Positions 1-64,000 of a stretch of 64,000 nucleotides of DNA are shown here, one piece after another. Origin of the DNA: Bacillota bacterium (GTDB lineage: Bacteria > Bacillota > Sulfobacillia > JBFMBV01). The first letter of the stretch is position 1, and the number at the start of each line of letters is the position of its first letter. Location: the NCBI GenBank assembly GCA_040755005.1, contig JBFMBV010000004.1, positions 8,013-72,012 of the forward strand. The letters are read 5' to 3'. Below the pieces are notes generated by a model. The model had not been told where the DNA came from. It saw nothing but the letters and a program-made list of their open reading frames with translations, and did no database searches. A program made the position numbers and the translations under genes.

Positions 1-712
1 GCGGCCCGACTACGAGGGCTGGCAGGTGCTTGAGGGGCCAGTCCATCGGCAACAGGCAGCTTTCGGGATCCAGAGCAAGTTCCTCCAGGGTGCTTGCCCC
101 AGCCAGGTGGAACGGGCCCGCCGCGGTCCGGATCAGGAAGCTCATGTGGGCCGGCAGGCCCAGATGCTCCCCGAAGGCCTCGCACAGCAGCCGCACGTAG
201 GTTCCCTTGCTGCAGGTTATGTCGAGCAGGACCCTCTGGCAGGACCCGGCGGGCATCGAGCGGAGCAGCCGGCACCCGGAGACGACCGCCCGCCTGGGCG
301 GACGCTGCACGCTCAAGCCCCGTCTGGCCAACTGGTGCAGGCGTACCCCGCCGACGCTCACGGCGGAGGTCATGGGAGGCACTTGGAGGTGTTCCCCGAC
401 CAACGCGGCTGCTGCGGAGGCAAGGGCTGACTCACCGACGGCCGCCGGCCTCCTGCCGGTGACAGTGCCGAAGCCATCTGCGGTATCCGTGCTGATGCCG
501 AGGGTCACTTCCGCCCGGTAGGCCTTCTCTCTGTCCAACAGGAACTCAGTCAACCGCGTCGCCCTGCCGACAGCGACGGGCAGCACCCCGGCGGCGCCGG
601 GGTCCAGGGTGCCCCCATGGCCGGCCTTGGCGGCGGCTAAGCGGCGGACCCTGTACACGACGTCGTGGGAGGTCATGCCCGGGGGTTTCAACACGTTGAG
701 GAAACCGTCCAA
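1..712 (-). CDS. truB: tRNA pseudouridine(55) synthase TruB, N-terminal part; the gene continues beyond the left edge of the window
   Basis: Reverse-strand translation from TTG at 710-712 reads LDGFLNVLKPPGMTSHDVVYRVRRLAAAKAGHGGTLDPGAAGVLPVAVGRATRL..., the conserved TruB N-terminus (DKP.G.TSHDVV / GHGGTLDP motifs). Start lies 2 nt after the nrnA stop. It is absent from the ORF track only because it has no stop codon inside the window. Confidence 0.8.
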   Translation of the reverse strand, partial: MDGFLNVLKPPGMTSHDVVYRVRRLAAAKAGHGGTLDPGAAGVLPVAVGRATRLTEFLLDREKAYRAEVTLGISTDTADGFGTVTGRRPAAVGESALASAAAALVGEHLQVPPMTSAVSVGGVRLHQLARRGLSVQRPPRRAVVSGCRLLRSMPAGSCQRVLLDITCSKGTYVRLLCEAFGEHLGLPAHMSFLIRTAAGPFHLAGASTLEELALDPESCLLPMDWPLKHLPALVVGP

Positions 713-713
713 C

Positions 714-1682
714 TTACCGCTCCTCCTCGCTGGCGGCCGCCGACGCCAGCGCAAGCACAGCGGGAATGGCCTGCGCCAAGGGACCAGGCACGGTGCAGCC
801 GGCAGCGCGAGGATGGCCTCCGCCTCCCAGCTCCGATGCCACCGCGGAGACGTCGATATCGGGGCGGGAACGCAGGCCCACCCGCACAGAGCCGTCCTTC
901 CCCTCCATGAAGAGGAGGCCCACACGGATCCCAGCCACCCCGCAGGCGTAGTTCACGATCCCTTCCGAGTCGGCCTCATCGGCGTCGCAGGCCGCGAAGT
1001 CTGATGCCGTCAGCGTCATGTATGCGACGCCGCCTCCGGCGGAGCGCTTGAAGCTGGCCAGTGCCCTGGCCAGCAGGCGAAGCGCGGCCTCGCGCTTGGC
1101 CTCATAGAGCATCTCCGCGAGCCCATGGGGTGAGGCGCCTGCTCGCACCAGGGACGCAGCGGACTTCAGGCTGGCGGAGGTGGTGTTTTCGTGCCTGAAG
1201 GAGCCGGTGTCCGTCATGATTGCCGCATACAGGCAGGTGGCCACAGGGGGCGTCACCGGCCAGCGCGCCCTCTTTGCCAGCCTGACGATGAGCTCGCCCA
1301 CGGCCGCAGCCCGGGGGTCTACCCAGTTTACCTCAGCGTAGCGGGTGTTGGTGGGGTGATGGTCGATGTTGAGCTTCACCGGGATGCCCCATGCCACGGG
1401 CAGGGCCGTACGCTCCAGGTCGGCGCAGTCCAGGGCGACGAGGGTCTCGCCTTCGGGCTCGCAGGCCCGGGTAAGCCCTATTTCAGCGGCTCCGGGCAAC
1501 CCCCGGTACTGAGGGGGAATGGGGTCAGGACAGGCCCACCGCACGTCCCGTCCCAGGGCGCGGAGCAGGTGGCCCAACCCGAGGGCCGAGCCGATGGTGT
1601 CCCCGTCGGGGTTCCTGTGCATGAGCAGCAGCAAGCGAGGGCTGCCTAGCAGCCCTCGCCGGGCTTCCTCAACCGCCTTCAT
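714..1682 (-). CDS. nrnA: DHH-family phosphoesterase, bifunctional oligoribonuclease/pAp phosphatase NrnA
   Basis: 322-aa ORF with DHH and DHHA1 signature stretches (NIDHHPTN, GGGGHPRAAG). Located between rbfA and truB as in the clostridial infB-rbfA-nrnA-truB arrangement. Confidence 0.8.
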   Translation of the reverse strand: MKAVEEARRGLLGSPRLLLLMHRNPDGDTIGSALGLGHLLRALGRDVRWACPDPIPPQYRGLPGAAEIGLTRACEPEGETLVALDCADLERTALPVAWGIPVKLNIDHHPTNTRYAEVNWVDPRAAAVGELIVRLAKRARWPVTPPVATCLYAAIMTDTGSFRHENTTSASLKSAASLVRAGASPHGLAEMLYEAKREAALRLLARALASFKRSAGGGVAYMTLTASDFAACDADEADSEGIVNYACGVAGIRVGLLFMEGKDGSVRVGLRSRPDIDVSAVASELGGGGHPRAAGCTVPGPLAQAIPAVLALASAAASEEER

Positions 1683-2034
1683 CCTCTGCCTGCCCCTCTT
1701 GCCGGATGTCTACCAGGATGCGCTGGATGCGGGCCCCTCGTTCGATGGACGGGTCGTGGTGGAAGCTCACCTCCGGCGTGAACCGCAGGCGCAGCCGCGA
1801 CGCCAGTTCGCTCCGGACAAACCCGGTCGCGCTGGTCAGCCCTTGCATGGCCTGGGCCAGTGCCGCGCTGTCGCCCAGCACACTCACAAACACTCTAGCC
1901 TGGCGTCCGTCCGCGCTGATCTCGGCATCGGTGACGCTGACGAAACCCACCCTGGGATCTTTCAGGCGGTGCTTGATGATGTCGGCTACCTCTTCGATCA
2001 CGGCCGCCCTGAGCCGATCGGCTCTGTGCGTCAA
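1669..2034 (-). CDS. rbfA: ribosome-binding factor A
   Basis: 121-aa ORF. N-terminus MTHRADRLRAAVIEEVADII and the overall pattern are typical RbfA. It sits immediately downstream of infB and the DUF503 gene. Confidence 0.9.
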   Translation of the reverse strand: MTHRADRLRAAVIEEVADIIKHRLKDPRVGFVSVTDAEISADGRQARVFVSVLGDSAALAQAMQGLTSATGFVRSELASRLRLRFTPEVSFHHDPSIERGARIQRILVDIRQEGQAEDEGG

Positions 2035-2049
2035 CCAAGTCTCCTCCTG

Positions 2050-2331
2050 TCAGAGGATCTCCAGTCTGTAGTCGATGAGCTCCAAGGCATCCTCGTCACC
2101 GATGTAGTCGAGGGCGCGGGTCAGTACCTCCCGGACGTGGTACCCCTCCCCTGCCACGCAGGCCAGGCCGATCAGGCAGCGCTGATGCTCATCCAGGGCC
2201 CCGACCTCGGCCGCGGCCACGGCAAACTTGCGCCTGACTCGGTCCAGCAGGCCTTTGATGGCGCTGCGCTTGTCCTTCAGCGAACGCGCCCAGGGCACCT
2301 TGAGCTCGCAGTGGACCGTGCCTACGACCAC
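2050..2331 (-). CDS. DUF503 (YlxP-like) protein of the nusA-infB operon
   Basis: 93-aa ORF aligning end to end with Bacillus YlxP (ELKVPWARSLKDKRSAIKGL...IDYRLEIL). Position between infB and rbfA is conserved. Confidence 0.7.
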   Translation of the reverse strand: MVVGTVHCELKVPWARSLKDKRSAIKGLLDRVRRKFAVAAAEVGALDEHQRCLIGLACVAGEGYHVREVLTRALDYIGDEDALELIDYRLEIL

Positions 2332-5001
2332 CTAACGCGGGACCTCTTCCTTGCCGACGGCCTCGAACACATCGCCTTCGCGTACGTCGCTGTATCCCGA
2401 CACGCCCATACCGCACTCGTAGCCCGCGGTGACTTCCCGTACGTCATCCTTGAACCGCTTGAGCGAGTCGACGCGTCCTTCGTGGATGACGATGTTGTCA
2501 CGCAACACGCGTACCGGGCTGTTCTTGACCATCTTGCCGTCCGTGACATAGCAGCCGGCCACGAAACCGCCCTTGGGGAGCTTGAATGCGGCCCGGACCG
2601 TGGCATGACCCACGACCACGTCACGGATGATCGGTTTCAGCATCCCAGTGATGGCTGCCTTGATATCGTCCACGGCCTCGTAGATGATGCGGTAAGTCCG
2701 GATGTCAACATGGTTCTGGTCGGAGGCCCGTTTGGCCCCGGAGTCAGGCCGGACGTTGAAGCCGATGACGATGGCGCCGGAGGCGGCAGCCAACATCACA
2801 TCGCTCTCAGTGATGGCACCGACGCCTGCGTGGATGACGTTCACCCGCACCTCGGCGTGGCTGACTTTGGCGAGGGCCTGGGCCACCGCCTCCGCCGACC
2901 CCTGGACATCCGCCTTGACCACGAGGTTGAGGTCCTTGACCTGACCCTCGCTGATGCGCTTGTGGATGTCGTCGAGGCGTAGGCGGTTGGCCACGTCGGC
3001 ATCCCTGGCGTGGGCCACCTCCGTCTGCCGGGCGGCTAGATCCCGGGCTGTCTTGTCATCGGCAGTGACCTGCAGGGAGTCACCGGCTTCGGGCACCAGC
3101 TCTAGTCCCAGCACTTCCACGGGGGTGGACGGGCCAGCATCATCGAGCCGGCGGCCCCGGTCGTCAAACAGGGCCCTCACCCGCCCGCAGGTGCTGCCGG
3201 CGACGATGGTGTCACCGACGCGGAGGGTGCCGTTCAAGATCAGGACTGTGGCCACGGGACCCCTGCCTCTGTCCAGCTGTGCCTCGACGATAGTCCCCAC
3301 GGCGACCGCGTCAGGATCGGCCCTCAGGTCCTGGAGGTCAGCGACCAAGAGGAGCATCTCCAGGAGGTCCTGCAAGCCATCGCGGGTCTTGGCGGAGACC
3401 GGCACCATGACTGTGTCGCCACCCCACTCCTCTGGGAGCAGGCCCAGATCGGCGAGTTCACGCTTGACCCGGTCGGGCTCTGACCCGGGCTTGTCGATCT
3501 TGTTGATAGCCACGACCACGGGGACTTTGGCCGCCCGCGCGTGGTTCAAGGCCTCCACGGTCTGAGGCATCACGCCGTCATCAGCCGCCACGACCAGCAC
3601 GGCGATATCCGTGACTTTGGCTCCCCGGGCCCGCATGGCCGTGAATGCCTCATGGCCGGGAGTGTCCAGGAAGATGATATCCCTGCCACGCCACTCCACC
3701 CTGGAGGCGCCGATGTGCTGCGTAATGCCGCCGGCCTCCTGGTCCGTGACTTTGGTCTCCCTGATGGCGTCCAACAGCGAGGTCTTGCCGTGGTCTACGT
3801 GGCCCATGACCGTGATGACCGGAGGGCGGGAAGCCACGCCGGCTATCTGCGCCTTGGCTGCTTCGGCCCGCTCAGGGATGGCGACGGTGGGTACTGACCC
3901 CAAGTCCTGGGCCAGCAGGGCCGCCATGTCCACGTCCAGGCCCTGGTTAACGCTGGCCATGATGCCACGCGCCATGAGCCTCTTGATGACGTCGGTGCCC
4001 CTGACGTTCAACAGGTCGGCCAGTTCCTGCACCGTGAGGTTGCCGGTAATGGTGATCTCCTTGCGTACCTCTCCGACACGCTCTACGACACCGCCCCTTG
4101 CCTGCCGTCCCCTGCGGACGACGCGCTTGAGCTCGCGCTCAGGCGGCAACGTGTCCCTGGGTACGAGGCGTCCTACCCTGCCAGGCTTGGCGGGCGCCGG
4201 CCTCGCTCCCGGAGCGGGGGCTGTGGTGGCCGCGGGCCGGGCGCCGGGTCCGGCGCCAGCGGCTGGCCGATATCCCGGGGCAGGCCGCTGGGGACTCGGA
4301 CGCGCCCCGGGGGCCCCGGGCGGGGTGGGACCGGGCCGCGCCCCAGGGCGTGGCCCCGCTCCCGCCGGGCGGGCGGCGAACGGCCGTGCGGATGCGCTCG
4401 CTCCAGGTCGGGTTGCGGCCCGCGGTGGAGGCAGGGTGCCCGGCCTGGGCGGCGCAACGCGATCAGCTCTCGCCGGGGTGGGCTGGGTCACGACAGGTTC
4501 CGGCGGGGCCTCGACCACTACGGGTGGTTCGGGTGGCGGCTGGACTGGCCGCGCTTCCAGCTCAGGCTCGACCGCCGGCTTTTGGGTGGCTGGTGCCGCC
4601 GCCTGTGCCGGCCGGGGCGCGGCCTGCGCCGGGCGGCGCTGCACCTGTTGCAACGTAGGCCTCAGCGCCCGGGGTCTCTCTGCGGCCGGCCGCTCGTCGG
4701 CCTTCTGCTTGGCCGGGCGCTGTGTCCTGGTGACTTCCACCGCGCGGGTGGCGGCGGCCCGGGTGACAACGGTGGTCCCGGTAGTAGTACGGCCCTGCTC
4801 CGTGGCAGGACGTTGACGCTCTTTGGGCGGCGTGGCCGGGGGACGCTGTAAGGTCACCCTTACGCTTTCGGCTTGCTCGGGCTCCAAAGCGCTCATATGG
4901 TTCTTTGCCTCAACGCCCAGCCTGTGCAGGCCGTCAAGGATGGCTTTGCTCGTTGTGCCCAGCTCTTTGGCCAGTTCATGGACGCGGAGTTTTGTCATCA
5001 T
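2332..5001 (-). CDS. infB: translation initiation factor IF-2
   Basis: 889-aa ORF with the IF-2 N-terminus [30 protein letters not shown], a long Pro/Ala-rich low-complexity linker, a G-domain ([30 protein letters not shown]) and a C-terminal beta-barrel. Confidence 0.95.
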
Positions 5002-5285
5002 CTCACCCCCGGTGCGCTCTGGGTTTCACCCAACTGCTGCATCAGCCTGTCCAGGAGCCCGCCCTCGACCTCAGTCTCGAGAGCACGCTCCAGACGCTTG
5101 CCCCGCACTGCCGCCTCAAGGCAACTAACAGCTGGGCAGATGTACACACCGCGGCCGGACAGCTTCCCCTTGGCATCCAGATCCACCGCTCCGTCCGGGC
5201 GCCTAACGATCCGCTGCAGCTCCCGCTTGGGCCGGACCGTCCCACAGCCGACGCAGGTGCGAAGGGGTTGCCTGCGCGTCTTCAC
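4998..5285 (-). CDS. ylxR: YlxR/RnpM-family (DUF448) RNA-binding protein
   Basis: Conserved ...RTCVGCG...GRGVYIC... core. The ORF track extends it to 5336, which would overlap nusA by 55 nt. A GTG at 5283-5285 forms a GTGA overlap with the nusA stop and is preceded by a G-rich SD (GGGGATGGGGGAA), giving a 95-aa product of typical YlxR size. The stop overlaps the infB start (ATGA). Confidence 0.75.
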   Translation of the reverse strand: MKTRRQPLRTCVGCGTVRPKRELQRIVRRPDGAVDLDAKGKLSGRGVYICPAVSCLEAAVRGKRLERALETEVEGGLLDRLMQQLGETQSAPGVR

Positions 5286-6331
5286 GCTTCCATTCCCCCA
5301 TCCCCTTCGCTCTCGGGCCGGATGTCGATCTTCCACCCGGTCAGCTTGGCGGCCAGCCTGACGTTCTGTCCATCCTTGCCGATGGCCAAGGACAGCTGGT
5401 GAGCGGGCACAGTCACTCTGGCGATGCGACCTTCCTCATCTGCGGACACCGCAGTCACTTTGGCCGGACTCAAAGCGTTGGCCACAAACCGTTCCGGGTC
5501 CTGATCCCAGCGCACCACGTCGATCTTCTCGCCGTGCAGGCTGTTCACTATCTCCTGGATGCGTGTGCCTCTCGGGCCTACGCAGGCCCCGACGGGGTCG
5601 ATGTTGGGCTCGGCCGTGGTCACGGCGATCTTGGAGCGCGAGCCTGCCTCCCTTGCGACCGCCCTCACTTCTACGACGAGGTTGGCGATCTCCGGGATTT
5701 CCCGCTCTAAGAGGCGTTTGAGCAGTCCGGGGTGGGTACGGGACAGGATGACCTGAGGCCCCTTGGGGCTCCGCTTGACCTCAAGCACATAGGCCTCAAT
5801 CAACTCGTTGAGCCTGTACCGCTCGCCGGGAATCTGTTCCTGGGGTCCAAGGACCCCCTCCGTCTTGTCCAGTTCCACCAAGACGGTCTTGCCTTCGATG
5901 CGGTGGGACTTCCCCTTCACGATCTCGCCCTCGACCTCGGCGTATTGCTGAAAGATCGCTCCCCGCTCAGCTTCGCGGATCCGTTGCATCACCACTTGCT
6001 TGGCGGTCTGGGCCGCGATGCGCCCGAAGTCCCTGGGGGTGACCTCGTATTCGAGGATGTCTCCTGTCTGGTAGGTGGGGTTGAGCGACCGGGCCTCCTC
6101 TAGGGAGGCCTCGATCCTTGGGTCGGCCACTGCTTCTACCACCGTACGCCTCGCAAACACCTTTGGCTCGCCTGTGTCCCTGTCGACGTGCACCCGCACG
6201 CTCTGGGTGGCGCCGAAGTTGCGGCGGTATGCCGAAATCAGGGCAGACTCCAAGGCCTGGATGATGACCTCCTTGGGTATCTGCCGCTCCTTCTCGACTT
6301 CCTGCAGGGCGACGAGGAACTCCCTGTTCAT
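5282..6331 (-). CDS. nusA: transcription termination/antitermination factor NusA
   Basis: 349-aa ORF with the NusA N-terminus MNREFLVALQEVEKERQIPKEVI, an S1 domain and two KH domains. Flanked by rimP and ylxR. Confidence 0.95.
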   Translation of the reverse strand: MNREFLVALQEVEKERQIPKEVIIQALESALISAYRRNFGATQSVRVHVDRDTGEPKVFARRTVVEAVADPRIEASLEEARSLNPTYQTGDILEYEVTPRDFGRIAAQTAKQVVMQRIREAERGAIFQQYAEVEGEIVKGKSHRIEGKTVLVELDKTEGVLGPQEQIPGERYRLNELIEAYVLEVKRSPKGPQVILSRTHPGLLKRLLEREIPEIANLVVEVRAVAREAGSRSKIAVTTAEPNIDPVGACVGPRGTRIQEIVNSLHGEKIDVVRWDQDPERFVANALSPAKVTAVSADEEGRIARVTVPAHQLSLAIGKDGQNVRLAAKLTGWKIDIRPESEGDGGMEA

Positions 6332-6825
6332 GCTCGGCCTCCTCGGTCACCAGCCAGGTTCACCCTGGCCACGGCTTCGACGGGCACATCCACCCTGACC
6401 CCCTCAACTTCCACGCTGACCTTGTCAGCCCCGAAACCAGCCAGCATGCCCCGGATCCGCTTCGTGCCGTCCAGGGCCTTGTACAGGCGCACTTCAACGA
6501 CCTGGCCGGTGAAGCGCTCAAAGTCGGCCGGGGTGCGCAAGGGGCGGTTGGTCCCAGGTGAAGCCACCTCAAGACGGTAGGGGTGGGGGATGGGGTCGGC
6601 CGCATCCAAGGCGTCACCCACGGCCTGGCTGACTTGCTCGCAGTCGTTGAGGGTCACGCCACCCGGCTTGTCGATGAACAGCCGGAGGAACCAGGTACCC
6701 TGTTCCTTGACGAACTCCACCCACACGAGCTCAAGGCCGAGGCCCTGACAGACAGGGGCGGCCAGTTCAGTCACCAGCGTCTCGCTGCGTTGCGTCTGGG
6801 TACACCTCCCAGGAACGTGCCACAT
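6328..6825 (-). CDS. rimP: ribosome maturation factor RimP (start codon uncertain)
   Basis: TELAAPVCQGLGLELVWVEFVKEQGTWFLRLFIDKPGG aligns with B. subtilis RimP ([30 protein letters not shown]). The ATG at 6823-6825 directly abuts a terminator-like hairpin and has no SD. An internal perfect SD GGGAGGUG lies 11 nt downstream, so the true start may be internal. Confidence 0.85.
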   Translation of the reverse strand: MWHVPGRCTQTQRSETLVTELAAPVCQGLGLELVWVEFVKEQGTWFLRLFIDKPGGVTLNDCEQVSQAVGDALDAADPIPHPYRLEVASPGTNRPLRTPADFERFTGQVVEVRLYKALDGTKRIRGMLAGFGADKVSVEVEGVRVDVPVEAVARVNLAGDRGGRA

Positions 6826-6832
6826 AGCTAAA

Positions 6833-6853
6833 AGAGTGGGAAAGGCCCACTCT
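6833..6853 (-). terminator. terminator/attenuator-like hairpin between polC and rimP, in the rimP-nusA leader
   Basis: On the minus strand: AGAGUGGG-CCUUU-CCCACUCU (8-bp stem) followed by UUUAGCUAU, then the rimP AUG. U-tract is weak. Confidence 0.45.
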
Positions 6854-6902
6854 CCGGTAGGGCTGGAAAAGTTAAGCGCGGGGCAGGCCCGCTCCAGCGC
6901 CT

Positions 6903-6932
6903 AGTATAGCACAAAAGGCCATGGCGTCGCAA
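6903..6932 (-). promoter_or_regulatory. candidate sigma-A promoter of the rimP-nusA-infB operon
   Basis: Minus strand: TTGCGA (6927-6932), 18-nt spacer, extended -10 TGcTATACT (-10 at 6903-6908). Lies downstream of the polC stop and about 50 nt upstream of the leader hairpin. Confidence 0.4.
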
Positions 6933-6941
6933 GCGCCAGGG

Positions 6942-9900
6942 TCAGAACAGGACCATCTGCTCGGTCTCTGGGAGGCCCTGCAGGCATCCCTCCGCGCGCA
7001 GCAGATCCACTACTGCGCGGTTCAGGCGGGCCCTATGGACGAGTTCTTCCACGCTGGCGAAGCCCCCCTGGTCCCTGGCCGAGGTGATGGCCTCAGCGGC
7101 GGCCGCGCCGAGCCCCGGGATGGCGACAAAGGGCGCCCGGATGCCCGAGGCTTCGGTCGTGAACTGCTGCGCCGCGCTGCGCTGAAGGTCCACCGGTAAG
7201 AAGCTGATGCCCCTGAGCCGCATCTCCGCAGCGAGCTCCAGCAGGGCCGCGAGGTTGCGCTCCCGTCCGGTGGCGGACGCGCCCTTGCGCTCTATTTCTG
7301 CGTGCATGTGCATTAATTCCTGCTCAGACGCCCGCATCAGCTCAGACGAAAACTCGGCGCCCCGTACCGTGAAGTGGGCGGCGTAAAACGCCGCGGGGTG
7401 ATGCACCTTGTACCAGGCGACCCGGAAGGACATCATCACGTATGCGGCGGCGTGGGCCTTGGGGAAGAGGTACTCGATGCGCCGGCAGGCTGCCCTGTAC
7501 CAATCGGGCACGCCGCAGGCGGCCATGGCGGCTTCGTCAGCCTGTCCCAGTTTCTTGCCTTTGCGGATTGTCTCCATGATCTGAAAGGCCTGCCTGGGGT
7601 CCAGGCCACGTCGGCGCAGGTGCAGCATGATGTCGTCACGGCAGCAGATCACTTCCGACAGGGTACGGCCGGCCCGGATCAGGGTCTGGGCGTTGTCCAG
7701 CCAGACGCCTGTCCCGTGGGATAGCCCGGCAATGCGGACAAGGTCGCTGAAGCTCGCAGGCAGTGTCTCCTCGAGCATCTGCCGGACAAAGCGCGTGCCG
7801 AACTCAGGAATCCCCACGGTGCCGAGCTTGCCCCCAGGCAACGGGGTCTTCGCACTCCCAGCAACGCTGAAGATGGCCATGGTGTCAGGGTCATCCATGG
7901 GCAGAGTGCGAGGATCCACGCCGGTGTAGTCCTGGAGCAGGCGCAGCATGGTGGGGTCGTCATGGCCAAGCAGGTCCAACTTGACCAGCTGGTCGCTGAG
8001 GCTGTCGTAGTCGAAGTGGGTGGTAACCAGGCCGGAACGCGTGTCGTTGGCGGGGTACTGGACGGGAGTGAACTCCTCGATGCGGCGGTCCTCGGGCAGG
8101 ATCACCAGGCCCCCCGGGTGCCTGCCTGTAGTCCGTTTCACCCCGCAGATGCCGAGGGCGAGCCTGGTCTCCTCGGCTCTGCGCACGGTCTTGCCCGTCC
8201 GCTCCAGATAGCCTTTGACGAACCCGAAGGCGGTTTTCTCCGCCACGGTCGCCACAGTGCCCGCCCTGAACACCCGCTCCGCGCCCAAGGACTCCTCCAG
8301 TCGCCGGTGGACCTCGGCCTGGCACGTACCGGAGAAGTTCAGGTCGATGTCGGGGACCTTCTTCCCATCCAGGCCCATGAACACCTCAAAGGGGATATCG
8401 TGGCCGTCCCTGCTCAAGGGTTTCCCACAGCCGGGGCAGTCCCGGGCCGGAAGGTCGAAGCCGGAGCCGCCCCAGCCAACGGCGAACTCCACGTGCCGGC
8501 ACGCGCCGCAGCGGTAGTGCGGCGTGAGGGGGTTGACCTCAGTGATGCCACACAGATAAGCCACCAGTGATGAGCCGACGGAACCCCGCGAACCCACCAG
8601 GTACCCCAGGGCTTCGGAACAGGTCACCGCCTGGGCCGCCAGGATGAAGATGGCCGCAAACCCGTTGGCGGTGATGCTGTCCAGTTCAGGGGCGAGCCTG
8701 GCCGCGACCTGCGGCGGCAGCGGGTCCCCATACAAGCCCGTGGCCCGTTCCGTGGCAAGGGACCTAAGCTTGAGTTCACTCCCCTCCAGTTGCGGCGGGT
8801 ACACCCCTTCGGGTACAGGCACCACGTGGTCGCACATGTCCGCGAGGCGCCGCGGTGCGATCACGGTGATCAGCCGGGCGGTATCCTCCCCGAGAAAAGC
8901 GAACTCCGCCAGCATCTCCCCGGTCGTGCGCAGGTACAGGCCCTTGCCCGCCTCACCGCCGGCTTCGGTATAGCCTTGGCCCGATTGGAGCACTTCCCTG
9001 TACACGGCATCATGCGGGTCGAGAAAGTGCACGTCCCCAGTGGCGACCACCGGCAAGCCCCGACGCTGGGCGATTCTGACCAGCCGGCGCAGGACTTCCA
9101 GCAGCCTGTCGGCGGTGACCGCCCCCGACTCCACCAGGGACCAGGCGTTGGCAGGCGGCTGTACCTCCACATAATCGTAGAAGTCGAGGCGTTCCCAAAT
9201 TTCGTCGTCAGAGGCGTTCTCCAGCAGGGCCTGGAGGATCTCCCCGCTTTGGCAGGCCGTACCCACTAACAGGCCTTCGCGGTGCTCGCTGACCATGGAC
9301 CTCGGGATCCGCGGCACCCTGCGGAAATGCTCCAGGTGAGAGGAGGAGACCAGCCGGTAGAGGTTGCGGAGGCCCGTCTGGTTGCGGGCCAGGAAGGTTA
9401 CATGGTGCCACCCTTGGGACTTCAGGCCGCTCTGAAGGGCATGCTCGTTGAGGGCCGCCAGGTCAGCCAACCCCAGGCGGCTGGCGGCTGCCAGCAGCCC
9501 GAGGAGGACTTCGGCGGTTGCGCGGCTGTCGTGGAGGGCCCGATGAGCGTGGGCGCGGGCGACGTCCAGGGCGGCAGCCACCGTCCCGAGCTTGTAGTCG
9601 TTGAGCCCCGGCACCAACAGCCTGGACAGGACCAGGGTGTCGACCACCGGCGCTCTGGCCCAGGGCCCCTGCGCCTCGGCGGCCAGGAGAAACGCCAGAT
9701 CGAACCCGGCGTTGTGGGCGGCGAGGCAGGCCCCTTCGCAGAACCGGGCCAGCCCCTGGATGGCTTCTTCCCTGGGGACGCCCTCCCGGGCGAGTTCCTC
9801 GGGGGTGATCCCCGTGAGTGCAACGATGCCGGCAGGGAGTTCACGGTCCGGACGCACCAAGGCGTGGAACTGGGCAGCGATCCGGCCGGCCTGCACGCGG

Positions 9901-11066
9901 ACAGCCCCCAGCTCGATGATCTCATCCGTTCCGGGTTTGAGGCCTGTGGTCTCAAGGTCGACGACTACATACGAGTGCTCCTCCAGGGGTCCCGCTGCCG
10001 GCCGGAGCACTGGACGGGAGGCTTCGCCGGTAAGGTACCCTTCCAGCCCAAAGATGACCTTGACCCCATGCCGTTTGCCCGCTGCATAGGCAGCGGGAAA
10101 GGCCTGCACCACCCCGTGGTCGGTCACGGCCAAGGCGGTATGGCCCCACGCTGCGGCCCTGGCCACGGCCTCATCTATGTCGGTGAGGGCGTCGAGGGCG
10201 CTGAAACGGGTGTGAAGGTGCAGTTCCACCCGGCCCTCGGGGGCAGGGTCAGCACGGACTGCTGGCTCGCGCCAGTTCACTGCCGCAGCGTGGATGTACT
10301 CCTCCCGCTCGCTTCTCGCGCTGTCCAGCAGCACAGCGCCTTCCACCCTCACGCGGTCCCCATCGGACAGCGCCGGAAAGCAGTCCCCCGGCTCGAGAAA
10401 ACACTTGACCCGGATGGAGTCCTGGCGGTCAGTGAGCACGAAGGAGACGAGCCGCTTGCCGCCCTGTAGGGCGCGTTCCGTCGAGGCCACGACCTCCCCC
10501 TCCACCACCGCCCGTTTGGCCTCGCGAACCTCGGCCACCGGGTGGGGGTCTGAGGGGATCGCGCGGCCCCATACTCTGCCGGGCACTACAGGCTGCAAGG
10601 GCGACTGCCCGTCCCCGACCTGCCTGCGCCGAAAACTGACCGGCACAGGTGCGCCGGCCGCCCCATGCACTGCCTCCTTCACAGCCGCCGCGATGCCGGC
10701 ATCCGCGAGGACACTGTCTAGGGAGCCGTCCACTTCCAGAACCAGCCCCCCCGCGTCCCAGGCCGGCGTGGCTGTGGTCAACAGACCGGCCGCCGCCGGA
10801 TGCGTGCGCTCCAGGGTGGACAGGGCTTCGTCCCACCCAACCGGTCCGGGTTCGGCCCGGGTACCTTGTACTTCCAGGTGCACCCCCTGGAGGCCAGGAA
10901 CGCATCGTCTCAAGGCGTCCGCAAACGCGGCCAGGCGGGCCGGGGTGTAACCCTGTCCCGCCAACGTGACCCGAAAGGTGCGTCTCCGGGTGCTGACGGT
11001 TATGTGGGCCCCACGCAAGGCATCAGTCAGTTCCGGGTCGACTCGCGCCAGCTCACGCAGATCCAC
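6942..11066 (-). CDS. polC: DNA polymerase III alpha subunit, PolC-type, with embedded 3'-5' exonuclease
   Basis: 1374-aa ORF with a PHP domain, exonuclease motif YVVVDLETTGL, polymerase core and OB fold. Typical Firmicute PolC length. Confidence 0.95.
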   Translation of the reverse strand: MDLRELARVDPELTDALRGAHITVSTRRRTFRVTLAGQGYTPARLAAFADALRRCVPGLQGVHLEVQGTRAEPGPVGWDEALSTLERTHPAAAGLLTTATPAWDAGGLVLEVDGSLDSVLADAGIAAAVKEAVHGAAGAPVPVSFRRRQVGDGQSPLQPVVPGRVWGRAIPSDPHPVAEVREAKRAVVEGEVVASTERALQGGKRLVSFVLTDRQDSIRVKCFLEPGDCFPALSDGDRVRVEGAVLLDSARSEREEYIHAAAVNWREPAVRADPAPEGRVELHLHTRFSALDALTDIDEAVARAAAWGHTALAVTDHGVVQAFPAAYAAGKRHGVKVIFGLEGYLTGEASRPVLRPAAGPLEEHSYVVVDLETTGLKPGTDEIIELGAVRVQAGRIAAQFHALVRPDRELPAGIVALTGITPEELAREGVPREEAIQGLARFCEGACLAAHNAGFDLAFLLAAEAQGPWARAPVVDTLVLSRLLVPGLNDYKLGTVAAALDVARAHAHRALHDSRATAEVLLGLLAAASRLGLADLAALNEHALQSGLKSQGWHHVTFLARNQTGLRNLYRLVSSSHLEHFRRVPRIPRSMVSEHREGLLVGTACQSGEILQALLENASDDEIWERLDFYDYVEVQPPANAWSLVESGAVTADRLLEVLRRLVRIAQRRGLPVVATGDVHFLDPHDAVYREVLQSGQGYTEAGGEAGKGLYLRTTGEMLAEFAFLGEDTARLITVIAPRRLADMCDHVVPVPEGVYPPQLEGSELKLRSLATERATGLYGDPLPPQVAARLAPELDSITANGFAAIFILAAQAVTCSEALGYLVGSRGSVGSSLVAYLCGITEVNPLTPHYRCGACRHVEFAVGWGGSGFDLPARDCPGCGKPLSRDGHDIPFEVFMGLDGKKVPDIDLNFSGTCQAEVHRRLEESLGAERVFRAGTVATVAEKTAFGFVKGYLERTGKTVRRAEETRLALGICGVKRTTGRHPGGLVILPEDRRIEEFTPVQYPANDTRSGLVTTHFDYDSLSDQLVKLDLLGHDDPTMLRLLQDYTGVDPRTLPMDDPDTMAIFSVAGSAKTPLPGGKLGTVGIPEFGTRFVRQMLEETLPASFSDLVRIAGLSHGTGVWLDNAQTLIRAGRTLSEVICCRDDIMLHLRRRGLDPRQAFQIMETIRKGKKLGQADEAAMAACGVPDWYRAACRRIEYLFPKAHAAAYVMMSFRVAWYKVHHPAAFYAAHFTVRGAEFSSELMRASEQELMHMHAEIERKGASATGRERNLAALLELAAEMRLRGISFLPVDLQRSAAQQFTTEASGIRAPFVAIPGLGAAAAEAITSARDQGGFASVEELVHRARLNRAVVDLLRAEGCLQGLPETEQMVLF

Positions 11067-11738
11067 TCAGTCCGCTCCTGTCCCTTCCTCGACGCGGCGC
11101 ACACCCGCCAGGGCGGCTAGTCCGCCCGCCACCTCCAGCAGGCTGTGGCGGGTCCGCGCCAGGCTGACCACGAGGTCCAGCAGGATGGCACCTGGCCCCG
11201 CCGGTTTAATTTCGAGCGCGGTGATGTTGACTCCTTTAGCGCCGAGATAAGTCCCGATGGCCCCGACCTGACCAGGAACGTCGTTGCACTCAACCAACAG
11301 GTGATGGCCGCGGGGGTCTGAGCCCAGCAACTTCCCTGCCCTGGACAGGGGCAGGAGCGTGACCAGCGCGAGGACGGCCCCCAGGGCGGCGGGCAGGAAC
11401 ATGCCGGCGCCCACCGCCAGCCCGATGGCGGCTATCACCCACAGGCTGGCCGCGGTGGTCAGGCCGCGGATGATGGCGCCCTCCCGCAAGATGGTACCGG
11501 CGCCCAGGAAGCCGATGCCGCTCACCACCTGCGCGGCGATCCTGCCGGGGTCTGCGGCGCCGTAGATGGCAAGCATGTCGATGGAGACCAACGTGATAAT
11601 GGTCGAACCCACGCAGACCAGGATGTGGGTCCTAAGGCCTGCGGGACGGCGGTGGCTCTCCCGCTCGAGTCCGACCAGCCCGCCCAGGAAGAACGCCACC
11701 AACAGGCGGGAGACCACCACCAGGGGAGGTAGGCTCAT
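11067..11738 (-). CDS. mgtC: MgtC/SapB-family membrane protein
   Basis: ORF track gives 367 aa. The first 144 aa are Arg/Gly/Pro-rich low complexity with no homology. An ATG at 11736-11738 forms an ATGA overlap with the upstream gene stop and yields 223 aa with the MgtC signature LVGLERE and four TM helices. Confidence 0.8.
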   Translation of the reverse strand: MSLPPLVVVSRLLVAFFLGGLVGLERESHRRPAGLRTHILVCVGSTIITLVSIDMLAIYGAADPGRIAAQVVSGIGFLGAGTILREGAIIRGLTTAASLWVIAAIGLAVGAGMFLPAALGAVLALVTLLPLSRAGKLLGSDPRGHHLLVECNDVPGQVGAIGTYLGAKGVNITALEIKPAGPGAILLDLVVSLARTRHSLLEVAGGLAALAGVRRVEEGTGAD

Positions 11739-12886
11739 CGCCGCCTTCCCCCAGCGCGTACCATCTGCTCGATCCTGCCGGCCAGGACTTGCGCGGCATC
11801 CGGCCTGCGCACAGCGTTCACCCTGCAGCGCATCCGGGACAGGGCGGCTTCGTCGGCCAACAACTCCCGCGCGAGCCGAGCAGCCTCCGTGGGGGTGGAA
11901 GCGCACACGCCGACCCCCCACCGCTTCAGTTGCACGGCGTTGGCCTCTTCCTGCCCGGGTAAGGGCGACACCATGACCATGGGCAGCCCTGCGGCTAGTG
12001 CCTCGGACGCCGTCAGCCCGCCCGGCTTGGACACCAGCAGGCTGGCCGCAGCCATCAGGGCGGCCGTCTCCTGGACATACCCCACGATCGCGACCCGCTG
12101 CCGCCAGTGCCTGGCCGCCAGGTCCCGGGCGAGGCGGGTGTTCATCCCCGTCACGACGAGCAACTGGCAATCGCAGGCCCCTTCATCGAGCCGCCGGACG
12201 ACCTCAGCCAGCGGTCCCATCCCCAGGCCCCCGCACATCACCATCACCACCGGCAGTCCTGGCTCCAACCCGAGGGCCTTGCGGGCCTCGGCCGCCGGGG
12301 GCAGCCGCAGGAAAGCCGGGGACACCGGGATTCCCGTCGTGACGAGCTGCGTGCGGGCTACACCCCACTGCTGGAAGCTGCGGCGCAGACCCTGGTGGGC
12401 CAGGGCGTAACGGGCTGTCCCGGGCCAGATCCAAAAGGGATGGAACCCCAGGTCGGTGACCACAGCCACGCAGGGAGTCGGTGGGATCAGGCCCCGTTCC
12501 CGGAGATGGGACAGGGTCCCCAGGGGGAAGGGATGGGTGCAGATGAGGGCGTCCGGCCGGGTCTGGGCGATCAGGCTCACCAGTTTGGGGGCCGCAACCA
12601 GACTGGACCAGCGGCCAAACCCCCGTTGCGCCCAAGCGCACGTGTCATCGAGGGCTGCCAGCTGGTACAGAAAGCGCCAGAGCCCAGGCCCCAGGCGCAA
12701 CGTCTCCAGGTACGCGCCGATCAACGCCCTGCCCAGGACGGGGTTGGCGTGACGGACCGCATCCACTACGGTGACCTCGCCGCCGCGATGACGCAAAGCC
12801 AAGGCAAGGGACTCCGCGGCCCGTACGTGCCCGTGTCCGGCTGCTACGGTCAAGACAAGGTATCTGGCTGTGGGTCCTATCGGCAC
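11735..12886 (-). CDS. MGDG-synthase-like / GT28-family glycosyltransferase (UgtP/YpfP-like diacylglycerol glycosyltransferase)
   Basis: 383-aa ORF. N-terminus YLVLTVAAGHGHVRAAESLALAL matches the MGDG_synth N-domain and the C-terminal half looks like Glyco_tran_28_C. No closer assignment is possible. Confidence 0.7.
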   Translation of the reverse strand: MPIGPTARYLVLTVAAGHGHVRAAESLALALRHRGGEVTVVDAVRHANPVLGRALIGAYLETLRLGPGLWRFLYQLAALDDTCAWAQRGFGRWSSLVAAPKLVSLIAQTRPDALICTHPFPLGTLSHLRERGLIPPTPCVAVVTDLGFHPFWIWPGTARYALAHQGLRRSFQQWGVARTQLVTTGIPVSPAFLRLPPAAEARKALGLEPGLPVVMVMCGGLGMGPLAEVVRRLDEGACDCQLLVVTGMNTRLARDLAARHWRQRVAIVGYVQETAALMAAASLLVSKPGGLTASEALAAGLPMVMVSPLPGQEEANAVQLKRWGVGVCASTPTEAARLARELLADEAALSRMRCRVNAVRRPDAAQVLAGRIEQMVRAGGRRR

Positions 12887-12924
12887 CTGCCTCCGAGCCT
12901 AGTATTCGCCCCAGGCCGCTGCAT

Positions 12925-14382
12925 CTAGTAAGCCCGGGCGAAGTAGACCAGCGGCCCCCGGGAACGGCCGCAGATGACGCACGGTGCCGTCTGTCCTTGC
13001 AGGTCGAAGGGGAGGCACCGGATGGTGGCCCCGGTCTCCTCTTTCACGCGGGCTTCGCACCCCGCACCGCCGCACCAGCCTGCCCGGATTAGACCTTTGC
13101 GCTTCGCGGCGGCTTCGGCCAGTTCCGCGTAGGTGGTGACGTCAACTGTGTTGTCCCGCTGGAACTGCTGGGCGCGCTCCAGCAGTCCCGCCTGGATCTG
13201 CTCCAGGAGGCCGCCTAAGGCGGCTGCGGCCCCGTCCAGCGGCACCGCGGCCCTTTCCCCGGTGTCGCGGCGTACCATCACGCACTGGCCTGCCTTGAGG
13301 TCCCGTGGCCCCAGCTCGATCCGGACCGGCACGCCCCGCATCTCCCATTCGTTGTACTTCCAACCTGGGGTGTATTCCTCGCGGTCGTCCAGCTTCACGC
13401 TGGCACTGGCCGCCAGCGTCTGCGTCAAGCCCCGGGCCCGCTCCACCACTTCAGCCCGGTCCTTGGCCGGCGAGATGGGAACGACCACGGCCTGGAGCGG
13501 GGCGACGCGGGGGGGCAGCACCAACCCACGGTCATCGCTGTGAACCATGATCAGGGCACCGATGAGCCTGGTCGACACGCCCCAGGACGTCTGCCAGACG
13601 TGCTTCAGTTGGCCGTCCCTGTCGAGGAACTGGATATCGAACACCTTGGCGAAGTGCTGACCCAGGTTATGGGAGGTGCCGGCCTGCAGGGCCCTGCCGT
13701 CGGACATCAACGCTTCGATGGCGTACGTGCGCAAGGCGCCGGCGAACTTCTCACCTTCGGTCTTCCTGCCGGCGATCACTGGGATGGCCAGTTCCGTCCG
13801 GGCGAACTCGGCGTAAGTATCCAGCATGCGCAGGGTCTCGGCTTCCGCTTCTGCTTCGGTCGCGTGGCAAGTGTGGCCTTCCTGCCATAGGAACTCCGTT
13901 GTCCGCAGGAACGGCCTGGTGACCTTCTCCCACCTGACCACGTTGGCCCATTGGTTGATCAGGACCGGCAGGTCCCGGTAGGACTGGATCCACTTGGAGT
14001 ACATGGCGCAGATGATCGTCTCCGACGTCGGCCGCACAGCCAGCCACTCGGTGAGGTCTTCCTGCCCGCCCTTGGTGACCCAGGCCACCTCGGGTGCGAA
14101 GCCCTCGACATGTTCGGCTTCCTTGGCCAGGAGACTCTGGGGGATGAAGATGGGGAAGTAGGCGTTTACATGGCCGGTCGCCTTGAAGCGTTTGTCCAGG
14201 GCTTCGCGGATCCGTTCCCAGATGGCATACCCTGTCGGCCTGATGACCATACACCCCTTGATCGGGGCGTAGTCCATCAGCTCAGCCTTACGGACGACAT
14301 CCACATACCACTGGCTGTAGTCCTGGGCGCGTGGGGTGATCTCTCTCACGAACTCGCGCTCGTTTGTGTCCAGGGCCCGCAA
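12925..14382 (-). CDS. proS: proline--tRNA ligase, archaeal/Thermus type
   Basis: Strong alignment to the Thermus-type ProRS N-terminus (ITPRAQDYSQWYVDVVRKAELMDYAPIKGCMVIRPTGYAIWERIRE... HVNAYFPIFIP...). The ORF-track start at 14436 is a GTG 4 nt after the ispG stop and would encode a terminator hairpin. A TTG at 14380-14382 preceded by GGGACGGGAAAGGGG gives the expected N-terminal length. Confidence 0.9.
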   Translation of the reverse strand: MRALDTNEREFVREITPRAQDYSQWYVDVVRKAELMDYAPIKGCMVIRPTGYAIWERIREALDKRFKATGHVNAYFPIFIPQSLLAKEAEHVEGFAPEVAWVTKGGQEDLTEWLAVRPTSETIICAMYSKWIQSYRDLPVLINQWANVVRWEKVTRPFLRTTEFLWQEGHTCHATEAEAEAETLRMLDTYAEFARTELAIPVIAGRKTEGEKFAGALRTYAIEALMSDGRALQAGTSHNLGQHFAKVFDIQFLDRDGQLKHVWQTSWGVSTRLIGALIMVHSDDRGLVLPPRVAPLQAVVVPISPAKDRAEVVERARGLTQTLAASASVKLDDREEYTPGWKYNEWEMRGVPVRIELGPRDLKAGQCVMVRRDTGERAAVPLDGAAAALGGLLEQIQAGLLERAQQFQRDNTVDVTTYAELAEAAAKRKGLIRAGWCGGAGCEARVKEETGATIRCLPFDLQGQTAPCVICGRSRGPLVYFARAY

Positions 14383-14399
14383 CCCCTTTCCCGTCCCAT

Positions 14400-14426
14400 G
14401 ACAAAGCTTCGCCCGAAAGGGCGAAG
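14400..14426 (-). terminator. intrinsic-terminator-like hairpin downstream of ispG
   Basis: Minus strand: CUUCGCCC-UUUC-GGGCGAAG (perfect 8-bp stem, 14407-14426) followed by CUUUGUC. It lies inside the over-extended proS ORF of the track. Confidence 0.5.
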
Positions 14427-14440
14427 CCTGAAGCACCCCT

Positions 14441-15532
14441 TCACTCGGTTCGCTTGTCCCTCATGTTACCAGAGCCCCCCTGCCTTGTCAAGGCGAGCTC
14501 CCTGACCTCCCTGACCAGCTCCGGCACCATTTCACCTGGCTTAAGCCGCCTGACGAAGTTGCCCTCCCTGAACAGCACAGCCCCGTCCAGGGTCGCGGCG
14601 ACCCCCAGGTCCGCCGCCTTGGCCTCGCCAGGGCCGTTGACCTCGCACCCCATCACCGCGACTGTGAGCGGGACAGGCACGTCGCGCAGGGCATCTTCGA
14701 CTGCGTCAGCCACGCCGCCCAAGTCCTGGCGGCACCGCCCGCAGGTAGGGCACGCCACCACCCTCACCCCACGTTCCCGCAGCCCCAGGGCTCCCAGGAT
14801 GATGTAGGCGGCATCCACTTCCTGCAGCGCGGAGGCGGCCAGCGACACCCTGATGGTGTCCCCGATGCCCTCAGCGAGGAGGATCCCTAGGCCTACCGCG
14901 CTGCGTAGGCCGCCGGACCACGCTGTTCCGGCTTCGGTGAGCCCCAGGTGTAAAGGGTAGTTAGAACGCTGGGAGGCTAGCCTGTAGGCGGCGAGGGTCG
15001 TCAGCACATCCGAGGCCTTGAGCCCGAGGACGATGTCGGTCAGGCCGGCGTCCTCGAGCACCCTGGCTTGCTCGAGGGCGGTGGTGACCATCGCCGCCGC
15101 TCCGCTAGCGGCTCCGTGCACGGGCAAGGACCCGAGGTTCACGCCGACCCGGACAGGCACGCCCCGGGCCCGCGCCTCTCGGGCTACCGTTGCCGCCGCT
15201 TCCCGGCCCTTCAGATTCCCCGGGTTCAGCCTCAACTTGGCGACGCCTGCATCCAGAGCGGCCAGAGCCAGGCGGTAGTCAAAGTGGATGTCGGCGATGA
15301 CCGGCACCGGCGACTCCCTGACCAAGGCGGGCAGGGAGCGTGCCGCCTCGGCATCAGGCACCGCGACCCTGACCAGTTCGCAGCCCCTGGCGGCCATGGC
15401 CCGCACCTGACCGAGGGTGGCTGGCAGATCCCTGGTGTCTGTCTTGGTCATTCCTTGCACAGCCACGGGCGCCCCGCCACCCAGCGGCACTCCCCCCACC
15501 CATACGCGCCGGGTCGCTTCCCTTGGCAGCAT
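14441..15532 (-). CDS. ispG: 4-hydroxy-3-methylbut-2-enyl diphosphate synthase (flavodoxin)
   Basis: TRRVWVGGVPLGGGAPVAVQGMTKTDT matches the IspG N-terminus ([24 protein letters not shown]). The ORF track starts at a TTG at 15559 inside rseP. An ATG at 15530-15532, 4 nt after the rseP stop, is more likely. Confidence 0.9.
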   Translation of the reverse strand: MLPREATRRVWVGGVPLGGGAPVAVQGMTKTDTRDLPATLGQVRAMAARGCELVRVAVPDAEAARSLPALVRESPVPVIADIHFDYRLALAALDAGVAKLRLNPGNLKGREAAATVAREARARGVPVRVGVNLGSLPVHGAASGAAAMVTTALEQARVLEDAGLTDIVLGLKASDVLTTLAAYRLASQRSNYPLHLGLTEAGTAWSGGLRSAVGLGILLAEGIGDTIRVSLAASALQEVDAAYIILGALGLRERGVRVVACPTCGRCRQDLGGVADAVEDALRDVPVPLTVAVMGCEVNGPGEAKAADLGVAATLDGAVLFREGNFVRRLKPGEMVPELVREVRELALTRQGGSGNMRDKRTE

Positions 15533-15536
15533 GGCC

Positions 15537-16571
15537 TCAGCCCTGCCCGGGTGTGACAAGGCGCAACAAGTCGCGGTAGGTCACCATGATGATCAGAAGG
15601 AACAACACCATCAGCCCGATAAAGTGGATGAAGTTCTCCTTGTTTGGGTCCACCGGCTTGCCGCGCACCCCTTCCCAGGCCAGGAAGGCGAGGCGGCTCC
15701 CGTCGAGGGCCGGGATGGGGAGCAGGTTGAGCAGGCCGACGTTGGCGCTTAGCACCCCGGTAAAGTACAAGAGGTTGGCCAGTCCCAGCTTGCTGGCTTC
15801 GCTGATGAGCTGGGTGATGCCTACCGGCCCAGCCACTTCCAGGGGGTGCTGCCTGAACAGGATGAGGCTGATGCTCCTCCCCCAGAACATGATCAGGCCC
15901 ACCAGCTGGGTGAAGGCCATGCGGACCGACTCCAATAACCCCAACCGCTGCAGGCGGGTAAGTGGTGCTACACCGATGAAACCTTTCCCTCCCCTATCCG
16001 GGGAGGCGACCGGGATCAGGACCAGATCGTGCACAGCCCCGTCCCTTTGGACCCTCAGTTTGACCTCTTTGCCCGGACGTTCCTGCACGTATCCGACCAG
16101 CTCAGCCCAGGCCGCCAAGGGCCTGCCGTCCACAGCCAGGACCGTGTCACCAGCCCTGAGACCGGCCGCTTCAGCCGGACTGCCTGGGACGACCTCGCTG
16201 ACCGCAGTCCCCACAGGCACAAACACGCCGACCACGGCAAAGATCACGAAGAACGCCAAGACCGCCAGGACGAAGTTCATCAGCGGGCCAGCCAAGACTA
16301 CCCCCAGCCGGTAGATGACCGGCCTGCGGGCGAACCCGTCCGGCGCGTCCAGTTCGTCCGGATGGGTCCCGGCCATCCTCACAAAACCCCCGACGGGGAA
16401 CAACCGCAGGTTGTAGGTTGTTTCCCTGACCTTCACCCCACCCAGGCGCGGGCCGAAACCGACGGCGAACTCCGGGACCGCGATCCCCGACAGTTTAGCG
16501 GCGACGAAGTGGCCTAGCTCGTGGGCGAGGATGAGCAGACCGAACACCGCGACAGCGATAAACACGTTCAC
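15537..16571 (-). CDS. rseP: RIP zinc metalloprotease RseP/RasP (site-2 protease)
   Basis: 344-aa ORF with the HELGH motif in the first TM helix, a PDZ domain and the LDG motif (ALDGSR). Conserved position after dxr. Confidence 0.9.
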   Translation of the reverse strand: MNVFIAVAVFGLLILAHELGHFVAAKLSGIAVPEFAVGFGPRLGGVKVRETTYNLRLFPVGGFVRMAGTHPDELDAPDGFARRPVIYRLGVVLAGPLMNFVLAVLAFFVIFAVVGVFVPVGTAVSEVVPGSPAEAAGLRAGDTVLAVDGRPLAAWAELVGYVQERPGKEVKLRVQRDGAVHDLVLIPVASPDRGGKGFIGVAPLTRLQRLGLLESVRMAFTQLVGLIMFWGRSISLILFRQHPLEVAGPVGITQLISEASKLGLANLLYFTGVLSANVGLLNLLPIPALDGSRLAFLAWEGVRGKPVDPNKENFIHFIGLMVLFLLIIMVTYRDLLRLVTPGQG

Positions 16572-17737
16572 AGCGGTGGACCTCCTGCGTAGATTGACAG
16601 CAGCTCCTGCGCACGACGCCGCCCTGCGGCGTCCGCCTCCAGCACCTGTGCTAGGGTGTCAGCCTCCATGGCGCCGCAGCCTTCCAGGACCGCGGAGTTG
16701 AGGCGGCCGATGCCGGCGAAAGGGAGCGCCCCCTTTAGGAAGGCCGCCACGGCGATCTCGTTGGCGGCGTTGAGCACAGCCGGGGCACCCGGGCCGATGG
16801 CCAGTGCCCGGTAGGCCAGGTCAAGGCAGGGGAAGGCTTCCTTGTCGGGCCGTGCGAAGTCAAGGCGGCCTACAGCCGCCAGGTCGATGGGCGCCACCGG
16901 CGACGGCAGGCGCCGGGGCCATGTCAGGGCCAGCTGGATCGGGAGGCGCATGTCCGGCCACCCCAGTTGGGCTTTGACGCTCCCATCGGCGAAGGTGACC
17001 AGCGAGTGGATGATGCTCTGCGGGTGGACGACCACCTCGATTGCCTGTGGTGGCAACGCGAACAGCCAGTGGGCCTCGATCACTTCCAGCCCCTTGTTCA
17101 TCAGGGTGGCCGAGTCCACGGTTATTTTCGGGCCCATCCGCCACGAAGGGTGGGCCAGCGCCTGGGCAGGGGTGACCGACTCCAGCCTGGCCTTGTCCCA
17201 TCCCCGGAATGGCCCCCCTGAGGCGGTGAGGGTCAGGCCCGTGACCGAGGCGGGGGCTTCTCCCCACAGGCACTGCCAGATCGCGCTGTGCTCGCTGTCC
17301 ACGGGTAGGAGGGTAGCCCCTCCTTCCCGGACTGTCCGGGTCACCAAGGCGCCGCCGGTGACAAGGGCCTCCTTGTTCGCCAGGGCAATGCGCTTCCCGT
17401 GCCTGGCCGCGGCCAGTACGGGGGCGAGCCCGGCGGAGCCGACCATGGCCGCCAGGACCACACCGGCCCCTGGGTCGGCGGCCAGTTCACAGAGCCCGGC
17501 CTCACCGGCCAGGAAGCGGGTGGGCAGGTCAGCGCAGGCTGCCTCTACGGCCCGCAATGCCGCGGGGTCCGCCATAGCCGCATAGACCGGGCGCCACTGG
17601 CGCACCAGGTGGGTGAACTCGGCCGCCCGGGAGCCCGCCGCCAGGCTCCGCACCTTCAGGTCGGGACACGCGGCAATGACCTGCAAGGCCTGTCTGCCAA
17701 CGGAGCCTGTCGCTCCCAAGACAGCGACTTCCGTCAA
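16568..17737 (-). CDS. dxr: 1-deoxy-D-xylulose 5-phosphate reductoisomerase
   Basis: 389-aa ORF. N-terminal NADPH-binding GATGSVGRQAL and the DXR core. Its start overlaps the rseP stop by 4 nt. Confidence 0.95.
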   Translation of the reverse strand: MTEVAVLGATGSVGRQALQVIAACPDLKVRSLAAGSRAAEFTHLVRQWRPVYAAMADPAALRAVEAACADLPTRFLAGEAGLCELAADPGAGVVLAAMVGSAGLAPVLAAARHGKRIALANKEALVTGGALVTRTVREGGATLLPVDSEHSAIWQCLWGEAPASVTGLTLTASGGPFRGWDKARLESVTPAQALAHPSWRMGPKITVDSATLMNKGLEVIEAHWLFALPPQAIEVVVHPQSIIHSLVTFADGSVKAQLGWPDMRLPIQLALTWPRRLPSPVAPIDLAAVGRLDFARPDKEAFPCLDLAYRALAIGPGAPAVLNAANEIAVAAFLKGALPFAGIGRLNSAVLEGCGAMEADTLAQVLEADAAGRRRAQELLSIYAGGPPL

Positions 17738-17752
17738 CCTGACCCCTCTTCC

Positions 17753-18799
17753 CTATAGCTCATCTGGCCCGGGGAACAGCGGGATCAGCCCCGACCGCAC
17801 CGCTGCCCTGATCACTACTGCCGTGACCGGCCCGATGACCAACCCGACCGGGCCAAGCAACCTCAGACCCAAGTAGATCGAGAGCAGTATTGCCAGCGGG
17901 TGAAGCCCCATGCGCTCCCCGATGATTTTGACCTCCAGGAACTGCCTCAACAGGAACACGACAGCGTACAGCACCAGCAGGCCGCTCCCCAGTCCGGCCT
18001 GGCCTGTCGCCAGACTCCACAGGGCCCACGGGACCAAGGCGATCCCCGGTCCCACCATCGGGAGCAGGTCCAGGATGCCGATGCTGATCGCCAGCAGCAA
18101 AGCATAGTCGACCCTGAGGATGAGCAGGCCGGCAAGGGTCGTCGCGGTTGACACGGCGATGAGGAACAACTGCGCCCGGATGAAGCCGAACAAAGACAGC
18201 ATGACTTCCCCTTTGACCTCAAGCAGCTTGCCCCGGTGCGCCCTGGGGACCAGGGTCATCAGGAAGCGTACCAGCTCCCGCTTGTCCCTGCTGATAAAGA
18301 AAGTAGCTATGCCCCCGACCGCGATCATCGCCGCCGCCCCTGGGACCTTGCCCAGGCCCATCAGGACATTGTGCACCAGACGCTCCAACGCCTGATAGAG
18401 GTTGGCGAGAGCAGCTTGGAACGCGTTGGTCACTGGCGGGGGGAGCGACGTCACTAGCTGCGTGTAGCGGCTGAGGATGGCGTCCAGGGCCAAGCTTACG
18501 GCCCGGTAGTACTCGGGTAGGCGCCCAGCCAAAGCCGCCAGTTCAGTGAAGAGTTTCGCTACGGCAAACCCCAACAAGTATATCACCAGGGACAAGACCA
18601 AAGACAAGACCGCCGCGACGGCCAGGCCCCGCTTGAACTTCCCCCTGGCCTCGAGCCAGTCGACGACGGGATCGATCATCAGGGCCAGCAGCCCGGCGAC
18701 GGCGAAGGGAAGAAGCACCGGGAACACATACTTCAGCAGGATGACCAGGACTGCCGCCAGCAGGCAGGCAAAGCCCAGGGACCTCCAGATCTGCTTCAT
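17753..18799 (-). CDS. AI-2E family transporter / YtvI-like integral membrane protein
   Basis: 348-aa polytopic membrane protein with the AI-2E (PerM/YtvI) pattern. It is inserted between cdsA and dxr. Confidence 0.75.
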   Translation of the reverse strand: MKQIWRSLGFACLLAAVLVILLKYVFPVLLPFAVAGLLALMIDPVVDWLEARGKFKRGLAVAAVLSLVLSLVIYLLGFAVAKLFTELAALAGRLPEYYRAVSLALDAILSRYTQLVTSLPPPVTNAFQAALANLYQALERLVHNVLMGLGKVPGAAAMIAVGGIATFFISRDKRELVRFLMTLVPRAHRGKLLEVKGEVMLSLFGFIRAQLFLIAVSTATTLAGLLILRVDYALLLAISIGILDLLPMVGPGIALVPWALWSLATGQAGLGSGLLVLYAVVFLLRQFLEVKIIGERMGLHPLAILLSIYLGLRLLGPVGLVIGPVTAVVIRAAVRSGLIPLFPGPDEL

Positions 18800-18817
18800 G
18801 GCCTCACTCCCTGTCGG

Positions 18818-19600
18818 TCAGCCCTGAATAGCCACGAGTAGATAATATGCAAGGGGCAGGGCGAACAAGAGGCTGTCAGCCCGGTCCAGCATGCCGCCAT
18901 GGCCGGGCAGGGACCTCCCGCTGTCCTTGGCGCCGGCGTATCGTTTCAGCGCGGACTCGGCCAGGTCGCCCAACTGGCCGACGGTCGCCACCGACCCCCC
19001 GGCAATGGCCCCGGTGAGGCCCCCCAGGCTGAGGGCCGGTGCGAATAGGCAACCGGCCGCTGCCCCGGCGCACACCCCCGCCAGGGCGCCCTCGACGGAC
19101 TTCTTAGGGCTGATCCGCGGGGCTAGGCGTCTGCGGCCCCAACGCACCCCGACGAAGTAGGCGGCGCTGTCACAGGCCCAGACGCTGATCACGGGGAAGA
19201 GGGCGTGCCAGGGACCCAAGCCCCGCAGGGCGACCAGGTGGCCCAGGGTGAGGCCGATGTACACCAGGCCAAGGACGGACAGCAGGAAATCGGGGCGCGC
19301 GTGCCGCTCAGGGTCTGACAGCTGCACGGCAAAGGTCAGTACGAAGGAGCCTGTCAACGCGGCGCCGGCGACCCACGGCTGCCCCGCCCAGAAAGCGTAC
19401 ATGATCCCGGCCAGGCCTGGGAGGGCCGCCAGGCCCGCGGCGGCAGTCAGCATGTCCCGCTCCCGCCAGAGGGCGCACCACTCGGTCATGGCCCAGGCCG
19501 CGATGATGACCATGGCCACGGTCAATGGCCAGCCTCCGTACCACACCAGGGTCAGGAAGACAGGCCCGCCCAGGATGGCGGTGAGGATGCGTTGGCGCAT
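18818..19600 (-). CDS. cdsA: phosphatidate cytidylyltransferase
   Basis: CdsA membrane core with the C-terminal GHGGMLDRADSLLFALP signature. The ORF track extends to 19720, overlapping uppS by 119 nt. An ATG at 19598-19600, 1 nt after the uppS stop, gives 260 aa. Confidence 0.85.
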   Translation of the reverse strand: MRQRILTAILGGPVFLTLVWYGGWPLTVAMVIIAAWAMTEWCALWRERDMLTAAAGLAALPGLAGIMYAFWAGQPWVAGAALTGSFVLTFAVQLSDPERHARPDFLLSVLGLVYIGLTLGHLVALRGLGPWHALFPVISVWACDSAAYFVGVRWGRRRLAPRISPKKSVEGALAGVCAGAAAGCLFAPALSLGGLTGAIAGGSVATVGQLGDLAESALKRYAGAKDSGRSLPGHGGMLDRADSLLFALPLAYYLLVAIQG

Positions 19601-19601
19601 G

Positions 19602-20348
19602 TCAGCTCCCCTCCCCCAGACCGCCGTAACGTCGCTGCCTACGGGCATAGTCCGCGAAGGCCCGGAGCAGTTGCCTCCGGTCGAAGTCAGGCCACAGCAC
19701 GGTGGAGAACCACAGCTCACTATAGGCGATCTGCCACAACAGGAAGTTGGACACCCGCTGTTCGCCGCCGGACCTGATCACCAGGTCCGGGTCGGGCAGT
19801 CCCGCCGTGTACAGGTGGCGGGAAAACTCAGCCTCGTCCAGCTGGGCGGGCTGGAGCTTGCCCTCGGCGGCTTCCTGGGCGACTTCCCTGGCGGCCCTGA
19901 CCAACTCGGCGCGGCCGCCATAGCTCAGACCCACGTTTACGATGAGTCCCCGGTTCCGGGCGGTACGGCCCAGCGCATCCTGCACCCGGGACTGAAGGGA
20001 CCGCGGCAGTTCATCCAGACGGCCCATCAGCCTAAGCCGCACCCCGCCGCGTTCCAGTTCCTTAAAGCTCTGGTCCAGGAACTCCTCGAGCAGTAGCATC
20101 AACCCTTGGACCTCGTCCCGGGGCCGCCGCCAGTTCTCCGTCGAAAAAGCATAGACGCTCAGGACCTCTACACCCCACTCGCGGCAGACGTCCACGACCC
20201 GCCTCAGGCTTTCGGCGCCGGCCCTATGGCCGGCCAGCCGGGGCAGTCCGCGGCGCGCGGCCCACCGGCCGTTGCCATCCATGATGACGGCCACATGCCT
20301 AGGCACCACAGGCGGGGCGGGGGTGAACAGGCCGCGCCAGCAACGCAT
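19602..20348 (-). CDS. uppS: isoprenyl transferase (undecaprenyl-diphosphate synthase)
   Basis: HVAVIMDGNGRWA...FSTENWRRP motifs. GTG-ATG at the 5' end with the ATG at 20346-20348 taken as start. SD AAGGAGG is 8 nt upstream. Confidence 0.9.
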   Translation of the reverse strand: MRCWRGLFTPAPPVVPRHVAVIMDGNGRWAARRGLPRLAGHRAGAESLRRVVDVCREWGVEVLSVYAFSTENWRRPRDEVQGLMLLLEEFLDQSFKELERGGVRLRLMGRLDELPRSLQSRVQDALGRTARNRGLIVNVGLSYGGRAELVRAAREVAQEAAEGKLQPAQLDEAEFSRHLYTAGLPDPDLVIRSGGEQRVSNFLLWQIAYSELWFSTVLWPDFDRRQLLRAFADYARRQRRYGGLGEGS

Positions 20349-20371
20349 CACCGCAGCCTCCTTGACAGGAC

Positions 20372-20389
20372 GACCCCCATGCGGGGGTC
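20372..20389 (-). promoter_or_regulatory. GC-rich hairpin spanning the stop codon of the small PASTA ORF, in the uppS leader
   Basis: GACCCCC-GCAU-GGGGGUC (7-bp stem), not followed by a U-tract, so it is not a classical terminator. Confidence 0.3.
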
Positions 20390-20587
20390 AACCGGGTTCT
20401 GTCCGACTGCTTGCTCGCGCCACGACTAGGGTCACCGGCCCTGTCGCCGGGCTGTCGACTCTGAGTACCCTGGCCGTACCCGCGGGGCGTCTGTCCCCGG
20501 GATAAGTCCACTGCACCGTCCCCACCTCCACCCCCAGGCGTCGGCATTCCTCAAGGGCTTCGGCGAGGGTCAGGCCCACCAGGTCGG

Positions 20588-20591
<4 letters not shown>
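20388..20591 (-). CDS. small (67 aa) stand-alone PASTA-domain-like protein
   Basis: [59 protein letters not shown] matches the PASTA consensus along its whole length. GTG start forms a GTGA overlap with the frr stop. High GC3 and same strand as the operon. No signal peptide. Confidence 0.45.
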
Positions 20592-22521
<1,930 letters not shown>

Positions 22522-22544
22522 CTCTATCCTCCTTAACGGGTTAA

Positions 22545-22575
22545 GCAAAAGGGGCAAGGTCTGACGCCTTGCCCC
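22545..22575 (-). terminator. intercistronic intrinsic terminator/attenuator between rpsB and tsf
   Basis: Minus strand: GGGGCAAGG-CGUCAGA-CCUUGCCCC (9-bp stem, 22551-22575) followed by UUUUGCUU. Begins 10 nt after the rpsB stop. Confidence 0.6.
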
Positions 22576-22585
22576 ACCTGCCAAG

Positions 22586-23305
22586 CTACTCCTCGCCTGC
22601 TTCGGCGGGGGCCTCCCCTTGCTCTCCCTGGCGCCCTTCGATGATCGCGTCCGCCATCTTGCTGGTCAGCAGGCGGACCGCCCGAATGGCGTCGTCGTTG
22701 CCGGGAATGACATGGGTGATTTCGTCGGGGTCGCAGTTGGTGTCGACGATGGCGACGATGGGCAGCCCCAGCCGGTTCGCTTCGGCAACGGCGATGCGCT
22801 CCTTGCGGGAGTCGATGATGAACAGGGCCGTGGGCAGCGAAGCCATGTGCTTGATCCCCGACAGGTACTTCTCGAGCTTGTCGCGTTCGCGTAGGAGCAT
22901 GCTGACTTCCTTCTTGGGCAGCCGTTCGAAAGTGCCCTCTTCCTGCATCCTGTTGAGGGCGTTCAGGCGCTCCACGCGCTTCTTGATGGTGTTGAAGTTG
23001 GTGAGCATGCCGCCCAGCCAGCGCTGGTTCACATAGTACATGTCGCAGCGAGTGGCCTCTTCGGCCACGGCTTCTTGGGCCTGCTTCTTGGTCCCGACGA
23101 ACAGGATCGTGCCCCCGGCCGCCGCGACCGACTTGACGAAATTGTACGCATCCTCGACTTTGCGGACCGTTTTTTGGAGATCGATGATGTAGATGCCGTT
23201 GCGCTCAGTGAAAATGTACTGAGCCATCTTGGGGTTCCAGCGTCTGGTCTGGTGGCCGAAGTGCACGCCAGCTTCCAGAAGCTGCTTCATGGAGATGATG
23301 GACAC
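22586..23305 (-). CDS. rpsB: 30S ribosomal protein S2
   Basis: 239-aa ORF. N-terminus [32 protein letters not shown] is classic S2. Confidence 0.95.
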
Positions 23306-23423
23306 GGTTGCCTGACCTCCTCGGGTTTGTCCTCCGCCCGCCTCATACCTCAGGCCGACCCCTAAGGGGCACCACGGCCTGCGTCAGCGAACGTGTGTAG
23401 TGCCTTACCGGACACCAAATGCT

Positions 23424-23453
23424 AGTATACCACATGTCGAGGGAACCGACAAT
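23424..23453 (-). promoter_or_regulatory. candidate sigma-A promoter of rpsB-tsf-pyrH-frr
   Basis: Minus strand: TTGTCG (23447-23452), 17-nt spacer, extended -10 TGGTATACT (-10 at 23424-23429). Leaves a ~115-nt 5' leader before rpsB. Confidence 0.45.
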
Positions 23454-23486
23454 TCGGTGGGCCGCCCTGGCGCGGCGCGCCCGGCC

Positions 23487-24263
23487 TCAGCGCCGCCTCC
23501 TGAGCTCGGCCAGTAGGCGGTCGTTGAGCACTTTGATGTGGGTGCCTTTCATACCGAGGGAGCGCGACTCGATCACACCAGCGCTCTCGAACTTGCGCAA
23601 GGCGTTGACGATGACCGAACGGGTGATGCCTACCCTGTCTGCGATCTTGCTGGCTACCAGCAGCCCTTCATCGCCTTCGAGCTCTGCGAAGATGTGCCGT
23701 ACCGCCTCAAGCTCGGAGTAGGACAGGGTGCCGAGGGCCACATGAACTGCGGCTTGCTTGCGAGCCTCGTCCTCTACGCGCTCGACCTTGCCCCGCATCA
23801 TCTCCATGCCGACGACTGTAGCAGCGTATTCGCTCAGGATCAGGTCCTCGTCGGTGAAGACCTTCGAGAACCGCGCCAGGATCAATGTCCCCAGGCGATC
23901 GCCACCCCCGTTGATCGGGACGATGGTGCTGAGCTTCTCCGTGAACAGGCACTGCTCGGCAGGCTTGAACACGCACTCCCCGCGCTGCTGTCCCTGGTTA
24001 GGTAGGGTCTCCGCGGTCCGCAGCAAGCCTTGGGCGTAGTCGCGGGGGAAACGGCGGTGCTCCAGCACTTCTTCCCGCAACACGCCGCACTCAAACCCGT
24101 GCAGCAGGGCCCGACCCAGGATAGCCCCCTCGCGGTCGAGCACGTATACATTCGCGACGATCAGATCCGACAAGGCCCTGGCCATGTCTTGGAAGTCCAC
24201 GGGATGCCCGGCCGACCTTTGCAGCAGCTTGTTGATCTGGCGCGTCTTCTCCAAGAGGCTCAT
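23487..24263 (-). CDS. codY: GTP-sensing pleiotropic transcriptional repressor CodY
   Basis: 258-aa ORF with the N-terminus [15 protein letters not shown], a GAF domain and the C-terminal wHTH ([38 protein letters not shown]). Confidence 0.95.
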
Positions 24264-24279
24264 CCATCCCGCCCCCCCA

Positions 24280-25677
24280 TCACAGGATATACCGGGACAA
24301 ATCCTGGTCGCCGGCGATCCCGGCGAGCTTATCCCGGACGTAATCCCTATCCACTGACACTAGCCCTGCCGCTGTCTCCGGCGCCCCGTAGGACACGTCC
24401 TCCAACAGCTTCTCCAGGACGGTGTGGAGGCGGCGGGCGCCGATGTCCTCAGCCTGCATGTTCACCTGCCAGGCCACATGCGCCAGCTCCCGGATCCCGT
24501 CAGGGGTGAACTCCAGATGCACACCGTCCACCGCCAGGAGCGCATGATACTGCCGCAGCAGTGCCGTGCGGGGTTCAGTCAGGATCTGGACGAAGTCCTC
24601 CTCGGAGAGGCTGGACAGCCCGACTCTGATCGGGAAGCGGCCCTGGAGTTCCGGGATCAGGTCCGACGGCCTGGAGGCGTGGAAAGCGCCTGCAGCGATG
24701 AACAGCACGTGATCCGTCCTGGCCGGCCCGTACTTGGTCATCACCGTGGAACCCTCCACGATGGGCAGGATGTCCCGCTGGACACCTTCCCTGGAGACAT
24801 CGGGGCCTGCCCCTTGCTCCCGGCCAGCGATCTTGTCGAACTCGTCGATGAAGATGATGCCGTCCTCTTCCGCCCTGCGCAGGCCCTCCCTGGCCGCCTG
24901 GTCGGCATCGACCAGCTTGTCCGCTTCCTCCTGTCCCAGCAGCCGCCTGGCCTCCGCCACTTGCACGCGCCTGACCTTCTTGCGCCGGGGGAGCAACCCG
25001 CCCAGCATGTCCTGGAAGTTGATGCCCAGCTCCTCCACGCCAGCCCCTGAGAAGACCTCCACGGTGGGAAGCTGGGTATCGTCTACCTCCAGTTGGACCG
25101 TCTCACCCTCCAGTTCGCCGGCGTCCAGCCGCTGCTCAGTACGTTGCCTGGACTCAACGGCCTCCTGCAGGCGCGCTGCGAACTCCCCAGCATCCTCTTC
25201 GCGGGCCATCGCTCCGCCGAGCAAAGCCTCCAGGGGGTTGCGGGGCCCGGTATCCCGCCTCGGCAGCGGCGCCAGCAGGTCCAGCAAGCGCTCCCGGGCT
25301 AGCCCGCCTGCCTTCCCCCTTACTTCCTCCAGGCGCTCCGCCCGGACCATGCGCACGCTCGTTTCTACGAGGTCGCGAACCATTGATTCCACATCGCGCC
25401 CGACGTAGCCGACCTCCGTGTACTTGGTCGCCTCCACCTTGATGAAGGGGGCCTGCACCAGCCTAGCCAGGCGCCGGGCGATCTCGGTCTTGCCCACCCC
25501 GGTCGGGCCGATCATGAGTATGTTCTTGGGGACGACCTCGTCCCGCAGCTCCTCGGCGAGCAGGCGCCGACGGTAACGGTTCCGTAAGGCGACCGCCACC
25601 GCCCGCTTGGCCTGCTCCTGACCGATCACATACTGGCTCAGTTCCGCCACGACTCTGGCTGGGGTGAGCTCCTTCAC
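24280..25677 (-). CDS. hslU: ATP-dependent protease ATPase subunit HslU
   Basis: 465-aa ORF with the HslU N-terminus [37 protein letters not shown] and the Walker A motif [15 protein letters not shown]. Confidence 0.95.
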
Positions 25678-25692
25678 TGCGCGGGTGTCCTC

Positions 25693-26229
25693 CTAGACCT
25701 CTTCCACAACCACGCGGTCGTTAGTGTACAAACAGATCTCACTGGCGATCCTGATGGCCTCGGCAGCGATCTCCGCGGCACCCAACCGGGAGTGACGAGC
25801 CAGTGCCCGGGCGGCCGCGAGCGCATAGGGGCCGCCGGCCCCAATGGCGAGCACGCCGTCGTCGGGCTCGATGACCTCCCCGCTCCCGGACACCAATAGC
25901 AGCGCCGCGGCGTCGGCCGCGAGGAGCATGGCCTCCAGCCGCCTCAGGATCCGGTCGGTGCGCCAATCCCGGGCGAACAGGACCGCCGCCCGGGTCAGCT
26001 GCCCATTAGCTTGTTCGAGCTTGCTCTCGAACCGGTCGAACAGAGTCTGGGCATCGCCCACTGAGCCGGCGAAGCCGACCACCACCCGGCTCTGGTAGAT
26101 CCGCCTGACCTTACGGGCTGTGTGCTTGATGATGGTATGCGCGGCCAGGGTGACCTGGCCGTCTCCGCCGATGGCACACTGGCCGTTGAGCCGGACCCCT
26201 ACGATGGTCGTGCCTTGCAGCGTACCGAT
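25693..26229 (-). CDS. hslV: ATP-dependent protease subunit HslV (start codon unresolved)
   Basis: Frame reads ...GTLQG-TTIVGVRLNGQCAIGGDGQVTLAAHTIIKHTARKVRRIYQSRVVVGFAGSVGDAQTLFDRFE..., the HslV fold, with catalytic Thr codons at 26209-26211 and 26206-26208. There is no in-frame ATG/GTG/TTG between the upstream stop context and the Thr codons. An SD GGGAGGUG sits 8 nt before an AUC at 26227-26229. The end coordinate is provisional. Confidence 0.8.
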   Translation of the reverse strand: MGTLQGTTIVGVRLNGQCAIGGDGQVTLAAHTIIKHTARKVRRIYQSRVVVGFAGSVGDAQTLFDRFESKLEQANGQLTRAAVLFARDWRTDRILRRLEAMLLAADAAALLLVSGSGEVIEPDDGVLAIGAGGPYALAAARALARHSRLGAAEIAAEAIRIASEICLYTNDRVVVEEV

Positions 26230-26249
26230 GCCTGGCGCACCTCCCGCAT

Positions 26250-27140
26250 TCAGGCCCTGGGATGAGCCCTCCTGTATACGGCCCGCATGCGTTCCTGGGT
26301 CACATGGGCGTAGATCTGCGTGGTCGAGATGCTCACATGCCCGAGCAGTTCCTGCACGGATCTCAGGTCAGCCCCCGCATCCAGCAGATGGGTGGCGAAA
26401 GAGTGCCTGAGGGTGTGCGGGCTGACCTTCCTGGACCGCGCGGTCTGATCCAGGTACTTGTCGAGGATGCGCCGCACGCTCCTGTCCCGCAGCCGTGTGC
26501 CCCTGCTGTTGACGAACAGCGCCCGCTCGGGCCTCCCGGCCACCATGGAGGGCCGGGCCTCCCGCAAGTACCGGGCTAGGGCCCTGAGGGCGTAGCTCCC
26601 GACGGGCACCAGCCGCTCCTTCCGCCCCTTCCCGTAGGCGATGAGGAACCCCTCGTCGAGGGACACTGACCCTAAGTCCAGGCCTACCAGCTCGCCGACG
26701 CGGAGGCCGGCTGCATACAGCGTCTCCAGAAGGGCCGCGTCCCGCAGTCCGAGGGGGTGGCTGGGGTCGGGGGCGTCCAGCAGCGCTGCCACCTCTTCCA
26801 CATGGAGGAAGCCGGGCAAGCGGCGCCCCAGTTTGGGACCGGACACACTGGCCAGGGGATGCTCCGGCAGCCCGCCCTCCCGGCAGACAAACCGAAAGAA
26901 TGAGCGCAGGGTGGCCAGCTTCCGTGCCATGCTCCGCCGGGCGTAGCTTCGGGCTACCAGGTGGCCGAGGAAGCGGCGGGCAGTGAGGTGATCCACCCCG
27001 GCCAGATCCCTTCCGAGGCCTTCCCTGGCGCAAAAGCCAAAGAACTGCGACAGGTCACCGGCGTAGCTCCGCAGCGTGTGCTCGGAGGCGCCCTTTTCGA
27101 CCCTCAAGTAGTCTAGGAACGGCCCCAGCCAGTCTGACAC
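26250..27140 (-). CDS. xerC: tyrosine recombinase XerC (CodV-like)
   Basis: [23 protein letters not shown]... followed by the catalytic R..HxxR..Y block ([36 protein letters not shown]). The ORF-track start at 27446 overlaps topA by 170 nt. A GTG at 27138-27140 with GGAGG 6 nt upstream gives 296 aa. Confidence 0.85.
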
Positions 27141-27162
27141 AGCCAACCTCCGATCCAGACAC

Positions 27163-27191
27163 ATTGTACCACTGCCCGACTGCGGCTTCAA
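27163..27191 (-). promoter_or_regulatory. candidate sigma-A promoter for xerC-hslVU-codY
   Basis: Minus strand: TTGAAG (27186-27191), 17-nt spacer, extended -10 TGGTACAAT (-10 at 27163-27168). Lies in the 112-nt gap after topA. Confidence 0.4.
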
Positions 27192-27276
27192 TTCACAATT
27201 CTCAGAACATCGCGGCATCAGCGTCTCCGGGGGCGGCGTGAGCGCAGGCAAGCCCAGCTCCCGATGCCGACTGGGT

Positions 27277-29364
27277 TCAACCCGCCTCGGTCTCCATGCG
27301 GTGGCCGCACTCCTCCTTGGCGCAGACCAACACAGGACTCTGACCGCGGCGACGTTGTTCGAACATGACGGTTCCGCAGGCCGGGCACTCTCCGGCCGGC
27401 ACCTTCCACGACACGTAGTCGCACTCCGGGTATCGCACGCACCCATAGAACCTGCGTTTCTGTTTGGTCCGGCGCGCGGCCAGCTCCCCGCCGCAACGTG
27501 GGCAGCGTCCCGGGACGGTCTCGATCAGGGGTTTGGTGCTGCGGCACTCAGGGAAGCCTGGGCAGGCCAGGAACTTCCCGTAGCGTCCCCATTTCACCAC
27601 CATGTTCTGGCCGCACTTCTCACAGAGCACATCGCTGACTTCCTCGGCCACGGTGAGGGGACCGATGGCTTCCTCCGCCTTGGTCAGGGTGGCAACGAAC
27701 GGCGGGTAGAACTCACCCAGCACGTCGTGCCACCCCCGCGAACCTTCTTCGACCTCGTCCAGCCTGCGTTCCAGTTCTGCCGTGAACTCCACGTCCACTA
27801 CGTCCGCGAAATGCTCCGTGAGCAGGTCCGTCACCAGCGTGCCCAGCTCGGTGGGGACCAGGCGCCGCTGGGACTTGGAGGCATACCCGCGGGTGACGAT
27901 GGTGTCGATGGTCGGAGCGTATGTACTCGGACGTCCGATGCCCTGCTCTTCCAGGGCCCTGACCAGGGTCGCCTCGGTGTACCGGGGCGGGGCTTGGGTG
28001 AAGTGCTGCTTCGGCATGAGTTCTGCCAGGCGCACGGGCTCCCCCGGCACGAGCTCCGGCAGGTTGCCTTCGTCCTTGTCGGCGTCGGGTTCATCCTCAC
28101 CCACGGTGTACAGGGCAGTGAACCCAGCGAAACGTAACGTGGACCCGGAGGCCCGGAACAGGTGGCGGCCTGCGGCGATCTCCGCCGTGACCACATCGAA
28201 CAGGGCAGCCGCCATTTCGCTGGCCACGAAGCGCTCCCAGATGAGCCTGTACAGGCGGTACTGCTCTGAACTCAAGTACGGCTTCAGCGTTTCAGGTTCC
28301 CGCGACACTGCCGTGGGACGGATGGCCTCATGGGCCTCCTGAGCGCCCTTGGCCTTCACCGCCTCCCGGGGGCGCGCCGGCACGAACTTGGCCCCGAACC
28401 GGCCCTTGATGTACTTGCGCACCTCTTCCCTGGCTGGCGCCGCGATGCGGGTGGAGTCGGTGCGCATGTACGTGATGAGGCCGACAGCGCCGCCACCACC
28501 TACCTCAAGGCCTTCGTACAGCTGCTGGGCAATGGCCATGGTCCGTCGGACCGGGAACCCCAGCTTCCGAAAGGCTTCCTGCTGCATGGTCGAGGTGATG
28601 AACGCCGGTTCGGCTAAGCGGCGCCGCTCCTTAGACTTAACACTGACGACACTGAACGCGGCCCGCGCGATGGCGGCCTGCACTCTGTCCACGTCGGCGC
28701 CGGTCTTCAGCTCGACCTTGCGTCCAGCCTCGCCCCAATACTTGGCCGTGAACACCACCTCGTCGGAGCACCTGGCCAGCCGGGCTGTGAGCGACCAGTA
28801 CTCCTCAGGCACAAAGGCGTGGATCTGCCGTTCCCTGTCCACGATCAGCTTGAGGGCTACCGACTGCACCCGCCCGGCGCTCAAGCCCGGCCGCACCTTG
28901 CGCCACAGCAAGGGGCTCAGTTTGTACCCCACCACGCGGTCCAGGACCCTGCGGGCCTGCTGGGCGTCGACCAGGTTCATGTTGATGGGGCGGGGATGCT
29001 TCAGGGCCCCCTCGACCGCCTCTTTGGTGATCTCATGGAACTCGATGCGTACGGCGTTGGCGGGCAGGTTCAGGATGTCAGCCAGGTGCCAGGAGATCGC
29101 CTCTCCTTCCCGGTCAGGGTCTGTCGCCAGATACACCTTGCCCGCCTTCTTGGCGCTGTCCCTGAGCTGCTTGACGATGTCCCCTTTGCCCCTGATCGTG
29201 ATGTATTTCGGGGTGAATCCGTGCTCCACGTCGACCCCGAACTGGCTGCGGGGCAAGTCCCGGATATGGCCCATCGAAGCCTTGACCTGGCAACGCCGTC
29301 CCAGCAGGCGTTCCAGGGTCCTGGCCTTGGCGGGGGATTCCACGATGATCAGCGGTTTCGGCAC
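27277..29364 (-). CDS. topA: DNA topoisomerase I
   Basis: 695-aa ORF with the N-terminus [22 protein letters not shown], a Toprim domain, the catalytic core and C-terminal Zn-ribbon repeats (CPxCG). Confidence 0.95.
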
Positions 29365-29394
29365 GACACACCTCCGCGATGGGGCGCCTACGCG

Positions 29395-30495
29395 TTACTC
29401 TAGTATCTTCCGGCGCCGGGTACCTATCACACGTCCGTCATCGAGCTGGGAGCACCAGCCGCCCAACTCGAGCAAGGCCAAGGCCGCCTGGAGCCTCGCG
29501 GGTCCCCAGCCAAGCCTGAGCGCGAGCGAATCCGCTGCGACCGGGGCCGGGCCGAGCAGGTCAAGCAGGACAGACCCATCTCCGCCGGGTCCGCCCGCAC
29601 AAGCTGACGCCGCGGACGCGCTGCCCGCTGCCCAGCCCAGGGCCTGGAGGACATCGGCGGCGCCCTCAACGAGCAGCGCCCCGTCTTTGAGCAAGCGGTT
29701 AGCGCCCGCACTCCGGCTGTCAGTGACCGGGCCGGGCACCGCCATGACTTCCCTACCTTGCTCCAGGGCGGCCTCGGCGGTGATCAGCGCCCCTGAGCGT
29801 GCCCCCGCCTCGACTATCACCACCGCCTGGCTCAGCCCGCTGATGATCCGGTTGCGGGCGGGGAAGTTCTCCCCCTGGGGGGGAGTCCCCGGCGGCACCT
29901 CCGCCAGGAGCAGGCCCTCCCGGCGGATGGCCCCGCCCAAGGGCCTGTGCTCAGGCGGGTAGACCCGGTCCAGGCCGCAGCCCAGCACAGCCCAGGTGAC
30001 GCCACCCGCGGCCAGCGCGCCCTCGTGGGCCGCGCCGTCGATGCCTCGGGCCAGCCCGCTGACTACCGTGACCCCGGCGGCGGCCAAGCCGTAGGCGAGG
30101 CCGGCGGCGACCTCCAGCCCGTAGGCACTGGCCTTGCGTGACCCTACCACCGCCACCGCCCGGCTGAGGGCCGAGACCTTCCCCTGGACATACAGGACCG
30201 GCGGTGGATCGTAGATCATCCTCAGGACCTCAGGGTAGCGGGGATCCAGCCATGTCAGGGCTTCACTGCTGGACTGTTGCACACGGGCGAGCAGCCGGGC
30301 GGGCTCCAGCGTCCGGCGGGCGTCTACAACAGCGGCGGCGGCCGCAGATCCCACACCGCGTGCCGCCGCCAGGGAAACCTCGGAAGCGTGCCAAGCAGCC
30401 TCAGGTGAGCCGAAGGCGTCCAGCAGGGACTGGAAACGGCGGCTACCCACGCCGCGGACAGCGCTAAGGGCCAACCAGTATGCGAGGCCGGACAC
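29395..30495 (-). CDS. dprA: DNA-processing protein DprA (Smf)
   Basis: 366-aa ORF with a SAM-like N-terminus (YWLALSAVRGVGSRRF) and a Rossmann-like DprA core (VVSGLARGIDGAAH). Confidence 0.9.
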   Translation of the reverse strand: MSGLAYWLALSAVRGVGSRRFQSLLDAFGSPEAAWHASEVSLAAARGVGSAAAAAVVDARRTLEPARLLARVQQSSSEALTWLDPRYPEVLRMIYDPPPVLYVQGKVSALSRAVAVVGSRKASAYGLEVAAGLAYGLAAAGVTVVSGLARGIDGAAHEGALAAGGVTWAVLGCGLDRVYPPEHRPLGGAIRREGLLLAEVPPGTPPQGENFPARNRIISGLSQAVVIVEAGARSGALITAEAALEQGREVMAVPGPVTDSRSAGANRLLKDGALLVEGAADVLQALGWAAGSASAASACAGGPGGDGSVLLDLLGPAPVAADSLALRLGWGPARLQAALALLELGGWCSQLDDGRVIGTRRRKILE

Positions 30496-30551
30496 AAGTC
30501 ATCCCCCGTCCGCCTCTCATTCTACGGCGGTGGAGGAAGTCCTGCCGACCC

Positions 30552-32345
30552 CTACACAGCCTCCTGGCCCTTGAACTGACGCTCATACAGGCTGGAGTAC
30601 AGGCCACCCTTGGCCAGGAGTTCTTGGTGGACGCCGGTCTCCACGATCCGCCCGTCAGCCATGACGACGATCTTGTCGGCGTTCCTGATGGTGGACAGCC
30701 GGTGGGCGATGACCAGGGACGTCCTGCCCTCCAGGAGCCTCCCCAAGGCGCGCTGGATCAGTACTTCGGTGTAGGCGTCCACCGCTGAGGTCGCCTCGTC
30801 CAGGACGAGGATGCGCGGGTCCCTGAGCAGCGCCCTGGCGAAGGCGACGAGCTGGCGTTGGCCGACAGACAGCTTTGCACCCCGTTCCTTGACCTCAGTG
30901 TCGTAGCCTTGGGGCAGTTTGACGATGAACTCATGGGCGTTGACGGCCTTGGCCGCTGCCTCTACCTCGGCATCGGTGGCGTCCAGGCGTCCATACCGGA
31001 TGTTGTCCCGCACCGTGCCGGAGAACAGGAAGGTGTCCTGCAGGACGATGCCCATCTGCCGCCTGAGGGACCCGAGGGCGACCTCCCGGATGTCGCGCCC
31101 GTCCACCAGGACCGCCCCGGCCTGGGGGTCGTAGAACCTGGCCAGCAGGTTGGCCAGGGACGTCTTGCCCGCCCCTGTCGGCCCGACCAGGGCCACCCGC
31201 TGGCCCGCTGTCAGCTCAAGGTTTACGCCGTGCAACACGGGCAGGTCCGGCCTGTACCCGAAGGTGACCCCTTCGAAGCGGATATCCCCCTTCAGCGCGG
31301 GCAGCGCAGCGGCCCCGGGCGCGTCCTTCACTTCAGGGTCCGTGTCGATGATGCCGAAGATCTTCTCGCTGGCCGCCATGGCCGACTGCAGGGTGTTGAA
31401 CACCTGGCTGAGGTCCCGGATGGGCTGGTAGAACCGGCCGGCGTAGTTGAGGAAGATCCACAGGGTACCCACGCTCAGGGTGCCCCCGATGATGGCCAGC
31501 CCGCCGGACCACAGCACGATGCAGGTGCCCAGGGCGCCGATGACCTCCACTACAGGGATGAACACCGAGAACAACGACGCAGCATGCATGTTGGCCTGCA
31601 GGTTCTCCATGTTGGTCTGGTCGAAGCGCTCCACGTTCCGCCGCTCCCGCGTGAAGCTTTGGGTCACCCGGACCCCCGAGATCGACTCCTGCAGGTTAGC
31701 GTTGACGTTGGCCATCTTCGACCTGACCCGCCTGTAAGCGCGCAGCACCCGGTTCCGGAAGAGCGTAGCCGCCCAGACCAGCAGCGGCAGCGTAATGAAG
31801 GTGAGCAGGGCAAGTTTCCAGTTCAGGAAGAGCATGATGGTGACAATACCCACCAGGGTGACGACATCGGAGACCACATGCACGATGCCGCTGCTGATGA
31901 GCTCGTTGAGGGCCTCTACGTCGTTGGTGACCCGGGACATGACCACACCCGCCGGGTGCCTGTCATAGAACTTGAAGGTTAGGGTCTGGAGATGGTCGAA
32001 CAGATCCTGCCGGATTCGCAGGATAGCCCGCTGGCCGACGTAGGCCATGAGGTAGGTCTGCCAGTACGTCCCCGCCCACGCGACCAGATGGGTGCCCACG
32101 TAGATGACCGCCAGCACTCCCAGCCCGGACGTCTCGCCGGAGATGATATGGTTGTCCAGCGCCCGGCCTAGCAGGACCGGGCCGATCAGGCCCACTCCCG
32201 ACACCAGCAACATGCACGCGACCGCGGCAGCGAGCAGCCAGCGGTAAGGCAGGGTATAGGACAGCAGCCGGGACAGCAGCTGCGGAGCGAACGGGACGTT
32301 GTCGTCGTCGCCGATGCCTGACCCGTGGATCATGTGCATGCCCAC
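30552..32345 (-). CDS. ABC exporter ATP-binding/permease protein (heterodimer half with a degenerate signature motif)
   Basis: 597-aa ORF with a six-TM exporter domain followed by an NBD. Walker A GPTGAGKTS, signature LSVGQRQ (degenerate versus LSGGQ) and Walker B ILVLDEATSAVD. Confidence 0.85.
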   Translation of the reverse strand: MGMHMIHGSGIGDDDNVPFAPQLLSRLLSYTLPYRWLLAAAVACMLLVSGVGLIGPVLLGRALDNHIISGETSGLGVLAVIYVGTHLVAWAGTYWQTYLMAYVGQRAILRIRQDLFDHLQTLTFKFYDRHPAGVVMSRVTNDVEALNELISSGIVHVVSDVVTLVGIVTIMLFLNWKLALLTFITLPLLVWAATLFRNRVLRAYRRVRSKMANVNANLQESISGVRVTQSFTRERRNVERFDQTNMENLQANMHAASLFSVFIPVVEVIGALGTCIVLWSGGLAIIGGTLSVGTLWIFLNYAGRFYQPIRDLSQVFNTLQSAMAASEKIFGIIDTDPEVKDAPGAAALPALKGDIRFEGVTFGYRPDLPVLHGVNLELTAGQRVALVGPTGAGKTSLANLLARFYDPQAGAVLVDGRDIREVALGSLRRQMGIVLQDTFLFSGTVRDNIRYGRLDATDAEVEAAAKAVNAHEFIVKLPQGYDTEVKERGAKLSVGQRQLVAFARALLRDPRILVLDEATSAVDAYTEVLIQRALGRLLEGRTSLVIAHRLSTIRNADKIVVMADGRIVETGVHQELLAKGGLYSSLYERQFKGQEAV

Positions 32346-34181
32346 CTATGCCAGCCCCCTCTCCGGCGCCGTCCCGCCGGGTTCCTGCGGGCGCAGTTGG
32401 AGCTCATAGATCTGCCTATACGGCTCACAGCGGTCCAGCAGGTCCTCATGGCGCCCCATGTCCGCGATGGCGCCGTCCTCCAGCACCACGATGAGGTCCG
32501 CCCGCTTGACCGTGGACAGCCGTTGGGCGATGACGAAGGTGGTGCGTCCCCGCATCAGCTCGCTCAGGGCCTCTTGAATGAGGTGCTCGGTCTCCGTGTC
32601 CACGCTGGAGGTGGAGTCGTCGAGGATCAGGATGCGCGGGTCCATCAGCAGGGCCCTGGCGATGGCGACCCGCTGCTTCTGGCCGCCGGACAGCCCAACC
32701 CCCCGCTCCCCAACCAGCGTCGCATAACCATCCGGCAGGCTGACGATGAAGTCATGGATGCGGGCCGCCTTAGCGGCGGCCACGATCTGCTCGTGGGTGG
32801 CCCCGGACCTGCCGTAGGCGATGTTCTCTTTGATCGAGGCCGAGAAGAGGAAGGTCTCCTGGAGCACGATGCCGATCTGACGGCGTAAGGACTTCAGGGT
32901 CACATCCCTGATGTCATGGCCGTCAATGGTGAGGCGCCCCTCGCTGGGGTCGTAGAACCTGGGGATGAGGTTGATGACCGTGGATTTGCCTGAGCCGGTG
33001 GCCCCCAGGAGCGCGACCGTACGTCCGGGTGGCACCCGCAGGTCAAAGCCCCGTAGGGCCGTCTGCACAGGCGCCGCTCCCCGGACCGCGCCGGCAGGTT
33101 GCGCGGCGGCGCCTGCTGTGGCCTCCCTCGAGGCGCCGTACGCGAAGGAAACCCCCTCGAAGCTAACCGCCCCTTCCACGGGCGGCAACTCGATCGCGCC
33201 AGGCCGCTCCTCAATGTCGGAGCTCGTGTCGAGGATCTCGAACACGCGCTGGCTGGAGGCTATAGCCCGCTGGGCCAGGTTGACGACCCAGCCCAGCATG
33301 CGCATGGGGTTAACCAGCAACATCAGGTAGGCGTTGAACGCCACCAGCCCGCCCACGGTCAACCGCCCCGCAGCCACCGACAGGCCCCCATACCAGATGA
33401 TAGCCGCAGAGCCGATGCCGGTCAGGAAGTTGATCAAAGGGAAGTAATAGGCCCACAGCCTGACCGCGGCGAGGGTCTTCTCAAGGTACGTCCGGTTCTG
33501 ACGGGCGAACTTCTCGCGTTCGTACCCCTCCTGAGCGAAGGCGCGCACCACCCGCACCCCCGTCACGTTCTCCTGGAGGCACGACGTCAGCTCTGCCAGC
33601 TGTTGCTGAATCTCGGTGTACGCAGGCCTGACCTTGGTGGCGAACCGGACGACAGTCATGGCCAGGAACGGGACCGTGGCCATGGCGACCAGGGTCAGCC
33701 GCCAGTCTATCCACAGCATCAAAGCCAAGGCGCCCAGCAAGGTGAGGACATTGCTGAGCAACTGCACCAGCCCGAAGCCCAGCGCACGCCGCAGTGTCTC
33801 GACATCCCCCGTAGCCCTGGACATCAGCTGGCCGGTCTGGGCGTGGTCGTAGAAACTGAAAGGGAGGGCCTGCAAGTGGGTGTATAAGGCGTTGCGAAGG
33901 TCATAGATCACCCGCTGGGCCATGTACTCCATGGAGTAGCGCTCCAGGAACACGAACAGCCCCCTCAGGACCGCGACCCCGACCACTGACAGGGCCAGGT
34001 ACTGGAGCAGGCGGGGATCCCTGGCCAGCACCACCAGGTCGATCACGGTCCTGATGATGCGGGGGATCACGAAATTCAGGCCCAGGGTGATCAGCATGCT
34101 CCCCAACCCGGCGAGGAGCCAGGGCCAGTAAGGGCGTACGTACCCCAGCAGTCTACGCAGTTGGCTCACGGGGCCCTCCAC
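32346..34181 (-). CDS. ABC exporter ATP-binding/permease protein (heterodimer half with Asp in place of the catalytic Glu)
   Basis: 611-aa ORF, six-TM domain plus NBD. Walker A GATGSGKST, canonical signature LSGGQKQ, Walker B ILILDDSTSSVD (D-D rather than D-E). Adjacent in tandem to the partner gene with no gap. Confidence 0.85.
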   Translation of the reverse strand: MEGPVSQLRRLLGYVRPYWPWLLAGLGSMLITLGLNFVIPRIIRTVIDLVVLARDPRLLQYLALSVVGVAVLRGLFVFLERYSMEYMAQRVIYDLRNALYTHLQALPFSFYDHAQTGQLMSRATGDVETLRRALGFGLVQLLSNVLTLLGALALMLWIDWRLTLVAMATVPFLAMTVVRFATKVRPAYTEIQQQLAELTSCLQENVTGVRVVRAFAQEGYEREKFARQNRTYLEKTLAAVRLWAYYFPLINFLTGIGSAAIIWYGGLSVAAGRLTVGGLVAFNAYLMLLVNPMRMLGWVVNLAQRAIASSQRVFEILDTSSDIEERPGAIELPPVEGAVSFEGVSFAYGASREATAGAAAQPAGAVRGAAPVQTALRGFDLRVPPGRTVALLGATGSGKSTVINLIPRFYDPSEGRLTIDGHDIRDVTLKSLRRQIGIVLQETFLFSASIKENIAYGRSGATHEQIVAAAKAARIHDFIVSLPDGYATLVGERGVGLSGGQKQRVAIARALLMDPRILILDDSTSSVDTETEHLIQEALSELMRGRTTFVIAQRLSTVKRADLIVVLEDGAIADMGRHEDLLDRCEPYRQIYELQLRPQEPGGTAPERGLA

Positions 34182-34264
34182 ATTTCGCTTAGCTGATATT
34201 ACCGTACACTAAGCACGTTACCATGAGGAAGGCCCAGCGTCAAGACGCCGGACCTGTTGAGGGC

Positions 34265-35617
34265 CTACGCCAGCTCGATGTTGGCTTCGGGGACCATCAC
34301 CCGTTGGCCGTCCTCGAGTTCTAGTTCCACAGCCTTGAGCCTCGCCTCAGTCTCCATGGCCATAGGCTCAGTGGGCAAGCCGGTGACGGTGCCCCACAGG
34401 CCGAAGTACGGCTTGCGCACGACCCTCACCCGCATGCCGACCGCCAGCTGATGCTCGGCCTCCGGGGCCAGGGGGCCGGACTCGGACCCGTCGGCGCGCG
34501 GGATGATGAGCTCGGGCCTGACTACCCCTGCCCGCACCTGGGTCGCCCCGTTGATGGACACCACCGCTCCGTCATGTCTTTGCAGCAGGGCAAAAGTGGG
34601 GGCGGCCATCGGCATGGAACCGAAGCCTTCTGTGATCAACAGGGTCAGGTCCAGGTCCTCCTGGCCCGTGACGGCGACGCCGATGGGCTGACCGATGAGG
34701 TCGCTCAGGTCGGCCACGTCGGCCCCACCCGCGACCACCCCGACAGCTCCCACAGCCAGCGCCTTGCGGAGTGCAGCCAGCGGGACATGGCTGCCGCCAA
34801 CCAGCACCTTGCCGGCGTGGGCCTCGGTGACCATGCCGTCGGTGAGGGGCTCGCCTGGACCGCGGGCGACGACCGAAAGCAGGCCGTGGTGTTCGCCACC
34901 CAGGCCGAAGATGCCCTGGACGTACGCCCCCTTCGTCTCGATCACCGCACCGCGTTCAGGGATGAGGTCGGTGACTGTGCCGCCGATGTACGCATCAAGC
35001 ATCGTGGGACGGGCGGGGCGCACAACGGTCACCGTCCCTGACCGGGAACACACCTTCTCCACCAGGCCGCTGATGGGACTGTAGACATACTCCAGCGTCC
35101 CCAGGGCTGAGGGCATGGCGGCGACGACCCCGCCCTGCCTCACTTCGGCGCCCTCCCGGACCGTGAGGTACATCCTCAGGCTCCCTGGCCATACCTGGAG
35201 CTGCTTGGCTACGGGGATGATGGCCATGGGCAGGGCGGACCGGGGATCCTCGCGGATGAGCACGCGTCCGTATGCGCGGGAGATGAACTCGACTGTGCCG
35301 CTCACCGGGGACTTGACCACCAGCACGTCGGCGAAGGCCCCCTTGACCATGCGGGCGATGACCTCATGGGTCGTGACCCGGTCACCGACTCGCTTGAGCG
35401 CGGCCCGATCCACTTCCTCCGGCGTCAGGCGCTTGTGGAAACCGGCGTTCAGGTCGATCACATACGGCTCGCCCGGCAGCACTTCACTCTTGGCCACCAG
35501 GGTATCGGGGGAGACCTCCTGGCCTCGCTTGACCAGCACTTCGCCAGGCAGGGGCAGATATCGCTCCCGCCTGATCAGGACTCGTTCGCGGACTTCCGCC
35601 TCATGCCTCCTGACCAT
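34265..35617 (-). CDS. hypothetical 450-aa protein with repeated lipoyl/biotinyl-like (barrel-sandwich-hybrid) motifs, translationally coupled to the GlmL-like ATPase
   Basis: Start ATG overlaps the stop of the upstream gene (ATGA at 35617). Motifs LPGEVLVKRGQEVSPDTLVAKSE, VKSPVSGTVEFIS and YSPISGLVEKV resemble hybrid-barrel halves. No TM segment or signal peptide. I cannot name a family. Confidence 0.55.
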   Translation of the reverse strand: MVRRHEAEVRERVLIRRERYLPLPGEVLVKRGQEVSPDTLVAKSEVLPGEPYVIDLNAGFHKRLTPEEVDRAALKRVGDRVTTHEVIARMVKGAFADVLVVKSPVSGTVEFISRAYGRVLIREDPRSALPMAIIPVAKQLQVWPGSLRMYLTVREGAEVRQGGVVAAMPSALGTLEYVYSPISGLVEKVCSRSGTVTVVRPARPTMLDAYIGGTVTDLIPERGAVIETKGAYVQGIFGLGGEHHGLLSVVARGPGEPLTDGMVTEAHAGKVLVGGSHVPLAALRKALAVGAVGVVAGGADVADLSDLIGQPIGVAVTGQEDLDLTLLITEGFGSMPMAAPTFALLQRHDGAVVSINGATQVRAGVVRPELIIPRADGSESGPLAPEAEHQLAVGMRVRVVRKPYFGLWGTVTGLPTEPMAMETEARLKAVELELEDGQRVMVPEANIELA

Positions 35618-37434
35618 CAGGCCTCACCTCCCTTGCCGGAGACTGCCTCGGCCGGATAGGCCTCTAGGGCGGCCAACCAGCTTCTCACCTGCTGCAGCCT
35701 GCCCTCGCCCCTGCCCAGCGGCTTCAAGGGCCTGCCGCGGCCGTCGAGGACCAGCCCGATCTCGCCCCCCCTGGCCTTGCCCAGGCGGCGCCGACCTTTC
35801 CCCTCACCAGCGTCATAGCCCCGCCCCGGCAGGATCTCCACGCCGACTTCCTCTCCAGCCGGGCACGGGATGACTCTCAGGATGCCCGCCTCCACGGTTT
35901 CGCTGACGACCCTGCCCGAAGCGAAGGTCAGGAGGACCTTGGCAATGGCGCCGCGCTCCGCGGCCGGTCCGGCAGGGCAGATGCAGGTGCCCAGCGGCAC
36001 CAGGCAATCACCCTCAAAGGCCTCCAAGGCCGCGTCAGGGTCAGCTTCGGCTAGGGCACCCAGTTGAGGCAACATGAACACACTGTCCACGTACAGCTCG
36101 GTGATGCCCTCGGGTTCGATGGAGTCGATCAGGATTAGCGCCGCCTGGGACCGCCGCGGCGCATGGGACAGCACGCCGCCGGAGCCGATGATGATACCGA
36201 CCTCGTTCATGACTATCAGGCTCTGGCCAGTGGTCTCCTGGGCCAGGCCCGCGTCCAAGCTGCGCTTCTGCTTGACGCCTTTCAGCCCCGCCACCACTGA
36301 GCGGTGGTGGGCGATGGACAGCCGTAGTGCCTCGCGCGCCATGGCATGCTCCAACATGAGTTCTTCCAGGGTCTGCGGGAGCGTGGTGGGCCGGATCATC
36401 TTATTGCCTGTCCAGTTCTGCAGCTCCCAGACGGTGGTCTCAAAGGGAAGCCACTGGAGGACCCGTTCCGGCTTGGCTTCCACCATCACGTTGGCCATGC
36501 TGTATGACATGCCCAGGTTGGCGCTAACAGTACGGTTGAAGGTCCCGTCCATCACTGAGAACACATCGGTGGTGGCACCGCCGATGTCGACTCCCAGGAC
36601 ATTGCGGCCGCGCCTCTGGGACAACAGCTTCATCATGGACCCGACCGCAGTCGGGGTAGGCATGACCGTGTTCCTGCTCCAGTCGAGCAGCTCCCGGTAT
36701 CCGGGGGCGTGGGCCATGACGTGCTCGAGGAACAGCTTGTGGATCTCGGCCCGCGCCGGTTCCAGGTCCTCTCGCTCCAGGGTGGGGCGGATGTTGTCCA
36801 CCATCCGTACGTCCATGGTCTCGCTGAGGATGTCGCTCACGTAGTCGCGGGCGTTCACGTTGCCAGCATAGATGACCGGCACCTTGAAGCCTGTCCCGAA
36901 CCGCGGCTGCGGGTGGGCAGCCTGGACGTACTCGGCCACTGCCAGCACATGCGAGGTGTTGCCGTGATCGGTCCCACCCGCCAGCAGGATCATGTCAGGC
37001 CGGAACTCCTTGAGTCTGCGGATGCGCTCCACGACCAACCGGGCATCATCGATGCTGATGACGTCCATGACGATGGCCCCCGCCCCCAGCGCTGCCCGGT
37101 TGGCGCTCTCAGCGGTCATGGTCTTGATCACCCCCGCCACCGCCATCTGCAGCCCGCCGCCGGCGCTCGACGTGGCCACAAACAGGTCAACGCCGGCGCC
37201 GTCCCGGTCAGTGGTGAGCAACCGGTCGTTGTCGAGCAACCTCAGCCCAGTGGTTGCCTCGACTTGGCGCACAGCGTTGCGGACTCCGACCATCACGTCT
37301 TCTGACGGTGCCTCGACCGTGGTCGGGGCCTGCCCGCGGGCGATCAGACCGAACTTCCCGTCCTTCACCCCGAGCAGGATCGCCTTAGAAGTCGTGCTGC
37401 CGACATCAATGGCCAGAACAGTGCGGGGCCGCAT
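35617..37434 (-). CDS. GlmL/MutL-family (glutamate-mutase-L / EutA-like) ASKHA-fold ATPase with a C-terminal Gly/Arg-rich extension
   Basis: 605-aa ORF. N-terminus MRPRTVLAIDVGSTTSKAILLG...TTVEAPSEDVMVGVRNA has the L.IDFGST.TK...TTVE..D...G pattern of GlmL-family proteins, and a second nucleotide-binding loop (GVDIGGATTDVFSV) is present. About 140 extra C-terminal residues have no match. SD GGGGG before the ATG. Confidence 0.65.
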   Translation of the reverse strand: MRPRTVLAIDVGSTTSKAILLGVKDGKFGLIARGQAPTTVEAPSEDVMVGVRNAVRQVEATTGLRLLDNDRLLTTDRDGAGVDLFVATSSAGGGLQMAVAGVIKTMTAESANRAALGAGAIVMDVISIDDARLVVERIRRLKEFRPDMILLAGGTDHGNTSHVLAVAEYVQAAHPQPRFGTGFKVPVIYAGNVNARDYVSDILSETMDVRMVDNIRPTLEREDLEPARAEIHKLFLEHVMAHAPGYRELLDWSRNTVMPTPTAVGSMMKLLSQRRGRNVLGVDIGGATTDVFSVMDGTFNRTVSANLGMSYSMANVMVEAKPERVLQWLPFETTVWELQNWTGNKMIRPTTLPQTLEELMLEHAMAREALRLSIAHHRSVVAGLKGVKQKRSLDAGLAQETTGQSLIVMNEVGIIIGSGGVLSHAPRRSQAALILIDSIEPEGITELYVDSVFMLPQLGALAEADPDAALEAFEGDCLVPLGTCICPAGPAAERGAIAKVLLTFASGRVVSETVEAGILRVIPCPAGEEVGVEILPGRGYDAGEGKGRRRLGKARGGEIGLVLDGRGRPLKPLGRGEGRLQQVRSWLAALEAYPAEAVSGKGGEA

Positions 37435-37509
37435 GCCCTACCCCCTTGTAGTCCCTCGCTTACTGCTAATACGCGGTTCGGCCCTGTTTGTTCCCCAGCA
37501 CCCTCGCGC

Positions 37510-38706
37510 TCAGCTATCGCCGGCCAGCTTGCGGACGGCTGCAGTCAGCGCGGGTATCACTTCGAACAGGTCGCCGACGATGCCGTAGGTGGCAGCCTTG
37601 AAGATGGGCGCGTCCGGATTCTTGTTGATGGCGACGATGATGTCTGAGGACTGCATCCCAGCCAGGTGCTGCACCGCCCCGGAAATGCCACAGGCGATGT
37701 ACACCTTCGGACCCACCGTCTTGCCGGTCTGGCCCACCTGATGTGAATAGGGTATCCAACCTGCGTCCACCGCCGCCCTTGACGCCCCGACAGCGCCCCG
37801 CAGGGCCCTCGCCAGCTCACCGATGAGGGCGAAGTGCTTCGGGTCGGCTAGCCCGCGGCCCCCCGACACGATCACGTCGGCCTCCTCGAGCTTCACCGAG
37901 TCCCCGCCCTCTTCGACTGCCTGCATCAGGCGGGTACGGGCAGGCCTGATGGCCTCGCCGCAGTCCACGGCCTCGATGTCCCCCCGGCGCCCTGAGTCGG
38001 CGGGAGCCCGCTTCATCACCCTCGGCCGCACCGTGGCCATCTGCGGCCGCATACGCGGGCACAGGATGGTTGCCATGATGTTGCCCCCGAACGCCGGGCG
38101 CGTCTGGCGGAGCAGGCCGGTATCGACCTCCACGTCCAGTCCGGTGCAATCGGCGGTCAGGCCGGTCCCCAGGCGCACGGCCAGCCGCGGGGCAAGGGAC
38201 CGTCCCACCGATGTGGCCCCGAACAAGAGGATGTTGGGCTTGCGCGCCCGCACCAGATGGAACAGGGCGTCCGTATAAGGTTCATCGAGGAAGTGGGCCA
38301 GGGCAGGGTGCTCGGCTACCAACACCCTGTCGGCCCCATGCTGGACCAAGTCCTGCGGGCCGTCCCCTAGGCCGTGGCCGGCCACGACTGCGACAAGTTC
38401 CTGGCCCAGCTTGTCCGCCAGAACCCGGCCGGCCCCCAAAAGCTCATAGCTGACTCCGGCCACACGGCCGTCCCTCTGTTCAGCGTAAACCCACACCCCG
38501 TTGGCCTCCTGGGCGGCCTCGGCGCGCTTCTCCACCGTAAGCTCGATGGCCTCCAGCGGGCAGCCGTCAACGCAGGCCCCACATAGGGTACAGGTGGGTC
38601 CGATGGTGCACTTGCCCTCGACCATGCTCAGGGCGCCGTAGGGGCAGGCGCTGAGGCAAGCCTCACAGCCTTCACACTTAGCTAAGACGATCCTGATGCC
38701 TTCCAT
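37510..38706 (-). CDS. etfA: electron transfer flavoprotein alpha subunit with an N-terminal 2x[4Fe-4S] ferredoxin domain
   Basis: 398-aa ORF. N-terminus carries [12 protein letters not shown] and [12 protein letters not shown] (two CxxCxxCxxxCP motifs), followed by the EtfA core ([17 protein letters not shown]...[12 protein letters not shown]). Confidence 0.9.
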
Positions 38707-38723
38707 CCGCTTCTCGCCCCCCT

Positions 38724-39509
38724 TTAGACCGCCCCGGCGCGGCGGAGCCGCTCCAGCAGCCCCTCAGCTTGTTCCAGGGCACTGCCTGCCAGCAGTTCAC
38801 AGTCGCCTCTAAGTTCTGGGGTGAACACCCGTACGACCTCGGTGGCCGACCCCTTCAGCCCCACCCGCTCCGGGTCCACCCCGAGCTCGGTGGCCCCCCA
38901 CACCGTCACCGGCGCAGTGCGCGAACGCATCAGCCCTCTGAGGGTCGGGAGGCGGGGCTCGTTGATCTCCTTCACCACGGTGATCAGTGCCGGCAGGGGC
39001 AGCTCCAGTACGTCGTACCCGTACTCGGTCATGCGGTGCACCTGGATGCTGCCTTCGCCCACCTCGGCAACGCGTTTGACATAGGAAGCGTGGGGGATGT
39101 CCAGGAGCTCCGCAATGCCTGGGCCCACCTGGGCCGTATCTCCGTCGATGGCTTGCTTCCCGCAGATGATTAGGTCCGCCCCGCCCAACTTACTTACAGC
39201 TGCGGCCAGTGCGTACGAAGTGGCGAGGGTGTCTGCGCCAGCGAAGGCCCGGTCGCTAAGGAGCACCGCTTCATTGCAGCCCATGGCTAGCGCTTCCCGG
39301 AGCGCCGACTCCACTTGCGGCGGTCCCATGCTCAGGACGGTCACCGTCCCGCCGAGGCGCCCGGTGAGGCGGATACCTTCCTCCAGGGCGTACATGTCGA
39401 AGGGGTTGATGATGCTGGGGACCCCTTCGCGGATGAGCGTGTTCGTGTCTTTGTCCAACTTGACATCGGTGGTGTCCGGGACTTGCTTGATGCACACGAC
39501 GATCCTCAT
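38724..39509 (-). CDS. etfB: electron transfer flavoprotein beta subunit
   Basis: MRIVVCIKQVPDTTDVKLD... is the EtfB N-terminus. The ORF-track start is a TTG at 39515. The ATG at 39507-39509 is preceded by SD GGAGGAGG, which lies in the 18-nt gap after the SBP stop. Confidence 0.9.
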   Translation of the reverse strand: MRIVVCIKQVPDTTDVKLDKDTNTLIREGVPSIINPFDMYALEEGIRLTGRLGGTVTVLSMGPPQVESALREALAMGCNEAVLLSDRAFAGADTLATSYALAAAVSKLGGADLIICGKQAIDGDTAQVGPGIAELLDIPHASYVKRVAEVGEGSIQVHRMTEYGYDVLELPLPALITVVKEINEPRLPTLRGLMRSRTAPVTVWGATELGVDPERVGLKGSATEVVRVFTPELRGDCELLAGSALEQAEGLLERLRRAGAV

Positions 39510-39533
39510 TGGCAACGGTCGCCTCCTCCACTA

Positions 39534-41105
39534 TCAGAAACGGTGTGCGTCGTGCAGGTACAACCGCCCACCCGTACCGACGCCCACGCCTTTTACGGCT
39601 TGGTGGAACACCGCCCGTTCCACCAGCGTGAACAGGGGCAGCCAAGGTACGTCCATGGCCAGCAGTCGCTGGACTTCGGCGGCCACAGCCCGCCTGTCCG
39701 CCGGTGCAGCCGCCACAGTGGACACCTCCAGTAGGAGGTCAAGCCTGGCGTCGACATAGCCCGTGCGGTTCATCCGGCCCACCCTGGACGAGTGGAAGAA
39801 GTAGAACAGCACATCGGGCCCATCCCAGGCGTAATTCAGCAGTGCCGCATCGTAGACGCCATCTGCGGTGGCGCTCAGCACCTGATCCAGGGGGCGCACC
39901 CGCACGTCTACCTTGACCCCTACCTGGGCCAGCTGGCGGGCCACTTCAGCCGCGGCCCGCTCGCTCTCGGGCAGTGCTGGCACGAGCAGGGTCAGCGCGA
40001 GGGGCACGTTGTCCCGTTGCCTGACGCCTGTACCCCCGCCCCTGACGAACCCCGCCGCCTCCAACGCAGCCTCTGCCTTGGTGGATCCGGGCAGCGGCAA
40101 GGCGCCGACGGCCTCCTTGGCATGCCCGTATACTCCGGGCGGCAGGCTGGAGCGGCTGGGGGCCAGCCGCGGGTTGCCTCCCGCCGCGGCCACTGCTACG
40201 GGGTCGATGGCCTGGGCCAGCGCCCTGCGCAGGTCCACGTTGTCCCAAGGGGCACGGCGGACGTTGAAGGCCAGGTAGAAAAGGGTAGGTTCGAAGTACT
40301 CGAACACCCGGTGGTTGCGGCTGTCCCCTGCTGCTGCGCCGGAGGCGACCGCGTCGATCCTGCCGTTGGCGAGGGCTTCCCTGAGTTCGTCCCCGCCGGG
40401 GAACGGCTCGAAGCTGACCTGGTCAAGGTAAGCGCGGCCACGGTTGCGGTAGAAGGCGGGGGGCCACGCGTACTCAGCGTTGACGGCCAGTTCAACCCTG
40501 CCCGCGGGGGACGTGCTCACGACCCGGTAGGGGCCGGTCCCCGTGGGAGCCTTCCAAAAATCGTCACCGAGCTGCTTGGCTTGGGTTGGGGACACGATGG
40601 CGCCTGCGGGCGAGGCCAGGGCTTCCCAGATGGGCGGGTAGGGGCGCTCGAAGGTCAGGGTGACTGTCAGCCGGTCCACGGCCACTACTTCCTTGAGGGT
40701 GCCGAACCTGGCCGCGAGTCCGGAACCGCCCGCGACCGTCCGATCCAGGCTGAACTTGACCGCCTCGGCGTCACACGGGGTCCCGTCATGGAACTTCACC
40801 CCGTCACGCAACACGAACGTCAGCCTACGCCCGTCGTCCTGCAGCGACCATGATGTCGCCAGCGCGGGGACGTACTCCCCGGCAGGATCTAAGGTGACCA
40901 GGTTGTCGAACACCAACTGCCTGGGCCAGTCGAGCCCTTCAGCCAGGAGTGGGTCCAGCCTCACCGCCGGACCGATGTACCCGATGGCCAGCGCCCCGCC
41001 GGGCTTCGGCAGGGCCAGTCGACGGCAACCCCCGCCAGCGGCCGCGCCGAGGGTGGCCAGCAGGCAGACGATGATGGCGGCTCGTACTGGCCGCGAGTGT
41101 AACAA
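39534..41105 (-). CDS. ABC transporter substrate-binding lipoprotein, family 5 (DppA/OppA/NikA-like), orphan
   Basis: 523-aa ORF with lipoprotein signal LLATLGAAAGGGC and family-5 motifs (LTFVLRDGVKFHDGTPCDAEAVKFSLDR, GTGPYRVV). No permease or ATPase genes are adjacent. Confidence 0.85.
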   Translation of the reverse strand: MLHSRPVRAAIIVCLLATLGAAAGGGCRRLALPKPGGALAIGYIGPAVRLDPLLAEGLDWPRQLVFDNLVTLDPAGEYVPALATSWSLQDDGRRLTFVLRDGVKFHDGTPCDAEAVKFSLDRTVAGGSGLAARFGTLKEVVAVDRLTVTLTFERPYPPIWEALASPAGAIVSPTQAKQLGDDFWKAPTGTGPYRVVSTSPAGRVELAVNAEYAWPPAFYRNRGRAYLDQVSFEPFPGGDELREALANGRIDAVASGAAAGDSRNHRVFEYFEPTLFYLAFNVRRAPWDNVDLRRALAQAIDPVAVAAAGGNPRLAPSRSSLPPGVYGHAKEAVGALPLPGSTKAEAALEAAGFVRGGGTGVRQRDNVPLALTLLVPALPESERAAAEVARQLAQVGVKVDVRVRPLDQVLSATADGVYDAALLNYAWDGPDVLFYFFHSSRVGRMNRTGYVDARLDLLLEVSTVAAAPADRRAVAAEVQRLLAMDVPWLPLFTLVERAVFHQAVKGVGVGTGGRLYLHDAHRF

Positions 41106-41217
41106 GGCGTTGACGTCTCCTTTGCTGTGGACTGGGCGTGATGGTCAGCCTTCAGGTTTCGACATGTTTTGGCCTTATCCTCTCCCTGGGTTGCTGTCGA
41201 ACCTTGCCAGCGATGCT

Positions 41218-42003
41218 TCAGCTGTTGGCTGCGCTGGCGCCGTGCAGCAGGCTCCCGACAGCGCCGAAAAACAGGCCGTCCAGCTCAGTCCTGCGGGTGA
41301 TGCCGGTGCGGTCGTAGACCTCGGCGACGGCGCGCTCGGTGGCAGGACCGAACTGACCGTCCGCCGGCAGTCCCTTGTGGGCTGTGATTTGGGCCAAGAC
41401 CCGTTGCAGGCAAGCTACATCCAGCCCGCAGGTGCCAGGCAGCAGACTCCTGCCCCCTGCCGGGCAGTCAAGGTACACAGAGGCGAGTACCAATGCCGTG
41501 GCCTCCCCTGTCCCCACCATCCCCCGTCTGCGCAGATACTCAGCGAGGGCTCGTCGCGTCGGCGGGTCGAACCAACCGTTGGCCGTCGCCCCTCCCAGGC
41601 AGCCCATGAGGTTCAGCCTGTTCTGCAGGACGGTTACATCGGGCCCCCGCATGCCCCTGGTTACAGGCCGCGAACCATAGGACGGCCCCCCTCGCCAGGC
41701 GGCGCCCACGGCGTGCCCCAGAACCCGCCAAGTCTCCACCCCCACTGCCCCGTCCTCGGGTAGGCCGTATCTGCGCTGGAGCCGCACCACAGCTCCCCGC
41801 GTCCTCCGGCCGAAGATCCCGTCGGGTTCACCTGGGAAGAGGCCCCCCGCTCGCTCCAGGACCGTCTGCAACACCAGCACGTCCTGGCCCCGAAAGGGCG
41901 GGAACGTCAGATACAGCAACCTGCTCCCGAAGGGACGGACCGGCAGCCCGTCCCACAGTCCCTGCAGCAGACGCGCCTGCAAGACGTCGGTCCCCCGCCC
42001 CAT
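41218..42003 (-). CDS. protein built from four peptidoglycan-binding (PG_binding_1-like) repeats
   Basis: 261-aa ORF with four copies of the G.DV..LQ..L...G.....DG.FG..T..AV pattern (for example GQDVLVLQTVLERAGGLFPGEPDGIFGRRTRGAVVRLQ). No catalytic domain and no obvious signal peptide. Lies 33 nt downstream of comM. Confidence 0.65.
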   Translation of the reverse strand: MGRGTDVLQARLLQGLWDGLPVRPFGSRLLYLTFPPFRGQDVLVLQTVLERAGGLFPGEPDGIFGRRTRGAVVRLQRRYGLPEDGAVGVETWRVLGHAVGAAWRGGPSYGSRPVTRGMRGPDVTVLQNRLNLMGCLGGATANGWFDPPTRRALAEYLRRRGMVGTGEATALVLASVYLDCPAGGRSLLPGTCGLDVACLQRVLAQITAHKGLPADGQFGPATERAVAEVYDRTGITRRTELDGLFFGAVGSLLHGASAANS

Positions 42004-42036
42004 CGCGCCTCGCCCCCTTGCAGCCTCACCCCCATC

Positions 42037-43557
42037 TTACTCCCCTGCCCTCGCGGGTATCTCCGAAACCGCTCCCCACGTCGACCGGTACCTGGCAGCT
42101 TCCGCCACATGGACGGCTTGGACCTCGGCCTCCCCTGCCAGGTCGGCGATCGTGCGTGCCGTCCGCAGCAGCCGGTCGTGGCCCCGCGCTGACAGACGGT
42201 AGGCTTGGTAGGCCCGCTCGACCAGGGTCCGCGTGTCCCGGTCCAGGCGGCAGCCCGAGCGTAGCTCAGCGTGAGTCAGCTGAGCATTGGGCTTGCCTGC
42301 CCTGCTAAGCTGGCGTTCCCTAGCCGCCAACACCCGTGCCCGTACTACGGCCGATGCCTCCGCCGGAGCTGACTCCGCGACCTCCCGGTAGGCCAGCCTG
42401 GGCACGGCTACCTGGAGGTCGAGGCGATCTAGCAGGGGGCCCGACAGGCGTGAACGATAGTGTTGGAGCTGCTGGGGAGTGCAGCGGCACTCGTGCCCCG
42501 GCAACCCCTGGTAGCCGCAGTGGCAAGGGTTGCACGAGGCGACCAGCTGGCAGCGGGAAGGGTATAGGTAACGCCCGTCGGCCCTGGCCACGGTCAGTCT
42601 CCCTTCCTCCAATGGCTCCCGCAGGGCCTCCAGTACATCCCGCCTGAACTCGGGGAGTTCATCCAGGAAGAGGACGCCGTGGTGGGCGAGGCTGACCTCC
42701 CCCGGGCGCCCGCCCCTGCCCCCCGTCAGGGCGGCGAAGCTCGCCGTGTGATGGGGCGCGCGGAAAGGCCTCGCCCCGGCCAGGCCAGACCCGGGTGGGC
42801 GGGTACCTGCCACACTGTGGATCAGGCTGACCTCGAGTGCCTCCTCCAAGCGCATGGGCGGCAGGATCCCTGGCAGGCGCCTAGCCAGCATGGTCTTGCC
42901 CGACCCAGGCGGCCCCACCATCAGCAAGTTGTGCCCGCCCGCTGCCGCCACTTCCAGGGCCCGTTTGGCCATGGCCTGCCCCTGGACCTCAGCCAGATCG
43001 GGCACCAGGACGTACGTCTCCAGCGGCGCAGGCGGGATCCCGGCCCCCGCTTTCCCCGTCCGCAGCCAGTCCACCACGGCACGCAGGGAGCCCGCCCCGA
43101 AGCATTTCAGTCCTGCCAGTCCGGCCTCGGCCGCGTTCAGCGTCGGCACCACCAGCGCGCCCCGCCCAGCCTGCCTTGCGGCCAGGGCCACCCCGAGCAC
43201 CCCGGCCACGGGCCGCAGAGAGCCGTCCAAGGACAGCTCCCCCACGGCCACATCCCCGTCCAGGCTGCCCTCGAGCTGCCCAGTGGCTGCCAGGATGCTT
43301 AAGGCGATGGGCAGGTCGAACCAGGCCCCTTGTTTGCGCCTGCCGGCAGGGGCCAGGTTCACCGTAAGGCGCCGGCGTGGGAACTCGAAACCCGCGTTGC
43401 GCACGGCTGCCCGCACCCGTTCCCTGGCCTCCCGCACCCCGGCGTCGGGCAGTCCGACCACGTCGAAGCTCGGCAAGCCGTTGGCCACATCGGCCTCCAC
43501 TTCCACCAGATAGCCTTCCAACCCCGAGACGGCCCCACTGGTCACCCGGGCATGCAT
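42037..43557 (-). CDS. comM: YifB/ComM-family Mg-chelatase-like AAA+ ATPase
   Basis: MHARVTSGAVSGLEGYLVEVEADVANGLPSFDVVGLPDAGVREARERVRAAV aligns with the YifB N-terminus. Walker A is GPPGSGKTMLA and a C-terminal Mg-chelatase domain follows. The ORF track adds 44 aa upstream. The ATG at 43555-43557 is preceded by SD GAGGTGG. Confidence 0.85.
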   Translation of the reverse strand: MHARVTSGAVSGLEGYLVEVEADVANGLPSFDVVGLPDAGVREARERVRAAVRNAGFEFPRRRLTVNLAPAGRRKQGAWFDLPIALSILAATGQLEGSLDGDVAVGELSLDGSLRPVAGVLGVALAARQAGRGALVVPTLNAAEAGLAGLKCFGAGSLRAVVDWLRTGKAGAGIPPAPLETYVLVPDLAEVQGQAMAKRALEVAAAGGHNLLMVGPPGSGKTMLARRLPGILPPMRLEEALEVSLIHSVAGTRPPGSGLAGARPFRAPHHTASFAALTGGRGGRPGEVSLAHHGVLFLDELPEFRRDVLEALREPLEEGRLTVARADGRYLYPSRCQLVASCNPCHCGYQGLPGHECRCTPQQLQHYRSRLSGPLLDRLDLQVAVPRLAYREVAESAPAEASAVVRARVLAARERQLSRAGKPNAQLTHAELRSGCRLDRDTRTLVERAYQAYRLSARGHDRLLRTARTIADLAGEAEVQAVHVAEAARYRSTWGAVSEIPARAGE

Positions 43558-43687
43558 GGACCCACCTCGCCGGGCGGTTTGGCCAGCGCCAGGCGGCTTC
43601 CTGCCCCTGTCGCAGAGTAACACGGCGTGCGCATCCATCGACAGGCGGCGAGCCGGGCCATGGCAGTGCATGGGCATGACACCGCCC

Positions 43688-43909
43688 ATGGGAGGTTACG
43701 CTACGCTCGTGGAGGTGGTCCCACTGCCACGGAAGCGTTTACGGCTGATGTCCGAAGCACTCAAGCGCGCCTTGGCCCAGGAGATGGGGGTCGCCGTCGT
43801 CGTAGACAGGGAAGGCTGGGGAAGCGTCTCCGCCCGTGAGTGCGGGCGGCTGGTGCAACGGGCGATGATCCGCGCCCAGGAAGCCTTGGCGAGGAACCGA
43901 GGGACCTAA
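43688..43909 (+). CDS. possible small ORF (about 52-74 aa) in the divergent intergenic region, function unknown
   Basis: In-frame ATGs at 43688 and 43748. High GC3 throughout (...MSEALKRALAQEMGVAVVVDREGWGSVSARECGRLVQRAMIRAQEALARNRGT). Followed 23 nt later by a strong hairpin. No homology recognised. Confidence 0.2.
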   Translation: MGGYATLVEVVPLPRKRLRLMSEALKRALAQEMGVAVVVDREGWGSVSARECGRLVQRAMIRAQEALARNRGT

Positions 43910-43932
43910 GCAGCTGCGCCTGACCACTGACC

Positions 43933-43966
43933 GGGCGGAGCCCCCAGCGGCGTGAGGGCTCCGCCC
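43933..43966 (+). other. strong GC-rich inverted repeat in the comM/ABC-operon divergent region
   Basis: GGGCGGAGCCC-(12 nt)-GGGCUCCGCCC, a perfect 11-bp stem, followed on the plus strand by AGGCUUUGG. Terminator of the putative small ORF or a protein-binding palindrome. Confidence 0.35.
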
Positions 43967-44097
43967 AGGCTTTGGCGCAGACTGGCCCGATTGCCATATT
44001 CTTAGTCCAGCAGCAGGAGATGCCTGCGGAGAGAGAGAATGCCTCCTTCCCAGACCTCGGGTTGAGGGGGTGAGGGGTCGCCCCGGGGCCGCACTTT

Positions 44098-44121
44098 CTG
44101 CGGGAATCAACCCACCCGCAG
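44098..44121 (+). promoter_or_regulatory. inverted repeat just upstream of the ABC-operon RBS
   Basis: CTGCGGG-AATCAACCCA-CCCGCAG (7-bp arms) lies 13 nt before SD GAGGAGGGG and the GTG start at 44150. Confidence 0.25.
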
Positions 44122-44149
44122 TTCCCTGAGCATGAGGAGGGGATGACGC

Positions 44150-45259
44150 GTGAAATTGTGCGTTCGTCTGATGTGCCTGCTGCTTCTGGTCAGCCTAGTG
44201 GCCTCGATCGGGGGCTGCAAGCCGGACCCGAAGACCCTGAAGGTCGGACTTGTCACCGGCACTGTCTCACAGGGTGAGGACGAGTACAGACAGGCAGAGC
44301 GGCTCAAGGCCAAGTTCGCCGACAGGCTGATCCACGTAACTTATCCGGACAACTTCATGGCAGAGCAGGAGACTACGATCACCCGCATCACGGGCCTCGC
44401 CGCTGATAAGGCTGTCAAAGTTATCGTCATCTGTCAGGGTGTGCCCGGCACCCTTGCGGCCATCGACAAGATTCGTCAGACCCGCAAGGACATCACGTTC
44501 ATCGTCGGCGTACCCCATGAGGATCCCAAGATGGTCGCCTCCAAGGTCGACTACGCCTTCAGCACGGACGATGTGACACGGGGCAAGAGCATCGTCCAGC
44601 TGGCCAAGCAGCTCGGCGCCAAGAAGTTCCTCCACTACTCCTTCCCGCGCCACATGGGCATGGAGTTCCTGGCTAACCGCCGCAACAACATGGAAGCTGA
44701 GTGCAAGGCCCTCGGGCTCGAGTTCATCTTCGTGACCGCCCCCGACCCGATGGGCCCGGACGGCCTCCCCGGCACCCAGAAGTTCATCCTGGAAGATGTG
44801 CCCCGGCAGGTCGCCCAGCATGGCAAAGACATCGCTGTCTTCGGCACCAACTGCGGCATGCAGGAGCCGCTGATCCGCGCCTGCCTAGATGCTGGCGCGA
44901 TCTTCCCGGAGCAGTGCTGCCCGAGCCCAACCCACGGTTACCCCAGCGCCCTGGCGATCGATGTCAAGGGCATGGCGGGTAACATCAAGGCCATCCTGGC
45001 CGCCATCGACGCCAAAATCGTCGAAGAAGGCGGCGCTGGCCGCTTCGCGACCTGGGCTGTCCCCATCAACATGCTGCTCATCGAGGCCGGCACGGAGTTG
45101 GCCTACGACATCATCGCTACCGGCAAAAAGCCGACCGAGGCCGACATCAAGGCGAAGCTGCAGGCCCTGTCAGGCCTGTCGCCCCAGATGCGCAAGTACT
45201 CACCCGAGTCCAACTTCTATCTCCTGATCGTCGGCTCCCACATCTTCGGCAAGAAGTAG
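44150..45259 (+). CDS. ABC transporter substrate-binding lipoprotein (periplasmic-binding-protein type I fold; sugar/nucleoside-type system)
   Basis: 369-aa ORF with GTG start 7 nt after GAGGAGGGG. Lipoprotein signal LLLVSLVASIGGC. KVGLVTGTVSQGEDEY... resembles PBP type I sugar/BMP-like binding proteins; it might be a DUF3798-type lipoprotein, but this is uncertain. First gene of an SBP-ATPase-permease-permease operon. Confidence 0.75.
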   Translation: MKLCVRLMCLLLLVSLVASIGGCKPDPKTLKVGLVTGTVSQGEDEYRQAERLKAKFADRLIHVTYPDNFMAEQETTITRITGLAADKAVKVIVICQGVPGTLAAIDKIRQTRKDITFIVGVPHEDPKMVASKVDYAFSTDDVTRGKSIVQLAKQLGAKKFLHYSFPRHMGMEFLANRRNNMEAECKALGLEFIFVTAPDPMGPDGLPGTQKFILEDVPRQVAQHGKDIAVFGTNCGMQEPLIRACLDAGAIFPEQCCPSPTHGYPSALAIDVKGMAGNIKAILAAIDAKIVEEGGAGRFATWAVPINMLLIEAGTELAYDIIATGKKPTEADIKAKLQALSGLSPQMRKYSPESNFYLLIVGSHIFGKK

Positions 45260-45329
45260 CCGCCTGAAAAGGGGCCGTCCGTGCGGGCGGCCCCTTTCCC
45301 ACGTGATAAGGATGTGATGAGACCTGTCT

Positions 45330-46904
45330 GTGCTCACCATGCGCGGCATCACCAAGGAGTTCGGCGGCGTGTCGGCCCTGAAGAACGTCGACTTGACGGT
45401 GGAGGCAGGCCAGATCCATGCCCTGTTGGGCGAGAACGGCGCGGGCAAGACCACCCTGCTGAACATCCTCTTCGGGATGCCGGTCATCCGCGCCACCGGC
45501 GGTTATCGGGGCACGATCAGCATACACGGGGTGCCCTTCTCCCCCAAAGACCCCTCCGAGGCCCTGGCCGCCGGGATCGGCATGGTCCACCAGGAGTTCA
45601 TGCTCATCCCCGGCTTCACCGTCGCCGAGAACGTCAAGCTGAACCGCGAACCCTTGCGCCACGCTTCCCTGGGCCGCGTGCATCCTTCGCTGCACATCCT
45701 TGACCGGCCCGCCATGGCTGCCGACACCCGCCAGGCCTTCACTTCCATCGGGGTCAACGTGGACGACTGGATGATGGTGGCAGGGCTGCCTGTCGGCCAC
45801 AAGCAGTTCGTGGAGATCGCCCGGGAGGTGGACAAGCACGGCACCAAGCTGCTCATCCTCGACGAACCCACGGCCGTGCTCACTGAAGTCGAGGCGGCCC
45901 AACTCATCGAAGCCCTTCGGCGCCTGGCGGCCAGGGGCTTGGGCATCCTCTTCATCACCCACCGCCTGGATGAAGTCTTGGCATGCGCGTCGCAGATCAG
46001 CGTGCTCCGGGACGGGGAACTGGTCGCCTGCCTGCCGGCCGCTGAAGCCTCCTTGCGTCAGCTGGCGGAAGTGATGGTGGGAAGGCCGGTGGAACGTCAG
46101 CCCATGCCCCCTAGGGGAACCGTCACCGGTGCTTCGTTGCGGTTCGAGGGGTTCAGCGTGGAGATGCCGGGAGAGCGCGTCACGGGACTGGACCTTGAGG
46201 TGCAGGCTGGGGAGATCCTGGGCATCGGCGGGCTGGCTGGCCACGGTAAGCTCGGAATCGCCAACGGCGTGATGGGGCTCTACCCAGCGAGGGGCCAAGT
46301 CAGCTTCGACGGTGAGCCCTTCCGCCTCGGCCAGCCCATCGAGGCGCTGTCCCGCCGCATCGCCTTCCTCTCGGAAGACCGCCGCGGCGTGGGGCTGCTC
46401 CTCGATGCCCCCATCGACTATAACCTCGCCTTTACATCCATGAATATCGAAGGCAGGTTCCTCAAGCGGCCGCTAGGTGTGCCCTGGCTGACCTGGCGCG
46501 ACAGCCGGGGCATGCGCACCCACGCGGAAGCCCTCATCTCCCAGCTGGACATCCGCTGCACCGGACCGGATCAGGCCGTCCGCCGCCTCAGCGGGGGGAA
46601 CCAGCAGAAGGTCTGCATCGGCCGGGCCATCACCCGGCAACCGAGGCTGCTCTTCGCCTCGGAACCCACCCGTGGCATCGATGTAGGCGCCAAGTCCCTC
46701 ATTCTGGACCTCCTGGCCAGGCTCAACCGCGAGGCCGGGGTCACCATCGTGATAACCTCAAGCGAGTTGGCTGAGCTTAGGCGCATCTGCGACCGCATCG
46801 CCATCATCTACCGTGGGCGCTTAGCCCGTGTGCTTCCCCCTGATGCCAGCGACGCCGACTTCGGTCTGGCCATGGCCGGGCGACCGCCGGGAGGTGACCT
46901 ATGA
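45330..46904 (+). CDS. ABC transporter ATP-binding protein with two fused NBDs (RbsA/MglA/XylG-like, CUT2-type)
   Basis: 524-aa ORF. First NBD has Walker A GENGAGKTT and a second NBD follows (LSGGNQQKVCIGRA..., Walker B LLFASEPTRGIDVGA). The start may instead be the Met at about 45339. Confidence 0.9.
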   Translation: MLTMRGITKEFGGVSALKNVDLTVEAGQIHALLGENGAGKTTLLNILFGMPVIRATGGYRGTISIHGVPFSPKDPSEALAAGIGMVHQEFMLIPGFTVAENVKLNREPLRHASLGRVHPSLHILDRPAMAADTRQAFTSIGVNVDDWMMVAGLPVGHKQFVEIAREVDKHGTKLLILDEPTAVLTEVEAAQLIEALRRLAARGLGILFITHRLDEVLACASQISVLRDGELVACLPAAEASLRQLAEVMVGRPVERQPMPPRGTVTGASLRFEGFSVEMPGERVTGLDLEVQAGEILGIGGLAGHGKLGIANGVMGLYPARGQVSFDGEPFRLGQPIEALSRRIAFLSEDRRGVGLLLDAPIDYNLAFTSMNIEGRFLKRPLGVPWLTWRDSRGMRTHAEALISQLDIRCTGPDQAVRRLSGGNQQKVCIGRAITRQPRLLFASEPTRGIDVGAKSLILDLLARLNREAGVTIVITSSELAELRRICDRIAIIYRGRLARVLPPDASDADFGLAMAGRPPGGDL

Positions 46905-47941
46905 ACCCCCGCCTGCTCAAACCTTCACCCCGCACCGTACCCCGGCTGATCATCGGCGCCTTCGTCCTCGGGCTGCTGGTACTGGCGGCCGGTAAGCAGC
47001 TGCCTGTGCACCTATTGATCAGCGACTCCCTCGTCCGTACCGGGATGAACGGCATCCTCGTCCTGGCAATGGTACCATCGATCCAGGCAGGGCTAGGGCT
47101 GAACTTCGGCCTGCCGGTTGGCATCATCTGCGGCCTGATCGGAGTGCTTATCGCCGTCGAAGCTAACGTCTCCGGGCTGGCAGGGCTGGCCCTGTCGGTG
47201 GCGGCGGCTGTGCCTCTGGCCCTGTTGGCGGGGTCCGTCTACGGTCGCCTGCTCAACCGGGTGAAAGGCCAGGAGATGATGGTCGGGACTTACCTTGGCT
47301 TCGCAGTGGTCTCCGGGATGTGCGTCTTCTGGTTGATCGCCCCCTTCACCAACCCCATCCTGATCTGGGTCATCGGTGGGACGGGGCTGCGTTACACCAC
47401 ATCCCTGCGCCACCTCTTTGGTGGCGTGCTCGACAACGCCTGGGCCTTCAGCCTCTGGGGGGTGAAGGTGCCCACGGGCCTGCTGTTGACGTTCCTGCTG
47501 GCTTGCCTGTTGGTCCACTGCCACTCCCGTACCCGGGGAGGAATGGCGATGCACGCCGCTGGTCAGAACCCGGCCTTCGCCACCGCTAGCGGCGTCAACA
47601 CCGCCAAGGCCAGGATCCAGGGGGCCACGCTGTCCACGCTGCTGGGCGCGATTGGCATCATCATCTACGCGCAGAGCTTCGGGTTCCTGCAACTCTATCT
47701 GGCCCCACTGATGATGGCTTTCCCGGCGGTGGCGGCGGTGCTCATCGGCGGCGCCTCCACCCGGCAGGTCACCGTGGGCAACGTCATCATTGGGACCTTG
47801 CTCTTCCAGACGCTGCTCACCATCTCGCTGCCCGTGGCGCAAGCTGTCATCGGCAGTGACGTCACCGAGGTGATCCGGTTGATCGTCGCCAACGGGACGA
47901 TACTCTACGCCCTGACCAGGCTGGACGGAGGCGGCCAATGA
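46901..47941 (+). CDS. ABC transporter permease (BPD_transp_2, RbsC-like)
   Basis: 346-aa polytopic membrane protein. Overlaps the ATPase stop (ATGA). Paralogous to the next gene (shared ...PSIQAGLGLNFGLPVG... versus ...IPVQAGLGLNFGIVLG...). Confidence 0.85.
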   Translation: MNPRLLKPSPRTVPRLIIGAFVLGLLVLAAGKQLPVHLLISDSLVRTGMNGILVLAMVPSIQAGLGLNFGLPVGIICGLIGVLIAVEANVSGLAGLALSVAAAVPLALLAGSVYGRLLNRVKGQEMMVGTYLGFAVVSGMCVFWLIAPFTNPILIWVIGGTGLRYTTSLRHLFGGVLDNAWAFSLWGVKVPTGLLLTFLLACLLVHCHSRTRGGMAMHAAGQNPAFATASGVNTAKARIQGATLSTLLGAIGIIIYAQSFGFLQLYLAPLMMAFPAVAAVLIGGASTRQVTVGNVIIGTLLFQTLLTISLPVAQAVIGSDVTEVIRLIVANGTILYALTRLDGGGQ

Positions 47942-49014
47942 GGGCGCCCGCGGCCCTGCGCCGCAGCACCAATCCAGGCGCCTGGTCGAAACTGGCCATG
48001 GAAAACCCAGTGCCCGTCCTCTTCCTCGCCCTGTGCCTCGCCGGCGTGCTGGTGGCGGGCATGCATCCCGTCTTCCTCATCAACGAGATGATCGGCCGCA
48101 TGGCCCGCAACTCGTTCCTGGTCCTGTCGCTGATCATTCCGGTCCAGGCTGGGCTCGGGCTCAACTTCGGCATCGTACTGGGCGCCATGTCCGCACAGGC
48201 AGCTCTGGCAGCAGTCACCCACTGGCAGCTCCCTGGACTCTTCGGCCTCTCCCTGACGGCGCTCCTCGCCGTCCCCATCGCCGTTGCCCTTGGAGCCTTC
48301 GCCGGGCAAGTGCTCAACGGCGCGCGCGGGCGGGAGATGATCGCCAGCATGATCCTGGGCTTCTTCATGAACGGCGTGTACCAACTGGTCTTCTTGTTCA
48401 TGGTCGGCACGGTCATCCCCGTGCAGAACCCGGTGATGCTCCTGCCCCAGGGCTTCGGGCTGCGCAACACCTTCGAGCTAACCTCATTCAAGTACTCCTT
48501 GGACAACCTGTTGTTCGTAGCCCCGGGGGGCATCGCCATCCCCCTGGCCACCCTGGCGGTGGTGACCGGCCTGTGTCTGGCCATGCGCTGGCTGTTCAAC
48601 ACCAAACTCGGTCAGGACCTCAGGGCGGTCGGTTCCGAAGAGCATGTGGCCGCCGTGGCCGGGCTGAAGACCAACCGGCTGCGCATCACCGCCGTCATCT
48701 TCTCCACCGTGCTCGCCGCCTGGGGTCAGATCATCTTCCTCCAGAACATCGGCACGGTGAACACCTACAACTCCCACGACCAGACCGGCATGTTCGCCAT
48801 CGCCGCCCTGCTGGTGGGCGGCGCCACCGTGAGGCGGGCCACCGTGGGCCAAGCCCTGCTGGGCACGTTCCTCTTCCACCTGCTGTTCATCGTCTCCCCC
48901 TTCGCCGGCCAGCGCCTGCTGGGAAGCCCCCAGGTGGGTGAATACTTCCGGGTGTTCATCGCCTACGGCATCATCTGCATCGCCCTCGGCCTGCACTCCT
49001 GGCGCAGGCGCTAG
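47938..49014 (+). CDS. ABC transporter permease (BPD_transp_2, second subunit)
   Basis: 358-aa polytopic membrane protein with a 4-nt overlap with the upstream permease gene. Confidence 0.85.
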   Translation: MRAPAALRRSTNPGAWSKLAMENPVPVLFLALCLAGVLVAGMHPVFLINEMIGRMARNSFLVLSLIIPVQAGLGLNFGIVLGAMSAQAALAAVTHWQLPGLFGLSLTALLAVPIAVALGAFAGQVLNGARGREMIASMILGFFMNGVYQLVFLFMVGTVIPVQNPVMLLPQGFGLRNTFELTSFKYSLDNLLFVAPGGIAIPLATLAVVTGLCLAMRWLFNTKLGQDLRAVGSEEHVAAVAGLKTNRLRITAVIFSTVLAAWGQIIFLQNIGTVNTYNSHDQTGMFAIAALLVGGATVRRATVGQALLGTFLFHLLFIVSPFAGQRLLGSPQVGEYFRVFIAYGIICIALGLHSWRRR

Positions 49015-49039
49015 GGTCTTAAGCCCTCTGGGGACGTTG

Positions 49040-49067
49040 GGGGCCGGGGATATCACTCCCCGGCCCC
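49040..49067 (+). terminator. convergent (bidirectional) terminator hairpin after the ABC operon, overlapping the yraN stop
   Basis: GGGGCCGGGGA-UAUCAC-UCCCCGGCCCC, a perfect 11-bp stem, 26 nt after the permease stop and followed by UCUGAUC. The yraN TGA (49053-49055) sits in the loop. Confidence 0.55.
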
Positions 49068-49403
49068 TCTGATCACTTCGATGTCCTGCTTGTCCCCTGC
49101 CACCGTTACGGTCACGATGTCCAGGCGCACCGCCCGGTCGCAACCCTCCCCGGCCAGATACGCCTCGGTCACCCTGCGCAGCCGCTCCAGCTTCCGCCGG
49201 TCCACCGCCTCTGCAGGGGTGCCGCACCCCGCGGAGGCCCTGGCCTTCACCTCGATGAAGACCAGGTCTCCCCCCTCTTCGGCGATGAGGTCGACCTCAC
49301 CCAGTGTGCACCGCCAGTTGGCCTGGACGATGCGGTAGCCCCGTTCCTCTAGGAACCGGCGGGCCGCCGCCTCTCCCCGCCTGCCCAGGGCCTGCCTGCG
49401 CAA
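49053..49403 (-). CDS. yraN: YraN-family (UPF0102) endonuclease
   Basis: 116-aa ORF. RRGEAAARRFLEERGYRIVQANWRCTLGEVDLIAEEGGDLVFIEVKAR is the UPF0102 core. Conserved position next to rnhB. Confidence 0.8.
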   Translation of the reverse strand: MRRQALGRRGEAAARRFLEERGYRIVQANWRCTLGEVDLIAEEGGDLVFIEVKARASAGCGTPAEAVDRRKLERLRRVTEAYLAGEGCDRAVRLDIVTVTVAGDKQDIEVIRGAGE

Positions 49404-49406
49404 TCC

Positions 49407-50207
49407 TCAGGCCTCCGCAAACAGGTCCCCTTGGACCAGACTGAAACTGCGCCGGTGTAACGGGCAAGGGCCATGCGCCGCGATAGCCTCGCGGTGCTCC
49501 CGGGTGGCGTAGCCGCGATGCCGGTCAAACCCGTAGACCGGGTAAGCCTCGTGGTAGCTGTCCATGAGCCGGTCGCGGGTGACCTTGGCCAGCACTGAGG
49601 CTGCCGCGATCGAGACCGACAAGGAGTCACCGTGTACCACCGCACGGCACGGGCACGGGAGGCCGGGCACCTGGAACCCATCAGCGAGCACCAGTGCCGG
49701 CTGATGCTTGAGGGCCATGACCGCGCGGCGCAAACCCTCCAAGTTCGCCCGGTGAACGTTGTGGGTGTCGATGTAGTCGACGCTGACTACGACCACCGCC
49801 TTGGCCACCGCCTGGGCGCAGATGAGCCTGAACAACCCCTCCCGGGCGCCCCGGCTGAGCTGCTTCGAATCGTTCAGCGACGGCAGTCGGGACCGCTTCG
49901 GCAGGATGACCGCCGCCGCCACCAAGGGGCCTGCCAGGGGACCGCGGCCGGCCTCGTCGACCCCGGCTATCAACTGGAACCCTTCGGCGGCCGCCGCCCG
50001 TTCCAGCCTGCCCATGGCCCTTAGCCGTACTGCCTCCTGGGAGACTGCTTCAGCCTTGGCCCTGATGGCTGCCCGCAACGCGGCCACCCCAGCCCGCGCG
50101 TCCCCCTCCAGCCAGTCGAGCAGCTTGCCGGACGGCCAGCGGCCTGATGCTACGAGATGCTTGAGCGCGGCGAGGTCCAACGCCGCGGCGGGAGGTAGTC
50201 GCTTCAT
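49407..50207 (-). CDS. rnhB: ribonuclease HII
   Basis: 266-aa ORF carrying the LIAGVDEAGRGPLAGPLVAAAVIL active-site block. The true start may be internal. Confidence 0.9.
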   Translation of the reverse strand: MKRLPPAAALDLAALKHLVASGRWPSGKLLDWLEGDARAGVAALRAAIRAKAEAVSQEAVRLRAMGRLERAAAAEGFQLIAGVDEAGRGPLAGPLVAAAVILPKRSRLPSLNDSKQLSRGAREGLFRLICAQAVAKAVVVVSVDYIDTHNVHRANLEGLRRAVMALKHQPALVLADGFQVPGLPCPCRAVVHGDSLSVSIAAASVLAKVTRDRLMDSYHEAYPVYGFDRHRGYATREHREAIAAHGPCPLHRRSFSLVQGDLFAEA

Positions 50208-51040
50208 GCCGGCCCGCCCCCAGGGGGGCCCTCCAGGGTGACAGCTATCAGCGCGCCCCGCCGGAACTCCTTCAGAATGATCCGCGCCGCCGCCTCCAGG
50301 TTAACGCGGCCGCCCGGCCCCAGGCAGCCCCGGCTGCGGCCCACCGAATCAATGAGGGCTTCGCTGGTCTGGCCGGGGGGCAGGCCGTACCGCTCCTCCA
50401 CAGCCGCACGCACGCGCACGCCTCGCTCCAGTTTGAGCAGCTCCACCAGCACCTCGATGGGATCGTAGACGTCTTCCGGTATCGCCCCGGTGGCGGCGAG
50501 CATGATCCCCGCCTCGGCAGGCTCCAGCCTTGGCCACAGCAGTCCGGGCGTGTCCAGCAGGTCCAAGTCCTCGGGCAGCCTCACCCACTGCGGGCCGCGG
50601 GTGATGCCCGGACGGGCGCCCGTAGCCGTCCGCGAACGTCCGCCCAACCGGTTGATGACCGTGGACTTACCCACATTTGGTATCCCGACCACCACCGCCC
50701 TCAGTGCCCTGCCGGGACGCTCCGCACCCAGGCGGCGCAACGCCTGGCGCAGCTGGCCATAGCCGCCCCTGCCCGCCTCAGCCAGCACGAAGGCTTCCTC
50801 GCCCAGACCGGCGAAGGCCTCCCGCCAGCCCGCAGTGGCTGCTGGTTCCGCCAGATCGGCCTTGTTGAGCAGCAGGAGCCGGCGGCGTGACCCCACCAGC
50901 TCCGCCAGAAGCGGGTTCCTGCTGACCGATGGCAGACGGGCGTCGGCCACCTCCAGCACCACATCGGCCAGACGCAACAGCCGTACGAGTTCCCGCTTGA
51001 GTTTGGCCATGTGTCCGGGAAACCAGTTCACAGCTGGCAC
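50204..51040 (-). CDS. rbgA: ribosome biogenesis GTPase A (YlqF)
   Basis: 278-aa ORF. N-terminus MPAVNWFPGHMAKLKREL and a circularly permuted GTPase domain (LNKADL...GIPNVGKST...DTPG). Confidence 0.9.
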   Translation of the reverse strand: MPAVNWFPGHMAKLKRELVRLLRLADVVLEVADARLPSVSRNPLLAELVGSRRRLLLLNKADLAEPAATAGWREAFAGLGEEAFVLAEAGRGGYGQLRQALRRLGAERPGRALRAVVVGIPNVGKSTVINRLGGRSRTATGARPGITRGPQWVRLPEDLDLLDTPGLLWPRLEPAEAGIMLAATGAIPEDVYDPIEVLVELLKLERGVRVRAAVEERYGLPPGQTSEALIDSVGRSRGCLGPGGRVNLEAAARIILKEFRRGALIAVTLEGPPGGGPA

Positions 51041-51044
51041 TCGC

Positions 51045-51575
51045 TTACCTCAACCCTCTTACGCGATGGATGGGCCAGATAATAACGACGGCACGCCCGC
51101 GCAGATTGGCCCTGGGCACGAACCCCCAGGACCTAGAATCCTTGCTGGCAGGCCGGTTGTCTCCCAGCATAAAGTAGTGTCCCTCCGGGACGGTGACCGG
51201 GCCGAAGTTCGCGCCGGCACTGCCGGTGAGGTAGGGCTCTGCGACGGGCGCGCCATTGACGAACAGCTTGCCGCGGGTGATGGCGACAGTGTCCCCAGGC
51301 AGGCCGAGCGCACGCTTGACAAAGTCGCTGGCCGGCTCAGGCGGGTACTTGAACACGATCACGTCCCCCCGGGCCGGTTCGCGCCAGACATAGGCAAACT
51401 TGACCACCAGGATGCGGTCACCCCTACGCAGTATGGGCTCCATCGATCCCGACGGGATCACGAAGGGCTGGACTACGTAGGTGATGATGATGGCTGCGGC
51501 CAGCGCCGCGACGGCAAGGGACTTGGCGAATTCCCACGCTTCGCTCAGGATGTTCTTCTCAGGCATCGGACTCAA
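51045..51575 (-). CDS. lepB: signal peptidase I
   Basis: 176-aa ORF with an N-terminal TM helix, catalytic Ser block IPSGSMEP and RGDRILV. Confidence 0.85.
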   Translation of the reverse strand: MSPMPEKNILSEAWEFAKSLAVAALAAAIIITYVVQPFVIPSGSMEPILRRGDRILVVKFAYVWREPARGDVIVFKYPPEPASDFVKRALGLPGDTVAITRGKLFVNGAPVAEPYLTGSAGANFGPVTVPEGHYFMLGDNRPASKDSRSWGFVPRANLRGRAVVIIWPIHRVRGLR

Positions 51576-51621
51576 CCACCGCCGTCTCCCCCACAGCTCA
51601 CGCCGCCCGTCCGGACGGACC

Positions 51622-51650
51622 CAAAAACAAAAAAGGGGACTGTGTCCCCT
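51622..51650 (-). terminator. intrinsic terminator of rplS
   Basis: Minus strand: AGGGGAC-ACA-GUCCCCU (7-bp stem, 51634-51650) followed by UUUUUUGUUUUUGGG, immediately after the rplS TAG. Confidence 0.7.
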
Positions 51651-51651
51651 A

Positions 51652-51993
51652 CTAGCGGCGTTCCTTGATACGGGCAGCCTTGCCGGTCAGCGCACGCAAG
51701 TAGTACAGCTTGGCCCGGCGCACAAGGCCCCGTCGCACGATCTCGATGCGGTCGAGCCTGGGCGAGTGCAAGGGAAATGTCCGCTCCACGCCGACGCCGT
51801 AGGCTACGCGCCGCACCGTGAAGGTCTCGGAGATGCCCCCGTGCTTGCGGGCAATGACCACGCCTTCATAGGCCTGGATACGTTCCCGGCCGCCTTCGAC
51901 GACCTTGACATGGATCCGGACAGTGTCGCCTGGGCGGAAGGCAGGCACGTCCTGTTTGAGCTGAGCCTCACCGACTACCTTGACCATATCCAT
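51652..51993 (-). CDS. rplS: 50S ribosomal protein L19
   Basis: [50 protein letters not shown]... matches L19. The ORF track adds 45 aa upstream. The ATG at 51991-51993 gives 113 aa. Confidence 0.9.
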
Positions 51994-52011
51994 CTGTACC
52001 CCTCCGCATCG

Positions 52012-52044
52012 GGCTGTGCCACGCTGGCGACTTGCACAACAGCC
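52012..52044 (-). ncRNA. structured rplS 5' leader (possible L19 autoregulatory leader)
   Basis: Minus strand: GGCUGUUGUGC-(14-nt loop)-GCACAGCC, about 10 bp with one bulge, lying between the candidate promoter and the rplS start. Confidence 0.3.
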
Positions 52045-52047
52045 ATT

Positions 52048-52076
52048 ATTGTACCATGTCCATGCTGAAAGCTCAA
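52048..52076 (-). promoter_or_regulatory. candidate sigma-A promoter of rplS
   Basis: Minus strand: TTGAGC (52071-52076), 17-nt spacer, extended -10 TGGTACAAT (-10 at 52048-52053), in the 101-nt gap after trmD. Confidence 0.4.
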
Positions 52077-52094
52077 GCCGGACGGACTGCCAGT

Positions 52095-52847
52095 TCAGGG
52101 TAGCTCGCGCTCCCCAGCCAGTTCGCACAAGATAGCCAAATCCTCAGCGGTCAACGGCACGCGCCCGATGAGGTCGGGCCTGTGCTCCAGGGTGCGCCGC
52201 AATGCCTCGCGGCGCCGCCACACCCTCACCCGCTCGTGGTCCCCGCTCAAGAGGACCTCGGGCACCTCCCAACCCCTGAAGACCCTGGGCCGCGTGTACT
52301 GGGGGTACTCGAGGAACCCGGTGGCGAAGCTCTCCTCGCCGGCCGAACCCTCGGCCAGCACGCCGGGCAGGAGCCTGGTCACCGCATCGATCACGACCAT
52401 GGCTGGGAGCTCGCCTCCCGTGAGCACATAGTCCCCGATGGACAGCTCTTCGCAAGCCAGATTGGACCGGACCCGTTCGTCCACTCCCTCGTAGTGGCCG
52501 CAGATCAACACCAGCCACTCCTCCCGGGCCAGCTCCGCGGCGATGGACTGCGTAAAGGTCCTCCCTTGGGGAGACATCAGGATGACGCGGGCGTCTGCCC
52601 CGGCGTCGGCGGTGATGGCCTCTACCGCGCCGAAGATGGGTTCCGGTTTGAGTACCATTCCTGGCCCGCCCCCAAAGGGGTAGTCATCGGTGACCTGGTG
52701 CCTGCCCGCTGCGTAGTCGCGGATGTTATGCACGCCCAGCCGAAGCGCACCTGCCTTGACCGCACGCTGCAGCATGCTCTCGCTGAACGGCCCGCTGAAC
52801 ATCCCCGGGAACAGGGTCAGCACGTCGACTCGCACTAGCGCTCCCAC
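52095..52847 (-). CDS. trmD: tRNA (guanine37-N1)-methyltransferase
   Basis: 250-aa [14 protein letters not shown]...[17 protein letters not shown] are TrmD signatures. Confidence 0.95.
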
Positions 52848-53356
52848 TCCTCGGGCGGCTTGATCACCATCACGCCCCGTTCAGGGGCCAGTTCCAGCAC
52901 TATGTCCCTGATGGCCGGCACCAGCCGTTCACTCCGTTCACTGCCAGGCCCTTGAACCACGAACACGTCATTGGCGGGCCGCTTCAGCACCTCGGTGACC
53001 GTGCCTAGCGGCCGGCCATCAGGGGTCTCCACCCTAAGGCCGATGAGCCGAAAGGTATAGTGATGGCCTGCCGGCAGCGGGGTCAAGCTGGCCTCGTCGA
53101 CGCACACCTCGGCGCCGCATAACGACTCGGCCGCAGTGCGGTCCTCGATGCCTTCCAGCGCAACTAGATGGACCGGGCCGTGCCTCCGCCCGCGCAGCAC
53201 GCGCGCTGGACGCGTCCCCTCCTTGAGCCGCAGGAACACAGAGTGCGGCCGTTCGAAGCGCTCCGGAAAGTCGGTCACGGGCTGCACCCTGACCTCACCC
53301 GCTACCCCGTGGGAACCAGCGATCACCCCGACGACTATCAGACGGCCTGTCAACAT
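52835..53356 (-). CDS. rimM: 16S rRNA processing protein RimM
   Basis: 173-aa ORF with the [12 protein letters not shown]-terminal barrel and a PRC barrel. Conserved position before trmD. Confidence 0.9.
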
Positions 53357-53730
53357 CTGCGCTCCCGTATCTCTACGACCACTCCGTCCCTGAGCACGAC
53401 CTCGGCCTCGCCCACCTGGGCCCAGACATCCCCTGGCACCACCTCGGCCGTCCCCTGCACGGCGCCCTGGGTCACTTCCGCCCCAAGCGCCAGCTTGGCC
53501 ACATCCTTGAGCTGGTCGAGCAAGCGTTGTCGGCGCTCGAGTCTCTGCGCGGCTTCCGACAGGAGGCTGGCCGAGTCTTCGGAGCGGGCCTTCTTAGCCT
53601 GGGCCTCCAGGGAGGAAGCTTCAGCCTCAAGGCGCCGGGCGGCCTCCTGCATCTCCGAGGCCAGTCTGGACTTGAAGTCCTCGGTGACGATGACCTTGAC
53701 GGTCACGTTGCGCAGCACGGTGATGCCCAT
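53350..53730 (-). CDS. ylqD: YlqD-family protein
   Basis: 126-aa coiled-coil-rich ORF between the KH-domain gene and rimM, where Bacillus has ylqD. N-terminus ITVLRNVTVKVIVTE... Confidence 0.6.
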   Translation of the reverse strand: MGITVLRNVTVKVIVTEDFKSRLASEMQEAARRLEAEASSLEAQAKKARSEDSASLLSEAAQRLERRQRLLDQLKDVAKLALGAEVTQGAVQGTAEVVPGDVWAQVGEAEVVLRDGVVVEIRERRC

Positions 53731-53742
53731 GCCCTCACCTCG

Positions 53743-53970
53743 TTAACGCACTTCCACCTCGACCTTACGGCCTGCCTTAAGCCCCAGTGTTCTAGCTAGC
53801 ACCCTGATGGCCTTGATCACCCGGCCTTGGCGGCCGATGACCTTCCCGGTGTCCTCAGGGTCACACACGACCTCCACCACGATGGCGCTGCCCCGTTGGG
53901 TCTCGGTGACCGTCAGCCGCTCCGGATGGTCCACCAGCGACCTGACCACAACCTCGACCAGCTCGCGCAT
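53743..53970 (-). CDS. ylqC: KH-domain RNA-binding protein (UPF0109, YlqC/KhpA-like)
   Basis: 75-aa ORF. MRELVEVVVRSLVDHPERLTVTE...GKVIGRQGRVIKAIRVLARTL carries a GxxG KH motif. Confidence 0.75.
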   Translation of the reverse strand: MRELVEVVVRSLVDHPERLTVTETQRGSAIVVEVVCDPEDTGKVIGRQGRVIKAIRVLARTLGLKAGRKVEVEVR

Positions 53971-53973
53971 GGT

Positions 53974-54240
53974 CTACACCTGCTTCCCGTGGAGCCTCGC
54001 CCACATACCTAGCTTGCTCAAGAGCGCCCGCACAGTCTCTGTCGGCTGGGCGCCGTTTCTCAACCACTCGGCTACGCGCTCCTCCTCGATCTTCACCGTG
54101 GCGGGCTGGGTCGTGGGGTTATAGTAACCCACTTCCTCGATGAACCTTCCGTCCCTGGGCGAGGCCGCTTCCGCCACCACCACCCGGTAGAACGGCGCCT
54201 TCTTCGCCCCCATCCGGCGCAACCTGATCTTGACCGCCAT
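53974..54240 (-). CDS. rpsP: 30S ribosomal protein S16
   Basis: [42 protein letters not shown] is the S16 N-terminus. The ORF track adds 41 aa upstream. The ATG at 54238-54240 gives 88 aa. Confidence 0.9.
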
Positions 54241-54256
54241 CACCAGACCTCCTGTC

Positions 54257-55564
54257 TTATCCCCTGCGGGGTGCGGCGAACTGCCGCATGAGTACCTGCA
54301 TCGTCTCAAACTGCTTGAGCAGACGGTTGACTTCCTGCACCGATGTGCCGCTGCCTGCCGCAATCCGCCGGCGCCGGGACCCGTCGATGATCTCAGGCTT
54401 CACCCGTTCCTGCGCCGTCATGGACCGGATGATCGCTTCGACCCGCTTGACGTCCCCTGCATCGAGCTTCGCCCCCTGCATGGCCTTGAAGGGCGCTGCT
54501 TTGGCGGGCAACATCCCTAGGAGTTGATCGAGGGGCCCGAGCTTCCGCACTTGCTGCAGCTGTTCCAGGAAGTCACTCAAGGTGAAGGCGTTGGCCTTGA
54601 GCTTGCGCTCCATGGCCTCAGCCTGTTCACGCGTGTAGGCCTCCTGGGCGCGCTCGATCAGGGTCAGCACATCGCCCATGCCCAGCAACCGCGAGGCCAT
54701 CCGGTCGGGATGGAACTCCTCCAGGTCGGGCAGGCCTTCACCGACGCCGGCGAACAACACCGGCTTACCGGTCACAGCCCTCGCCGAGAGCGCCGCCCCG
54801 CCGCGGGCGTCCGAGTCCAGTTTGGCCAGGATCAGCCCATCAAGCCCGGCACGCTCCATGAAGGCTTGGGCCACATTGACAGCATCCTGGCCGGTCATGG
54901 CGTCCACGACTAGCAGGGTCGCGGTGGGCTTGACGGCCTGGGTCAGGCTGGCCAGCTCCGCCATGAGCTCATCGTCCACGTGCAGGCGTCCCGAGGTGTC
55001 GACGATGAGCGTGTCGCGCCCTGCCTGCCTGCAGGCGGCCAGCGCCGCGCAGGCGATGTCCAGAGGGGACTCCCCAGGGGCGCCGGTGCGCACTGGTACT
55101 TCCGCCCGGCCGCCCATCACGGTCAGCTGTTCCATGGCGGCGGGCCGCCTGACGTCCGTCCCGGCCAACAAGGGCCGTTTGCCCCTCTTCTTCAGGTGGT
55201 AGGCCAGTTTGGCACAGGTCGTGGTCTTACCGGCACCCTGCAAGCCCGCCACGACATACACCGACGGCGGATTGGAGGCGACGGGCAGGCGGGCTAGTCC
55301 GCCCCCGAGCAAGTCTACCAGTTCCTCATAGACGAGCTTGATGACCTGCTGCCCCGGGGTCAAGCTGCCGAGGACCTCGTGTCCCACGGCCCGCGCCTGC
55401 ACTCGGGCAATGAAGTCCTTGACCACCTTGAAGTTCACATCTGCTTCGAGCAGGGCCAGGCGCACTTCACGCAGGGCAGCGCCGACATCGCCTTCAGTCA
55501 GCTTACCCCTGCTCCGCAGGCGCTTGAACACATCCTGTAGCTTGTGGCTCAAGGTCCCGAACAC
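54257..55564 (-). CDS. ffh: signal recognition particle protein Ffh
   Basis: 435-aa [30 protein letters not shown] followed by the NG domain ([15 protein letters not shown]) and a Met-rich M domain. Confidence 0.95.
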
Positions 55565-55929
55565 TACCGGTCCGCCCCCCAGCCCAGCTCTTCCACTATG
55601 GCCTTGATCCGCTCCAGCCGCGCGGCCAGGGTCTCACCCAAGCCCTCCTGTAGCAAGGAGTCGAGCTGTTCACCGGCCTCCCGCGCCAGCCTGGCACGGT
55701 CTTCGGCCTGGGCCGCCAAACCCAGAACCTGCTCGAATGTTTCCAGCGAGCTCTCAGCCCGTCGGAGGCTGTCGTAGGCCGCCTGGCGGGTCGTCCCTAA
55801 GTCCGCTGCGATCTCCCCCAGGGACCAATCGAGCTCGTACTTGAGCTCGATCATCCGACGCTGCCTAGACGTCAGCAAACCCCCATAGAAGTCATGCAGG
55901 CGCGACATGCGCGTCGCTCGCTCAAACAT
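55564..55929 (-). CDS. ylxM: YlxM-family (UPF0122) putative DNA-binding protein of the ffh operon
   Basis: 121-aa ORF. MSRLHDFYGGLLTSRQRRMIELKYELDWSLGEIA is the sigma-70-region-4-like HTH of YlxM. Its stop overlaps the ffh start. Confidence 0.8.
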   Translation of the reverse strand: MFERATRMSRLHDFYGGLLTSRQRRMIELKYELDWSLGEIAADLGTTRQAAYDSLRRAESSLETFEQVLGLAAQAEDRARLAREAGEQLDSLLQEGLGETLAARLERIKAIVEELGWGADR

Positions 55930-55978
55930 AGTACGCGTTCACCACTGTCAAGGTCATTGCCTTTACAGCCCCGTAACC

Positions 55979-56007
55979 ATTTTACCCGGCCCATCCTGAC
56001 CTGTCAA
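55979..56007 (-). promoter_or_regulatory. candidate consensus sigma-A promoter of ylxM-ffh-rpsP...
   Basis: Minus strand: TTGACA (56002-56007, overlapping the ftsY stop codon), 17-nt spacer, TAAAAT (55979-55984). Confidence 0.5.
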
Positions 56008-56879
56008 GCAGGCAGCAGCGCATCAACGAAGGACTCGGGCACGAAGGGCACCAGATCCTCGGGGCGCTCGCCGAGGCCGCTAAGTTTGACTGGAATGCCG
56101 AGTTCGGCCTCGACGGCGACCAGCACCCCTCCCCTAGCTGTGCCGTCGAGTTTGGTCACAACCAGGCCTGTCAGGGGTACCGCTGCCGCAAAGGACCTCG
56201 CTTGTTCCAAGCCGTTGAGCCCTGTAGACGCGTCCACAACGAGCAGCACCTCATGGGGGGCCCCCTCCACCTGCGTGCCGATGACCCTCACGACCTTCGC
56301 CAGCTCCTGCAGGAGGTTGCCTTTGGTGTGTAGCCGGCCCGCCGTGTCCACAATTACCGGGTCAAACCCGCGCGCCAAGGCCCGCTTCATGCCGTCGAAG
56401 GCCACCGCCGCGGCGTCGCCCCCCTCTGCGTGCGCCACCACGTCACAACCTGCCCGCGCCGCCCAGAGCCTCAGTTGTTCCGCCGCCGCAGCCCGGTAGG
56501 TGTCGCCTGCCACCAACAGGGGCCTGCGCCCCGCTTGCTTGGCTTGCCAGGCCAGCTTCCCCGCGGTGGTGGTCTTGCCGCCCCCATTGACGCCGACCAG
56601 CATCTGCACCGTCGGGCGCCCGGTCAGCAAGCCACGGTCGCGGCCAGCCAGGGCTTCCAGCAACTTGGCCCGGAGCACCGCCTTGGCCTGCCCGCCGTCA
56701 CACCCGTCCAAAGCCGCCAGGAACCTGACGGTCAGGGCCGGACCGAGGTCCGCTGCCAGCAAGGCGTCCTCCAGGGCCTCCAGGGCTTCGCCATCCATCC
56801 TCCGCCGGCCGCTGACTGCGCGCTCGACCTTCTCCCTGAAGGACTTGCCGAGGCGGGCCAGATCACCCCACGGCGCCAC
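56004..56879 (-). CDS. ftsY: signal recognition particle receptor FtsY, short form
   Basis: 291-aa ORF containing the NG domain (GVNGGGKTTTAGKLA...). Starts 13 nt after the smc stop. Confidence 0.9.
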   Translation of the reverse strand: MAPWGDLARLGKSFREKVERAVSGRRRMDGEALEALEDALLAADLGPALTVRFLAALDGCDGGQAKAVLRAKLLEALAGRDRGLLTGRPTVQMLVGVNGGGKTTTAGKLAWQAKQAGRRPLLVAGDTYRAAAAEQLRLWAARAGCDVVAHAEGGDAAAVAFDGMKRALARGFDPVIVDTAGRLHTKGNLLQELAKVVRVIGTQVEGAPHEVLLVVDASTGLNGLEQARSFAAAVPLTGLVVTKLDGTARGGVLVAVEAELGIPVKLSGLGERPEDLVPFVPESFVDALLPA

Positions 56880-56892
56880 GTTCAGGCCTCCT

Positions 56893-59800
56893 TTACCCGG
56901 CCTTGCGGGTCAACTTGACCGAGATCAGCTTGGACACGCCGCCTTCCTCCATGGTGACCCCGTGCAGGGAACCACATACGGCCATGGTCTGTTTCTGGTG
57001 GGTCACCACCAGAAACTGCGAGTCGGCGGCATACTCCTTCAGGAACCGGGAGAACCGCTCGACGTTGGTCTCATCCAGGGCCGCGTCAATCTCGTCCAGC
57101 ACCACCAGCGGGCTCCGCCGCACGCGCAGCATGGCAAAGAGCAGGGCTATGGCGGTGAGGGCGCGTTCGCCCCCCGACAGCAGCGCCAAGCTCTGGAGCC
57201 TCTTCCCCGGCGGCTGGGCAGAGATCTCGATGCCGCTCTCCAGGGGGCTGTCGGCTTCGGCCAGTTCCAGTTCGGCCTGGCCACCGCCGAACAGGTGCTC
57301 GAACACCCGCGCGAACTGGAGCCGGATGGCCGAGAACTGCTCGAGGAAGCGTTTGCGCATCAGCTCGTCCATCTCCGCGATCACCTGCTGCAGGTCACGG
57401 CAGGCTTCCGCCATGTCCCTGCGCTGGCTGAACAGGAACTCCCTGCGTTCACTGACGCGCTGGTACTCCTCGAGGGCGCCCAGATTCACGTCACCGAGCC
57501 CGTGGATAAGCCGCCGGACCTCGTCCAGCCGGACACGGGTGCTGGCGGCATCGCTGACAGCCTGCTCCTCGCCGACCCCAGTCAGGTCCAGGTCGTAGTC
57601 CTCCCGGATGGCGTCCAGCAGATGGGACCGCTCGGCCGCCAGGCGGGCCACCTCAACCTCAGTGGCGGTGAGCCTCCCCCCCGCGGACTCAACTGACCTG
57701 CGCCACGCACGCAAGGATGCCTCCAGCTCGCTCTGCTCCTGGGCCAGCTCCTCCCGGCGCTCGCGGTGGGACTTAAGCTCTGCCTCAGCCGCAGCGCCTG
57801 CCGCTGCAAGCTCCGCCTGCTGCTGCTCCCAGCCGGCGATGGCGCCCTGCGTGCCCAGCCGTTCCTCACGCAGTTCCCCTGCTCTGGCCCCGCGGGCGGC
57901 CAGCTCCTCGGCCAGCTCGTCCAGCCTGGATTTGGCGGCGCGCACCCCTGCCTCGGCCTGCTGGCGCAGCTCCTTGGCGGTGGCCTCAGCCACCTTGAGC
58001 TCCATCACCCGCGCCGACATGCACTCGGGCCGCCCCCTCAGGCCAGCCAGGTCCCCTTCAGCCCCGGCCAGAGCCTCCCGCAGGGCAGTCTCCCGCTCCA
58101 TTAACGCGCGCAGGGCTTCAGCCCTGTCCAGACGCTGGCGGCCCTGTTCGTCCGCCTCCTCCCGGGCCTGAGCCACCTCAAGGGCACCTACTTCGAGCTC
58201 TGCGCTGTGCTTGGCTGCAGCGGCGGCAGCATCCCCAGCTTCCCGCTGCAGAGATCCGAGCCGCGCCCGGCTGCGGTACAGCTCCTGCTCGAGGGCCAAA
58301 CGCCTCTTCCCCATCTCAGCCAGGCGCAGGCGTGCCCGCTCCCTGGCAGACTCGAGGGCCTCGGCCTTGTGTTGCAGGGTAACGGCCTCGCCCCGCAGAC
58401 GCTCGACTTCCGCCGACCGCAGCAAGGACCCGCCGCCGGCAGCTTCGGCGCCGCCGCTGACAGGGCCTCCCCGGTGCACGACGTCACCGTCTAGGGTGAC
58501 GACTTTGAACCGGTAACGCCCCGCCCGGCCCACCTTCAGGGCGGCCGGCAGGTCCACAGCCACCATGACGCGCCCGAGCAGATACTGCACCACTTCGCGC
58601 AGGGCAGGTTCGAACTCGACCAGGGTGTCGGCGGTGCCCACCACCTTGTCCATGCCCAGCAACTGCCGGTCTTCGGCCTGCCAGGCTGTGCCCTTGATCA
58701 CGTCCAAGGCAAGGAAGGTGGCCCGCCCCTCGCCCCGGCCCTTCAGCCTGGCGATGAGGCGTTTGATGTCCTCCTCGCCCTTGACTACCAGATGCTGCAG
58801 GGAAGCCCCCAGTGCCGTCTCGATGGCCCGGCGGTACTCAGCGGGCACTTTGACCAACTGGGCGACGCTGCCGAGGATCCCTTGGCAATCGGTGTCCCCG
58901 GCCGACTTCCCTGTAAGCAGGGACCGTGCGCCCCGTCCATATCCCTCGTAGCGCCGTTCCATCTCCTCCAGGGCCTTCAGGCGGGAGCCGCAGGCCACCG
59001 CGGCCTGCTTGGCTTCGACGCAGCTCCGTTCCAGCTCACCGAGCTCACGTTGGAGGCCGCCCTCCTCCTGGTGGAGGGCGCGCAGGTCGCTTTCCCCGGT
59101 CGCCGCCGCCTCCTGCTGAGCCGACGCGGACTGGGACAGCGCGTCGGCCTTGGCGCTGGCCTCGGCATGGGCCTGTGTCGCCGCGGCGACCGCGCCCAGG
59201 GACCGATCGAGCCGCCGTTGGGCCGCCTCGAGCCTGAACTGGCGGGCTTGGAGCTCGCTGCGACCATCAGCGGCCAGGCGCATGACTTCAAACAGTTCGT
59301 CCTTATACCCCGAAGCGGAGCTCTCCGCGGCGGCCAACTCTGATCTCGCGCCGGCCAGATCACCCTCAAGGCGCGCCAGTTCCGCCTGGATGGTCCCGAG
59401 GCGTTCAGCCTCCTGCTGCTGCCGGGCTTCCAAGCCCGACACCTCACCGGCGAGGACAGTCACGCGTTGGCTCAGGGCCTGTTCGCCCCTGGCCGCCCCC
59501 TCCAGCTCCAGCTCACAGGCAGATAGCCGTTGCCTGGCCGCCGCCAACCGCTCGGCAAGCGCTTCACCGCGCGCCTGCTCCTTAAGCAGTCTGGCCTGGG
59601 CGGTGAGCACCAACTCCTCGGCTTCCCTGGCCTCGCCCCCCAGTTGCTGGAACCTGGCTTCCCCCTCCAGGACCTTGACCTGACCCCCAGATACCTGATC
59701 GCTCAAGGTACGCTGCCGTTCCTCCAGGCGTGCCAGCCGCTGGTCAAACTCGCCCAGGTCGCGCCTGGCCAGCCCTACTTCCAGCTGACGATACTCCTCC

Positions 59801-60456
59801 CGGTACCGTCTATACTCCAGGGCCTGGCGGTTCTGCTCCTCCAGGGGCCCCAGCTGATCTTCCAGTTCCGCCAGGATGTCGGCGATGCGGTCTAAGGCGC
59901 GCTGGGTCTCCCCCAGCTTGCGTTCGGCTTCCCGCCTGCGGTTACGGTGCTTGGTGATCCCCGCCGCTTCCTCGAACAGCCCCCGGCGGTCCTCCGCCTT
60001 AACCGACAGCACCTCCTCGATGCGGCCCTGGCCAATGATGGAGTAGGCTTCCCGCCCGACGCCGGTGTCGGCCAGCAGCTCCAGGACATCCTTCAGCCTG
60101 CATGGCACCTTGTTGAGGTAGTACTCGCCCTCGCCCGAACGAAAGGTACGCCGGGTAACGCTGATTTCGGTGAAGTCCAGGGGCAGCACCCCGTCAGCGT
60201 TGTCGAACACGAGTGTCACCTCGGCCATCCCAAGGGCCTTGCGGCCCTCGCTTCCGCCGAAGATGACGTCCTCCATCTTCTGGCCCCGCAGGACCCTGGC
60301 GTTCTGTTCCCCCAGGACCCAGCGCACGGCGTCGCACAGGTTGCTCTTGCCGCTGCCGTTGGGTCCGACCAGGCCTGTGATCCCAGGCCCAAACTCCAGG
60401 CTAAGGTGTTCGGGGAAGGACTTGAACCCAAACAGATCCAGTCTCTTCAAGTGCAA
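56893..60456 (-). CDS. smc: chromosome partition protein SMC
   Basis: HLKRLDLFGFKSF...GPNGSGKSN is the N-terminal Walker A head, followed by long coiled coils, a hinge and a C-terminal head (LSGGERALTAIALLFA, Walker B LVVLDEIDAALD). The ORF track starts at 60528. A TTG at 60454-60456 preceded by GGAGGGGG fits the usual MxLKRL N-terminus. Confidence 0.95.
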   Translation of the reverse strand: MHLKRLDLFGFKSFPEHLSLEFGPGITGLVGPNGSGKSNLCDAVRWVLGEQNARVLRGQKMEDVIFGGSEGRKALGMAEVTLVFDNADGVLPLDFTEISVTRRTFRSGEGEYYLNKVPCRLKDVLELLADTGVGREAYSIIGQGRIEEVLSVKAEDRRGLFEEAAGITKHRNRRREAERKLGETQRALDRIADILAELEDQLGPLEEQNRQALEYRRYREEYRQLEVGLARRDLGEFDQRLARLEERQRTLSDQVSGGQVKVLEGEARFQQLGGEAREAEELVLTAQARLLKEQARGEALAERLAAARQRLSACELELEGAARGEQALSQRVTVLAGEVSGLEARQQQEAERLGTIQAELARLEGDLAGARSELAAAESSASGYKDELFEVMRLAADGRSELQARQFRLEAAQRRLDRSLGAVAAATQAHAEASAKADALSQSASAQQEAAATGESDLRALHQEEGGLQRELGELERSCVEAKQAAVACGSRLKALEEMERRYEGYGRGARSLLTGKSAGDTDCQGILGSVAQLVKVPAEYRRAIETALGASLQHLVVKGEEDIKRLIARLKGRGEGRATFLALDVIKGTAWQAEDRQLLGMDKVVGTADTLVEFEPALREVVQYLLGRVMVAVDLPAALKVGRAGRYRFKVVTLDGDVVHRGGPVSGGAEAAGGGSLLRSAEVERLRGEAVTLQHKAEALESARERARLRLAEMGKRRLALEQELYRSRARLGSLQREAGDAAAAAAKHSAELEVGALEVAQAREEADEQGRQRLDRAEALRALMERETALREALAGAEGDLAGLRGRPECMSARVMELKVAEATAKELRQQAEAGVRAAKSRLDELAEELAARGARAGELREERLGTQGAIAGWEQQQAELAAAGAAAEAELKSHRERREELAQEQSELEASLRAWRRSVESAGGRLTATEVEVARLAAERSHLLDAIREDYDLDLTGVGEEQAVSDAASTRVRLDEVRRLIHGLGDVNLGALEEYQRVSERREFLFSQRRDMAEACRDLQQVIAEMDELMRKRFLEQFSAIRLQFARVFEHLFGGGQAELELAEADSPLESGIEISAQPPGKRLQSLALLSGGERALTAIALLFAMLRVRRSPLVVLDEIDAALDETNVERFSRFLKEYAADSQFLVVTHQKQTMAVCGSLHGVTMEEGGVSKLISVKLTRKAG

Positions 60457-60498
60457 CGACTGCAGTCCCCCTCCGGAGGCAGCGAGGCCAGTAAACCC

Positions 60499-60528
60499 AT
60501 TGTAACACGGCCGGCTCCACGCGGGCAA
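60499..60528 (-). promoter_or_regulatory. candidate sigma-A promoter of smc-ftsY
   Basis: Minus strand: TTGCCC (60523-60528), 18-nt spacer, extended -10 TGTTACAAT (-10 at 60499-60504). A small hairpin GCGGGC-UUU-GCCCGC overlaps the -35. Confidence 0.35.
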
Positions 60529-60567
60529 AGCCCGCCCGGTCCCGGGGCGGGCCCAAGGGGCGCCCGT

Positions 60568-61188
60568 TCACGGCCCCGTACCCAACCTCTCCAGGGCGAC
60601 CACGGCCGCCGCCCGCTCAGCCGCCTGCTTCGACCCTCCCGTGCCGCTAGCCAGGCACCTTTCCCCGACGAGAACCTCCACCGTGAACCGCGGCGAGTGG
60701 TCGGGCCCCTCCACGGCCACGGTCCTGTAGGCCGGCACCGGACGGCCGCCAGCCTGCAGGCGCTCCTGGAGCTGGTTCTTGGGATCGGGGGCGGGGGCCC
60801 ACTCAACTGCTGGGGCGAGTCCCCGCAGTATGAAGCCTCTGGCTGCCTCCCACCCATCCTCCAAGTAGAAGGCAGCAGCCATGGCCTCGAAGAGGTCCGC
60901 CAGATTGGAGTTCAGCTCCCTGCCGCCTGCGGCTTCCTCGCCTTTGCCCAGCTTGAAGTCTCCCTGCAGCCCGGACCGCCTGGCCGCCTCCGCCAAGGCC
61001 TCTTCCCTGATCAGCGCATGCCAGCGCAGGGTCAGCCTCCCCTCATCGTCAGCTGGGAACCCGGCAAACACGTGTTCCGCCGCGGCCAGCCCGACCACGG
61101 CGTTCCCGAGGAACTCAAGGCGCTGATTGTCCAGGCCGCCCGCCCGCGCCGAAGGGTGGATCAGTGCAAGCCGCTTCAAGTCCGTCAT
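60568..61188 (-). CDS. rnc: ribonuclease III
   Basis: 206-aa ORF with the RNase III signature ERLEFLGNAV and a C-terminal dsRBD. Confidence 0.9.
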   Translation of the reverse strand: MTDLKRLALIHPSARAGGLDNQRLEFLGNAVVGLAAAEHVFAGFPADDEGRLTLRWHALIREEALAEAARRSGLQGDFKLGKGEEAAGGRELNSNLADLFEAMAAAFYLEDGWEAARGFILRGLAPAVEWAPAPDPKNQLQERLQAGGRPVPAYRTVAVEGPDHSPRFTVEVLVGERCLASGTGGSKQAAERAAAVVALERLGTGP

Positions 61189-61242
61189 GGCATGCTCCCC
61201 CGACGACCCCGTGTACTCCAGGACTTCGCCACTAGGATATCA

Positions 61243-61270
61243 CCAAAAGAAGCCCCGCAGGCGGGGCTTC
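61243..61270 (-). terminator. intrinsic terminator of acpP
   Basis: Minus strand: GAAGCCCCG-CCUG-CGGGGCUUC (9-bp stem, 61249-61270) followed by UUUUGGUGAU. Lies 23 nt after the acpP stop. Confidence 0.7.
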
Positions 61271-61293
61271 TCAGTCTGCGCACACGCTGTGCT

Positions 61294-61542
61294 TCAGCTC
61301 TCGTTGTCGTGGATGTAGTCGACCGCATCATTCACGCTGGAGATACGCTCCACGTCCTCGTCGGGGATCTCCAGCTCGAAGGCTTCCTCGAGGGCCATGA
61401 TCAGTTCGACAATATCGAGGGAGTCAGCACCCAGATCATCGATGAACAAGGCCTCAGCCGTGACTTCCTCCTCGTCCACGCCCAGCTGCTCGACGATGAT
61501 GGCCCTTACCTTAGCGAAGATGGCATTCCTGTCCTTACTCAA
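61294..61542 (-). CDS. acpP: acyl carrier protein
   Basis: 82-aa ORF containing DLGADSLD, the phosphopantetheine attachment site. Confidence 0.95.
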
Positions 61543-61563
61543 ACAGCGGCACCTCCTTCTGAA

Positions 61564-62307
61564 CTAGAGCCCCAGGCTCAAACCCCCGTCTACCAGGAGC
61601 GTCTGTCCCGTGATGTACTCCGCCCCTGGCGAGGCCAGGAACACGATGGCTTGGGCGACATCCTCAGGCGTCCCGACCCTGCCCAGCGGCACCCGAGCGG
61701 CTACCTGCCCGGCAAGGCCAAGCGCCGCTGTCATCTCGGTGTCGATGAACCCCGGTGCGACCGCATTCACAGTCACCTGACGGCTAGCCAGCTCAAGGGC
61801 GAGGGCCTTCGTGAGGCCCAGCAGCCCAGCCTTGGCCGCGCAGTAGTTCGCTTGACCGGGGTTGCCTGTGACCGCAACGACGGAACTAACGTTGATGATC
61901 CTGCCGAACCGCTTGCGGAGCATGTGACGGGCGGCGGCGCGGGCGCACAGGTACGCTCCGGTAAGATCGATGGCGATGACCCGATCCCAGTCTTCCGGCC
62001 GCATGCGGACGAGCAGCCCATCCCGGATCACACCGGCGTTGTTGACCAGAATGTCAATGCCGCCCAGGGCCTCGACTGTGCCGTCCACCATGGCCTGCAC
62101 GGCCGCTGGGTCCGCCACATCAGCTTGCACCACCAGGGACCGCCGACCGAGGGACTCCACGGTGGCGGCCACCTCAGCGGCACCCGTAGCGTCGCTGCGG
62201 TAGTTCACCGCGACGTGGGCCCCGGCCCTCGCCAAGGCCTCCGCCACGGCCCTGCCAATACCCCTGGATGCCCCTGTAACCAACGCTACCCTCTCTGTCA
62301 GACCCAT
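61564..62307 (-). CDS. fabG: 3-oxoacyl-[acyl-carrier-protein] reductase
   Basis: MGLTERVALVTGASRGIGRA... is the SDR family with the catalytic YCAAK. The ORF track adds 9 aa upstream. The ATG at 62305-62307 is 1 nt after the fabD stop. Confidence 0.9.
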   Translation of the reverse strand: MGLTERVALVTGASRGIGRAVAEALARAGAHVAVNYRSDATGAAEVAATVESLGRRSLVVQADVADPAAVQAMVDGTVEALGGIDILVNNAGVIRDGLLVRMRPEDWDRVIAIDLTGAYLCARAAARHMLRKRFGRIINVSSVVAVTGNPGQANYCAAKAGLLGLTKALALELASRQVTVNAVAPGFIDTEMTAALGLAGQVAARVPLGRVGTPEDVAQAIVFLASPGAEYITGQTLLVDGGLSLGL

Positions 62308-62308
62308 C

Positions 62309-63256
62309 TTAGCAGACCACTCCCAGGGAATCAAGGAGTTTTTGGAAACTGGGAGGGTCCTCGGCGCCAGCTGCCACAGCGTCGGGAACGATGCGTTTGA
62401 CCAGTCCCGACACTGTCTTGCCCGGTCCCAGTTCCACGAATACCCGCTGGCCGTCGGCCCAGAGCCGCTCGACGCTTTCGCACCAGCGCACCGGCGAGCT
62501 GACTTGCGCCGCCAGGTTCGCCCTGACTTGATCAGCGGTGCGGACGTAGGCGGCGGTCACGTTCGCTACCACAGGCAAGTTAGGGTCGGCGATGGCCACT
62601 TGTGCCAGGGCCTTGGCGAGCCCCTCCCCGGCGGGCCGGAGCAGCGACGTATGGAAAGGCGCACTAACGGCAAGGGGGATGACGCGCTTCGCCCCTGCTT
62701 CCACACAACGGCCTGCTACCCGATCCAGGGCCTTCCTCTCCCCGCTCATCACCGTCTGGTCAGGAGCGTTGTGATTGGCGACTTCCACTACGCCGTGGCC
62801 GCTCTCTTCCCGGCACAGCCGGGCCACCTCGGCAGCGGGCAGACCGATCACGGCAGTCATTCCCCCGAGGCCCCTGGGGCAGCTCGACTCCATCAGCTCC
62901 CCCCGCAGCCTGACCAACCGAAACGCATCTGGCAGGGTCAGGGAGCCCGCCATCACCAGGGCCGCATACTCACCTACGCTGAGGCCCGCGGCCGCCGCTG
63001 GTTCCAGGCCCAGGGACTGGGCGACCCTGCCGGCGGCCACCGACACGGCCAGCATAGCCGGCTGGGCGTTGACCGTCCGCGTCAGCTCAGCTTCAGGTCC
63101 GTTGAAGGCAAGATCCACCAGCTCCTGGCCGAGGGTGGCACCCAGGCAGTCGAACACGGCTCTGGCGGGTGGGTAGGCTTCGGATAAGGCTGCGCCCATC
63201 CCGGGCCTCTGGGCCCCCTGTCCAGGGAAGACGAAGGTGACCTTCACCACATGCAC
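62309..63256 (-). CDS. fabD: malonyl CoA-acyl carrier protein transacylase
   Basis: 315-aa ORF. FVFPGQGAQRPGMG...GLSVGEYAAL contains the GxSxG active site. Confidence 0.95.
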   Translation of the reverse strand: MHVVKVTFVFPGQGAQRPGMGAALSEAYPPARAVFDCLGATLGQELVDLAFNGPEAELTRTVNAQPAMLAVSVAAGRVAQSLGLEPAAAAGLSVGEYAALVMAGSLTLPDAFRLVRLRGELMESSCPRGLGGMTAVIGLPAAEVARLCREESGHGVVEVANHNAPDQTVMSGERKALDRVAGRCVEAGAKRVIPLAVSAPFHTSLLRPAGEGLAKALAQVAIADPNLPVVANVTAAYVRTADQVRANLAAQVSSPVRWCESVERLWADGQRVFVELGPGKTVSGLVKRIVPDAVAAGAEDPPSFQKLLDSLGVVC

Positions 63257-63269
63257 CGTCCTTGGCTGA

Positions 63270-64000
63270 TCAGTCGCGATAGAGCACGATGCCGAGGGTG
63301 CCCGGGCCTACATGCACGCCGATGACCGGGCCGATGATCCCCGTCAGGCCCTCGCGCACCGTATAGATCCCCTCGAGCCGCTTGAGCATCTGATCGGCAT
63401 CGTCGGGCACGTTGGCATGCACGACGGCGATGTGCACACTGCTGCCCGCCGGGACGCGTTCCTGCACCAACTCGACGACACGCTCCAGCGCCCGGCCGCG
63501 GCCCCTGGCTTTATCCAGGGGGACGACTGCGCCGTCTTCGAGGCCGAGCACAGGCTTCACGCTGAGCAGGCCCCCGAGGAACGCCTGGGCCTTGCCGATG
63601 CGGCCGTTCCGTGCCAGGTACTCGAGGGTATCCACGCACATCACCAGGTGCATCCTGGCCGCAATCTCCCTGGCCTCGGCCGCGGTGTCCACGGCGCTCT
63701 TGCCGGCCTTCGCAGCCCGGCTGGCCGCTAGTAGCACCAGCCCGATGCCCAGCGACGCAGACCTTGTGTCCACCAACTCGATGTTGGCACCTGAAAGCAT
63801 CTCCTTGGCCAGCGCTGCCGACTGCAGGGTGCCGCTCAACGCCCCGGACAAGTGTACGGACACAACATGATCGCCGTTAGCGGTGAGCTCTTGATATGCA
63901 GCCAGAAAATCGCCGGGTGAGGGCTGAGACGTCCGGGGATGGTGCTTGGAGCTTACCAGTTTGGTGTAGAACTCCGAGGACTTGATATCGACGTGGTCGC
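63270..64000 (-). CDS. DegV-family fatty-acid-binding protein (FakB-like), C-terminal ~240 aa; the gene continues beyond the right edge
   Basis: The frame continues past the track start at 63863 (a GTG). Upstream translation gives ...DHVDIKSSEFYTKLVSSKHHPRTSQPSPGDFLAAYQELTANGDHVVSVHLSG..., a DegV signature. Confidence 0.85.
   Translation of the reverse strand, partial: DHVDIKSSEFYTKLVSSKHHPRTSQPSPGDFLAAYQELTANGDHVVSVHLSGALSGTLQSAALAKEMLSGANIELVDTRSASLGIGLVLLAASRAAKAGKSAVDTAAEAREIAARMHLVMCVDTLEYLARNGRIGKAQAFLGGLLSVKPVLGLEDGAVVPLDKARGRGRALERVVELVQERVPAGSSVHIAVVHANVPDDADQMLKRLEGIYTVREGLTGIIGPVIGVHVGPGTLGIVLYRD

What the first reader, a model, noticed from the sequence alone, without database searches (positions are those of the whole stretch)
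20372..20591. Stand-alone 67-aa single-PASTA-domain ORF coupled to frr, ending inside a GC-rich hairpin
Between frr and uppS, where there is normally only a short spacer, lies a 204-nt ORF on the operon strand. Its product aligns over its full length with the PASTA consensus: [59 protein letters not shown].

It starts with a GTG that overlaps the frr stop (GTGA). Its own TGA lies in the loop-proximal part of a GACCCCC-GCAU-GGGGGUC hairpin that precedes the uppS RBS.

PASTA domains are normally extracellular modules of PBPs and Ser/Thr kinases. A cytoplasmic, single-domain version embedded in the ribosome-recycling and isoprenoid-lipid-carrier operon would be novel. It could also be a decayed remnant.
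Basis: partly seen in the sequence, partly recalled or inferred. Interest (0 to 1): 0.5.

Follow-up and report, generated by a model that had tools for sequence, protein, structure and literature searches.

The report
Small cytoplasmic PASTA-fold gene after frr
The 67-codon ORF is a real gene, conserved but unstudied: a small, apparently cytoplasmic protein with the PASTA fold, which is normally an extracellular cell-wall-sensing module, and in many Clostridia-type bacteria it is translated directly off the end of the ribosome-recycling-factor gene.

Summary
Window 20388..20591 (-) is a 67-aa ORF. Its GTG start overlaps the frr stop (GTGA). Its TGA sits at the foot of a GACCCCC-GCAU-GGGGGUC hairpin, 8 nt before the uppS Shine-Dalgarno sequence.

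It is neither a remnant nor an orphan. A frr-anchored survey found a homologous 62-94-aa ORF immediately after frr in 33 of 80 species-representative genomes. These include Peptococcaceae, Desulfotomaculum, Pelotomaculum, Ammonifex, Symbiobacterium, Thermoanaerobacteraceae and Oscillospiraceae. A profile built without the window sequence finds ORF67 at E=6e-13.

- dN/dS is 0.19-0.5 in close pairs.
- In 22 of 33 loci the start lies within -4..+3 nt of the frr stop.
- In one genome frr is followed by ybaB-recR instead of uppS, and the ORF stays with frr.
- In at least 16 relatives a terminator-like hairpin separates the ORF, or a ferredoxin gene inserted after it, from uppS.

The gene therefore belongs to the frr unit. 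Its function is unknown. My best guess is a binding or adaptor module for RRF or translation. Databases call it "hypothetical" or, automatically, "PASTA domain-containing". I found no literature on it.

The parts
20388..20591 (-). ORF67: a 67-aa single-domain PASTA-fold protein (GTG start, TGA stop). It is the window's member of a conserved family of small genes coupled to frr.
20588..20591 (-). GTGA overlap: the ORF67 start codon GTG shares TG with the frr stop TGA, a termination-reinitiation coupling site.
   Evidence: One search shows the sequence. One search shows the same -4 or -1..+3 arrangement in 22 of 33 family loci.
20601..20614 (-). AAGGAGAAGGAGAT: the frr codons for K-E-K-E-I, which double as a Shine-Dalgarno-like element 9-11 nt upstream of the ORF67 start.
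   Evidence: The GGAGAT motif recurs at this position in most carrier loci. The SD role is inferred.
20588..21145 (-). frr (ribosome recycling factor, 185 aa), the invariant upstream partner.
   Evidence: One search gives the ORF. One search gives PF01765 RRF on the identical contig. One search gives homologues at 50-69% identity.
20371..20390 (-). GC-rich hairpin (T)GACCCCC-GCAT-GGGGGTC(G) that begins within the ORF67 stop codon. It is the positional counterpart of the terminator-like hairpin that closes the frr unit in relatives, but here it has no T-run.
   Evidence: One search gives the fold, with the stem present in both MFE and centroid structures. One search gives the CCCCCTC/GAGGGGG(TT)+T-run hairpins in at least 16 carrier loci. 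One search shows it is not called as a terminator, because the T-run is missing.
20357..20363 (-). uppS Shine-Dalgarno AAGGAGG, 8 nt after the hairpin.
   Evidence: One search shows the sequence.
19602..20351 (-). uppS (undecaprenyl-diphosphate synthase), the downstream neighbour in this genome.
   Evidence: One search gives the ORF. One search gives PF01255 Prenyltransf.

Best explanation
**Shown**
- ORF67 is a genuine protein-coding gene.
- It belongs to a divergent, previously uncharacterised family of 62-94-aa soluble proteins made of one PASTA-fold domain (beta-alpha-beta-beta-beta).
- The family motif is DV.G..L.EA...L...G..V....T.PP......G..RV.R.R.
- In many Clostridia-type Bacillota this gene sits immediately after frr.

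**Shown by anatomy, inferred as mechanism**
- The gene is translated by coupling to frr. Its start overlaps or abuts the frr stop, and the frr C-terminal codons supply an SD-like GGAG. Its synthesis is therefore slaved to RRF synthesis.
- It is the last cistron of the rpsB-tsf-pyrH-frr unit, or the second-last where a small ferredoxin follows.
- The GC hairpin that starts in its stop codon is the counterpart of the terminator/attenuator that closes that unit before uppS in relatives.
- In this high-GC genome the hairpin has no U-tract. It probably acts only as a weak attenuator or 3'-end stabiliser and lets transcription run on into uppS.

**Inferred function (about 30% likely)**
- The protein is a cytoplasmic binding or adaptor module that acts with RRF or the translation apparatus. 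It is not an extracellular peptidoglycan sensor.

**Secondary inference (about 30% likely)**
- A ribosome terminating at the ORF67 stop covers the 5' arm of the hairpin. Active translation of frr-ORF67 would therefore favour read-through into uppS.

**The confidence figure** refers to the identity, family and expression architecture, not to the molecular function.
For: **PASTA homology**
- Pfam PF03793 scores 24.9 bits, above the 23.2-bit gathering cut-off.
- 16 of 32 family members hit PASTA at E<=0.1, best 7.8e-7.
- The family profile hits the S. aureus Stk1/PrkC PASTA chains 3m9g and 3py9 at E about 1e-6.

**Real gene**
- An 85%-identical homologue sits at the same place, with dN/dS 0.26 and codon-position differences 4/5/14.
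- Other close pairs give dN/dS 0.19-0.50. Five close pairs pooled have 64 of 118 differences at the third position, P=2e-6.
- Members also occur in AT-rich genomes, where long chance ORFs are rare.

**Family and position**
- 33 of 80 frr-anchored species-representative loci carry the ORF.
- An HMM scan of all six frames of 579 kb hits nothing outside the frr 3' junction.
- The leave-out HMM finds the window ORF at E=6.4e-13 over its full length.
- Position-blind protein hits P0009, P0024, P0027 and P0028 all lie right after frr.

**Coupling**
- The start lies -4..+3 nt from the frr stop in 22 of 33 loci.

**Link to frr rather than uppS**
- L044 has frr-ORF-ybaB-recR.
- Terminator-like hairpins with T-runs follow the ORF, or the ferredoxin after it, in at least 16 loci. 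In the non-carriers L045, L046 and L051 they follow frr directly.

**Cytoplasmic**
- There is no hydrophobic segment or leader in any member.
Against: - **No expression data.** There is no direct evidence of expression, such as proteomics or Ribo-seq.
- **Atypical codon composition.** GC3 of ORF67 is 0.72, below its neighbours at 0.78-0.86, and GC2 is unusually high at 0.60.
- **Relaxed constraint.** The family evolves fast. dN/dS is 2-4 times that of frr (0.11), and the single sequence finds only one relative in 5.8 and 1.8 billion-protein searches.
- **Weak structural statistics.** Foldseek against the PDB gives no significant hit, though PBP2x and PknB PASTA give the best superpositions.
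- **Partial sequence similarity.** Similarity to classical PASTA covers mainly the N-terminal beta-alpha-beta half.
- **The RRF link is only positional.** No interaction was or could be tested. pI varies from 4.1 to 11.6 across members, which argues against a uniform electrostatic mode such as RNA binding.
- **The hairpin is not a canonical terminator.** It lacks a U-tract, and there is no covariation data for it.
Confidence: 0.75

Rival explanations
1. Decayed remnant or chance ORF. The ORF would be a pseudogenised fragment of a PASTA kinase or PBP, or a spurious high-GC reading frame in an ordinary frr-uppS spacer.
For: Long chance ORFs are common in this 66.7% GC window, and several overlap the locus. 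The single sequence looks like an orphan in two very large protein searches. GC3 is lower than in flanking genes.
Against: The frame, length and fold are kept in 33 of 80 representative genomes from many families, including AT-rich ones. dN/dS is 0.19-0.5 with a third-position excess. The leave-out profile gives E=6.4e-13. The start-stop overlap with frr is conserved. No kinase or PBP fragments flank the ORF.
Confidence: 0.03
2. Cytoplasmic sensor of cell-wall precursors. The PASTA fold would bind the stem peptide of UDP-MurNAc-pentapeptide or lipid I/II on the inner face of the membrane. It would tune UppS or lipid-carrier supply, which would explain the position next to uppS-cdsA.
For: Classical PASTA domains bind muropeptides or lipid II (established knowledge; for example PknB, PMC3145798, listed). 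uppS is the next gene in the window and in about 20 carrier loci.
Against: The ORF stays with frr when uppS is not downstream (L044). In about a dozen loci a ferredoxin gene lies between it and uppS. A terminator-like hairpin separates it from uppS in at least 16 loci. The C-terminal half and the conserved T.PP...G..RV.R.R loop differ from the classical PASTA consensus. Several solved PASTA domains are not known to bind peptidoglycan (my own knowledge, not tested here).
Confidence: 0.2
3. Ferredoxin partner. The small protein would dock a 55-aa 2x[4Fe-4S] ferredoxin, for example to deliver electrons to the Fe-S enzymes IspG and IspH of the isoprenoid pathway encoded further down the cluster.
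For: A 54-57-aa ferredoxin gene follows the small ORF, often overlapping it, in about a dozen loci: L010, L012, L015, L017-L021, L028-L031 and L092. In L020, an Ammonifex MAG, the two form one 124-aa reading frame.
Against: The window and about 20 other carriers have no ferredoxin at the locus. L022, L023 and L027 have the ferredoxin without the small ORF. The fusion is seen in a single metagenome-assembled genome, and a 1-nt assembly error would create it, because the two genes overlap out of frame in relatives. No further fusion was found among proteins retrieved with an alignment that included the fused sequence.
Confidence: 0.1
4. A purely cis-acting translated spacer. What matters would be the act of translating up to the hairpin, which controls terminator read-through or uppS translation. 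The peptide itself would be irrelevant.
For: The stop codon lies inside or at the edge of the hairpin in the window and in L001, L003, L007, L008 and L013. uppS has no detectable promoter of its own in the 36-nt spacer.
Against: A spacer would not keep a defined fold, a conserved motif and dN/dS below 1 across deep lineages. In many loci the hairpin lies 20 nt or more beyond the stop, or after the ferredoxin gene. This role could coexist with a protein function.
Confidence: 0.07

Closest known systems
PASTA domain (Pfam PF03793) of class B penicillin-binding proteins (PBP2x, PBP1) and Hanks-type Ser/Thr kinases (PknB, PrkC/Stk1, StkP)
   Different: - It is a stand-alone single domain with no membrane anchor, signal peptide or catalytic partner domain, so it is presumably cytoplasmic.
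- It has a longer beta2-beta3 loop with its own conserved T.PP...G..RV.R.R signature.
- Its genomic context is frr, not cell-division or cell-wall genes.
- Its ligand is unknown.
UPF0288 protein (MmarC6_0796) of the archaeal methyl-coenzyme M reductase activation complex, PDB 8s7v chain J
   Different: It is a 499-residue multidomain archaeal protein. Sequence identity is 13-15% with no sequence-level match, and the context is unrelated. The paper describing the complex does not mention PASTA. This is a structural resemblance only.
Small conserved accessory genes inside Firmicute translation operons, such as ylxR/ylxQ between nusA and infB (my own knowledge, not tested here)
   Same: These are short, long-overlooked ORFs held in fixed positions next to a core translation gene, and they are co-expressed with it.
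   Different: There is no sequence or fold relationship. This is an analogy of genomic logic only.

Membership tests
PASTA domain (PF03793) | Sequence match to the family profile above the curated gathering threshold | tested here: met
   E=1.9e-5 and 24.9 bits against a 23.2-bit cut-off, covering residues 1-51; 16 of 32 homologues also match at E<=0.1.
PASTA domain (PF03793) | Small globular fold with one alpha-helix packed on a three- or four-stranded beta-sheet (beta-alpha-beta-beta-beta) | tested here: met
   [not shown]
PASTA domain (PF03793) | Extracytoplasmic module at the C-terminus of a membrane-anchored PBP or Ser/Thr kinase, usually in tandem copies | tested here: not met
   The ORF is 67 aa in total, starts directly with the domain, and has no leader or hydrophobic segment. 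The flanking genes are frr and uppS.
PASTA domain (PF03793) | Binds peptidoglycan stem peptide, lipid II or beta-lactam | not testable with these tools
   This needs purified protein and ligand-binding assays.
frr-coupled small PASTA-like protein family (defined here, alignments A1 and A3) | Full-length match to a family profile built without the query | tested here: met
   44.8 bits and E=6.4e-13 over profile positions 3-66. It is the only hit in the six-frame window.
frr-coupled small PASTA-like protein family (defined here, alignments A1 and A3) | Located immediately 3' of frr on the same strand, with the start within a few nt of the frr stop | tested here: met
   the window has a -4 overlap, and 22 of 33 loci fall within -4..+3; every hit examined lies after frr.
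frr-coupled small PASTA-like protein family (defined here, alignments A1 and A3) | Motif T.PP......G..RV.R.R between beta2 and beta3 | tested here: inconclusive
   the window has T29-Y-P-G...G38-T-A-R41-V42-L-R44-V-D. T, the first P, G, RV and the first following R are kept. The second P is G and the last R is D.
Rho-independent (intrinsic) terminator | GC-rich stem-loop | tested here: met
   a 7-8-bp stem with 6 G:C pairs and a 4-nt loop.
Rho-independent (intrinsic) terminator | U-rich tract directly after the stem | tested here: not met
   the tail is TCCTGTCA, with 3 T in 8. At least 16 relatives do have a T-run after the equivalent hairpin.

The most novel reading that the evidence does not exclude
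A cytoplasmic PASTA protein, made in fixed proportion to RRF, binds RRF or the ribosome and also binds a cell-wall precursor such as UDP-MurNAc-pentapeptide or lipid II. It would thereby couple ribosome recycling and translation capacity to the state of envelope synthesis in Clostridia. This would be an intracellular counterpart of the extracellular PASTA-kinase signalling that is known to target translation factors.
Probability: 0.07. Interest if true: 0.8.

Novelty: new variant of a known kind. Interest (0 to 1): 0.45.

Why it matters
PASTA is treated as an extracellular module of penicillin-binding proteins and Ser/Thr kinases that senses peptidoglycan. Here a stand-alone, leaderless version has been kept for a long evolutionary time. 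It is the gene translationally coupled to ribosome recycling factor across many anaerobic and thermophilic Bacillota, including gut Oscillospiraceae.

This has three consequences:
- It adds an unrecognised component to one of the most conserved housekeeping gene clusters in bacteria.
- It widens the known contexts of the PASTA fold.
- It gives a concrete candidate for a small protein that works with RRF or links translation to envelope or isoprenoid genes.

There is also a practical point. Gene callers label these ORFs 'hypothetical protein', and only some of the carrier loci came back from the public protein collection. Some may not be called as genes at all.

Tried and rejected
- **Single-sequence searches.** The word-indexed search of 5.8 billion proteins returned only the protein itself and one 85% relative. 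Exhaustive phmmer against 1.84 billion representatives added only spurious repeat-protein hits. Taken alone this would have suggested an orphan. The frr-anchored locus survey overturned that.
- **Spurious profile hits.** The top profile-versus-PDB hits were designed 'Pizza' beta-propeller repeats. They arise from summed 5-bit matches to 'G..RVV' and were rejected as repeat artefacts.
- **RNA families.** Rfam found no known RNA family in 20200-20800.
- **Metagenome scans for members away from frr.** The Symbiobacterium-like subgroup A5 ran but found nothing.
- **Literature.** Searches gave no relevant paper. They covered stand-alone or cytoplasmic PASTA, PASTA with RRF, frr-uppS small proteins, and a frr-uppS terminator.
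- **Ideas considered and dropped.** A general RNA-binding protein was dropped because pI ranges from 4.1 to 11.6. A secreted protein was dropped because there is no leader.

Full report
**Observation**

The finding lies on the minus strand. The ORF listing gives a 67-aa ORF at 20388..20591 with a GTG start. It sits between frr (20588..21145) and uppS (19602..20351). Read on the minus strand, the frr stop TGA (20590-20588) shares TG with the ORF's GTG (20591-20589), giving GTGA.

The ORF's TGA (20390-20388) contributes its G and A to the base of the hairpin GACCCCC-GCAT-GGGGGTC (20389-20372). The uppS Shine-Dalgarno AAGGAGG follows 8 nt later. The hairpin is present in both the MFE and centroid folds. 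No Rfam family matches the region.

An ORF of this size is not remarkable in 66.7% GC DNA, and several others overlap it. The case has to rest on other evidence.

**Is it a PASTA domain?**

- The product matches Pfam PASTA at E=1.9e-5 and 24.9 bits, above the curated 23.2-bit threshold. The match covers residues 1-51.
- NCBIfam has nothing.
- An AlphaFold2 model built on 18 homologues has mean pLDDT 81.7, with helix 9-19 and strands 23-28, 40-46 and 53-59.
- Foldseek against the PDB gives no significant E-value, although PBP2x and PknB PASTA give the best superpositions.
- The one recurrent non-PASTA hit is a cytoplasmic archaeal protein, UPF0288, in the MCR activation complex.

I conclude that the protein is a PASTA homologue, although the C-terminal half is divergent.

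**Is it a real gene?**

Single-sequence searches made it look like an orphan. There were two hits among 5.8 billion proteins: the protein itself ('hypothetical protein', Bacillota MAG) and an 85%-identical 67-aa protein. Exhaustive phmmer found nothing genuine beyond these.

The 85% relative lies at exactly the same place after frr. Against it, dN/dS is 0.26, compared with 0.11 for frr. Differences fall 4/5/14 by codon position, P=0.006.

I then fetched the frr locus from 80 species-representative genomes, using frr itself as the query, so that the test was blind to the small ORF.

- In most of the closest relatives the distance from frr to uppS is 240-600 nt, not the 80-110 nt seen in Chloroflexota and Lachnospiraceae.
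- The gap holds a 62-94-aa ORF on the operon strand.
- These ORFs align into one family with the motif DV.G..L.EA...L...G..V....T.PP......G..RV.R.R.
- Half of them hit Pfam PASTA individually.
This covers 33 of the 80 loci, including L014 and L044, which were not in the alignment.
- A profile built without the window and its close relative still finds ORF67 at E=6.4e-13 over its full length.
- Close pairs elsewhere in the family give dN/dS of 0.19-0.50. Pooled over five close pairs, 64 of 118 differences are at third positions, P=2e-6.

The 'decayed remnant' reading is therefore excluded. Carriers include Peptococcaceae, Pelotomaculum, Desulfotomaculum/Desulforamulus, Ammonifex, Symbiobacterium, Thermoanaerobacteraceae, Desulfitobacteriaceae, Oscillospiraceae and the ANGP1 lineage. 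One carrier is the cultured Thermanaerosceptrum fracticalcis (BR63_05075).

**What is it tied to?**

The invariant neighbour is frr.

- In 22 of 33 loci the start lies within -4..+3 nt of the frr stop.
- The frr C-terminal codons (K-E-K-E-I, AAGGAGAAGGAGAT) provide an SD-like element 9-11 nt upstream.
- Proteins found by sequence alone, including weak hits (P0028 at E=9e-3, P0027), all turn out to lie directly after frr.

The downstream neighbour varies. It is uppS in the window and about 20 loci, a 54-57-aa 2x[4Fe-4S] ferredoxin in about a dozen, and ybaB-recR in L044, where the small ORF still overlaps the frr stop.

In at least 16 carrier loci a terminator-like hairpin follows the last small gene and precedes uppS. 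It has the shared core (A)ACCCCCTC-loop-GAGGGGGTT and a T-run. In the non-carriers L045, L046 and L051 such a hairpin follows frr directly. The small gene therefore lies inside the frr transcription unit.

The window's GACCCCC/GGGGGTC hairpin is the positional counterpart of that terminator. It has no T-run. With no promoter-like site in the 36-nt spacer, it probably attenuates rather than terminates.

**Properties of the protein**

No member has a signal peptide or membrane segment. pI ranges from 4.1 to 11.6, which argues against a uniform nucleic-acid-binding role. The conserved features are the hydrophobic core, the helix-capping Gly, and the T.PP...G..RV.R.R loop and strand. That loop is longer than the equivalent PASTA loop and carries large insertions in one clade (L029-L031).

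**Mechanism**

What is shown:
- It is a conserved, selected coding sequence.
- It has a PASTA fold, by prediction.
- It has no export signals.
- Its start overlaps the frr stop.
- It sits upstream of the terminator-like hairpin of the frr unit.

What is inferred:
- Translation occurs by termination-reinitiation from frr, which ties its output to RRF.
- It acts as a cytoplasmic binding or adaptor module with RRF or the translation apparatus. I put this at about 30%.
- A ribosome terminating at the ORF67 stop covers the 5' arm of the hairpin, so active translation would favour read-through into uppS. I also put this at about 30%.

Rivals:
- A cytoplasmic sensor of cell-wall precursors acting on UppS (about 20%). 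This is weakened by L044, by the intervening ferredoxin genes and by the terminators.
- A ferredoxin partner (about 10%). It is supported by adjacency and by one in-frame fusion in an Ammonifex MAG. It is weakened because each gene occurs without the other and because the fusion could be an assembly indel.
- A purely cis-acting translated spacer (about 7%). This is contradicted by fold and motif conservation.
- A remnant or chance ORF (about 3%).

**Comparison with what is known, and novelty**

By sequence threshold and predicted fold this is a PASTA domain. It fails the contextual hallmark of the family, which is an extracytoplasmic module of PBPs and Hanks kinases.

NCBI calls its members 'hypothetical protein'. 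UniRef auto-labels two of them 'PASTA domain-containing protein'. No paper in the searchable library describes a stand-alone cytoplasmic PASTA protein, a link between PASTA and RRF, or a small gene between frr and uppS.

I class it as a new variant of a known kind. The domain is known, but the architecture, the cellular location and the conserved genomic coupling are undescribed.

Interest is moderate at 0.45. It is a genuinely conserved unknown in a core housekeeping cluster, but it has no functional evidence yet.

Noticed in passing
L010:3743-3943, L012:3746-3961, L017:3731-3925, L018:3769-3936, L028:3748-3957, L029:3798-3965, L092:3206-3370; alone in L022:3250-3417, L023:1469-1639, L027:3629-3802: A 54-57-aa 2x[4Fe-4S] ferredoxin gene (MAYRITDECLACGTC...) is inserted between the small PASTA-like ORF and uppS in many Peptococcaceae and Desulfotomaculum-type genomes. 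It often overlaps the small ORF's 3' end. It also occurs without the small ORF in three loci. It is absent from the window. It may serve the Fe-S enzymes IspG and IspH of the same cluster; this is my speculation.
   Followed up: partly
L020:3562-3936 (Ammonifex sp. MAG, DYER01000010.1): The PASTA-like ORF and the ferredoxin form a single 124-aa reading frame. This is either a possible Rosetta-stone fusion or a 1-nt assembly error. It was seen once only.
   Followed up: partly
L003:3833-3847, L005:3772-3791, L010:3950-3973, L015:4070-4091, L017:3933-3959, L018:3942-3970, L019:3978-3995, L020:3946-3969, L021:1730-1753, L028:3967-3991; window 20371-20390: The hairpin that closes the frr unit has a strikingly similar core, CCCCCTC...GAGGGGG(TT), in phylogenetically distant genomes of very different GC content. 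The window version, GACCCCC...GGGGGTC, lacks the T-run. I did not examine whether this is more than a generic terminator.
   Followed up: partly
window 21093-21145 (-); also L001:475-527 and L085:947-999: The pyrH reading frame runs 53 nt into frr, ending in a C-terminal tail ...[20 protein letters not shown]. This is far more than the 8-nt overlap seen in L083. The long overlap is shared with the 85%-related genome.
   Followed up: no
window 17753-18799 (-); L083:5874-6977, L087:5301-6216, L092:5033-6130: An AI-2E family transporter gene (PF01594, E=4e-50) sits between cdsA and dxr in the window and in several carrier genomes. I do not recall this insertion in the classical uppS-cdsA-dxr-rseP order.
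   Followed up: partly
L004 (CAYQIY010000003.1): The record is titled 'uncultured Pseudomonadota bacterium'. However, its frr is 68% identical to the window's, and it carries the Bacillota-type frr-small ORF-uppS arrangement. The taxonomic label is probably wrong.
   Followed up: no
[not shown]
   Followed up: partly
L089:1-3162 (Logan SRR10769912; Oscillospiraceae-type): The public gene call for the small ORF here (P0027, 53 aa) starts at an internal Met. It is a truncated version of the 65-aa P0026, which suggests these ORFs are mis-called. In this genome pyrH-frr is preceded by a divergent dnaG rather than rpsB-tsf, yet the small ORF is kept.
   Followed up: partly

Follow-up and report, generated by a model that had tools for sequence, protein, structure and literature searches.

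In an uncultured Bacillota bacterium of high GC content, the hslV gene (clpQ/codW) lacks an ATG, GTG or TTG codon ahead of its catalytic N-terminal threonine and, in the reading that we favor with moderate confidence from the sequence, is translated from an AUC codon (26229-26227) behind a strong Shine-Dalgarno (SD) sequence, with subsequent removal of a six-residue leader. The gene lies in a 64,000-nt stretch (hereafter, the window) of contig JBFMBV010000004.1, which belongs to a metagenome-assembled genome (MAG; GCA_040755005.1); all features described below are on the minus strand. The lack of any canonical start is, on the alignments and searches presented here, a real feature of this gene and another case of a rare but known exception. 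Its conservation in three haplotypes, the purifying selection on the gene and its rarity among hslV genes are observed directly, and the choice of initiator codon, leader removal and an altered expression level are inferences.

The hslV locus and its missing canonical start

The gene order xerC-hslV-hslU-codY, on one strand and with short gaps, is that of the Firmicute codVWXY-type operon. The xerC gene (codV; XerC equivalog TIGR02224) ends with a TGA at 26250-26252, 20 nt upstream of the ATC codon; the other neighbors are hslU (clpY/codX; 24280-25677), which encodes the partner ATPase (TIGR00390, 611.6 bits) with an intact C-terminal tail (...DLSRYIL), and codY (23487-24263; NF003170, 376.9 bits), the last gene of the cluster. 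The proposed hslV coding sequence (25693-26229) comprises 178 codons from the ATC to a TAG stop at 25695-25693, and its product exceeds the cutoffs of two NCBIfam HslV equivalog models, scoring 254.8 bits with NF003964 (cutoff 137) and 249.3 bits with TIGR03692 (cutoff 157.75), the latter with profile position 1 on Thr1. Thr1 (ACG, 26211-26209) and Thr2 (ACC, 26208-26206) form the Thr-Thr pair that is present in 80 of 80 relatives.

The first-pass annotation had claimed that the hslV frame contains no ATG, GTG or TTG before Thr1, and re-reading of the frame bore this out; the positions it had given for Thr1, Thr2, the xerC TGA, the SD sequence and the ATC and CTG codons located 8 and 17 nt past the SD were verified as well. 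The frame is open for 53 codons 5' of Thr1, back to an in-frame TGA at 26370-26368, without a single canonical start. The first such codon is a GTG at 26085-26083, 42 codons past Thr1, and the in-frame stretch devoid of canonical starts totals 94 codons. When all frames were scanned from the SD to position 26179, no canonical start was found other than a GTG within the SD itself.

Given the base composition, 53 successive codons would be free of starts with a probability of about 0.12, and the length of the run is thus statistically unremarkable by itself. What makes the setting unusual is that the run precedes a conserved gene under selection, that other hslV loci have canonical starts, and that no other frame in the window is of this kind: among 56 coding-like frames, hslV alone has a 5' part that is start-free at such length. 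The idea that this genome tolerates unusual starts in general was also considered and dropped, because none of the remaining coding-like frames of the window behaves in this way.

The arrangement is an annotation trap, in which gene finders truncate or misplace hslV. Prodigal-type callers begin at the GTG at 26083-26085, removing the first 48 codons and yielding a 130-aa product without Thr1, Asp17 and Lys33 (P0001, on four Logan contigs); this product still matches the proteasome Pfam family, which makes the loss easy to overlook. The NCBI pipeline does recover the gene, although it probably places the start incorrectly: by exact-sequence look-up, record MEW6307756.1 (175 aa, MQGTT...) starts at the CTG at 26218-26220.

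Sister strains and other hslV loci

Single-base indels are a frequent source of seemingly startless genes in MAGs, and the window has an out-of-frame ATG close by, both of which would fit a lost or added base that conceals an ordinary ATG or GTG start, as the first-pass annotation had proposed for one of its explanations. We compared the window with four sister-strain assemblies (L081-L084), which are about 98% identical to it; the five assemblies represent three haplotypes. The four sister contigs were assembled independently from four sequencing runs and carry ~2% substitutions relative to the window, and yet the junction has the same length and spacing in all five assemblies, with 0 gaps across the junction and the whole gene. 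No extra or missing base places an ATG before ACGACC in any of the four, and the neighboring ATG reads AGG in each of them. The 1-nt indel is thereby refuted at the assembly level, and we regard a sequencing or assembly error of this kind as exceedingly improbable.

Across the other hslV loci surveyed (n = 160), a canonical start lies at most 14 codons from Thr1, with one doubtful case (L011), in which ATA occupies the position where its relatives carry ATG and which is ambiguous. Recurrent AUH starts of hslV across Firmicutes were considered and dropped, given that all candidates except L011 resolved to canonical starts. For example, the start in L014 is a GTG that shares bases with the stop codon of xerC (GGTGA), upstream ATGs are present in L052 and in L114/L116, and P0090 has an ATGA overlap and a 34-residue leader.

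The SD, the ATC and the CTG are each retained in five of the five assemblies (three haplotypes of one species), and the next relatives, 65-69% identical, use ATG, GTG or TTG. Relatives at intermediate distance were sought by searches with the HslV and HslU proteins, in which identity drops from 99-100% to 68-69% with none between (the next HslU after the strain-level relatives is 68% identical). Scans for closer relatives reached at best 65% in genomes and 66% among metagenome proteins, and a degenerate pattern of the junction gave 0 matches in metagenome contigs.

Selection on hslV and its active site

Loss of the start could also be part of a decay of hslV, with the protease inactive or dispensable and little or no protein made. 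Relative to a sister strain, hslV shows 9 synonymous and 2 non-synonymous differences, giving a pN/pS of 0.08, significantly lower than under neutral evolution (P = 2e-4) and the same as for hslU; from this purifying selection, we conclude that hslV is a working gene. The gene has zero frameshifts or stop codons, and Thr1, Thr2, Asp17 and Lys33, invariant in 80 of 80 relatives, are all present, as is an intact Gly45-48 region.

At 25837-25839, the serine of the G-S-G-G motif, present in 160 of 160 relatives, is replaced by alanine (GCC; motif G-A-G-G). The active-site serine expected of an HslV is therefore Ala in this lineage only, and three other near-invariant positions are also altered. 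The site corresponds to Ser124 of E. coli HslV and to Ser129 of the proteasome. Proteasome Ser129 belongs to the proton relay of the Thr1 amine (PMC4792962).

These four changes, together with the low output expected from a near-cognate start (10.1101/063800), are what a decaying gene would lead one to expect. In addition to the selection and the intact catalytic residues, however, decay has to contend with the conservation of the strong SD and with an intact hslU that retains its HslV-activating C-terminal tail, and we consider it very unlikely.

Shine-Dalgarno sequence and candidate start codons

The SD sequence GGGAGGUG (GGGAGGTG; 26238-26245), with a GGAGG core at 26244-26240, is the same in all five assemblies. 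Its duplex with the anti-SD, for which the canonical sequence was assumed, has a predicted energy of -14.2 kcal/mol, ranks with the stronger SD duplexes of the window, and comprises 7 Watson-Crick pairs and one G.U pair. As a point against non-canonical initiation, the sequence here, AGGTGC, differs from the "extended SD" motif (AGGNGT, AGGNAT, GGGNGT or GGGNAT) that goes with non-canonical starts in S. aureus.

The most likely initiation codon is the ATC at 26227-26229, six codons before Thr1. It lies 8 nt after GGGAGGUG and 10 nt after GGAGG, and no other triplet of the AUH or CUG class occurs at this distance, whichever frame is read. Among 46 relatives, most spacers between GGAGG and the start measure 6-8 nt and none exceeds 13 nt, and the likely true starts in this genome have spacers of 5-11 nt (11 for hslU and 6 for topA). 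The ATC spacer is thus among the longer ones normally seen, a point against this codon. The ATC is favored over an ACG and the CTG because its spacer falls within both observed ranges, and those of the ACG (16 nt) and the CTG (19 nt) fall outside both. It is further favored by its alignment with the Met of six-residue leaders of Bacilli, MGNFHA-TT (PDB 3ty6) and MGTFHA-TT (L059), and by a substitution in haplotype L084. This G-to-A change at 26231 is non-synonymous in the hslV frame, where it affects the codon immediately 5' of the ATC, and it abolishes the AGG at 26233-31, the only AGG nearer the ACG and the CTG. In the absence of any canonical start, a near-cognate codon is thus present at a functional distance from an SD. 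Initiation at a non-canonical codon followed by removal of a short leader, as envisaged in the first-pass annotation, is accordingly supported by an intact, selected gene and an SD at working distance from the AUC.

Near-cognate initiation of this kind has been measured in other bacteria. In E. coli, initiation from AUC, AUA, AUU and CUG amounts to 1-2% of that from AUG, with an N-terminal Met (10.1101/063800), and the AUA and AUU starts of S. aureus that are accompanied by strong SDs reach about 10-30% of AUG (PMC13009471).

The CUG at 26220-26218 would give a 175-aa product, fMet-Gln-Gly-Thr-Thr..., with a three-residue leader. The NCBI protein equals this product exactly, the codon falls, in E. 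coli, into the 1-2% bracket together with AUC and is itself conserved in the five assemblies, and three-residue leaders may exist elsewhere, with a Met codon at this position in L005 (MEA-TT) and L024 (MHA-TT). Nevertheless, the CUG lies 17 nt past the full SD and 19 nt past GGAGG, distances beyond those of the relatives and of this genome, and the only nearer purine-rich element is the AGG that is gone in L084. The better-placed AUC would, moreover, catch SD-bound ribosomes first. We therefore judge the CUG an unlikely initiator.

The ACG at 26221-26223, four codons before Thr1, is a weaker near-cognate candidate. It might be the relic of an ancestral ATG (leader M-L-Q-G-TT) changed by a T-to-C transition, and its position in the alignment is that of the Met in MLQATT (P0008) and in the frequent MFHA-TT leaders. 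Initiation from ACG is detectable in E. coli, but in the 0.1-1% class, weaker than AUC and CUG (10.1101/063800), and the spacing here, 16 nt past GGAGG, exceeds the observed range; there is little chance that this codon is the start. The Thr1 ACG codon was rejected as an initiator: haplotype L084 has ACC in its place, its distance from GGAGG is 28 nt, and its use would shift the register of the invariant Thr-Thr.

If, as presumed, the leader is removed, any in-frame start 5' of Thr1 yields one and the same mature enzyme, so that the protein sequence does not tell the candidates apart; more than one start codon may be used.

Entry from another frame

The out-of-frame ATG at 26247-26249 had been noted as the opening of a 16-codon upstream open reading frame (uORF) whose TAG overlaps the Ile-Val codons of hslV. 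The extent of the uORF stands, but the position of its stop does not: the TAG (26201-26199) overlaps the Val-Gly codons and merely touches the Ile codon. The ATG is polymorphic, being replaced by AGG in four of the five assemblies (L081-L084). The proposed coupling or frameshift from the uORF found no support, as the ATG is not conserved and neither a slippery heptamer nor a structure is present at the junction. In particular, no X-XXY-YYZ heptamer or homopolymer was found there, and RNA folding of the junction against shuffled controls detected no significant structure (z = -0.32). We ruled out the uORF as the source because its ATG is AGG in four assemblies and a slippery site is missing; on this sequence evidence, the uORF ATG is outside the start mechanism.

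More generally, ribosomes could enter hslV from another frame by coupling or by a -1 frameshift from the uORF or xerC, with the fusion processed at Gly/Thr. The hslV frame is indeed open for 39 codons within the 3' end of xerC, at -1 relative to xerC, and self-processing N-terminal nucleophile hydrolases could in principle free Thr1 from any precursor. However, the features listed above, namely, the missing uORF ATG, the lack of a slippery site or homopolymer and an RNA no more stable than shuffled controls, all tell against such an entry. It would also leave no need for the SD, which is strong, conserved and suitably spaced from a near-cognate codon of the hslV frame. We give it almost no weight.

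Leader sequence and proposed mechanism

Translation from the ATC would produce the N-terminal peptide (M)GTLQGTTIVGVR, including a predicted six-residue leader, (M)GTLQG (26212-26229), removal of which would expose Thr1. Firmicute HslV proteins usually bear a leader of 3-7 residues (among the relatives surveyed), and the end of the predicted one, L-Q-G, fits the pattern of relatives, a hydrophobic residue followed by H/Q/R/K and then by G/A/S (FHA, MHG, LKG, IRG and LQA). In S. aureus, the HslV leader is cleaved off in an HslU/ATP-dependent manner, freeing the catalytic Thr (Jeong et al. 2020, PMC7468587), and by analogy, the leader of the window HslV is probably removed by the same type of self-cleavage. 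A cleavable leader in Gram-positive HslV makes the mature enzyme independent of the exact start position.

We propose that the long SD just past the xerC stop recruits ribosomes, some of which may be handed over from xerC termination, 20 nt upstream of the ATC. In E. coli reporters with a start 20 nt past an upstream stop, reinitiation accounts for roughly 40% of the initiation events at that start (PMC3592434). The initiator tRNA would then be placed on the near-cognate AUC, as on the AUU and AUA starts of infC, pcnB and S. aureus ccpN, and the primary product of 178 aa (fMet-Gly-Thr-Leu-Gln-Gly-Thr-Thr...) would lose its six-residue leader to expose the catalytic Thr1. The weak codon should reduce the output of HslV compared with AUG and add sensitivity to IF3.

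A more speculative extension, which we hold to be rather doubtful, is that the AUC start is a maintained throttle (low, IF3-sensitive and partly xerC-dependent) that forms one adaptation with the remodeled active site. If so, the Ser124-to-Ala replacement and the three further changes might give a slow or differently activated HslV, and, provided that the weak start and the serine replacement are linked, the gene would offer a natural experiment on a proton-relay serine common to HslV and the proteasome. As for translation, initiation at the AUC would extend the small set of bacterial genes with AUH-class starts by one for a protease that has its active site at the N-terminus.

Comparison with known systems

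The window HslV shares with the E. coli-type enzyme (Met-Thr-Thr...) the family, the fold-defining residues and the partner ATPase. In E. coli, however, removal of the initiator Met alone exposes Thr1, whereas in the window at least three residues precede Thr1 whichever start is used.

S. aureus HslV (ClpQ) is closer in this respect, being a Firmicute protein encoded beside hslU, with a short leader before Thr-Thr that must go; the window HslV also retains Asp17, Lys33 and the residue that corresponds to Thr9 of SaHslV. Unlike the window gene, it comes with no report of a missing canonical start, its leader has 8 residues compared with 6 (or 3-4), and it keeps Ser133, where the window HslV has Ala.

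B. subtilis CodW (ClpQ) is encoded in the same order, codV-codW-codX-codY, and has a leader of similar length, MSSFHA-TT compared with (M)GTLQG-TT, again with no report of a missing canonical start, in contrast to the window. CodW has been reported, according to a summary in PMC7468587, to use the N-terminal Ser of its leader as a nucleophile; the window leader contains no Ser, so that this mechanism cannot apply.

With respect to initiation, the closest parallels are genes with AUH starts, including infC and pcnB (AUU) in E. coli and infC, ccpN and citZ (AUA) and cvfC1 (AUU) in S. aureus (PMC13009471; PMC3592434). Those genes use AUU or AUA, whereas the window has AUC, the conservation of which is known between strains of one species rather than across genera, and the window SD does not conform to the "extended" motif defined operationally in S. 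aureus. As in those genes, a long SD is followed at a normal distance by a near-cognate codon, a rival canonical start is lacking, and reduced, IF3-sensitive initiation would be expected.

A conserved hslV lacking a canonical start codon

On the minus strand of the window, to which all coordinates below refer, hslV lies in the order topA, xerC (codV), hslV, hslU, codY, which is the typical Firmicutes arrangement. The HslV frame translates as ...G-I-G-T-L-Q-G-T-T-I-V-G-V-R..., with Thr1 and Thr2, the catalytic pair, encoded at 26211-26209 and 26208-26206. Upstream of Thr1, the frame remains open for 53 codons, back to a TGA at 26370-26368, without a single ATG, GTG, or TTG, in agreement with the first-pass annotation, which had reported the missing start and had also correctly placed the xerC stop TGA (26252-50), the Shine-Dalgarno (SD) sequence GGGAGGTG (26245-38), an ATC (26229-27), a CTG (26220-18), and an out-of-frame ATG (26249-26247) that directly follows the xerC stop (TGAATG) and opens a 16-codon ORF. 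The earliest canonical in-frame start is a GTG at 26085-26083, 42 codons past Thr1. The 53-codon start-free run itself is no statistical anomaly (P ~0.12 from base composition alone); the oddity is its placement at the 5' end of a conserved gene. Among the 56 coding-like frames in the window, only hslV has a long start-free 5' part, and thus loose use of starts is not a general trait of the organism. GTG starts are very common in this 67% GC genome (window examples at 29364, 25677, 34169, and 23305).

A protein search matched a 130-aa sequence, P0001, which is the same gene shortened to the GTG call and is present on four contigs of a sister strain (Logan contigs L081-L084), each assembled independently, from four sequencing runs. 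These contigs are ~98% identical to the window; three share one haplotype and L084 represents another. Aligned to the window, the four contigs show no gaps across the junction or the entire hslV, and the spacing of the SD, ATC, ACG, CTG, and Thr-Thr codons is the same in 5/5 assemblies, so that, at the level of assemblies, a 1-nt assembly error, one of the explanations offered initially, is ruled out. In L084, unlike the other haplotypes, the spacer between SD and ATC carries A instead of G (26231), Thr1 is encoded by ACC instead of ACG (synonymous), and Val6 is replaced by Ile; thus, the junction tolerates substitutions, not length changes. Translational coupling or a frameshift from the 16-codon upstream ORF had been proposed as well. 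This idea fails because its ATG, present in the window, is AGG in 4/4 Logan contigs; in addition, neither a slippery heptamer nor a homopolymer occurs at the xerC-hslV junction, whose RNA folds no more stably than shuffled sequence (z = -0.32).

The Logan gene calls from the internal GTG (26083-26085) yield a 130-aa HslV devoid of Thr1, Asp17, and Lys33. This product still matches Pfam Proteasome, so the truncation is easily overlooked in large protein catalogues.

A maintained gene with an altered active site

The window protein exceeds by far the curated cutoffs of the two HslV equivalogs in NCBIfam, position 1 of the TIGR03692 profile aligns to Thr1, and Thr1, Thr2, Asp17, and Lys33 are all preserved, as is the Gly-rich oxyanion region. 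A comparison of hslV between the two strains gives 9 synonymous and 2 non-synonymous differences, with a pN/pS of 0.08 (P = 2e-4 against neutrality), compared with 0.08 for hslU, 0.11 for topA, and 0.02 for codY. HslU is complete, including its C-terminal tail. Judged from these sequence signatures, hslV is a maintained gene, not a pseudogene. The adjacent xerC/codV (26250-27446) has 7 synonymous vs 11 non-synonymous differences, with a pN/pS of 0.58 that is indistinguishable from neutral (neighbours, 0.02-0.11). The xerC start is ambiguous: the longest ORF, of 398 aa, overlaps topA, gene callers predict 333 aa, and the XerC profile match starts at residue 45 of the 333-aa call.

The window protein is an HslV in all sequence tests but one, that of the active-site Ser. 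The Ser of the G-S-G-G motif, present in 160/160 relatives, is Ala in both strains (GCC, 25839-25837), at the position equivalent to E. coli Ser124, SaHslV Ser133, and proteasome Ser129. The E. coli S124A mutant reportedly has lower peptidase activity. Three more near-invariant positions are changed, namely, A52G (26056-26058), N71Q (25999-26001), and E78L (25978-25980), numbered from Thr1. In the proteasome, Ser129 acts as the proton relay to the amine of Thr1 (PMC4792962). A linked adaptation, in which the weak start and the altered active site together throttle or remodel HslV in this lineage, seems to us improbable.

Probable initiation codon and proposed leader removal

The SD is among the stronger ones in the window and is predicted to pair with a canonical anti-SD through ~7 Watson-Crick pairs and one G.U (-14.2 kcal/mol, for an assumed canonical 16S end). 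Three in-frame near-cognate codons lie between it and Thr1: ATC, ACG (26223-26221), and CTG, respectively six, four, and three codons before Thr1. For this MAG, the NCBI record MEW6307756.1 (175 aa) opens with MQGTT, that is, at the CTG; hence a non-canonical hslV start is already on record and half-recognised by the annotation. In E. coli, initiation at AUC and CUG reaches 1-2% of the AUG level, and at ACG, 0.1-1% (10.1101/063800).

ATC is favoured, short of proof, as the putative initiator over ACG and CTG, on the basis of spacing, lack of competitors, leader alignment, and the L084 change. ATC lies 10 nt from the GGAGG core and 8 nt from the full GGGAGGUG, compared with 16 nt from the core for ACG and 19 nt for CTG; the 46 relatives that carry an exact GGAGG have a spacer of 6-8 nt in 34 cases and of at most 13 nt, and well-supported starts in this genome have spacers of 5-11 nt (topA, 6; hslU, 11). 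The mean spacer after GGAGG in this genome is longer than the E. coli optimum. At a distance from the SD that could work, ATC is the sole triplet of the AUH/CUG class, whichever frame is considered, and no canonical triplet occurs in any frame downstream of the SD as far as 26179. Reading ATC as Met gives the leader M-G-T-L-Q-G-TT, which matches, column by column, two leaders of six residues, M-G-N-F-H-A-TT of PDB chain 3ty6 and M-G-T-F-H-A-TT of another compared locus, L059. The L084 substitution at 26231 is non-synonymous in the hslV frame, altering the codon immediately 5' of ATC, and removes the sole AGG able to serve ACG or CTG.

The strong SD past the xerC stop would recruit ribosomes to the AUC. 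Given that ATC starts 20 nt past this stop, a distance at which E. coli reporters owe ~40% of their initiations to reinitiating ribosomes (PMC3592434), coupling to xerC may aid initiation. The leader would then have to be removed to expose Thr1, as in S. aureus, where the N-terminal extension of HslV (SaHslV) is cleaved in a manner dependent on HslU and ATP (PMC7468587); the last three residues of the window leader, L-Q-G, agree with the pattern at that place in relatives. With the leader discarded, any in-frame start would give the same mature enzyme, and this disposal probably explains why loss of the canonical start is tolerated. The original suggestion of non-canonical initiation with a removed leader is supported by a live gene without a canonical start and by an SD at workable spacing; the exact codon is one we infer.

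Comparison with other hslV loci and known systems

We compared 160 hslV loci (80 from genomes and 80 from metagenomes), in which a canonical in-frame start was found within 14 codons of Thr1, one locus (L011) being ambiguous; the usual start is an ATG 3-7 codons before Thr1. Several apparent startless cases were rejected: in L014, the DNA contains a GTG overlapping the xerC stop; L052, L114, and L116 have upstream ATGs; and P0090 has an ATGA overlap start with a 34-residue leader. The last, a high-GC hslV (L085, 1536-1640; MAG JBAIGK010001755.1), has as its single canonical start this ATG overlapping the xerC stop, and its leader before Thr-Thr is Gly/Pro-rich, with ACC where relatives carry the Met of MHA-TT; it represents either a long propeptide or a further hidden non-canonical start. 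L011 (2966-3006; Sporomusaceae MAG JAPUES010000178.1) has the sequence AGGAGGTGGTATTT-ATA-TTC-CAT-GCT-Thr-Thr; the corresponding stretch in its relatives L007 and L008 is GGAGGTGATATC-ATG-TTT-CAT-GCT. The sole canonical in-frame start of L011 is a GTG within the SD, with its own SD-like AAGGTG 8 nt upstream, making it a possible, ambiguous second hslV with an AUH start.

To conclude, the missing start of hslV is genuine; its likely mechanism is ordinary, and the case is a rare one in an unusual gene. As the hslV start is shown to be kept within a single species, we do not assign it to a conserved class of non-canonical starts. In S. aureus, AUA and AUU starts with strong SDs have been mapped in infC, ccpN, citZ, and cvfC1, with an in vivo output of ~10-30% of that from AUG (PMC13009471); the hslV SD does not match the operational 'extended' motif of that study. 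The initiation mode proposed for hslV would work in the same way as in the AUH-start genes infC, pcnB, and ccpN.

Follow-up and report, generated by a model that had tools for sequence, protein, structure and literature searches.

A GlmL-like ATPase and its BSH-swivel-KOW partner form a conserved two-protein module independent of the neighboring electron-transfer flavoprotein genes

Introduction

FtsA and PilM, both actin-fold ATPases, dock onto bitopic membrane proteins, and NqrA and RnfC are peripheral subunits of Na+-NQR and Rnf. GlmL has been described as a chaperone for the reactivation of glutamate mutase (PMC4682846). In EtfA proteins of the CarE and LctC types, a ferredoxin domain serves as a relay that carries electrons to ferredoxin or away from it (PMC9232219).

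Here, we analyzed a 64-kb stretch of DNA from a Bacillota bacterium (the window), in which etfB, a ferredoxin-fused (Fd-fused) etfA, a gene for a 605-aa ATPase, and a gene for a 450-aa protein are arranged head to tail along the minus strand. The ATPase aligns end to end over residues 6-475 with GlmL/MutL (PF13941, NF040745, TIGR01319) and with NF040744, and it shares their ASKHA fold and nucleotide motifs. Unlike GlmL/MutL, it scores below the NCBIfam cut-offs, carries an extra C-terminal domain of ~130 aa, never lies beside glmS/glmE-type genes in the loci examined, and is coupled to the 450-aa protein and often to a block of genes that includes DUF6754. The locus appears to lack both the DdrB-like subunit and the dehydratase genes that go with DdrAB (PduGH), the diol/glycerol dehydratase reactivase, and DdrA is outside the top 60 structural neighbors of the ATPase. 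The closest neighbors of the ATPase model are FtsA and PilM, but the likeness is one of structure only, with no FtsA or PilM Pfam match. The 450-aa partner shares only a barrel-sandwich-hybrid (BSH) domain with NqrA and RnfC; it has no flavin, NADH, or Fe-S motifs, and its swivel and KOW domains differ. Like CarE (PMC9232219), EtfA of the window carries two complete [4Fe-4S] motifs in a ferredoxin domain at its N terminus. Unlike CarCDE and Ldh-EtfAB, however, it is accompanied by no CarC/acyl-CoA dehydrogenase or Ldh gene among 34 scanned window ORFs, and unlike CarDE and LctBC, the window's Etf falls below the NCBIfam equivalog cut-offs.

Results and Discussion

Gene layout of the locus

A preliminary description of the window had placed the four genes correctly, as ORF calls, Pfam, and codon usage confirm (Table 1), and its gaps of 18, 17, and 75 nt agree with the sequence. 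The GC content at third codon positions (GC3) is 0.81-0.84 across all four ORFs, which supports their coding status. The last junction had been given as an ATGA overlap, but it reads TGATG, a 1-nt stop/start overlap. The same description had taken the four genes as one apparent unit because of their spacing and direction. However, the gap between the upstream SBP_5 gene and etfB is also 18 nt, as tight as the spacing among the four, and the minus strand holds almost every gene of the window; thus, co-directionality and short gaps do not mark these genes as a unit. The 75 nt that separate etfA from the ATPase gene are likely the boundary between two functional units. Neither a consensus promoter nor a terminator was detected there, so the genes on either side may or may not be co-transcribed.

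The Pfam content of the window is a Bacillota housekeeping array, from rnc, smc, and ffh through proS. The Pfam scan covered 34 window ORFs, with ~20 outside it, including a 1375-aa ORF at 6942..11066. None of the 34 matched a B12 mutase, an acyl-CoA dehydrogenase, or any further partner for Etf, in agreement with the earlier statement that the window has no B12 mutase partner.

Table 1. Features of the locus, with domains as predicted
Feature	Coordinates	Strand	Details
etfB	38724..39515	-	263 aa from TTG 39515, or 261 aa from ATG 39509; neighbor, outside module
Fd-fused etfA	37510..38706	-	398 aa; neighbor, outside module
etfA ferredoxin domain	38521..38706	-	residues 1-62
etfA-ATPase gene spacer	37435..37509	-	75 nt; own Shine-Dalgarno AAGGGGGT
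605-aa long GlmL/MutL ASKHA ATPase gene	35617..37434	-	ORF and PF13941
ASKHA nucleotide-binding core	36010..37419	-	residues 6-475; colinear with full-length GlmL
Conserved C-terminal domain	35620..36009	-	residues 476-605; missing from canonical ~460-aa GlmL
TGATG stop/start overlap of ATPase and partner genes	35615..35619	-	read from sequence
450-aa partner gene	34265..35617	-	ORF; homologue families
Partner BSH domain 1	35249..35593	-	residues ~9-123
Partner second BSH-like insertion	35018..35248	-	residues ~124-200; ~450-aa class only
Partner swiveling beta/beta/alpha-like domain	34493..35011	-	residues ~203-375; best-conserved part
Partner C-terminal KOW/SH3-like beta-barrel	34268..34441	-	residues ~393-450

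The ATPase and its partner are a conserved pair

The ATPase and the 450-aa protein form a widespread, conserved, stand-alone two-protein module. We surveyed 80 species-level loci carrying a member of the 450-aa family (1.13 Mb in total). In 50 of them, the ATPase gene, for which we propose the name "long GlmL," directly precedes the partner gene, and in 8 others it lies at another place in the locus. The remaining 22 have no nearby ATPase gene, although in six of them the upstream sequence is too short for a judgment. The loci span Bacillota, Chloroflexota, Eisenbacteria, WOR-3, Zixibacteria, Cloacimonadota, Armatimonadota, Nitrospira, Brocadia, Bathyarchaeia, and Korarchaeota. In relatives, the junction between the two genes varies between an overlap of 29 nt and a gap of 16 nt, and in the window the long GlmL gene is directly followed by its partner through the TGATG junction. 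The two proteins also occur as a natural 995-aa fusion, known from one contig only, in a canonical context: a small ORF, the fusion, DUF6754, and then ORFs of 232 and 221 aa. We found neither a description of the pair nor experiments on any member of its family in the searchable literature. Its earlier designation as an undescribed, coupled pair stands. PADLOC anti-phage models matched neither the pair nor the six cluster partners introduced below.

The partner (NCBI MEW6307762.1, AB1492_01780, "hypothetical protein") had been assigned to no known family, and Pfam indeed returned only faint BSH matches. Its AF2 model (pLDDT 86.7) predicts a swiveling beta/beta/alpha domain and a KOW-like domain in addition to BSH domains, and we propose the name "BSH-swivel-KOW" for this architecture. 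At least 616 homologues fall into two size classes of ~450 and ~375 aa, and the family has 1185 representatives at 50% identity (E<=1e-30). Residues ~124-200, where faint DUF2118 and M23 matches land, are a gap in every ~375-aa member of the alignment. The ~450-aa class, which may have diverged in function, is paralogous to the ~375-aa class, the commoner of the two; in Bacillota, both pairs occur in tandem. The invariant polar residues of the partner are E242, T317, E320, E330, N356, T359, R362, and R367.

A membrane-protein block recurs beside the pair

The recurrent neighbors of the pair are four membrane proteins and two small proteins. The former comprise DUF6754 (PF20539, 332 bits), which is encoded by the first gene of the block, and proteins of ~210 aa (polytopic), ~280 aa (TM helices at the N and C termini), and ~240 aa (polytopic); the latter are a TM hairpin protein of ~175 aa and a soluble one of ~130 aa. 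These topologies rest on TM predictions, and the block proteins show no relation to PilN/O or FtsN. Of the 80 loci, 30 have two or more of the four block genes within 10 kb, and 25 have all four; among the 30 well-flanked loci, the block is within 10 kb in 14. The gene order of the block is rigid, while its placement relative to the pair varies among upstream, downstream, and divergent in both bacteria and archaea.

Based on this recurrence, the conservation of the pair, the invariant nucleotide motifs of the ATPase, and its structural likeness to FtsA and PilM, we propose, with a probability of roughly 0.55, that the pair serves as cytoplasmic ATPase module to a membrane-associated system not described before and that Etf is independent of it. 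The two proteins would be translated in a coupled manner and then act as a complex, which would belong to a larger cluster with the four membrane and two small proteins in bacteria and archaea. As its ATP-hydrolyzing part, the pair would dock onto the membrane proteins in the manner of FtsA and PilM on their bitopic partners. Several observations cut against this proposal: the block is near the pair in only 30 of 80 loci, 22 of 80 partner genes have no ATPase gene nearby, the class present in the window is the less common paralogue, Etf genes recur beside the pair in some relatives, and the fusion comes from a single contig. For this genome, the link between pair and block is indirect, since a search of six family profiles against six-frame ORFs (E<=1) found no block gene and no gene for the ~130-aa or ~175-aa protein in the 64-kb window. 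Two MAGs of the window's clade encode DUF6754 elsewhere, and in MAGs of relatives the block is on contigs apart from the pair.

A soluble role is the alternative that survives best. The pair could be an ATP-dependent chaperone or modifying enzyme for a cytoplasmic client, in which case its adjacency to DUF6754 would reflect shared regulation or inheritance only. Consistent with this, both proteins are predicted to be soluble, the block is missing from most loci as well as from the window, and pair and block are unlinked in this clade. The swiveling domain and the invariant polar residues also resemble a catalytic or binding site, and about nine loci from several phyla have a glycine-cleavage operon directly upstream. 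However, adjacency to the block in bacteria as well as archaea with a variable arrangement is the usual signature of functional coupling, DUF6754 directly follows the fused protein, and soluble proteins that could be clients each recur in ~10% of loci at most. We consider a purely soluble function possible but doubtful.

The ATPase is related to GlmL but distinct from it

The 605-aa ATPase exactly matches the NCBI MAG protein MEW6307763.1, which PGAP names "glutamate mutase L." PF13941 (MutL) aligns residues 6-475 to profile positions 1-448 of 450 with 408.1 bits against a gathering score of 27, which establishes family membership and bears out the earlier view that the N-terminal ~460 residues are GlmL/MutL-like. 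That description had also named EutA as a likeness and proposed a set of profile searches. PF13941 is the only profile that passes for the ATPase; no EutA, above-threshold hydantoinase, or BadF/BcrA match was returned by Pfam. The best NCBIfam matches are GlmL and a GlmL-related ornithine degradation protein, and all of them are below cut-off: 245.8 bits for the GlmL equivalog NF040745 (cut-off 475), 228.7 bits for NF040744 (cut-off 600), and 188.1 bits for the GlmL family TIGR01319 (cut-off 204.05). By these scores, the 605-aa protein is not a canonical GlmL.

The remainder of the protein had been described as an unmatched, Gly/Arg-rich extension of ~140 aa. It does match no Pfam family, but it is ~130 aa long, is not low-complexity, and is present family-wide (98% coverage). 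Its AF2 model has seven strands and two helices with pLDDT mostly 85-95, a confident beta domain, and the motifs DCL..LGT, P.RG.D.G.G.G, and GG.iGlvlDgRGRP are kept. Thousands of homologues of ~600 aa are 51-63% identical across 94-100% (mostly 98%) of the length. The ASKHA nucleotide-binding motifs are intact and invariant across the family.

The strong PF13941 match, the NCBIfam matches, the PGAP name, and the described role of GlmL (PMC4682846) together suggest that the ATPase might be a reactivating chaperone for a B12 mutase (glutamate, lysine, or ornithine) encoded elsewhere, with the 450-aa protein as an accessory. This is improbable. All three curated cut-offs are missed, and the conserved C-terminal domain is not in ~460-aa GlmL. 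No mutase gene, whether glmS/glmE, kamDE, or oraSE, was found among the 34 scanned ORFs of the window, in the 16 Pfam-annotated related loci, or among the recurrent neighbors of the 80 loci, and no other mutase family recurs there. The family occurs in very many phyla, with membrane-protein genes as its neighbors instead.

The neighboring Etf genes are probably a separate unit

The identities of the two Etf genes had been read correctly. EtfB matches PF01012 with 160 bits, though it does not reach the NCBIfam equivalog (312 bits; cut-off 445). EtfA has ETF and ETF_alpha domains, with Fer4 matches in its N-terminal part and two complete CxxCxxCxxxCP motifs within residues 11-49 (C11/14/17/21 and C39/42/45/49), as expected of the 2x[4Fe-4S] ferredoxin domain ascribed to it.

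The adjacency of Etf to the pair is not conserved. No Etf gene lies within 10 kb in any of the 80 species loci (0/80). Among seven close relatives, Etf genes are found between the SBP_5 and ATPase genes in three, while in the other four the SBP_5 gene directly precedes the ATPase gene. The Etf pairs at this position are heterogeneous, with 35-58% identity to the window's (53-62% for the ATPase), and the relatives' EtfA proteins have 334-353 aa and no ferredoxin domain. In one relative (L087), Etf follows its own acyl-CoA dehydrogenase gene, and in another (L089), an ECF-transporter gene intervenes between etfA and the ATPase gene. The pair itself has no conserved Cys clusters or Fe-S ligands, with only C477 reaching 90%, and it has neither the bridging [4Fe-4S] cysteines nor the BcrAD_BadFG signature of HgdC/BcrAD-type activators.

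The preliminary description had wired the pair to Fd-EtfAB and had named lack of a conserved adjacency in relatives as an outcome that would refute it. Least probable of all, therefore, and largely refuted by this lack of conservation, is the reading in which the four genes are one functional operon and Fd-EtfAB feeds low-potential electrons to the pair, itself an activase or chaperone that depends on ATP, by analogy with ATP- and ferredoxin-driven activators of radical enzymes, despite the tight co-directional spacing without a predicted terminator, the Etf genes at the same position in three of seven relatives, and the two-cluster ferredoxin domain of EtfA. Judging from the gene neighborhoods, the position of the pair beside Etf is a local accident of this lineage. 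Etf may have been functionally recruited in a lineage-specific manner, as it recurs in three of seven relatives and the window. The window's Fd-EtfAB would be an independent electron-transfer unit with a dehydrogenase partner outside the window.

Conclusions

The pair is independent of Etf and of B12 mutases, and most likely it is neither driven by the former nor a reactivase of the latter. In the window's lineage, where it would have separated from the membrane block, it sits between comM and dprA, a stretch in which neighbors such as Etf genes, ABC exporters, or rpmB come and go. More broadly, long GlmL, an ASKHA-fold, GlmL-like ATPase with an added conserved C-terminal domain, and its soluble BSH-swivel-KOW partner form an anciently conserved module that would act as the ATP-hydrolyzing, cytoplasmic part of a membrane-associated system.

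Results and Discussion

A GlmL-type gene without a mutase in a housekeeping array

The Pfam scan covered 34 ORFs of the window, which has about twenty more, and revealed a Bacillota housekeeping array. On the upstream side are rnc, smc, ftsY, ffh, trmD, lepB, a GTPase gene, rnhB, and comM, and on the downstream side are dprA, topA, xerC, hslVU, codY, rpsB, frr, cdsA, dxr, rseP, ispG, and proS. The interval of interest encodes a PG-binding protein, a family-5 solute-binding protein (SBP_5), EtfB and EtfA, a 605-aa ATPase with its 450-aa partner (together, the pair), and two ABC exporters.

As the preliminary description had it, the four ORFs running from etfB to the partner gene are real and have the claimed identities. 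All four have coding-type GC3 (0.81 to 0.84). EtfB matched PF01012 (160 bits), and the 398-aa EtfA carries ETF and ETF_alpha domains behind an N-terminal ferredoxin domain, in which the CxxCxxCxxxCP motif occurs twice in complete form. The ATPase matched PF13941 (MutL/GlmL) at 408 bits over residues 6 to 475, and the partner gave only faint matches to barrel-sandwich-hybrid (BSH) families (RnfC_N, NqrA_N, DUF2118, and M23). The exact proteins are deposited at NCBI (MEW6307762-4, locus tags AB1492_), from a “Bacillota bacterium” MAG, under the names “glutamate mutase L,” “hypothetical protein,” and “electron transfer flavoprotein subunit alpha.” Reading the sequence confirmed the gaps of 18, 17, and 75 nt; the last junction, previously given as an ATGA overlap, is TGATG, a one-base overlap. 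A promoter and terminator scan of the intergenic gaps gave no useful result. Neither a B12 mutase nor a partner dehydrogenase for the Etf was present among the 34 scanned ORFs, and the puzzle of a GlmL without a mutase is genuine.

Three other features of the array deserve mention. The hslV frame stays open upstream of the GTG listed as its start and there encodes the catalytic N-terminus (...LQGTTIVGV...). This extension contains no ATG, GTG, or TTG start, which points to a sequence error or to a start codon of an unusual kind. The gene trmFO (gid), which separates topA from xerC in three related loci (L088, L089, and L092; L-numbers denote loci fetched from other genomes or metagenomes), is missing here, and xerC comes directly after topA. 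The only sizeable plus-strand block in the window encodes a lipoprotein-like binding protein (DUF3798), a double ABC ATPase, and two permeases of the BPD_transp_2 type, of which the Pfam scan covered only the first.

Coordinates of features in the window and in fetched loci
Feature	Sequence	Positions	Strand
etfB-etfA-ATPase-partner region, four ORFs	window	34265-39515	minus
SBP_5 gene	window	39534-41105	
hslV	window	25693-26262	minus
xerC directly after topA	window	26250-27277	
Binding protein and ABC transporter block	window	44150-49014	plus
NAGPA-domain gene with Big_1 domain	L003	11121-12857	
NAGPA-domain gene with Big_1 domain	L006	10006-11766	
Two tandem ATPase-partner pairs (example)	L016	4423-17290	
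ATPase-partner fusion, 995 aa	L095	2029-5016	

The ATPase and its partner form a widespread module

The partner family has two size classes, of about 450 and about 375 aa, and comprises 1185 representatives at 50% identity (E ≤ 1e-30). When one genome was scanned for each GTDB species, its gene turned up in at least 580 species genomes. From these carriers we took 80 loci (1.13 Mb), spanning Bacillota, Chloroflexota, Eisenbacteria, Zixibacteria, WOR-3, Cloacimonadota, Marinimicrobia, Poribacteria, Armatimonadota, Nitrospira, Brocadia, Bathyarchaeia, and Korarchaeota. The partner gene was directly preceded by a GlmL gene of the same long type as the window's in 50 of the 80, and such a gene lay elsewhere in the locus in another 8. 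Between phyla, the ATPase sequences share about 55% identity.

In several Bacillota loci (L009 to L016 and L062), one of them from a Symbiobacterium thermophilum MAG, two paralogous pairs stand in tandem, one with a partner of ~450 to 480 aa and the other with a ~373-aa partner, separated by the ~130-aa gene of the cluster described below and followed on the 3′ side by a DUF483-like gene, UDG, and tsaE-tsaB-rimI-tsaD. Complete genomes with the pair include those of the cultivable S. thermophilum and of Ca. Fermentithermobacillus (CP062796). In Poribacteria, several Armatimonadota, and WOR-3, a ~375-aa partner gene occurs with no ATPase gene within 10 kb (L025, L027, L030, L032, L041, L044, L058, L059, L066 to L068, and L076), often adjoining a gene for a D-2-hydroxyacid dehydrogenase or an OmpR-type response regulator.

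Thousands of ATPase homologs of ~600 aa align at 51 to 63% identity over 94 to 100% (mostly 98%) of their length, so the C-terminal “extension” is a feature of the family. The ASKHA phosphate-1, phosphate-2, and adenosine motifs are invariant. Sequence and profile searches of the PDB with the ATPase returned no match, and a literature search found nothing on this ~600-aa clade. PGAP labels the protein “glutamate mutase L,” a label that most source-named homologs also bear, and a canonical B12-mutase reactivase acting on a mutase encoded elsewhere would be in keeping with that label. The protein falls below all three NCBIfam GlmL-type cut-offs and is therefore a PF13941 member rather than a GlmL equivalog; we regard the reactivase reading as very unlikely.

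The predicted model of the partner (pLDDT 86.7) combines one or two BSH domains, like those of RnfC, NqrA, and BCCP; a swiveling beta/beta/alpha domain, with scores of 8.9 for RraA, 8.7 to 8.9 for PEP-utiliser mobile domains, 7.8 for the aconitase X small subunit, and 7.2 for DdrA; and a KOW/SH3-like barrel, like those of NusG, Spt5, eL27, and PsaE. We call this architecture BSH-swivel-KOW. In the alignment, conservation of the partner is highest in the swivel domain (GxFGxGxE, TGxE, EGFG, and NGxTQxRAGxxRP). On our reading of the alignment, a ~40-residue insertion lacking any conserved Lys takes the place of the hairpin that would bear the modified lysine, so we consider it unlikely that the BSH domains act as lipoyl or biotinyl carriers. 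A phospho-histidine swivel domain was rejected because no His is conserved in the partner. Conserved Cys clusters are likewise absent, from both proteins, and neither Fe-S nor phospho-His chemistry is therefore indicated.

The Etf genes occupy a variable slot

The preliminary description had proposed that the pair, as an ATP-dependent (re)activase or chaperone, is wired to Fd-EtfAB, the electron-transfer flavoprotein with a ferredoxin-fused EtfA encoded just upstream. We searched the six-frame ORFs of the 80 partner-carrying loci with the four window proteins, and EtfA or EtfB was found in none. Seven relatives in the window's own clade share the synteny comM - SBP_5 - ATPase - partner - dprA - topA, with partner proteins 46 to 55% identical to the window's. 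Etf genes lie between SBP_5 and the ATPase gene in three of them (L087, L089, and L091) and are absent from that slot in the other four (L088, L092, L093, and L094). They are also heterogeneous: L087 has its own acyl-CoA dehydrogenase gene before the Etf pair, L089 has an ECF-transporter gene between etfA and the ATPase gene, and none of the three EtfA proteins (334 to 353 aa) has a ferredoxin domain. Identity to the window's proteins is 35 to 58% for Etf and 53 to 62% for the ATPase. Because Etf is present in only three of the seven relatives, and in differing forms, the slot is variable.

The adjacency is thus not conserved even among close relatives, an outcome that the preliminary description had itself named as counting against its proposal, and a link between the pair and electron delivery is unsupported. 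An Etf-coupled activase, suggested by the gene order in the window, is very unlikely and the least probable of the explanations considered. The most plausible reading of Fd-EtfAB is that of an independent electron-transfer unit with a CarE-like architecture (compare PMC9232219) and a dehydrogenase encoded outside the window. The analysis shows the pair to be an autonomous, ancient module that depends on neither Etf nor B12 mutases.

A 407-aa flavoprotein upstream in L089 at first looked FixC-like, a reading that was rejected because NCBIfam assigns the protein to the geranylgeranyl reductase family. A lone SBP_5 gene, with no adjacent permease or ATPase genes, lies upstream of the ATPase gene or the inserted Etf genes in the window. 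The same holds for each of the six relatives with a fully recovered upstream region (L087 to L089 and L092 to L094). These binding proteins are only 31 to 34% identical to one another.

A DUF6754-led membrane block often accompanies the pair

When all neighboring ORFs of the 80 loci were clustered, one set of genes recurred in archaea as well as in bacteria. It encodes the ATPase, the partner, a ~175-aa protein with a predicted TM hairpin, a ~130-aa protein predicted to be soluble, and the four proteins of a gene block. These four are DUF6754 (PF20539, 332 bits), two proteins of ~210 and ~240 aa that TM prediction shows as polytopic, and, in gene order between those two, a ~280-aa protein predicted to have a TM helix region at each terminus. 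Its internal order is rigid, and it is placed upstream, downstream, or divergently. At least two block genes lay within 10 kb in 30 of the 80 loci, and all four in 25. In Symbiobacterium and several Clostridia-like MAGs, the order is block, ATPase, ~470-aa partner, ~130-aa gene, second ATPase, ~373-aa partner. A 995-aa ORF comprises a complete long GlmL fused to a complete BSH-swivel-KOW protein, with DUF6754 directly after it; it is known from a single 7.6-kb metagenome contig, and the fusion may reflect a stop codon lost through sequencing error.

Pfam and NCBIfam models matched only DUF6754 and, weakly, DUF483 among the cluster partners. PADLOC defense-system models did not match the cluster proteins, the four block families gave only noise against PDB sequences (E > 0.3), and a literature search found no paper mentioning the block or its small partners.

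The pair may instead act as a soluble chaperone or enzyme that has nothing to do with the block. No block or small-protein family was found in the 64-kb window, nor was a second pair or another cluster-partner gene. DUF6754 is encoded elsewhere in two MAGs of the window's clade, and the whole block lies on a separate contig (L090) for one such MAG. We consider the soluble role unlikely, and the best placed of the alternatives.

The surroundings offer leads to the process that the pair serves, namely glycine-cleavage operons and cell-envelope genes. All or part of gcvT-gcvH-gcvPA-gcvPB lies directly upstream of the cluster, in the same direction, in about nine loci labeled as several different phyla (L018, L029, L035, L037, L043, L049, L053, L083, and L019), and L035 has a lipoate-protein ligase-like gene after the membrane block. 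Cell-envelope genes lie near some loci. A NAGPA-domain (phosphodiester glycosidase) gene sits just downstream of, or near, the partner gene in L003 (L003 to L005 being one region assembled from three samples) and in L006, an Armatimonadota MAG locus, and polysaccharide deacetylase genes are close by in L003. These genes hint at a cell-envelope neighborhood.

Interpretation and significance

We infer with moderate confidence that the ATPase and partner form a complex and would serve as the cytoplasmic ATP-hydrolyzing part of a DUF6754-led membrane system, because of coupled translation, the one natural fusion, and block adjacency. More tentatively, at a probability of roughly 0.4, the long GlmL, the BSH-swivel-KOW protein, the DUF6754 block, and the two small proteins would make up an undescribed, ancient, membrane-associated, ATP-driven machine of many bacterial phyla, Bathyarchaeia, and Korarchaeota. 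The ATPase is a widespread, uncharacterized GlmL-family variant that has a defined partner and probably works in a membrane setting.

The label “glutamate mutase L” may lead readers toward glutamate fermentation or B12 chemistry. The evidence says that the ~600-aa clade differs from GlmL in having its own obligatory partner and a frequent link to a four-protein membrane block that itself has no Pfam-level function. In work on electron bifurcation, Fd-EtfAB should not be assumed to serve the neighboring ATPase. To our knowledge, the GlmL fold has so far been tied only to B12-mutase reactivation; if the machine reading is true, the fold would here serve as a motor or regulator docked at the membrane. 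Because the module is both large and old, assigning its function would annotate thousands of genes and would show a second use of the GlmL fold.

What the first reader, a model, noticed from the sequence alone, without database searches (positions are those of the whole stretch)
34265..35617. 450-aa partner protein with lipoyl-like hybrid-barrel motifs and no assignable family
The ORF is translationally coupled (ATGA) to the GlmL-like ATPase and has good coding statistics. Yet I can only recognise generic barrel-sandwich-hybrid half-motifs, as found in biotinyl/lipoyl domains, RnfC and HlyD-like adaptors: LPGEVLVKRGQEVSPDTLVAKSE, VKSPVSGTVEFIS, YSPISGLVEKV. It also has Gly-rich stretches (GAVGVVAGGADVADLSDLIGQPIGVAVTGQ). 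It has no membrane anchor.

In B12-mutase systems the reactivase is often a two-subunit complex, so this may be the unrecognised second subunit of a novel reactivase-like machine.
Basis: partly seen in the sequence, partly recalled or inferred. Interest (0 to 1): 0.55.

Follow-up and report, generated by a model that had tools for sequence, protein, structure and literature searches.

The report
Unknown partner of GlmL-like ATPase
This 450-residue protein belongs to a large, unstudied family that is the dedicated partner of a misnamed "glutamate mutase L" ATPase found across bacteria and archaea, and the pair usually sits beside unknown membrane proteins rather than beside any vitamin-B12 enzyme.

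Summary
The ORF is real but lies on the minus strand (34265-35617). Its start overlaps the stop of the 605-aa GlmL-like gene as TGATG, with a strong Shine-Dalgarno site upstream.

Pfam and NCBIfam have no full-length family for it. A confident AlphaFold model shows two lipoyl-like barrel-sandwich-hybrid domains, a central swivelling beta/beta/alpha domain and a C-terminal KOW/SH3-like domain. No Lys, His, Cys or Asp is conserved, which argues against lipoyl/biotinyl or phospho-histidine carrier chemistry.

The family is large: 3,689 cluster representatives and at least 594 species across many bacterial phyla and archaea. The long-form (~600 aa) GlmL-like ATPase lies directly upstream in 59 of 84 testable copies. 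At least three diverged contigs encode the two as one fused polypeptide, so the two proteins almost certainly work as one unit.

The B12-reactivase reading lacks context support. No B12 enzyme occurs in the 64-kb window and none recurs across about 95 related loci. The recurrent neighbours are four uncharacterised membrane proteins (one is DUF6754) and two small proteins.

The ATPase-partner reading is supported; the B12 link is not. The function is unknown, and the most likely role is as part of an ATP-driven module serving a membrane complex.

The parts
34265..35617 (-). T: the 450-aa partner protein (the finding), including its stop codon
   Evidence: ORF list and translation. 616 homologues and 3,689 representative clusters. 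AlphaFold model with mean pLDDT 87.9.
35243..35593 (-). Barrel-sandwich-hybrid domain 1 (about aa 9-125), lipoyl/RnfC_N/NqrA_N-like, with no modifiable Lys
35018..35242 (-). Barrel-sandwich-hybrid domain 2 (about aa 126-200)
   Evidence: Pfam DUF2118 at aa 147-191. Propionyl-CoA carboxylase biotinyl-domain and GcvH matches. No conserved Lys.
35093..35329 (-). About 79-aa insertion (aa 97-175) that separates the 450-aa form from the commoner 375-aa form and turns one hybrid barrel into two
   Evidence: Alignment A1: the 375-aa homologues are gapped across these columns. Length classes.
34493..35011 (-). Central swivelling beta/beta/alpha domain (about aa 203-375). It carries nearly all invariant polar residues: GIFGxGxE, ITGQE, TEGFG and NGATQ[IV]RAGxxRPE
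34268..34441 (-). C-terminal KOW/SH3-like domain (about aa 393-450), with conserved R398, G406, E424, N446 and E448
35624..35632 (-). Shine-Dalgarno GGGAGGTGA for T, lying inside the 3' end of the G gene. The G stop and T start overlap as TGATG at 35617
   Evidence: Sequence read directly.
35617..37434 (-). G: the 605-aa long-form GlmL-family ASKHA ATPase, the partner of T
35620..36009 (-). C-terminal extension of G (about aa 476-605: a beta-rich domain plus a helix). It lies beyond the end of the NCBIfam GlmL model and sits next to T in the fusion proteins
   Evidence: The GlmL model (459 positions) aligns only to aa 6-472. Strands 478-564 and helix 577-589. Invariant D564, R566, G567, R568 and W586. 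Junction of the fusions.

Best explanation
T is the dedicated partner subunit of a long-form GlmL-family ASKHA ATPase (G).

Shown:
- The two genes are co-translated here.
- They are adjacent in most genomes that have them, and fused into one chain in some.
- T is built of two lipoyl-like hybrid barrels without a modifiable Lys, a swivelling beta/beta/alpha domain without a phospho-His, and a KOW/SH3-like domain.
- Almost all invariant residues of T lie in the swivelling domain.

Inferred:
- T carries no covalent cofactor. It acts as the mobile adaptor or effector half of a G-T complex.
- ATP binding and hydrolysis in G repositions T's swivelling domain, as swivelling domains move in PEP-utilising enzymes and in the reactivase subunit DdrA. 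The hybrid barrels and the KOW domain serve as docking modules.
- The usual client is a membrane complex of four uncharacterised proteins (DUF6754 plus three others) with two small accessory proteins. This set is encoded beside G-T in about two thirds of well-flanked loci.
- In the lineage of this window, G-T is encoded alone in a housekeeping region, so the client is elsewhere in the genome or different.

The pair is probably not a B12-mutase reactivase.
For: Gene reality and coupling.

No conserved K, H, C or D in 48 diverse homologues. The invariant T317, E320, E330, N356, T359, R362 and R367 all lie in the central domain.

Pairing: G is directly upstream in 59 of 84 copies and within 3 kb in 7 more.

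Fusions: P0281 is a 995-aa G::T fusion. P0391, P0392 and P0393 span the same junction at 48-53% identity. L094 and L095 show uninterrupted reading frames across G, a short linker and T.

G carries the invariant ASKHA nucleotide-binding motifs and a C-terminal extension that lies beyond the NCBIfam GlmL model.

Membrane link: 35 of 80 species loci hold at least one of the four membrane genes. Of 27 loci with G beside T and at least 5 kb on both sides, 18 hold them. All three fusion contigs are followed directly by DUF6754 and its companions.

Breadth: at least 594 species and 3,689 cluster representatives, in bacteria and archaea. T is absent from plasmids and phages.
Against: - No biochemical or genetic data exist for any member. 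Full-text searches found nothing.
- A physical G-T complex is inferred from genomics only. I could not co-fold the two proteins or inspect an interface.
- The window itself, and its closest relatives (L001, L087-L090), have none of the membrane genes within 8-30 kb.
- 18 of 84 T copies (Poribacteria, WOR-3, some Armatimonadota) have no G within 4-8 kb. In L093, G and T are 7.6 kb apart on opposite strands.
- The strictly conserved polar loops of the swivelling domain could equally be a catalytic or ligand-binding site rather than a protein interface.
Confidence: 0.5

Rival explanations
1. One reading: G-T is a two-subunit reactivase (chaperone) for an adenosylcobalamin-dependent mutase, analogous to DdrAB or GdrAB. 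On this reading T plays the role of the missing second subunit or supplies a DdrA-like swivelling domain in trans.
Confidence: 0.12
2. Phosphotransfer module. G acts as a kinase and phosphorylates the exposed NGATQ loop of T's swivelling domain (invariant T359), or a ligand bound there. T then carries the phosphoryl group to a client, as in PEP-utilising enzymes but with Thr in place of His.
For: The best structural matches of the central domain are phospho-histidine swivelling domains: rifampin phosphotransferase, Enzyme I and the pyruvate kinase C-terminal domain. The NGATQ[IV]RAG loop is invariant and partly low-confidence in the model (residues 361-363 have pLDDT below 50), as a mobile loop would be. 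From established knowledge, ASKHA proteins include many kinases. By my reading, the motif resembles the GGxTSHAA motif of PEP-utilisers.
Against: No His is conserved anywhere in T. There is no sequence-level match to PEP-utiliser domains in Pfam or the PDB. The motif correspondence was never checked by a residue-level structural alignment. No protein-kinase member of the GlmL/hydantoinase branch is known to me.
Confidence: 0.1
3. NqrA/RnfC-like peripheral subunit of a membrane redox complex, perhaps fed by the adjacent EtfAB.
Against: T has no conserved Cys or His, so no Fe-S site, and no flavin or NAD motif. EtfAB is absent from the related locus L089 and from all other loci. The membrane proteins show no Rnf/Nqr Pfam match.
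Confidence: 0.05
4. Lipoyl- or biotinyl-carrier protein, or a NusG-like transcription factor, as some automatic annotations of homologues say ('glycine cleavage system H', 'NusG').
For: JGI names for P0007 and P0106. Weak lipoyl/biotinyl and Spt5 KOW profile matches.
Against: No Lys is conserved at either hairpin tip. The NGN domain of NusG has no counterpart: only the KOW part and T. maritima NusG domain II match.
Confidence: 0.02

Closest known systems
GlmL/MutL of glutamate mutase operons and Or-4 of the ornithine aminomutase operon (Pfam PF13941; NCBIfam NF040745, NF040744)
   Same: The partner G is a clear homologue at family level (E=6e-122), with the same ASKHA core and inserted domain.
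   Different: Classical GlmL is about 460 aa, sits between GlmS and GlmE, and has no T-like partner (PMC4682846). G is about 600 aa and has a C-terminal beta-rich extension. It fails all curated equivalog cut-offs, is not linked to any mutase, and is paired or fused with T.
Diol/glycerol dehydratase reactivase DdrAB/GdrAB (PDB 2d0o)
   Different: In DdrA the swivelling domain is part of the ATPase chain, whereas here it is on a separate protein that also carries hybrid barrels and a KOW domain. T is not DdrB-like. No dehydratase or other B12 enzyme is nearby. DdrA is not among G's best structural matches.
Phospho-histidine swivelling domains of PEP-utilising enzymes (Enzyme I, PEP synthase/rifampin phosphotransferase, PPDK) and the RraA-like and aconitase X swivel domains
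   Different: No conserved His and no detectable sequence similarity. The domain context is different.
NqrA and RnfC N-terminal barrel-sandwich-hybrid domains; lipoyl/biotinyl domains
   Same: The N-terminal hybrid-barrel fold and weak profile matches. Like T, NqrA and RnfC are peripheral subunits of membrane complexes.
   Different: No modified Lys, no Fe-S or flavin sites, and the downstream domains are unrelated.

Membership tests
Lipoyl/biotinyl attachment domain (PF00364) | Barrel-sandwich-hybrid fold | tested here: met
Lipoyl/biotinyl attachment domain (PF00364) | Conserved Lys at the hairpin tip that receives lipoate or biotin | tested here: not met
   No Lys is conserved at either hairpin (aa 84-104 and 160-184): at most 20 of 48 sequences in any column, none at the aligned tip positions. 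No column in the whole protein has Lys in 90% or more of sequences.
B12-enzyme reactivase (GlmL/Or-4 type or DdrAB type), second subunit | The partner ATPase meets the curated GlmL or Or-4 family thresholds | tested here: not met
   NF040745 245.8 bits against a cut-off of 475. NF040744 228.7 against 600. TIGR01319 188.1 against 204.05. Only the broad Pfam MutL model is passed.
B12-enzyme reactivase (GlmL/Or-4 type or DdrAB type), second subunit | Genomic linkage to an adenosylcobalamin-dependent mutase, aminomutase, dehydratase or lyase | tested here: not met
   None is encoded in the 64-kb window. None is among the recurrent neighbour clusters of 80 species loci or the annotated loci L081-L095.
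B12-enzyme reactivase (GlmL/Or-4 type or DdrAB type), second subunit | ATP-dependent release or exchange of damaged cobalamin from the target enzyme | not testable with these tools
   This needs biochemistry.
B12-enzyme reactivase (DdrAB type) | Swivelling domain associated with the ASKHA ATPase | tested here: met
PEP-utilising enzyme mobile domain (PF00391) | Swivelling beta/beta/alpha fold | tested here: met
PEP-utilising enzyme mobile domain (PF00391) | Catalytic phospho-histidine (T-S-H motif) and a sequence match to the family model | tested here: not met
   No His is conserved. No Pfam hit. No PDB sequence match for the domain profile.
NqrA / RnfC | N-terminal hybrid barrel followed by the NqrA Rossmann/SLBB domains or the RnfC NuoF-like and 2x[4Fe-4S] domains, encoded in an nqr/rnf operon | tested here: not met
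   Only the N-terminal barrel matches (RnfC_N 26.5 bits, NQRA_N 19 bits against a cut-off of 25). The rest of T is a swivel domain plus a KOW domain. No Cys is conserved. No nqr/rnf genes are nearby.
NusG/Spt5 | NGN domain plus KOW domain | tested here: not met
   The KOW domain is present. No NGN domain was detected in Pfam or by fold search.

The most novel reading that the evidence does not exclude
G-T, together with DUF6754, three further membrane proteins and two small proteins, forms a previously unrecognised ATP-driven membrane machine (for transport, or for handling membrane components). It would be powered by an actin-fold (ASKHA) ATPase rather than an ABC, P-type or AAA+ motor, and it is conserved from Bacillota to Bathyarchaeia. 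T would be the coupling subunit that transmits the ATPase cycle to the membrane part through its swivelling domain.
Probability: 0.35. Interest if true: 0.85.

Novelty: categorically new. Interest (0 to 1): 0.62.

Why it matters
Thousands of genomes from many bacterial phyla and from archaea carry this pair. Public annotation calls one half "glutamate mutase L" and the other half "hypothetical protein".

The evidence here says the name is probably wrong for this long-form subfamily. The ATPase has an obligatory partner with a new domain architecture, and its usual companions are four membrane proteins that nobody has studied. Six of the eight gene families in the cluster have no Pfam family match at all, and a seventh (c3) matches only a domain of unknown function, DUF6754.

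If the pair serves that membrane complex, it would define a new class of ATP-driven membrane system. If instead it reactivates B12 enzymes in trans, it would be the first two-component GlmL-type reactivase and would explain how unlinked mutases are maintained.

Either way, the gene set is now defined well enough to test directly: co-expression, cryo-EM, and knock-outs in a cultivable carrier such as Symbiobacterium thermophilum.

Tried and rejected
- Foldseek against AFDB50 was not available on the machine.
- Co-folding G with T was not attempted.
- A sequence-profile search of the PDB with the swivelling domain alone gave nothing significant (best E=0.007, a TIM-barrel segment, judged spurious).
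- Profiles of the membrane proteins c3 and c6 against the PDB gave nothing.
- c3 against c6 by hhalign gave probability 0.4%, so they are not detectably related.
- Pfam scans of all c4 and c5 members at E<=1 gave only scattered noise.
- PADLOC defence models gave no hit. Plasmid and phage collections gave no hit.
- Six literature searches (GlmL, DUF6754, PF13941, TIGR01319, DUF2118, ASKHA/EutA/swiveling) gave nothing on this family.
- The promoter/terminator scan around the operon gave no signal above shuffled background.
- HMMs of the neighbour families c2-c7 and c9 found nothing in the window.
- I first thought hslV was truncated and xerC missing downstream of topA. This was an artefact of my own ORF caller: both genes are intact.
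- Whether the window pair is orthologous to pair 1 or pair 2 of the double-pair Bacillota loci could not be settled from identities alone.

Full report
Labels used throughout: T is the 450-aa protein of the finding. G is the 605-aa GlmL-like ATPase encoded upstream of it. c2 to c9 are the recurrent neighbour gene clusters found in related loci.

**Observation**

The ORF is real but lies on the minus strand, at 34265-35617 (450 aa, ATG start). G occupies 35617-37434 on the same strand.

Its TGA stop and T's ATG share one base (TGATG). A GGGAGGTGA Shine-Dalgarno site lies 6 nt upstream of the ATG. GC3 is 0.83, like the flanking genes.

G matches Pfam MutL/GlmL at E=6e-122. T gives only marginal hybrid-barrel hits in Pfam (RnfC_N 26.5 bits, DUF2118, NQRA_N) and nothing in NCBIfam or PADLOC.

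**What the protein is made of**

A profile search of PDB sequences sees only the lipoyl/biotinyl, NqrA and Spt5 KOW similarities. The central domain alone has no sequence-level relative.

The family comes in two lengths. The commoner 375-aa form has one hybrid barrel. The 450-aa form found here has a roughly 79-residue insertion (aa 97-175) that makes a second barrel.

No column of the alignment conserves Lys, His, Cys or Asp. The barrels are therefore not lipoylated or biotinylated, the swivelling domain is not a phospho-histidine carrier, and there is no metal-cluster site.

The invariant polar residues are T317, E320, E330, N356, T359, R362 and R367. Their motifs are ITGQE, TEGFG and NGATQ[IV]RAGxxRPE, and all lie in the swivelling domain. 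Part of the NGATQ loop (residues 361-363) has pLDDT below 50.

**The partner**

G is 100% identical to an NCBI metagenome-assembled-genome (MAG) protein named 'glutamate mutase L [Bacillota bacterium]'. Even so, it scores below every curated NCBIfam cut-off: GlmL 246 against 475, Or-4 229 against 600, and TIGR01319 188 against 204.

Its model (pLDDT 86.4, pTM 0.86) has three parts:

- An inserted flavodoxin-like domain. It matches flavodoxins, CheY-type receivers and B12-binding domains about equally well.
- A beta-rich C-terminal extension (aa 476-605). This lies beyond the 459-position GlmL model.

Among the invariant residues are DxGST, DIGGATTD and GSGG, which I read as the ASKHA nucleotide-binding motifs. 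The extension also has invariant residues: D564, R566, G567, R568 and W586. All close homologues are about 600 aa long and 52-63% identical across phyla.

**Is the pairing conserved?**

Yes. A scan of one genome per species found at least 594 species with a T homologue. The lineages include Bacillota (including Symbiobacterium thermophilum), Chloroflexota, Armatimonadota, Poribacteria, WOR-3, Cloacimonadota, Eisenbacteria, Zixibacteria, Marinimicrobia, Planctomycetota, and Bathyarchaeia and other Thermoproteota. An exhaustive HMM search gave 3,689 representative clusters at E<=1e-3 and 1,210 at E<=1e-30.

Of 84 T copies with enough upstream sequence to judge:

- 59 have G directly upstream on the same strand.
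- 7 have G within 3 kb.
- 18 have none within 4-8 kb. These are mostly Poribacteria, WOR-3 and some Armatimonadota.

In L093, G and T are 7.6 kb apart on opposite strands. The two genes can therefore be unlinked within one genome.

The strongest evidence is a set of gene fusions. P0281 is a 995-aa G::T fusion. A query spanning its junction recovered P0391, P0392 and P0393 at 48-53% identity with 98-100% coverage. Contigs L094 and L095 come from different samples. Both show uninterrupted reading frames running through G's C-terminal half, a linker of about 20 low-complexity residues, and T. The fusion is therefore recurrent and has persisted through substantial sequence divergence.

Some Bacillota carry two tandem paralogous pairs, one with a 450-aa T and one with a 375-aa T.

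**Genomic context**

The window is the classical Firmicutes housekeeping stretch. On the minus strand it reads comM, a peptidoglycan-binding protein, SBP_bac_5, etfB, etfA, G, T, two MsbA-like ABC exporters, dprA, topA, xerC, hslVU, codY, rpsB and onwards. No B12-dependent enzyme is encoded anywhere in the 64 kb.

In the closest relatives the same synteny holds, but EtfAB and the ABC genes come and go (L087 against L089). They are therefore not part of the unit.

Across 80 species-level loci the recurrent neighbours are the following:

- c3: Pfam DUF6754, about 3 transmembrane helices plus a soluble domain that is probably cytoplasmic.
- c5: about 6 transmembrane helices.
- c6: N- and C-terminal transmembrane helices around a large domain.
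- c4: about 5 transmembrane helices.
- c7: 2 transmembrane helices.
- c2: about 120 aa, with no hydrophobic segment.

Typical gene orders are c7-c2-G-T-c3-c5-c6-c4 and c3-c5-c6-c4-c7-c2-G-T. In Bacillota the order is c7-c3-c5-c6-c4-G1-T1(450)-c2-G2-T2(375).

At least one of c3-c6 is present in 35 of 80 loci. Among the 27 loci with G beside T and at least 5 kb on both sides, 18 have them. All three fusion contigs continue directly into DUF6754 and its companions.

None of these families has a PDB or Pfam relative beyond DUF6754. None is present in the window. No paper in the searchable library mentions these families.

**How it most likely works**

Shown: T and G are co-translated here, adjacent in most genomes, and fused in some. 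T has docking-type domains (hybrid barrels and KOW) and a swivelling domain that concentrates the invariant residues. G carries the invariant ASKHA nucleotide-binding motifs and a subfamily-specific C-terminal extension. That extension abuts T in the fusions.

Inferred: G and T form a complex in which the ATPase cycle of G repositions T's swivelling domain. The complex then acts on a client. In most lineages the client is the c3-c6 membrane complex, and the probably cytoplasmic domain of DUF6754 is a plausible docking site. In the window's lineage the client is either encoded elsewhere or is different.

I put about 0.85 on 'obligate partner of G'. I put about 0.5 on the whole statement including the membrane client.

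**Rival explanations**

G belongs to the GlmL family. ASKHA plus a swivelling domain recalls DdrA. G's inserted domain resembles B12-binding domains, among others. Against it: no linkage to any B12 enzyme in the window or among the recurrent neighbours of about 95 related loci. The curated GlmL thresholds are failed. Genuine glutamate mutase clusters (GlmS-GlmL-GlmE-Mal; PMC4682846) have no T-like gene. The recurrent neighbours are membrane proteins. I give it 0.12.
- *Phosphotransfer through T359.* Compatible with the fold matches, but it lacks any sequence support. I give it 0.10.
- *NqrA/RnfC-like redox subunit.* Contradicted by the absence of cofactor-binding residues and by the non-conserved EtfAB neighbourhood. 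I give it 0.05.
- *Lipoyl/biotinyl carrier or NusG-like factor.* Contradicted by the residue conservation and by the missing NGN domain. I give it 0.02.

**Comparison with known families, and novelty**

T is not a member of any described family, and it failed every membership test that involved a defining functional residue or context. G is a homologue of GlmL, but it falls outside the curated GlmL and Or-4 models.

The pair resembles DdrAB only in combining an ASKHA ATPase with a swivelling domain. The eight-gene neighbourhood has no characterised counterpart. I therefore rate the system as categorically new, with two caveats. It is assembled from known folds, and its function is inferred only from genomics.

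**Verdict**

This is a real, widespread and uncharacterised partner protein. 'B12-mutase reactivase' is not. Interest is 0.62.

Noticed in passing
window 35617-37434 (-): G is 100% identical to an NCBI MAG protein named 'glutamate mutase L', yet it fails the NCBIfam GlmL, Or-4 and TIGR01319 cut-offs and has no mutase nearby. The name is probably propagated wrongly to the whole long-form (~600 aa) subfamily.
   Followed up: partly
related loci, e.g. L045 9073-12441, L027 9186-12686, L094 2330-6069: A conserved set of four uncharacterised membrane-protein genes lies beside G-T in 35 of 80 species loci: c3 (DUF6754), c5, c6 and c4. Two small genes, c2 and c7, accompany them. None has a PDB or Pfam relative beyond DUF6754, and none is in the window.
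   Followed up: partly
L091 2029-5016; L094 3-2336; L095 2-1600: Natural G::T fusion proteins, joined by a low-complexity linker of about 20 residues. They occur in at least three diverged contigs from different samples, each followed by DUF6754 and its companions.
   Followed up: yes
L002/L081 (Ca. Fermentithermobacillus carboniphilus CP062796), L003, L008, L009 (Symbiobacterium thermophilum MAG), L071: Some Bacillota carry two tandem paralogous pairs: G1-T1 (450-aa form), then c2, then G2-T2 (375-aa form). The window has only one pair, with the 450-aa form.
   Followed up: partly
L012, L014, L025, L033, L038, L045, L051, L057, L093: The glycine cleavage genes (gcvT, gcvH, gcvPA and/or gcvPB, not all four in every locus) lie directly upstream, on the same strand as c7-c2-G-T, in 8 of 80 loci plus L093. 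T has lipoyl-like barrels without the Lys. It is unclear whether this is shared ancestry of the synteny or a functional link.
   Followed up: partly
window 37510-38706 (-) and 38724-39515 (-): EtfA carries an N-terminal 2x[4Fe-4S] ferredoxin domain, and EtfB lies next to it. Their best NCBIfam hits are the acryloyl-CoA reductase electron-transfer subunits. They sit 76 nt upstream of G. No acyl-CoA dehydrogenase is adjacent here, although one is in the relative L087. EtfAB is absent from L089.
   Followed up: partly
window 39534-41105 (-): An SBP_bac_5 peptide/nickel-type solute-binding protein lies upstream of G-T in the window, in L087 and in L089, with no cognate permease genes beside it. 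It is the only flanking gene conserved with the pair in this clade.
   Followed up: no
window 26256-29364 (-): trmFO, which lies between topA and xerC in the relatives L087 and L089, is missing here. xerC (about 26256-27128) directly follows topA. An apparent hslV truncation was an artefact of my own ORF calling.
   Followed up: yes
window 44150-49014 (+): A plus-strand operon encodes a DUF3798 binding protein, a duplicated ABC ATPase and two BPD_transp_2 permeases. It is inserted between yraN and comM in an otherwise minus-strand housekeeping block.
   Followed up: no
window 43739-44110 (-) and 53168-53746 (+): Two ORFs (123 aa with GC3 0.63; 192 aa) have no Pfam match.
   Followed up: no
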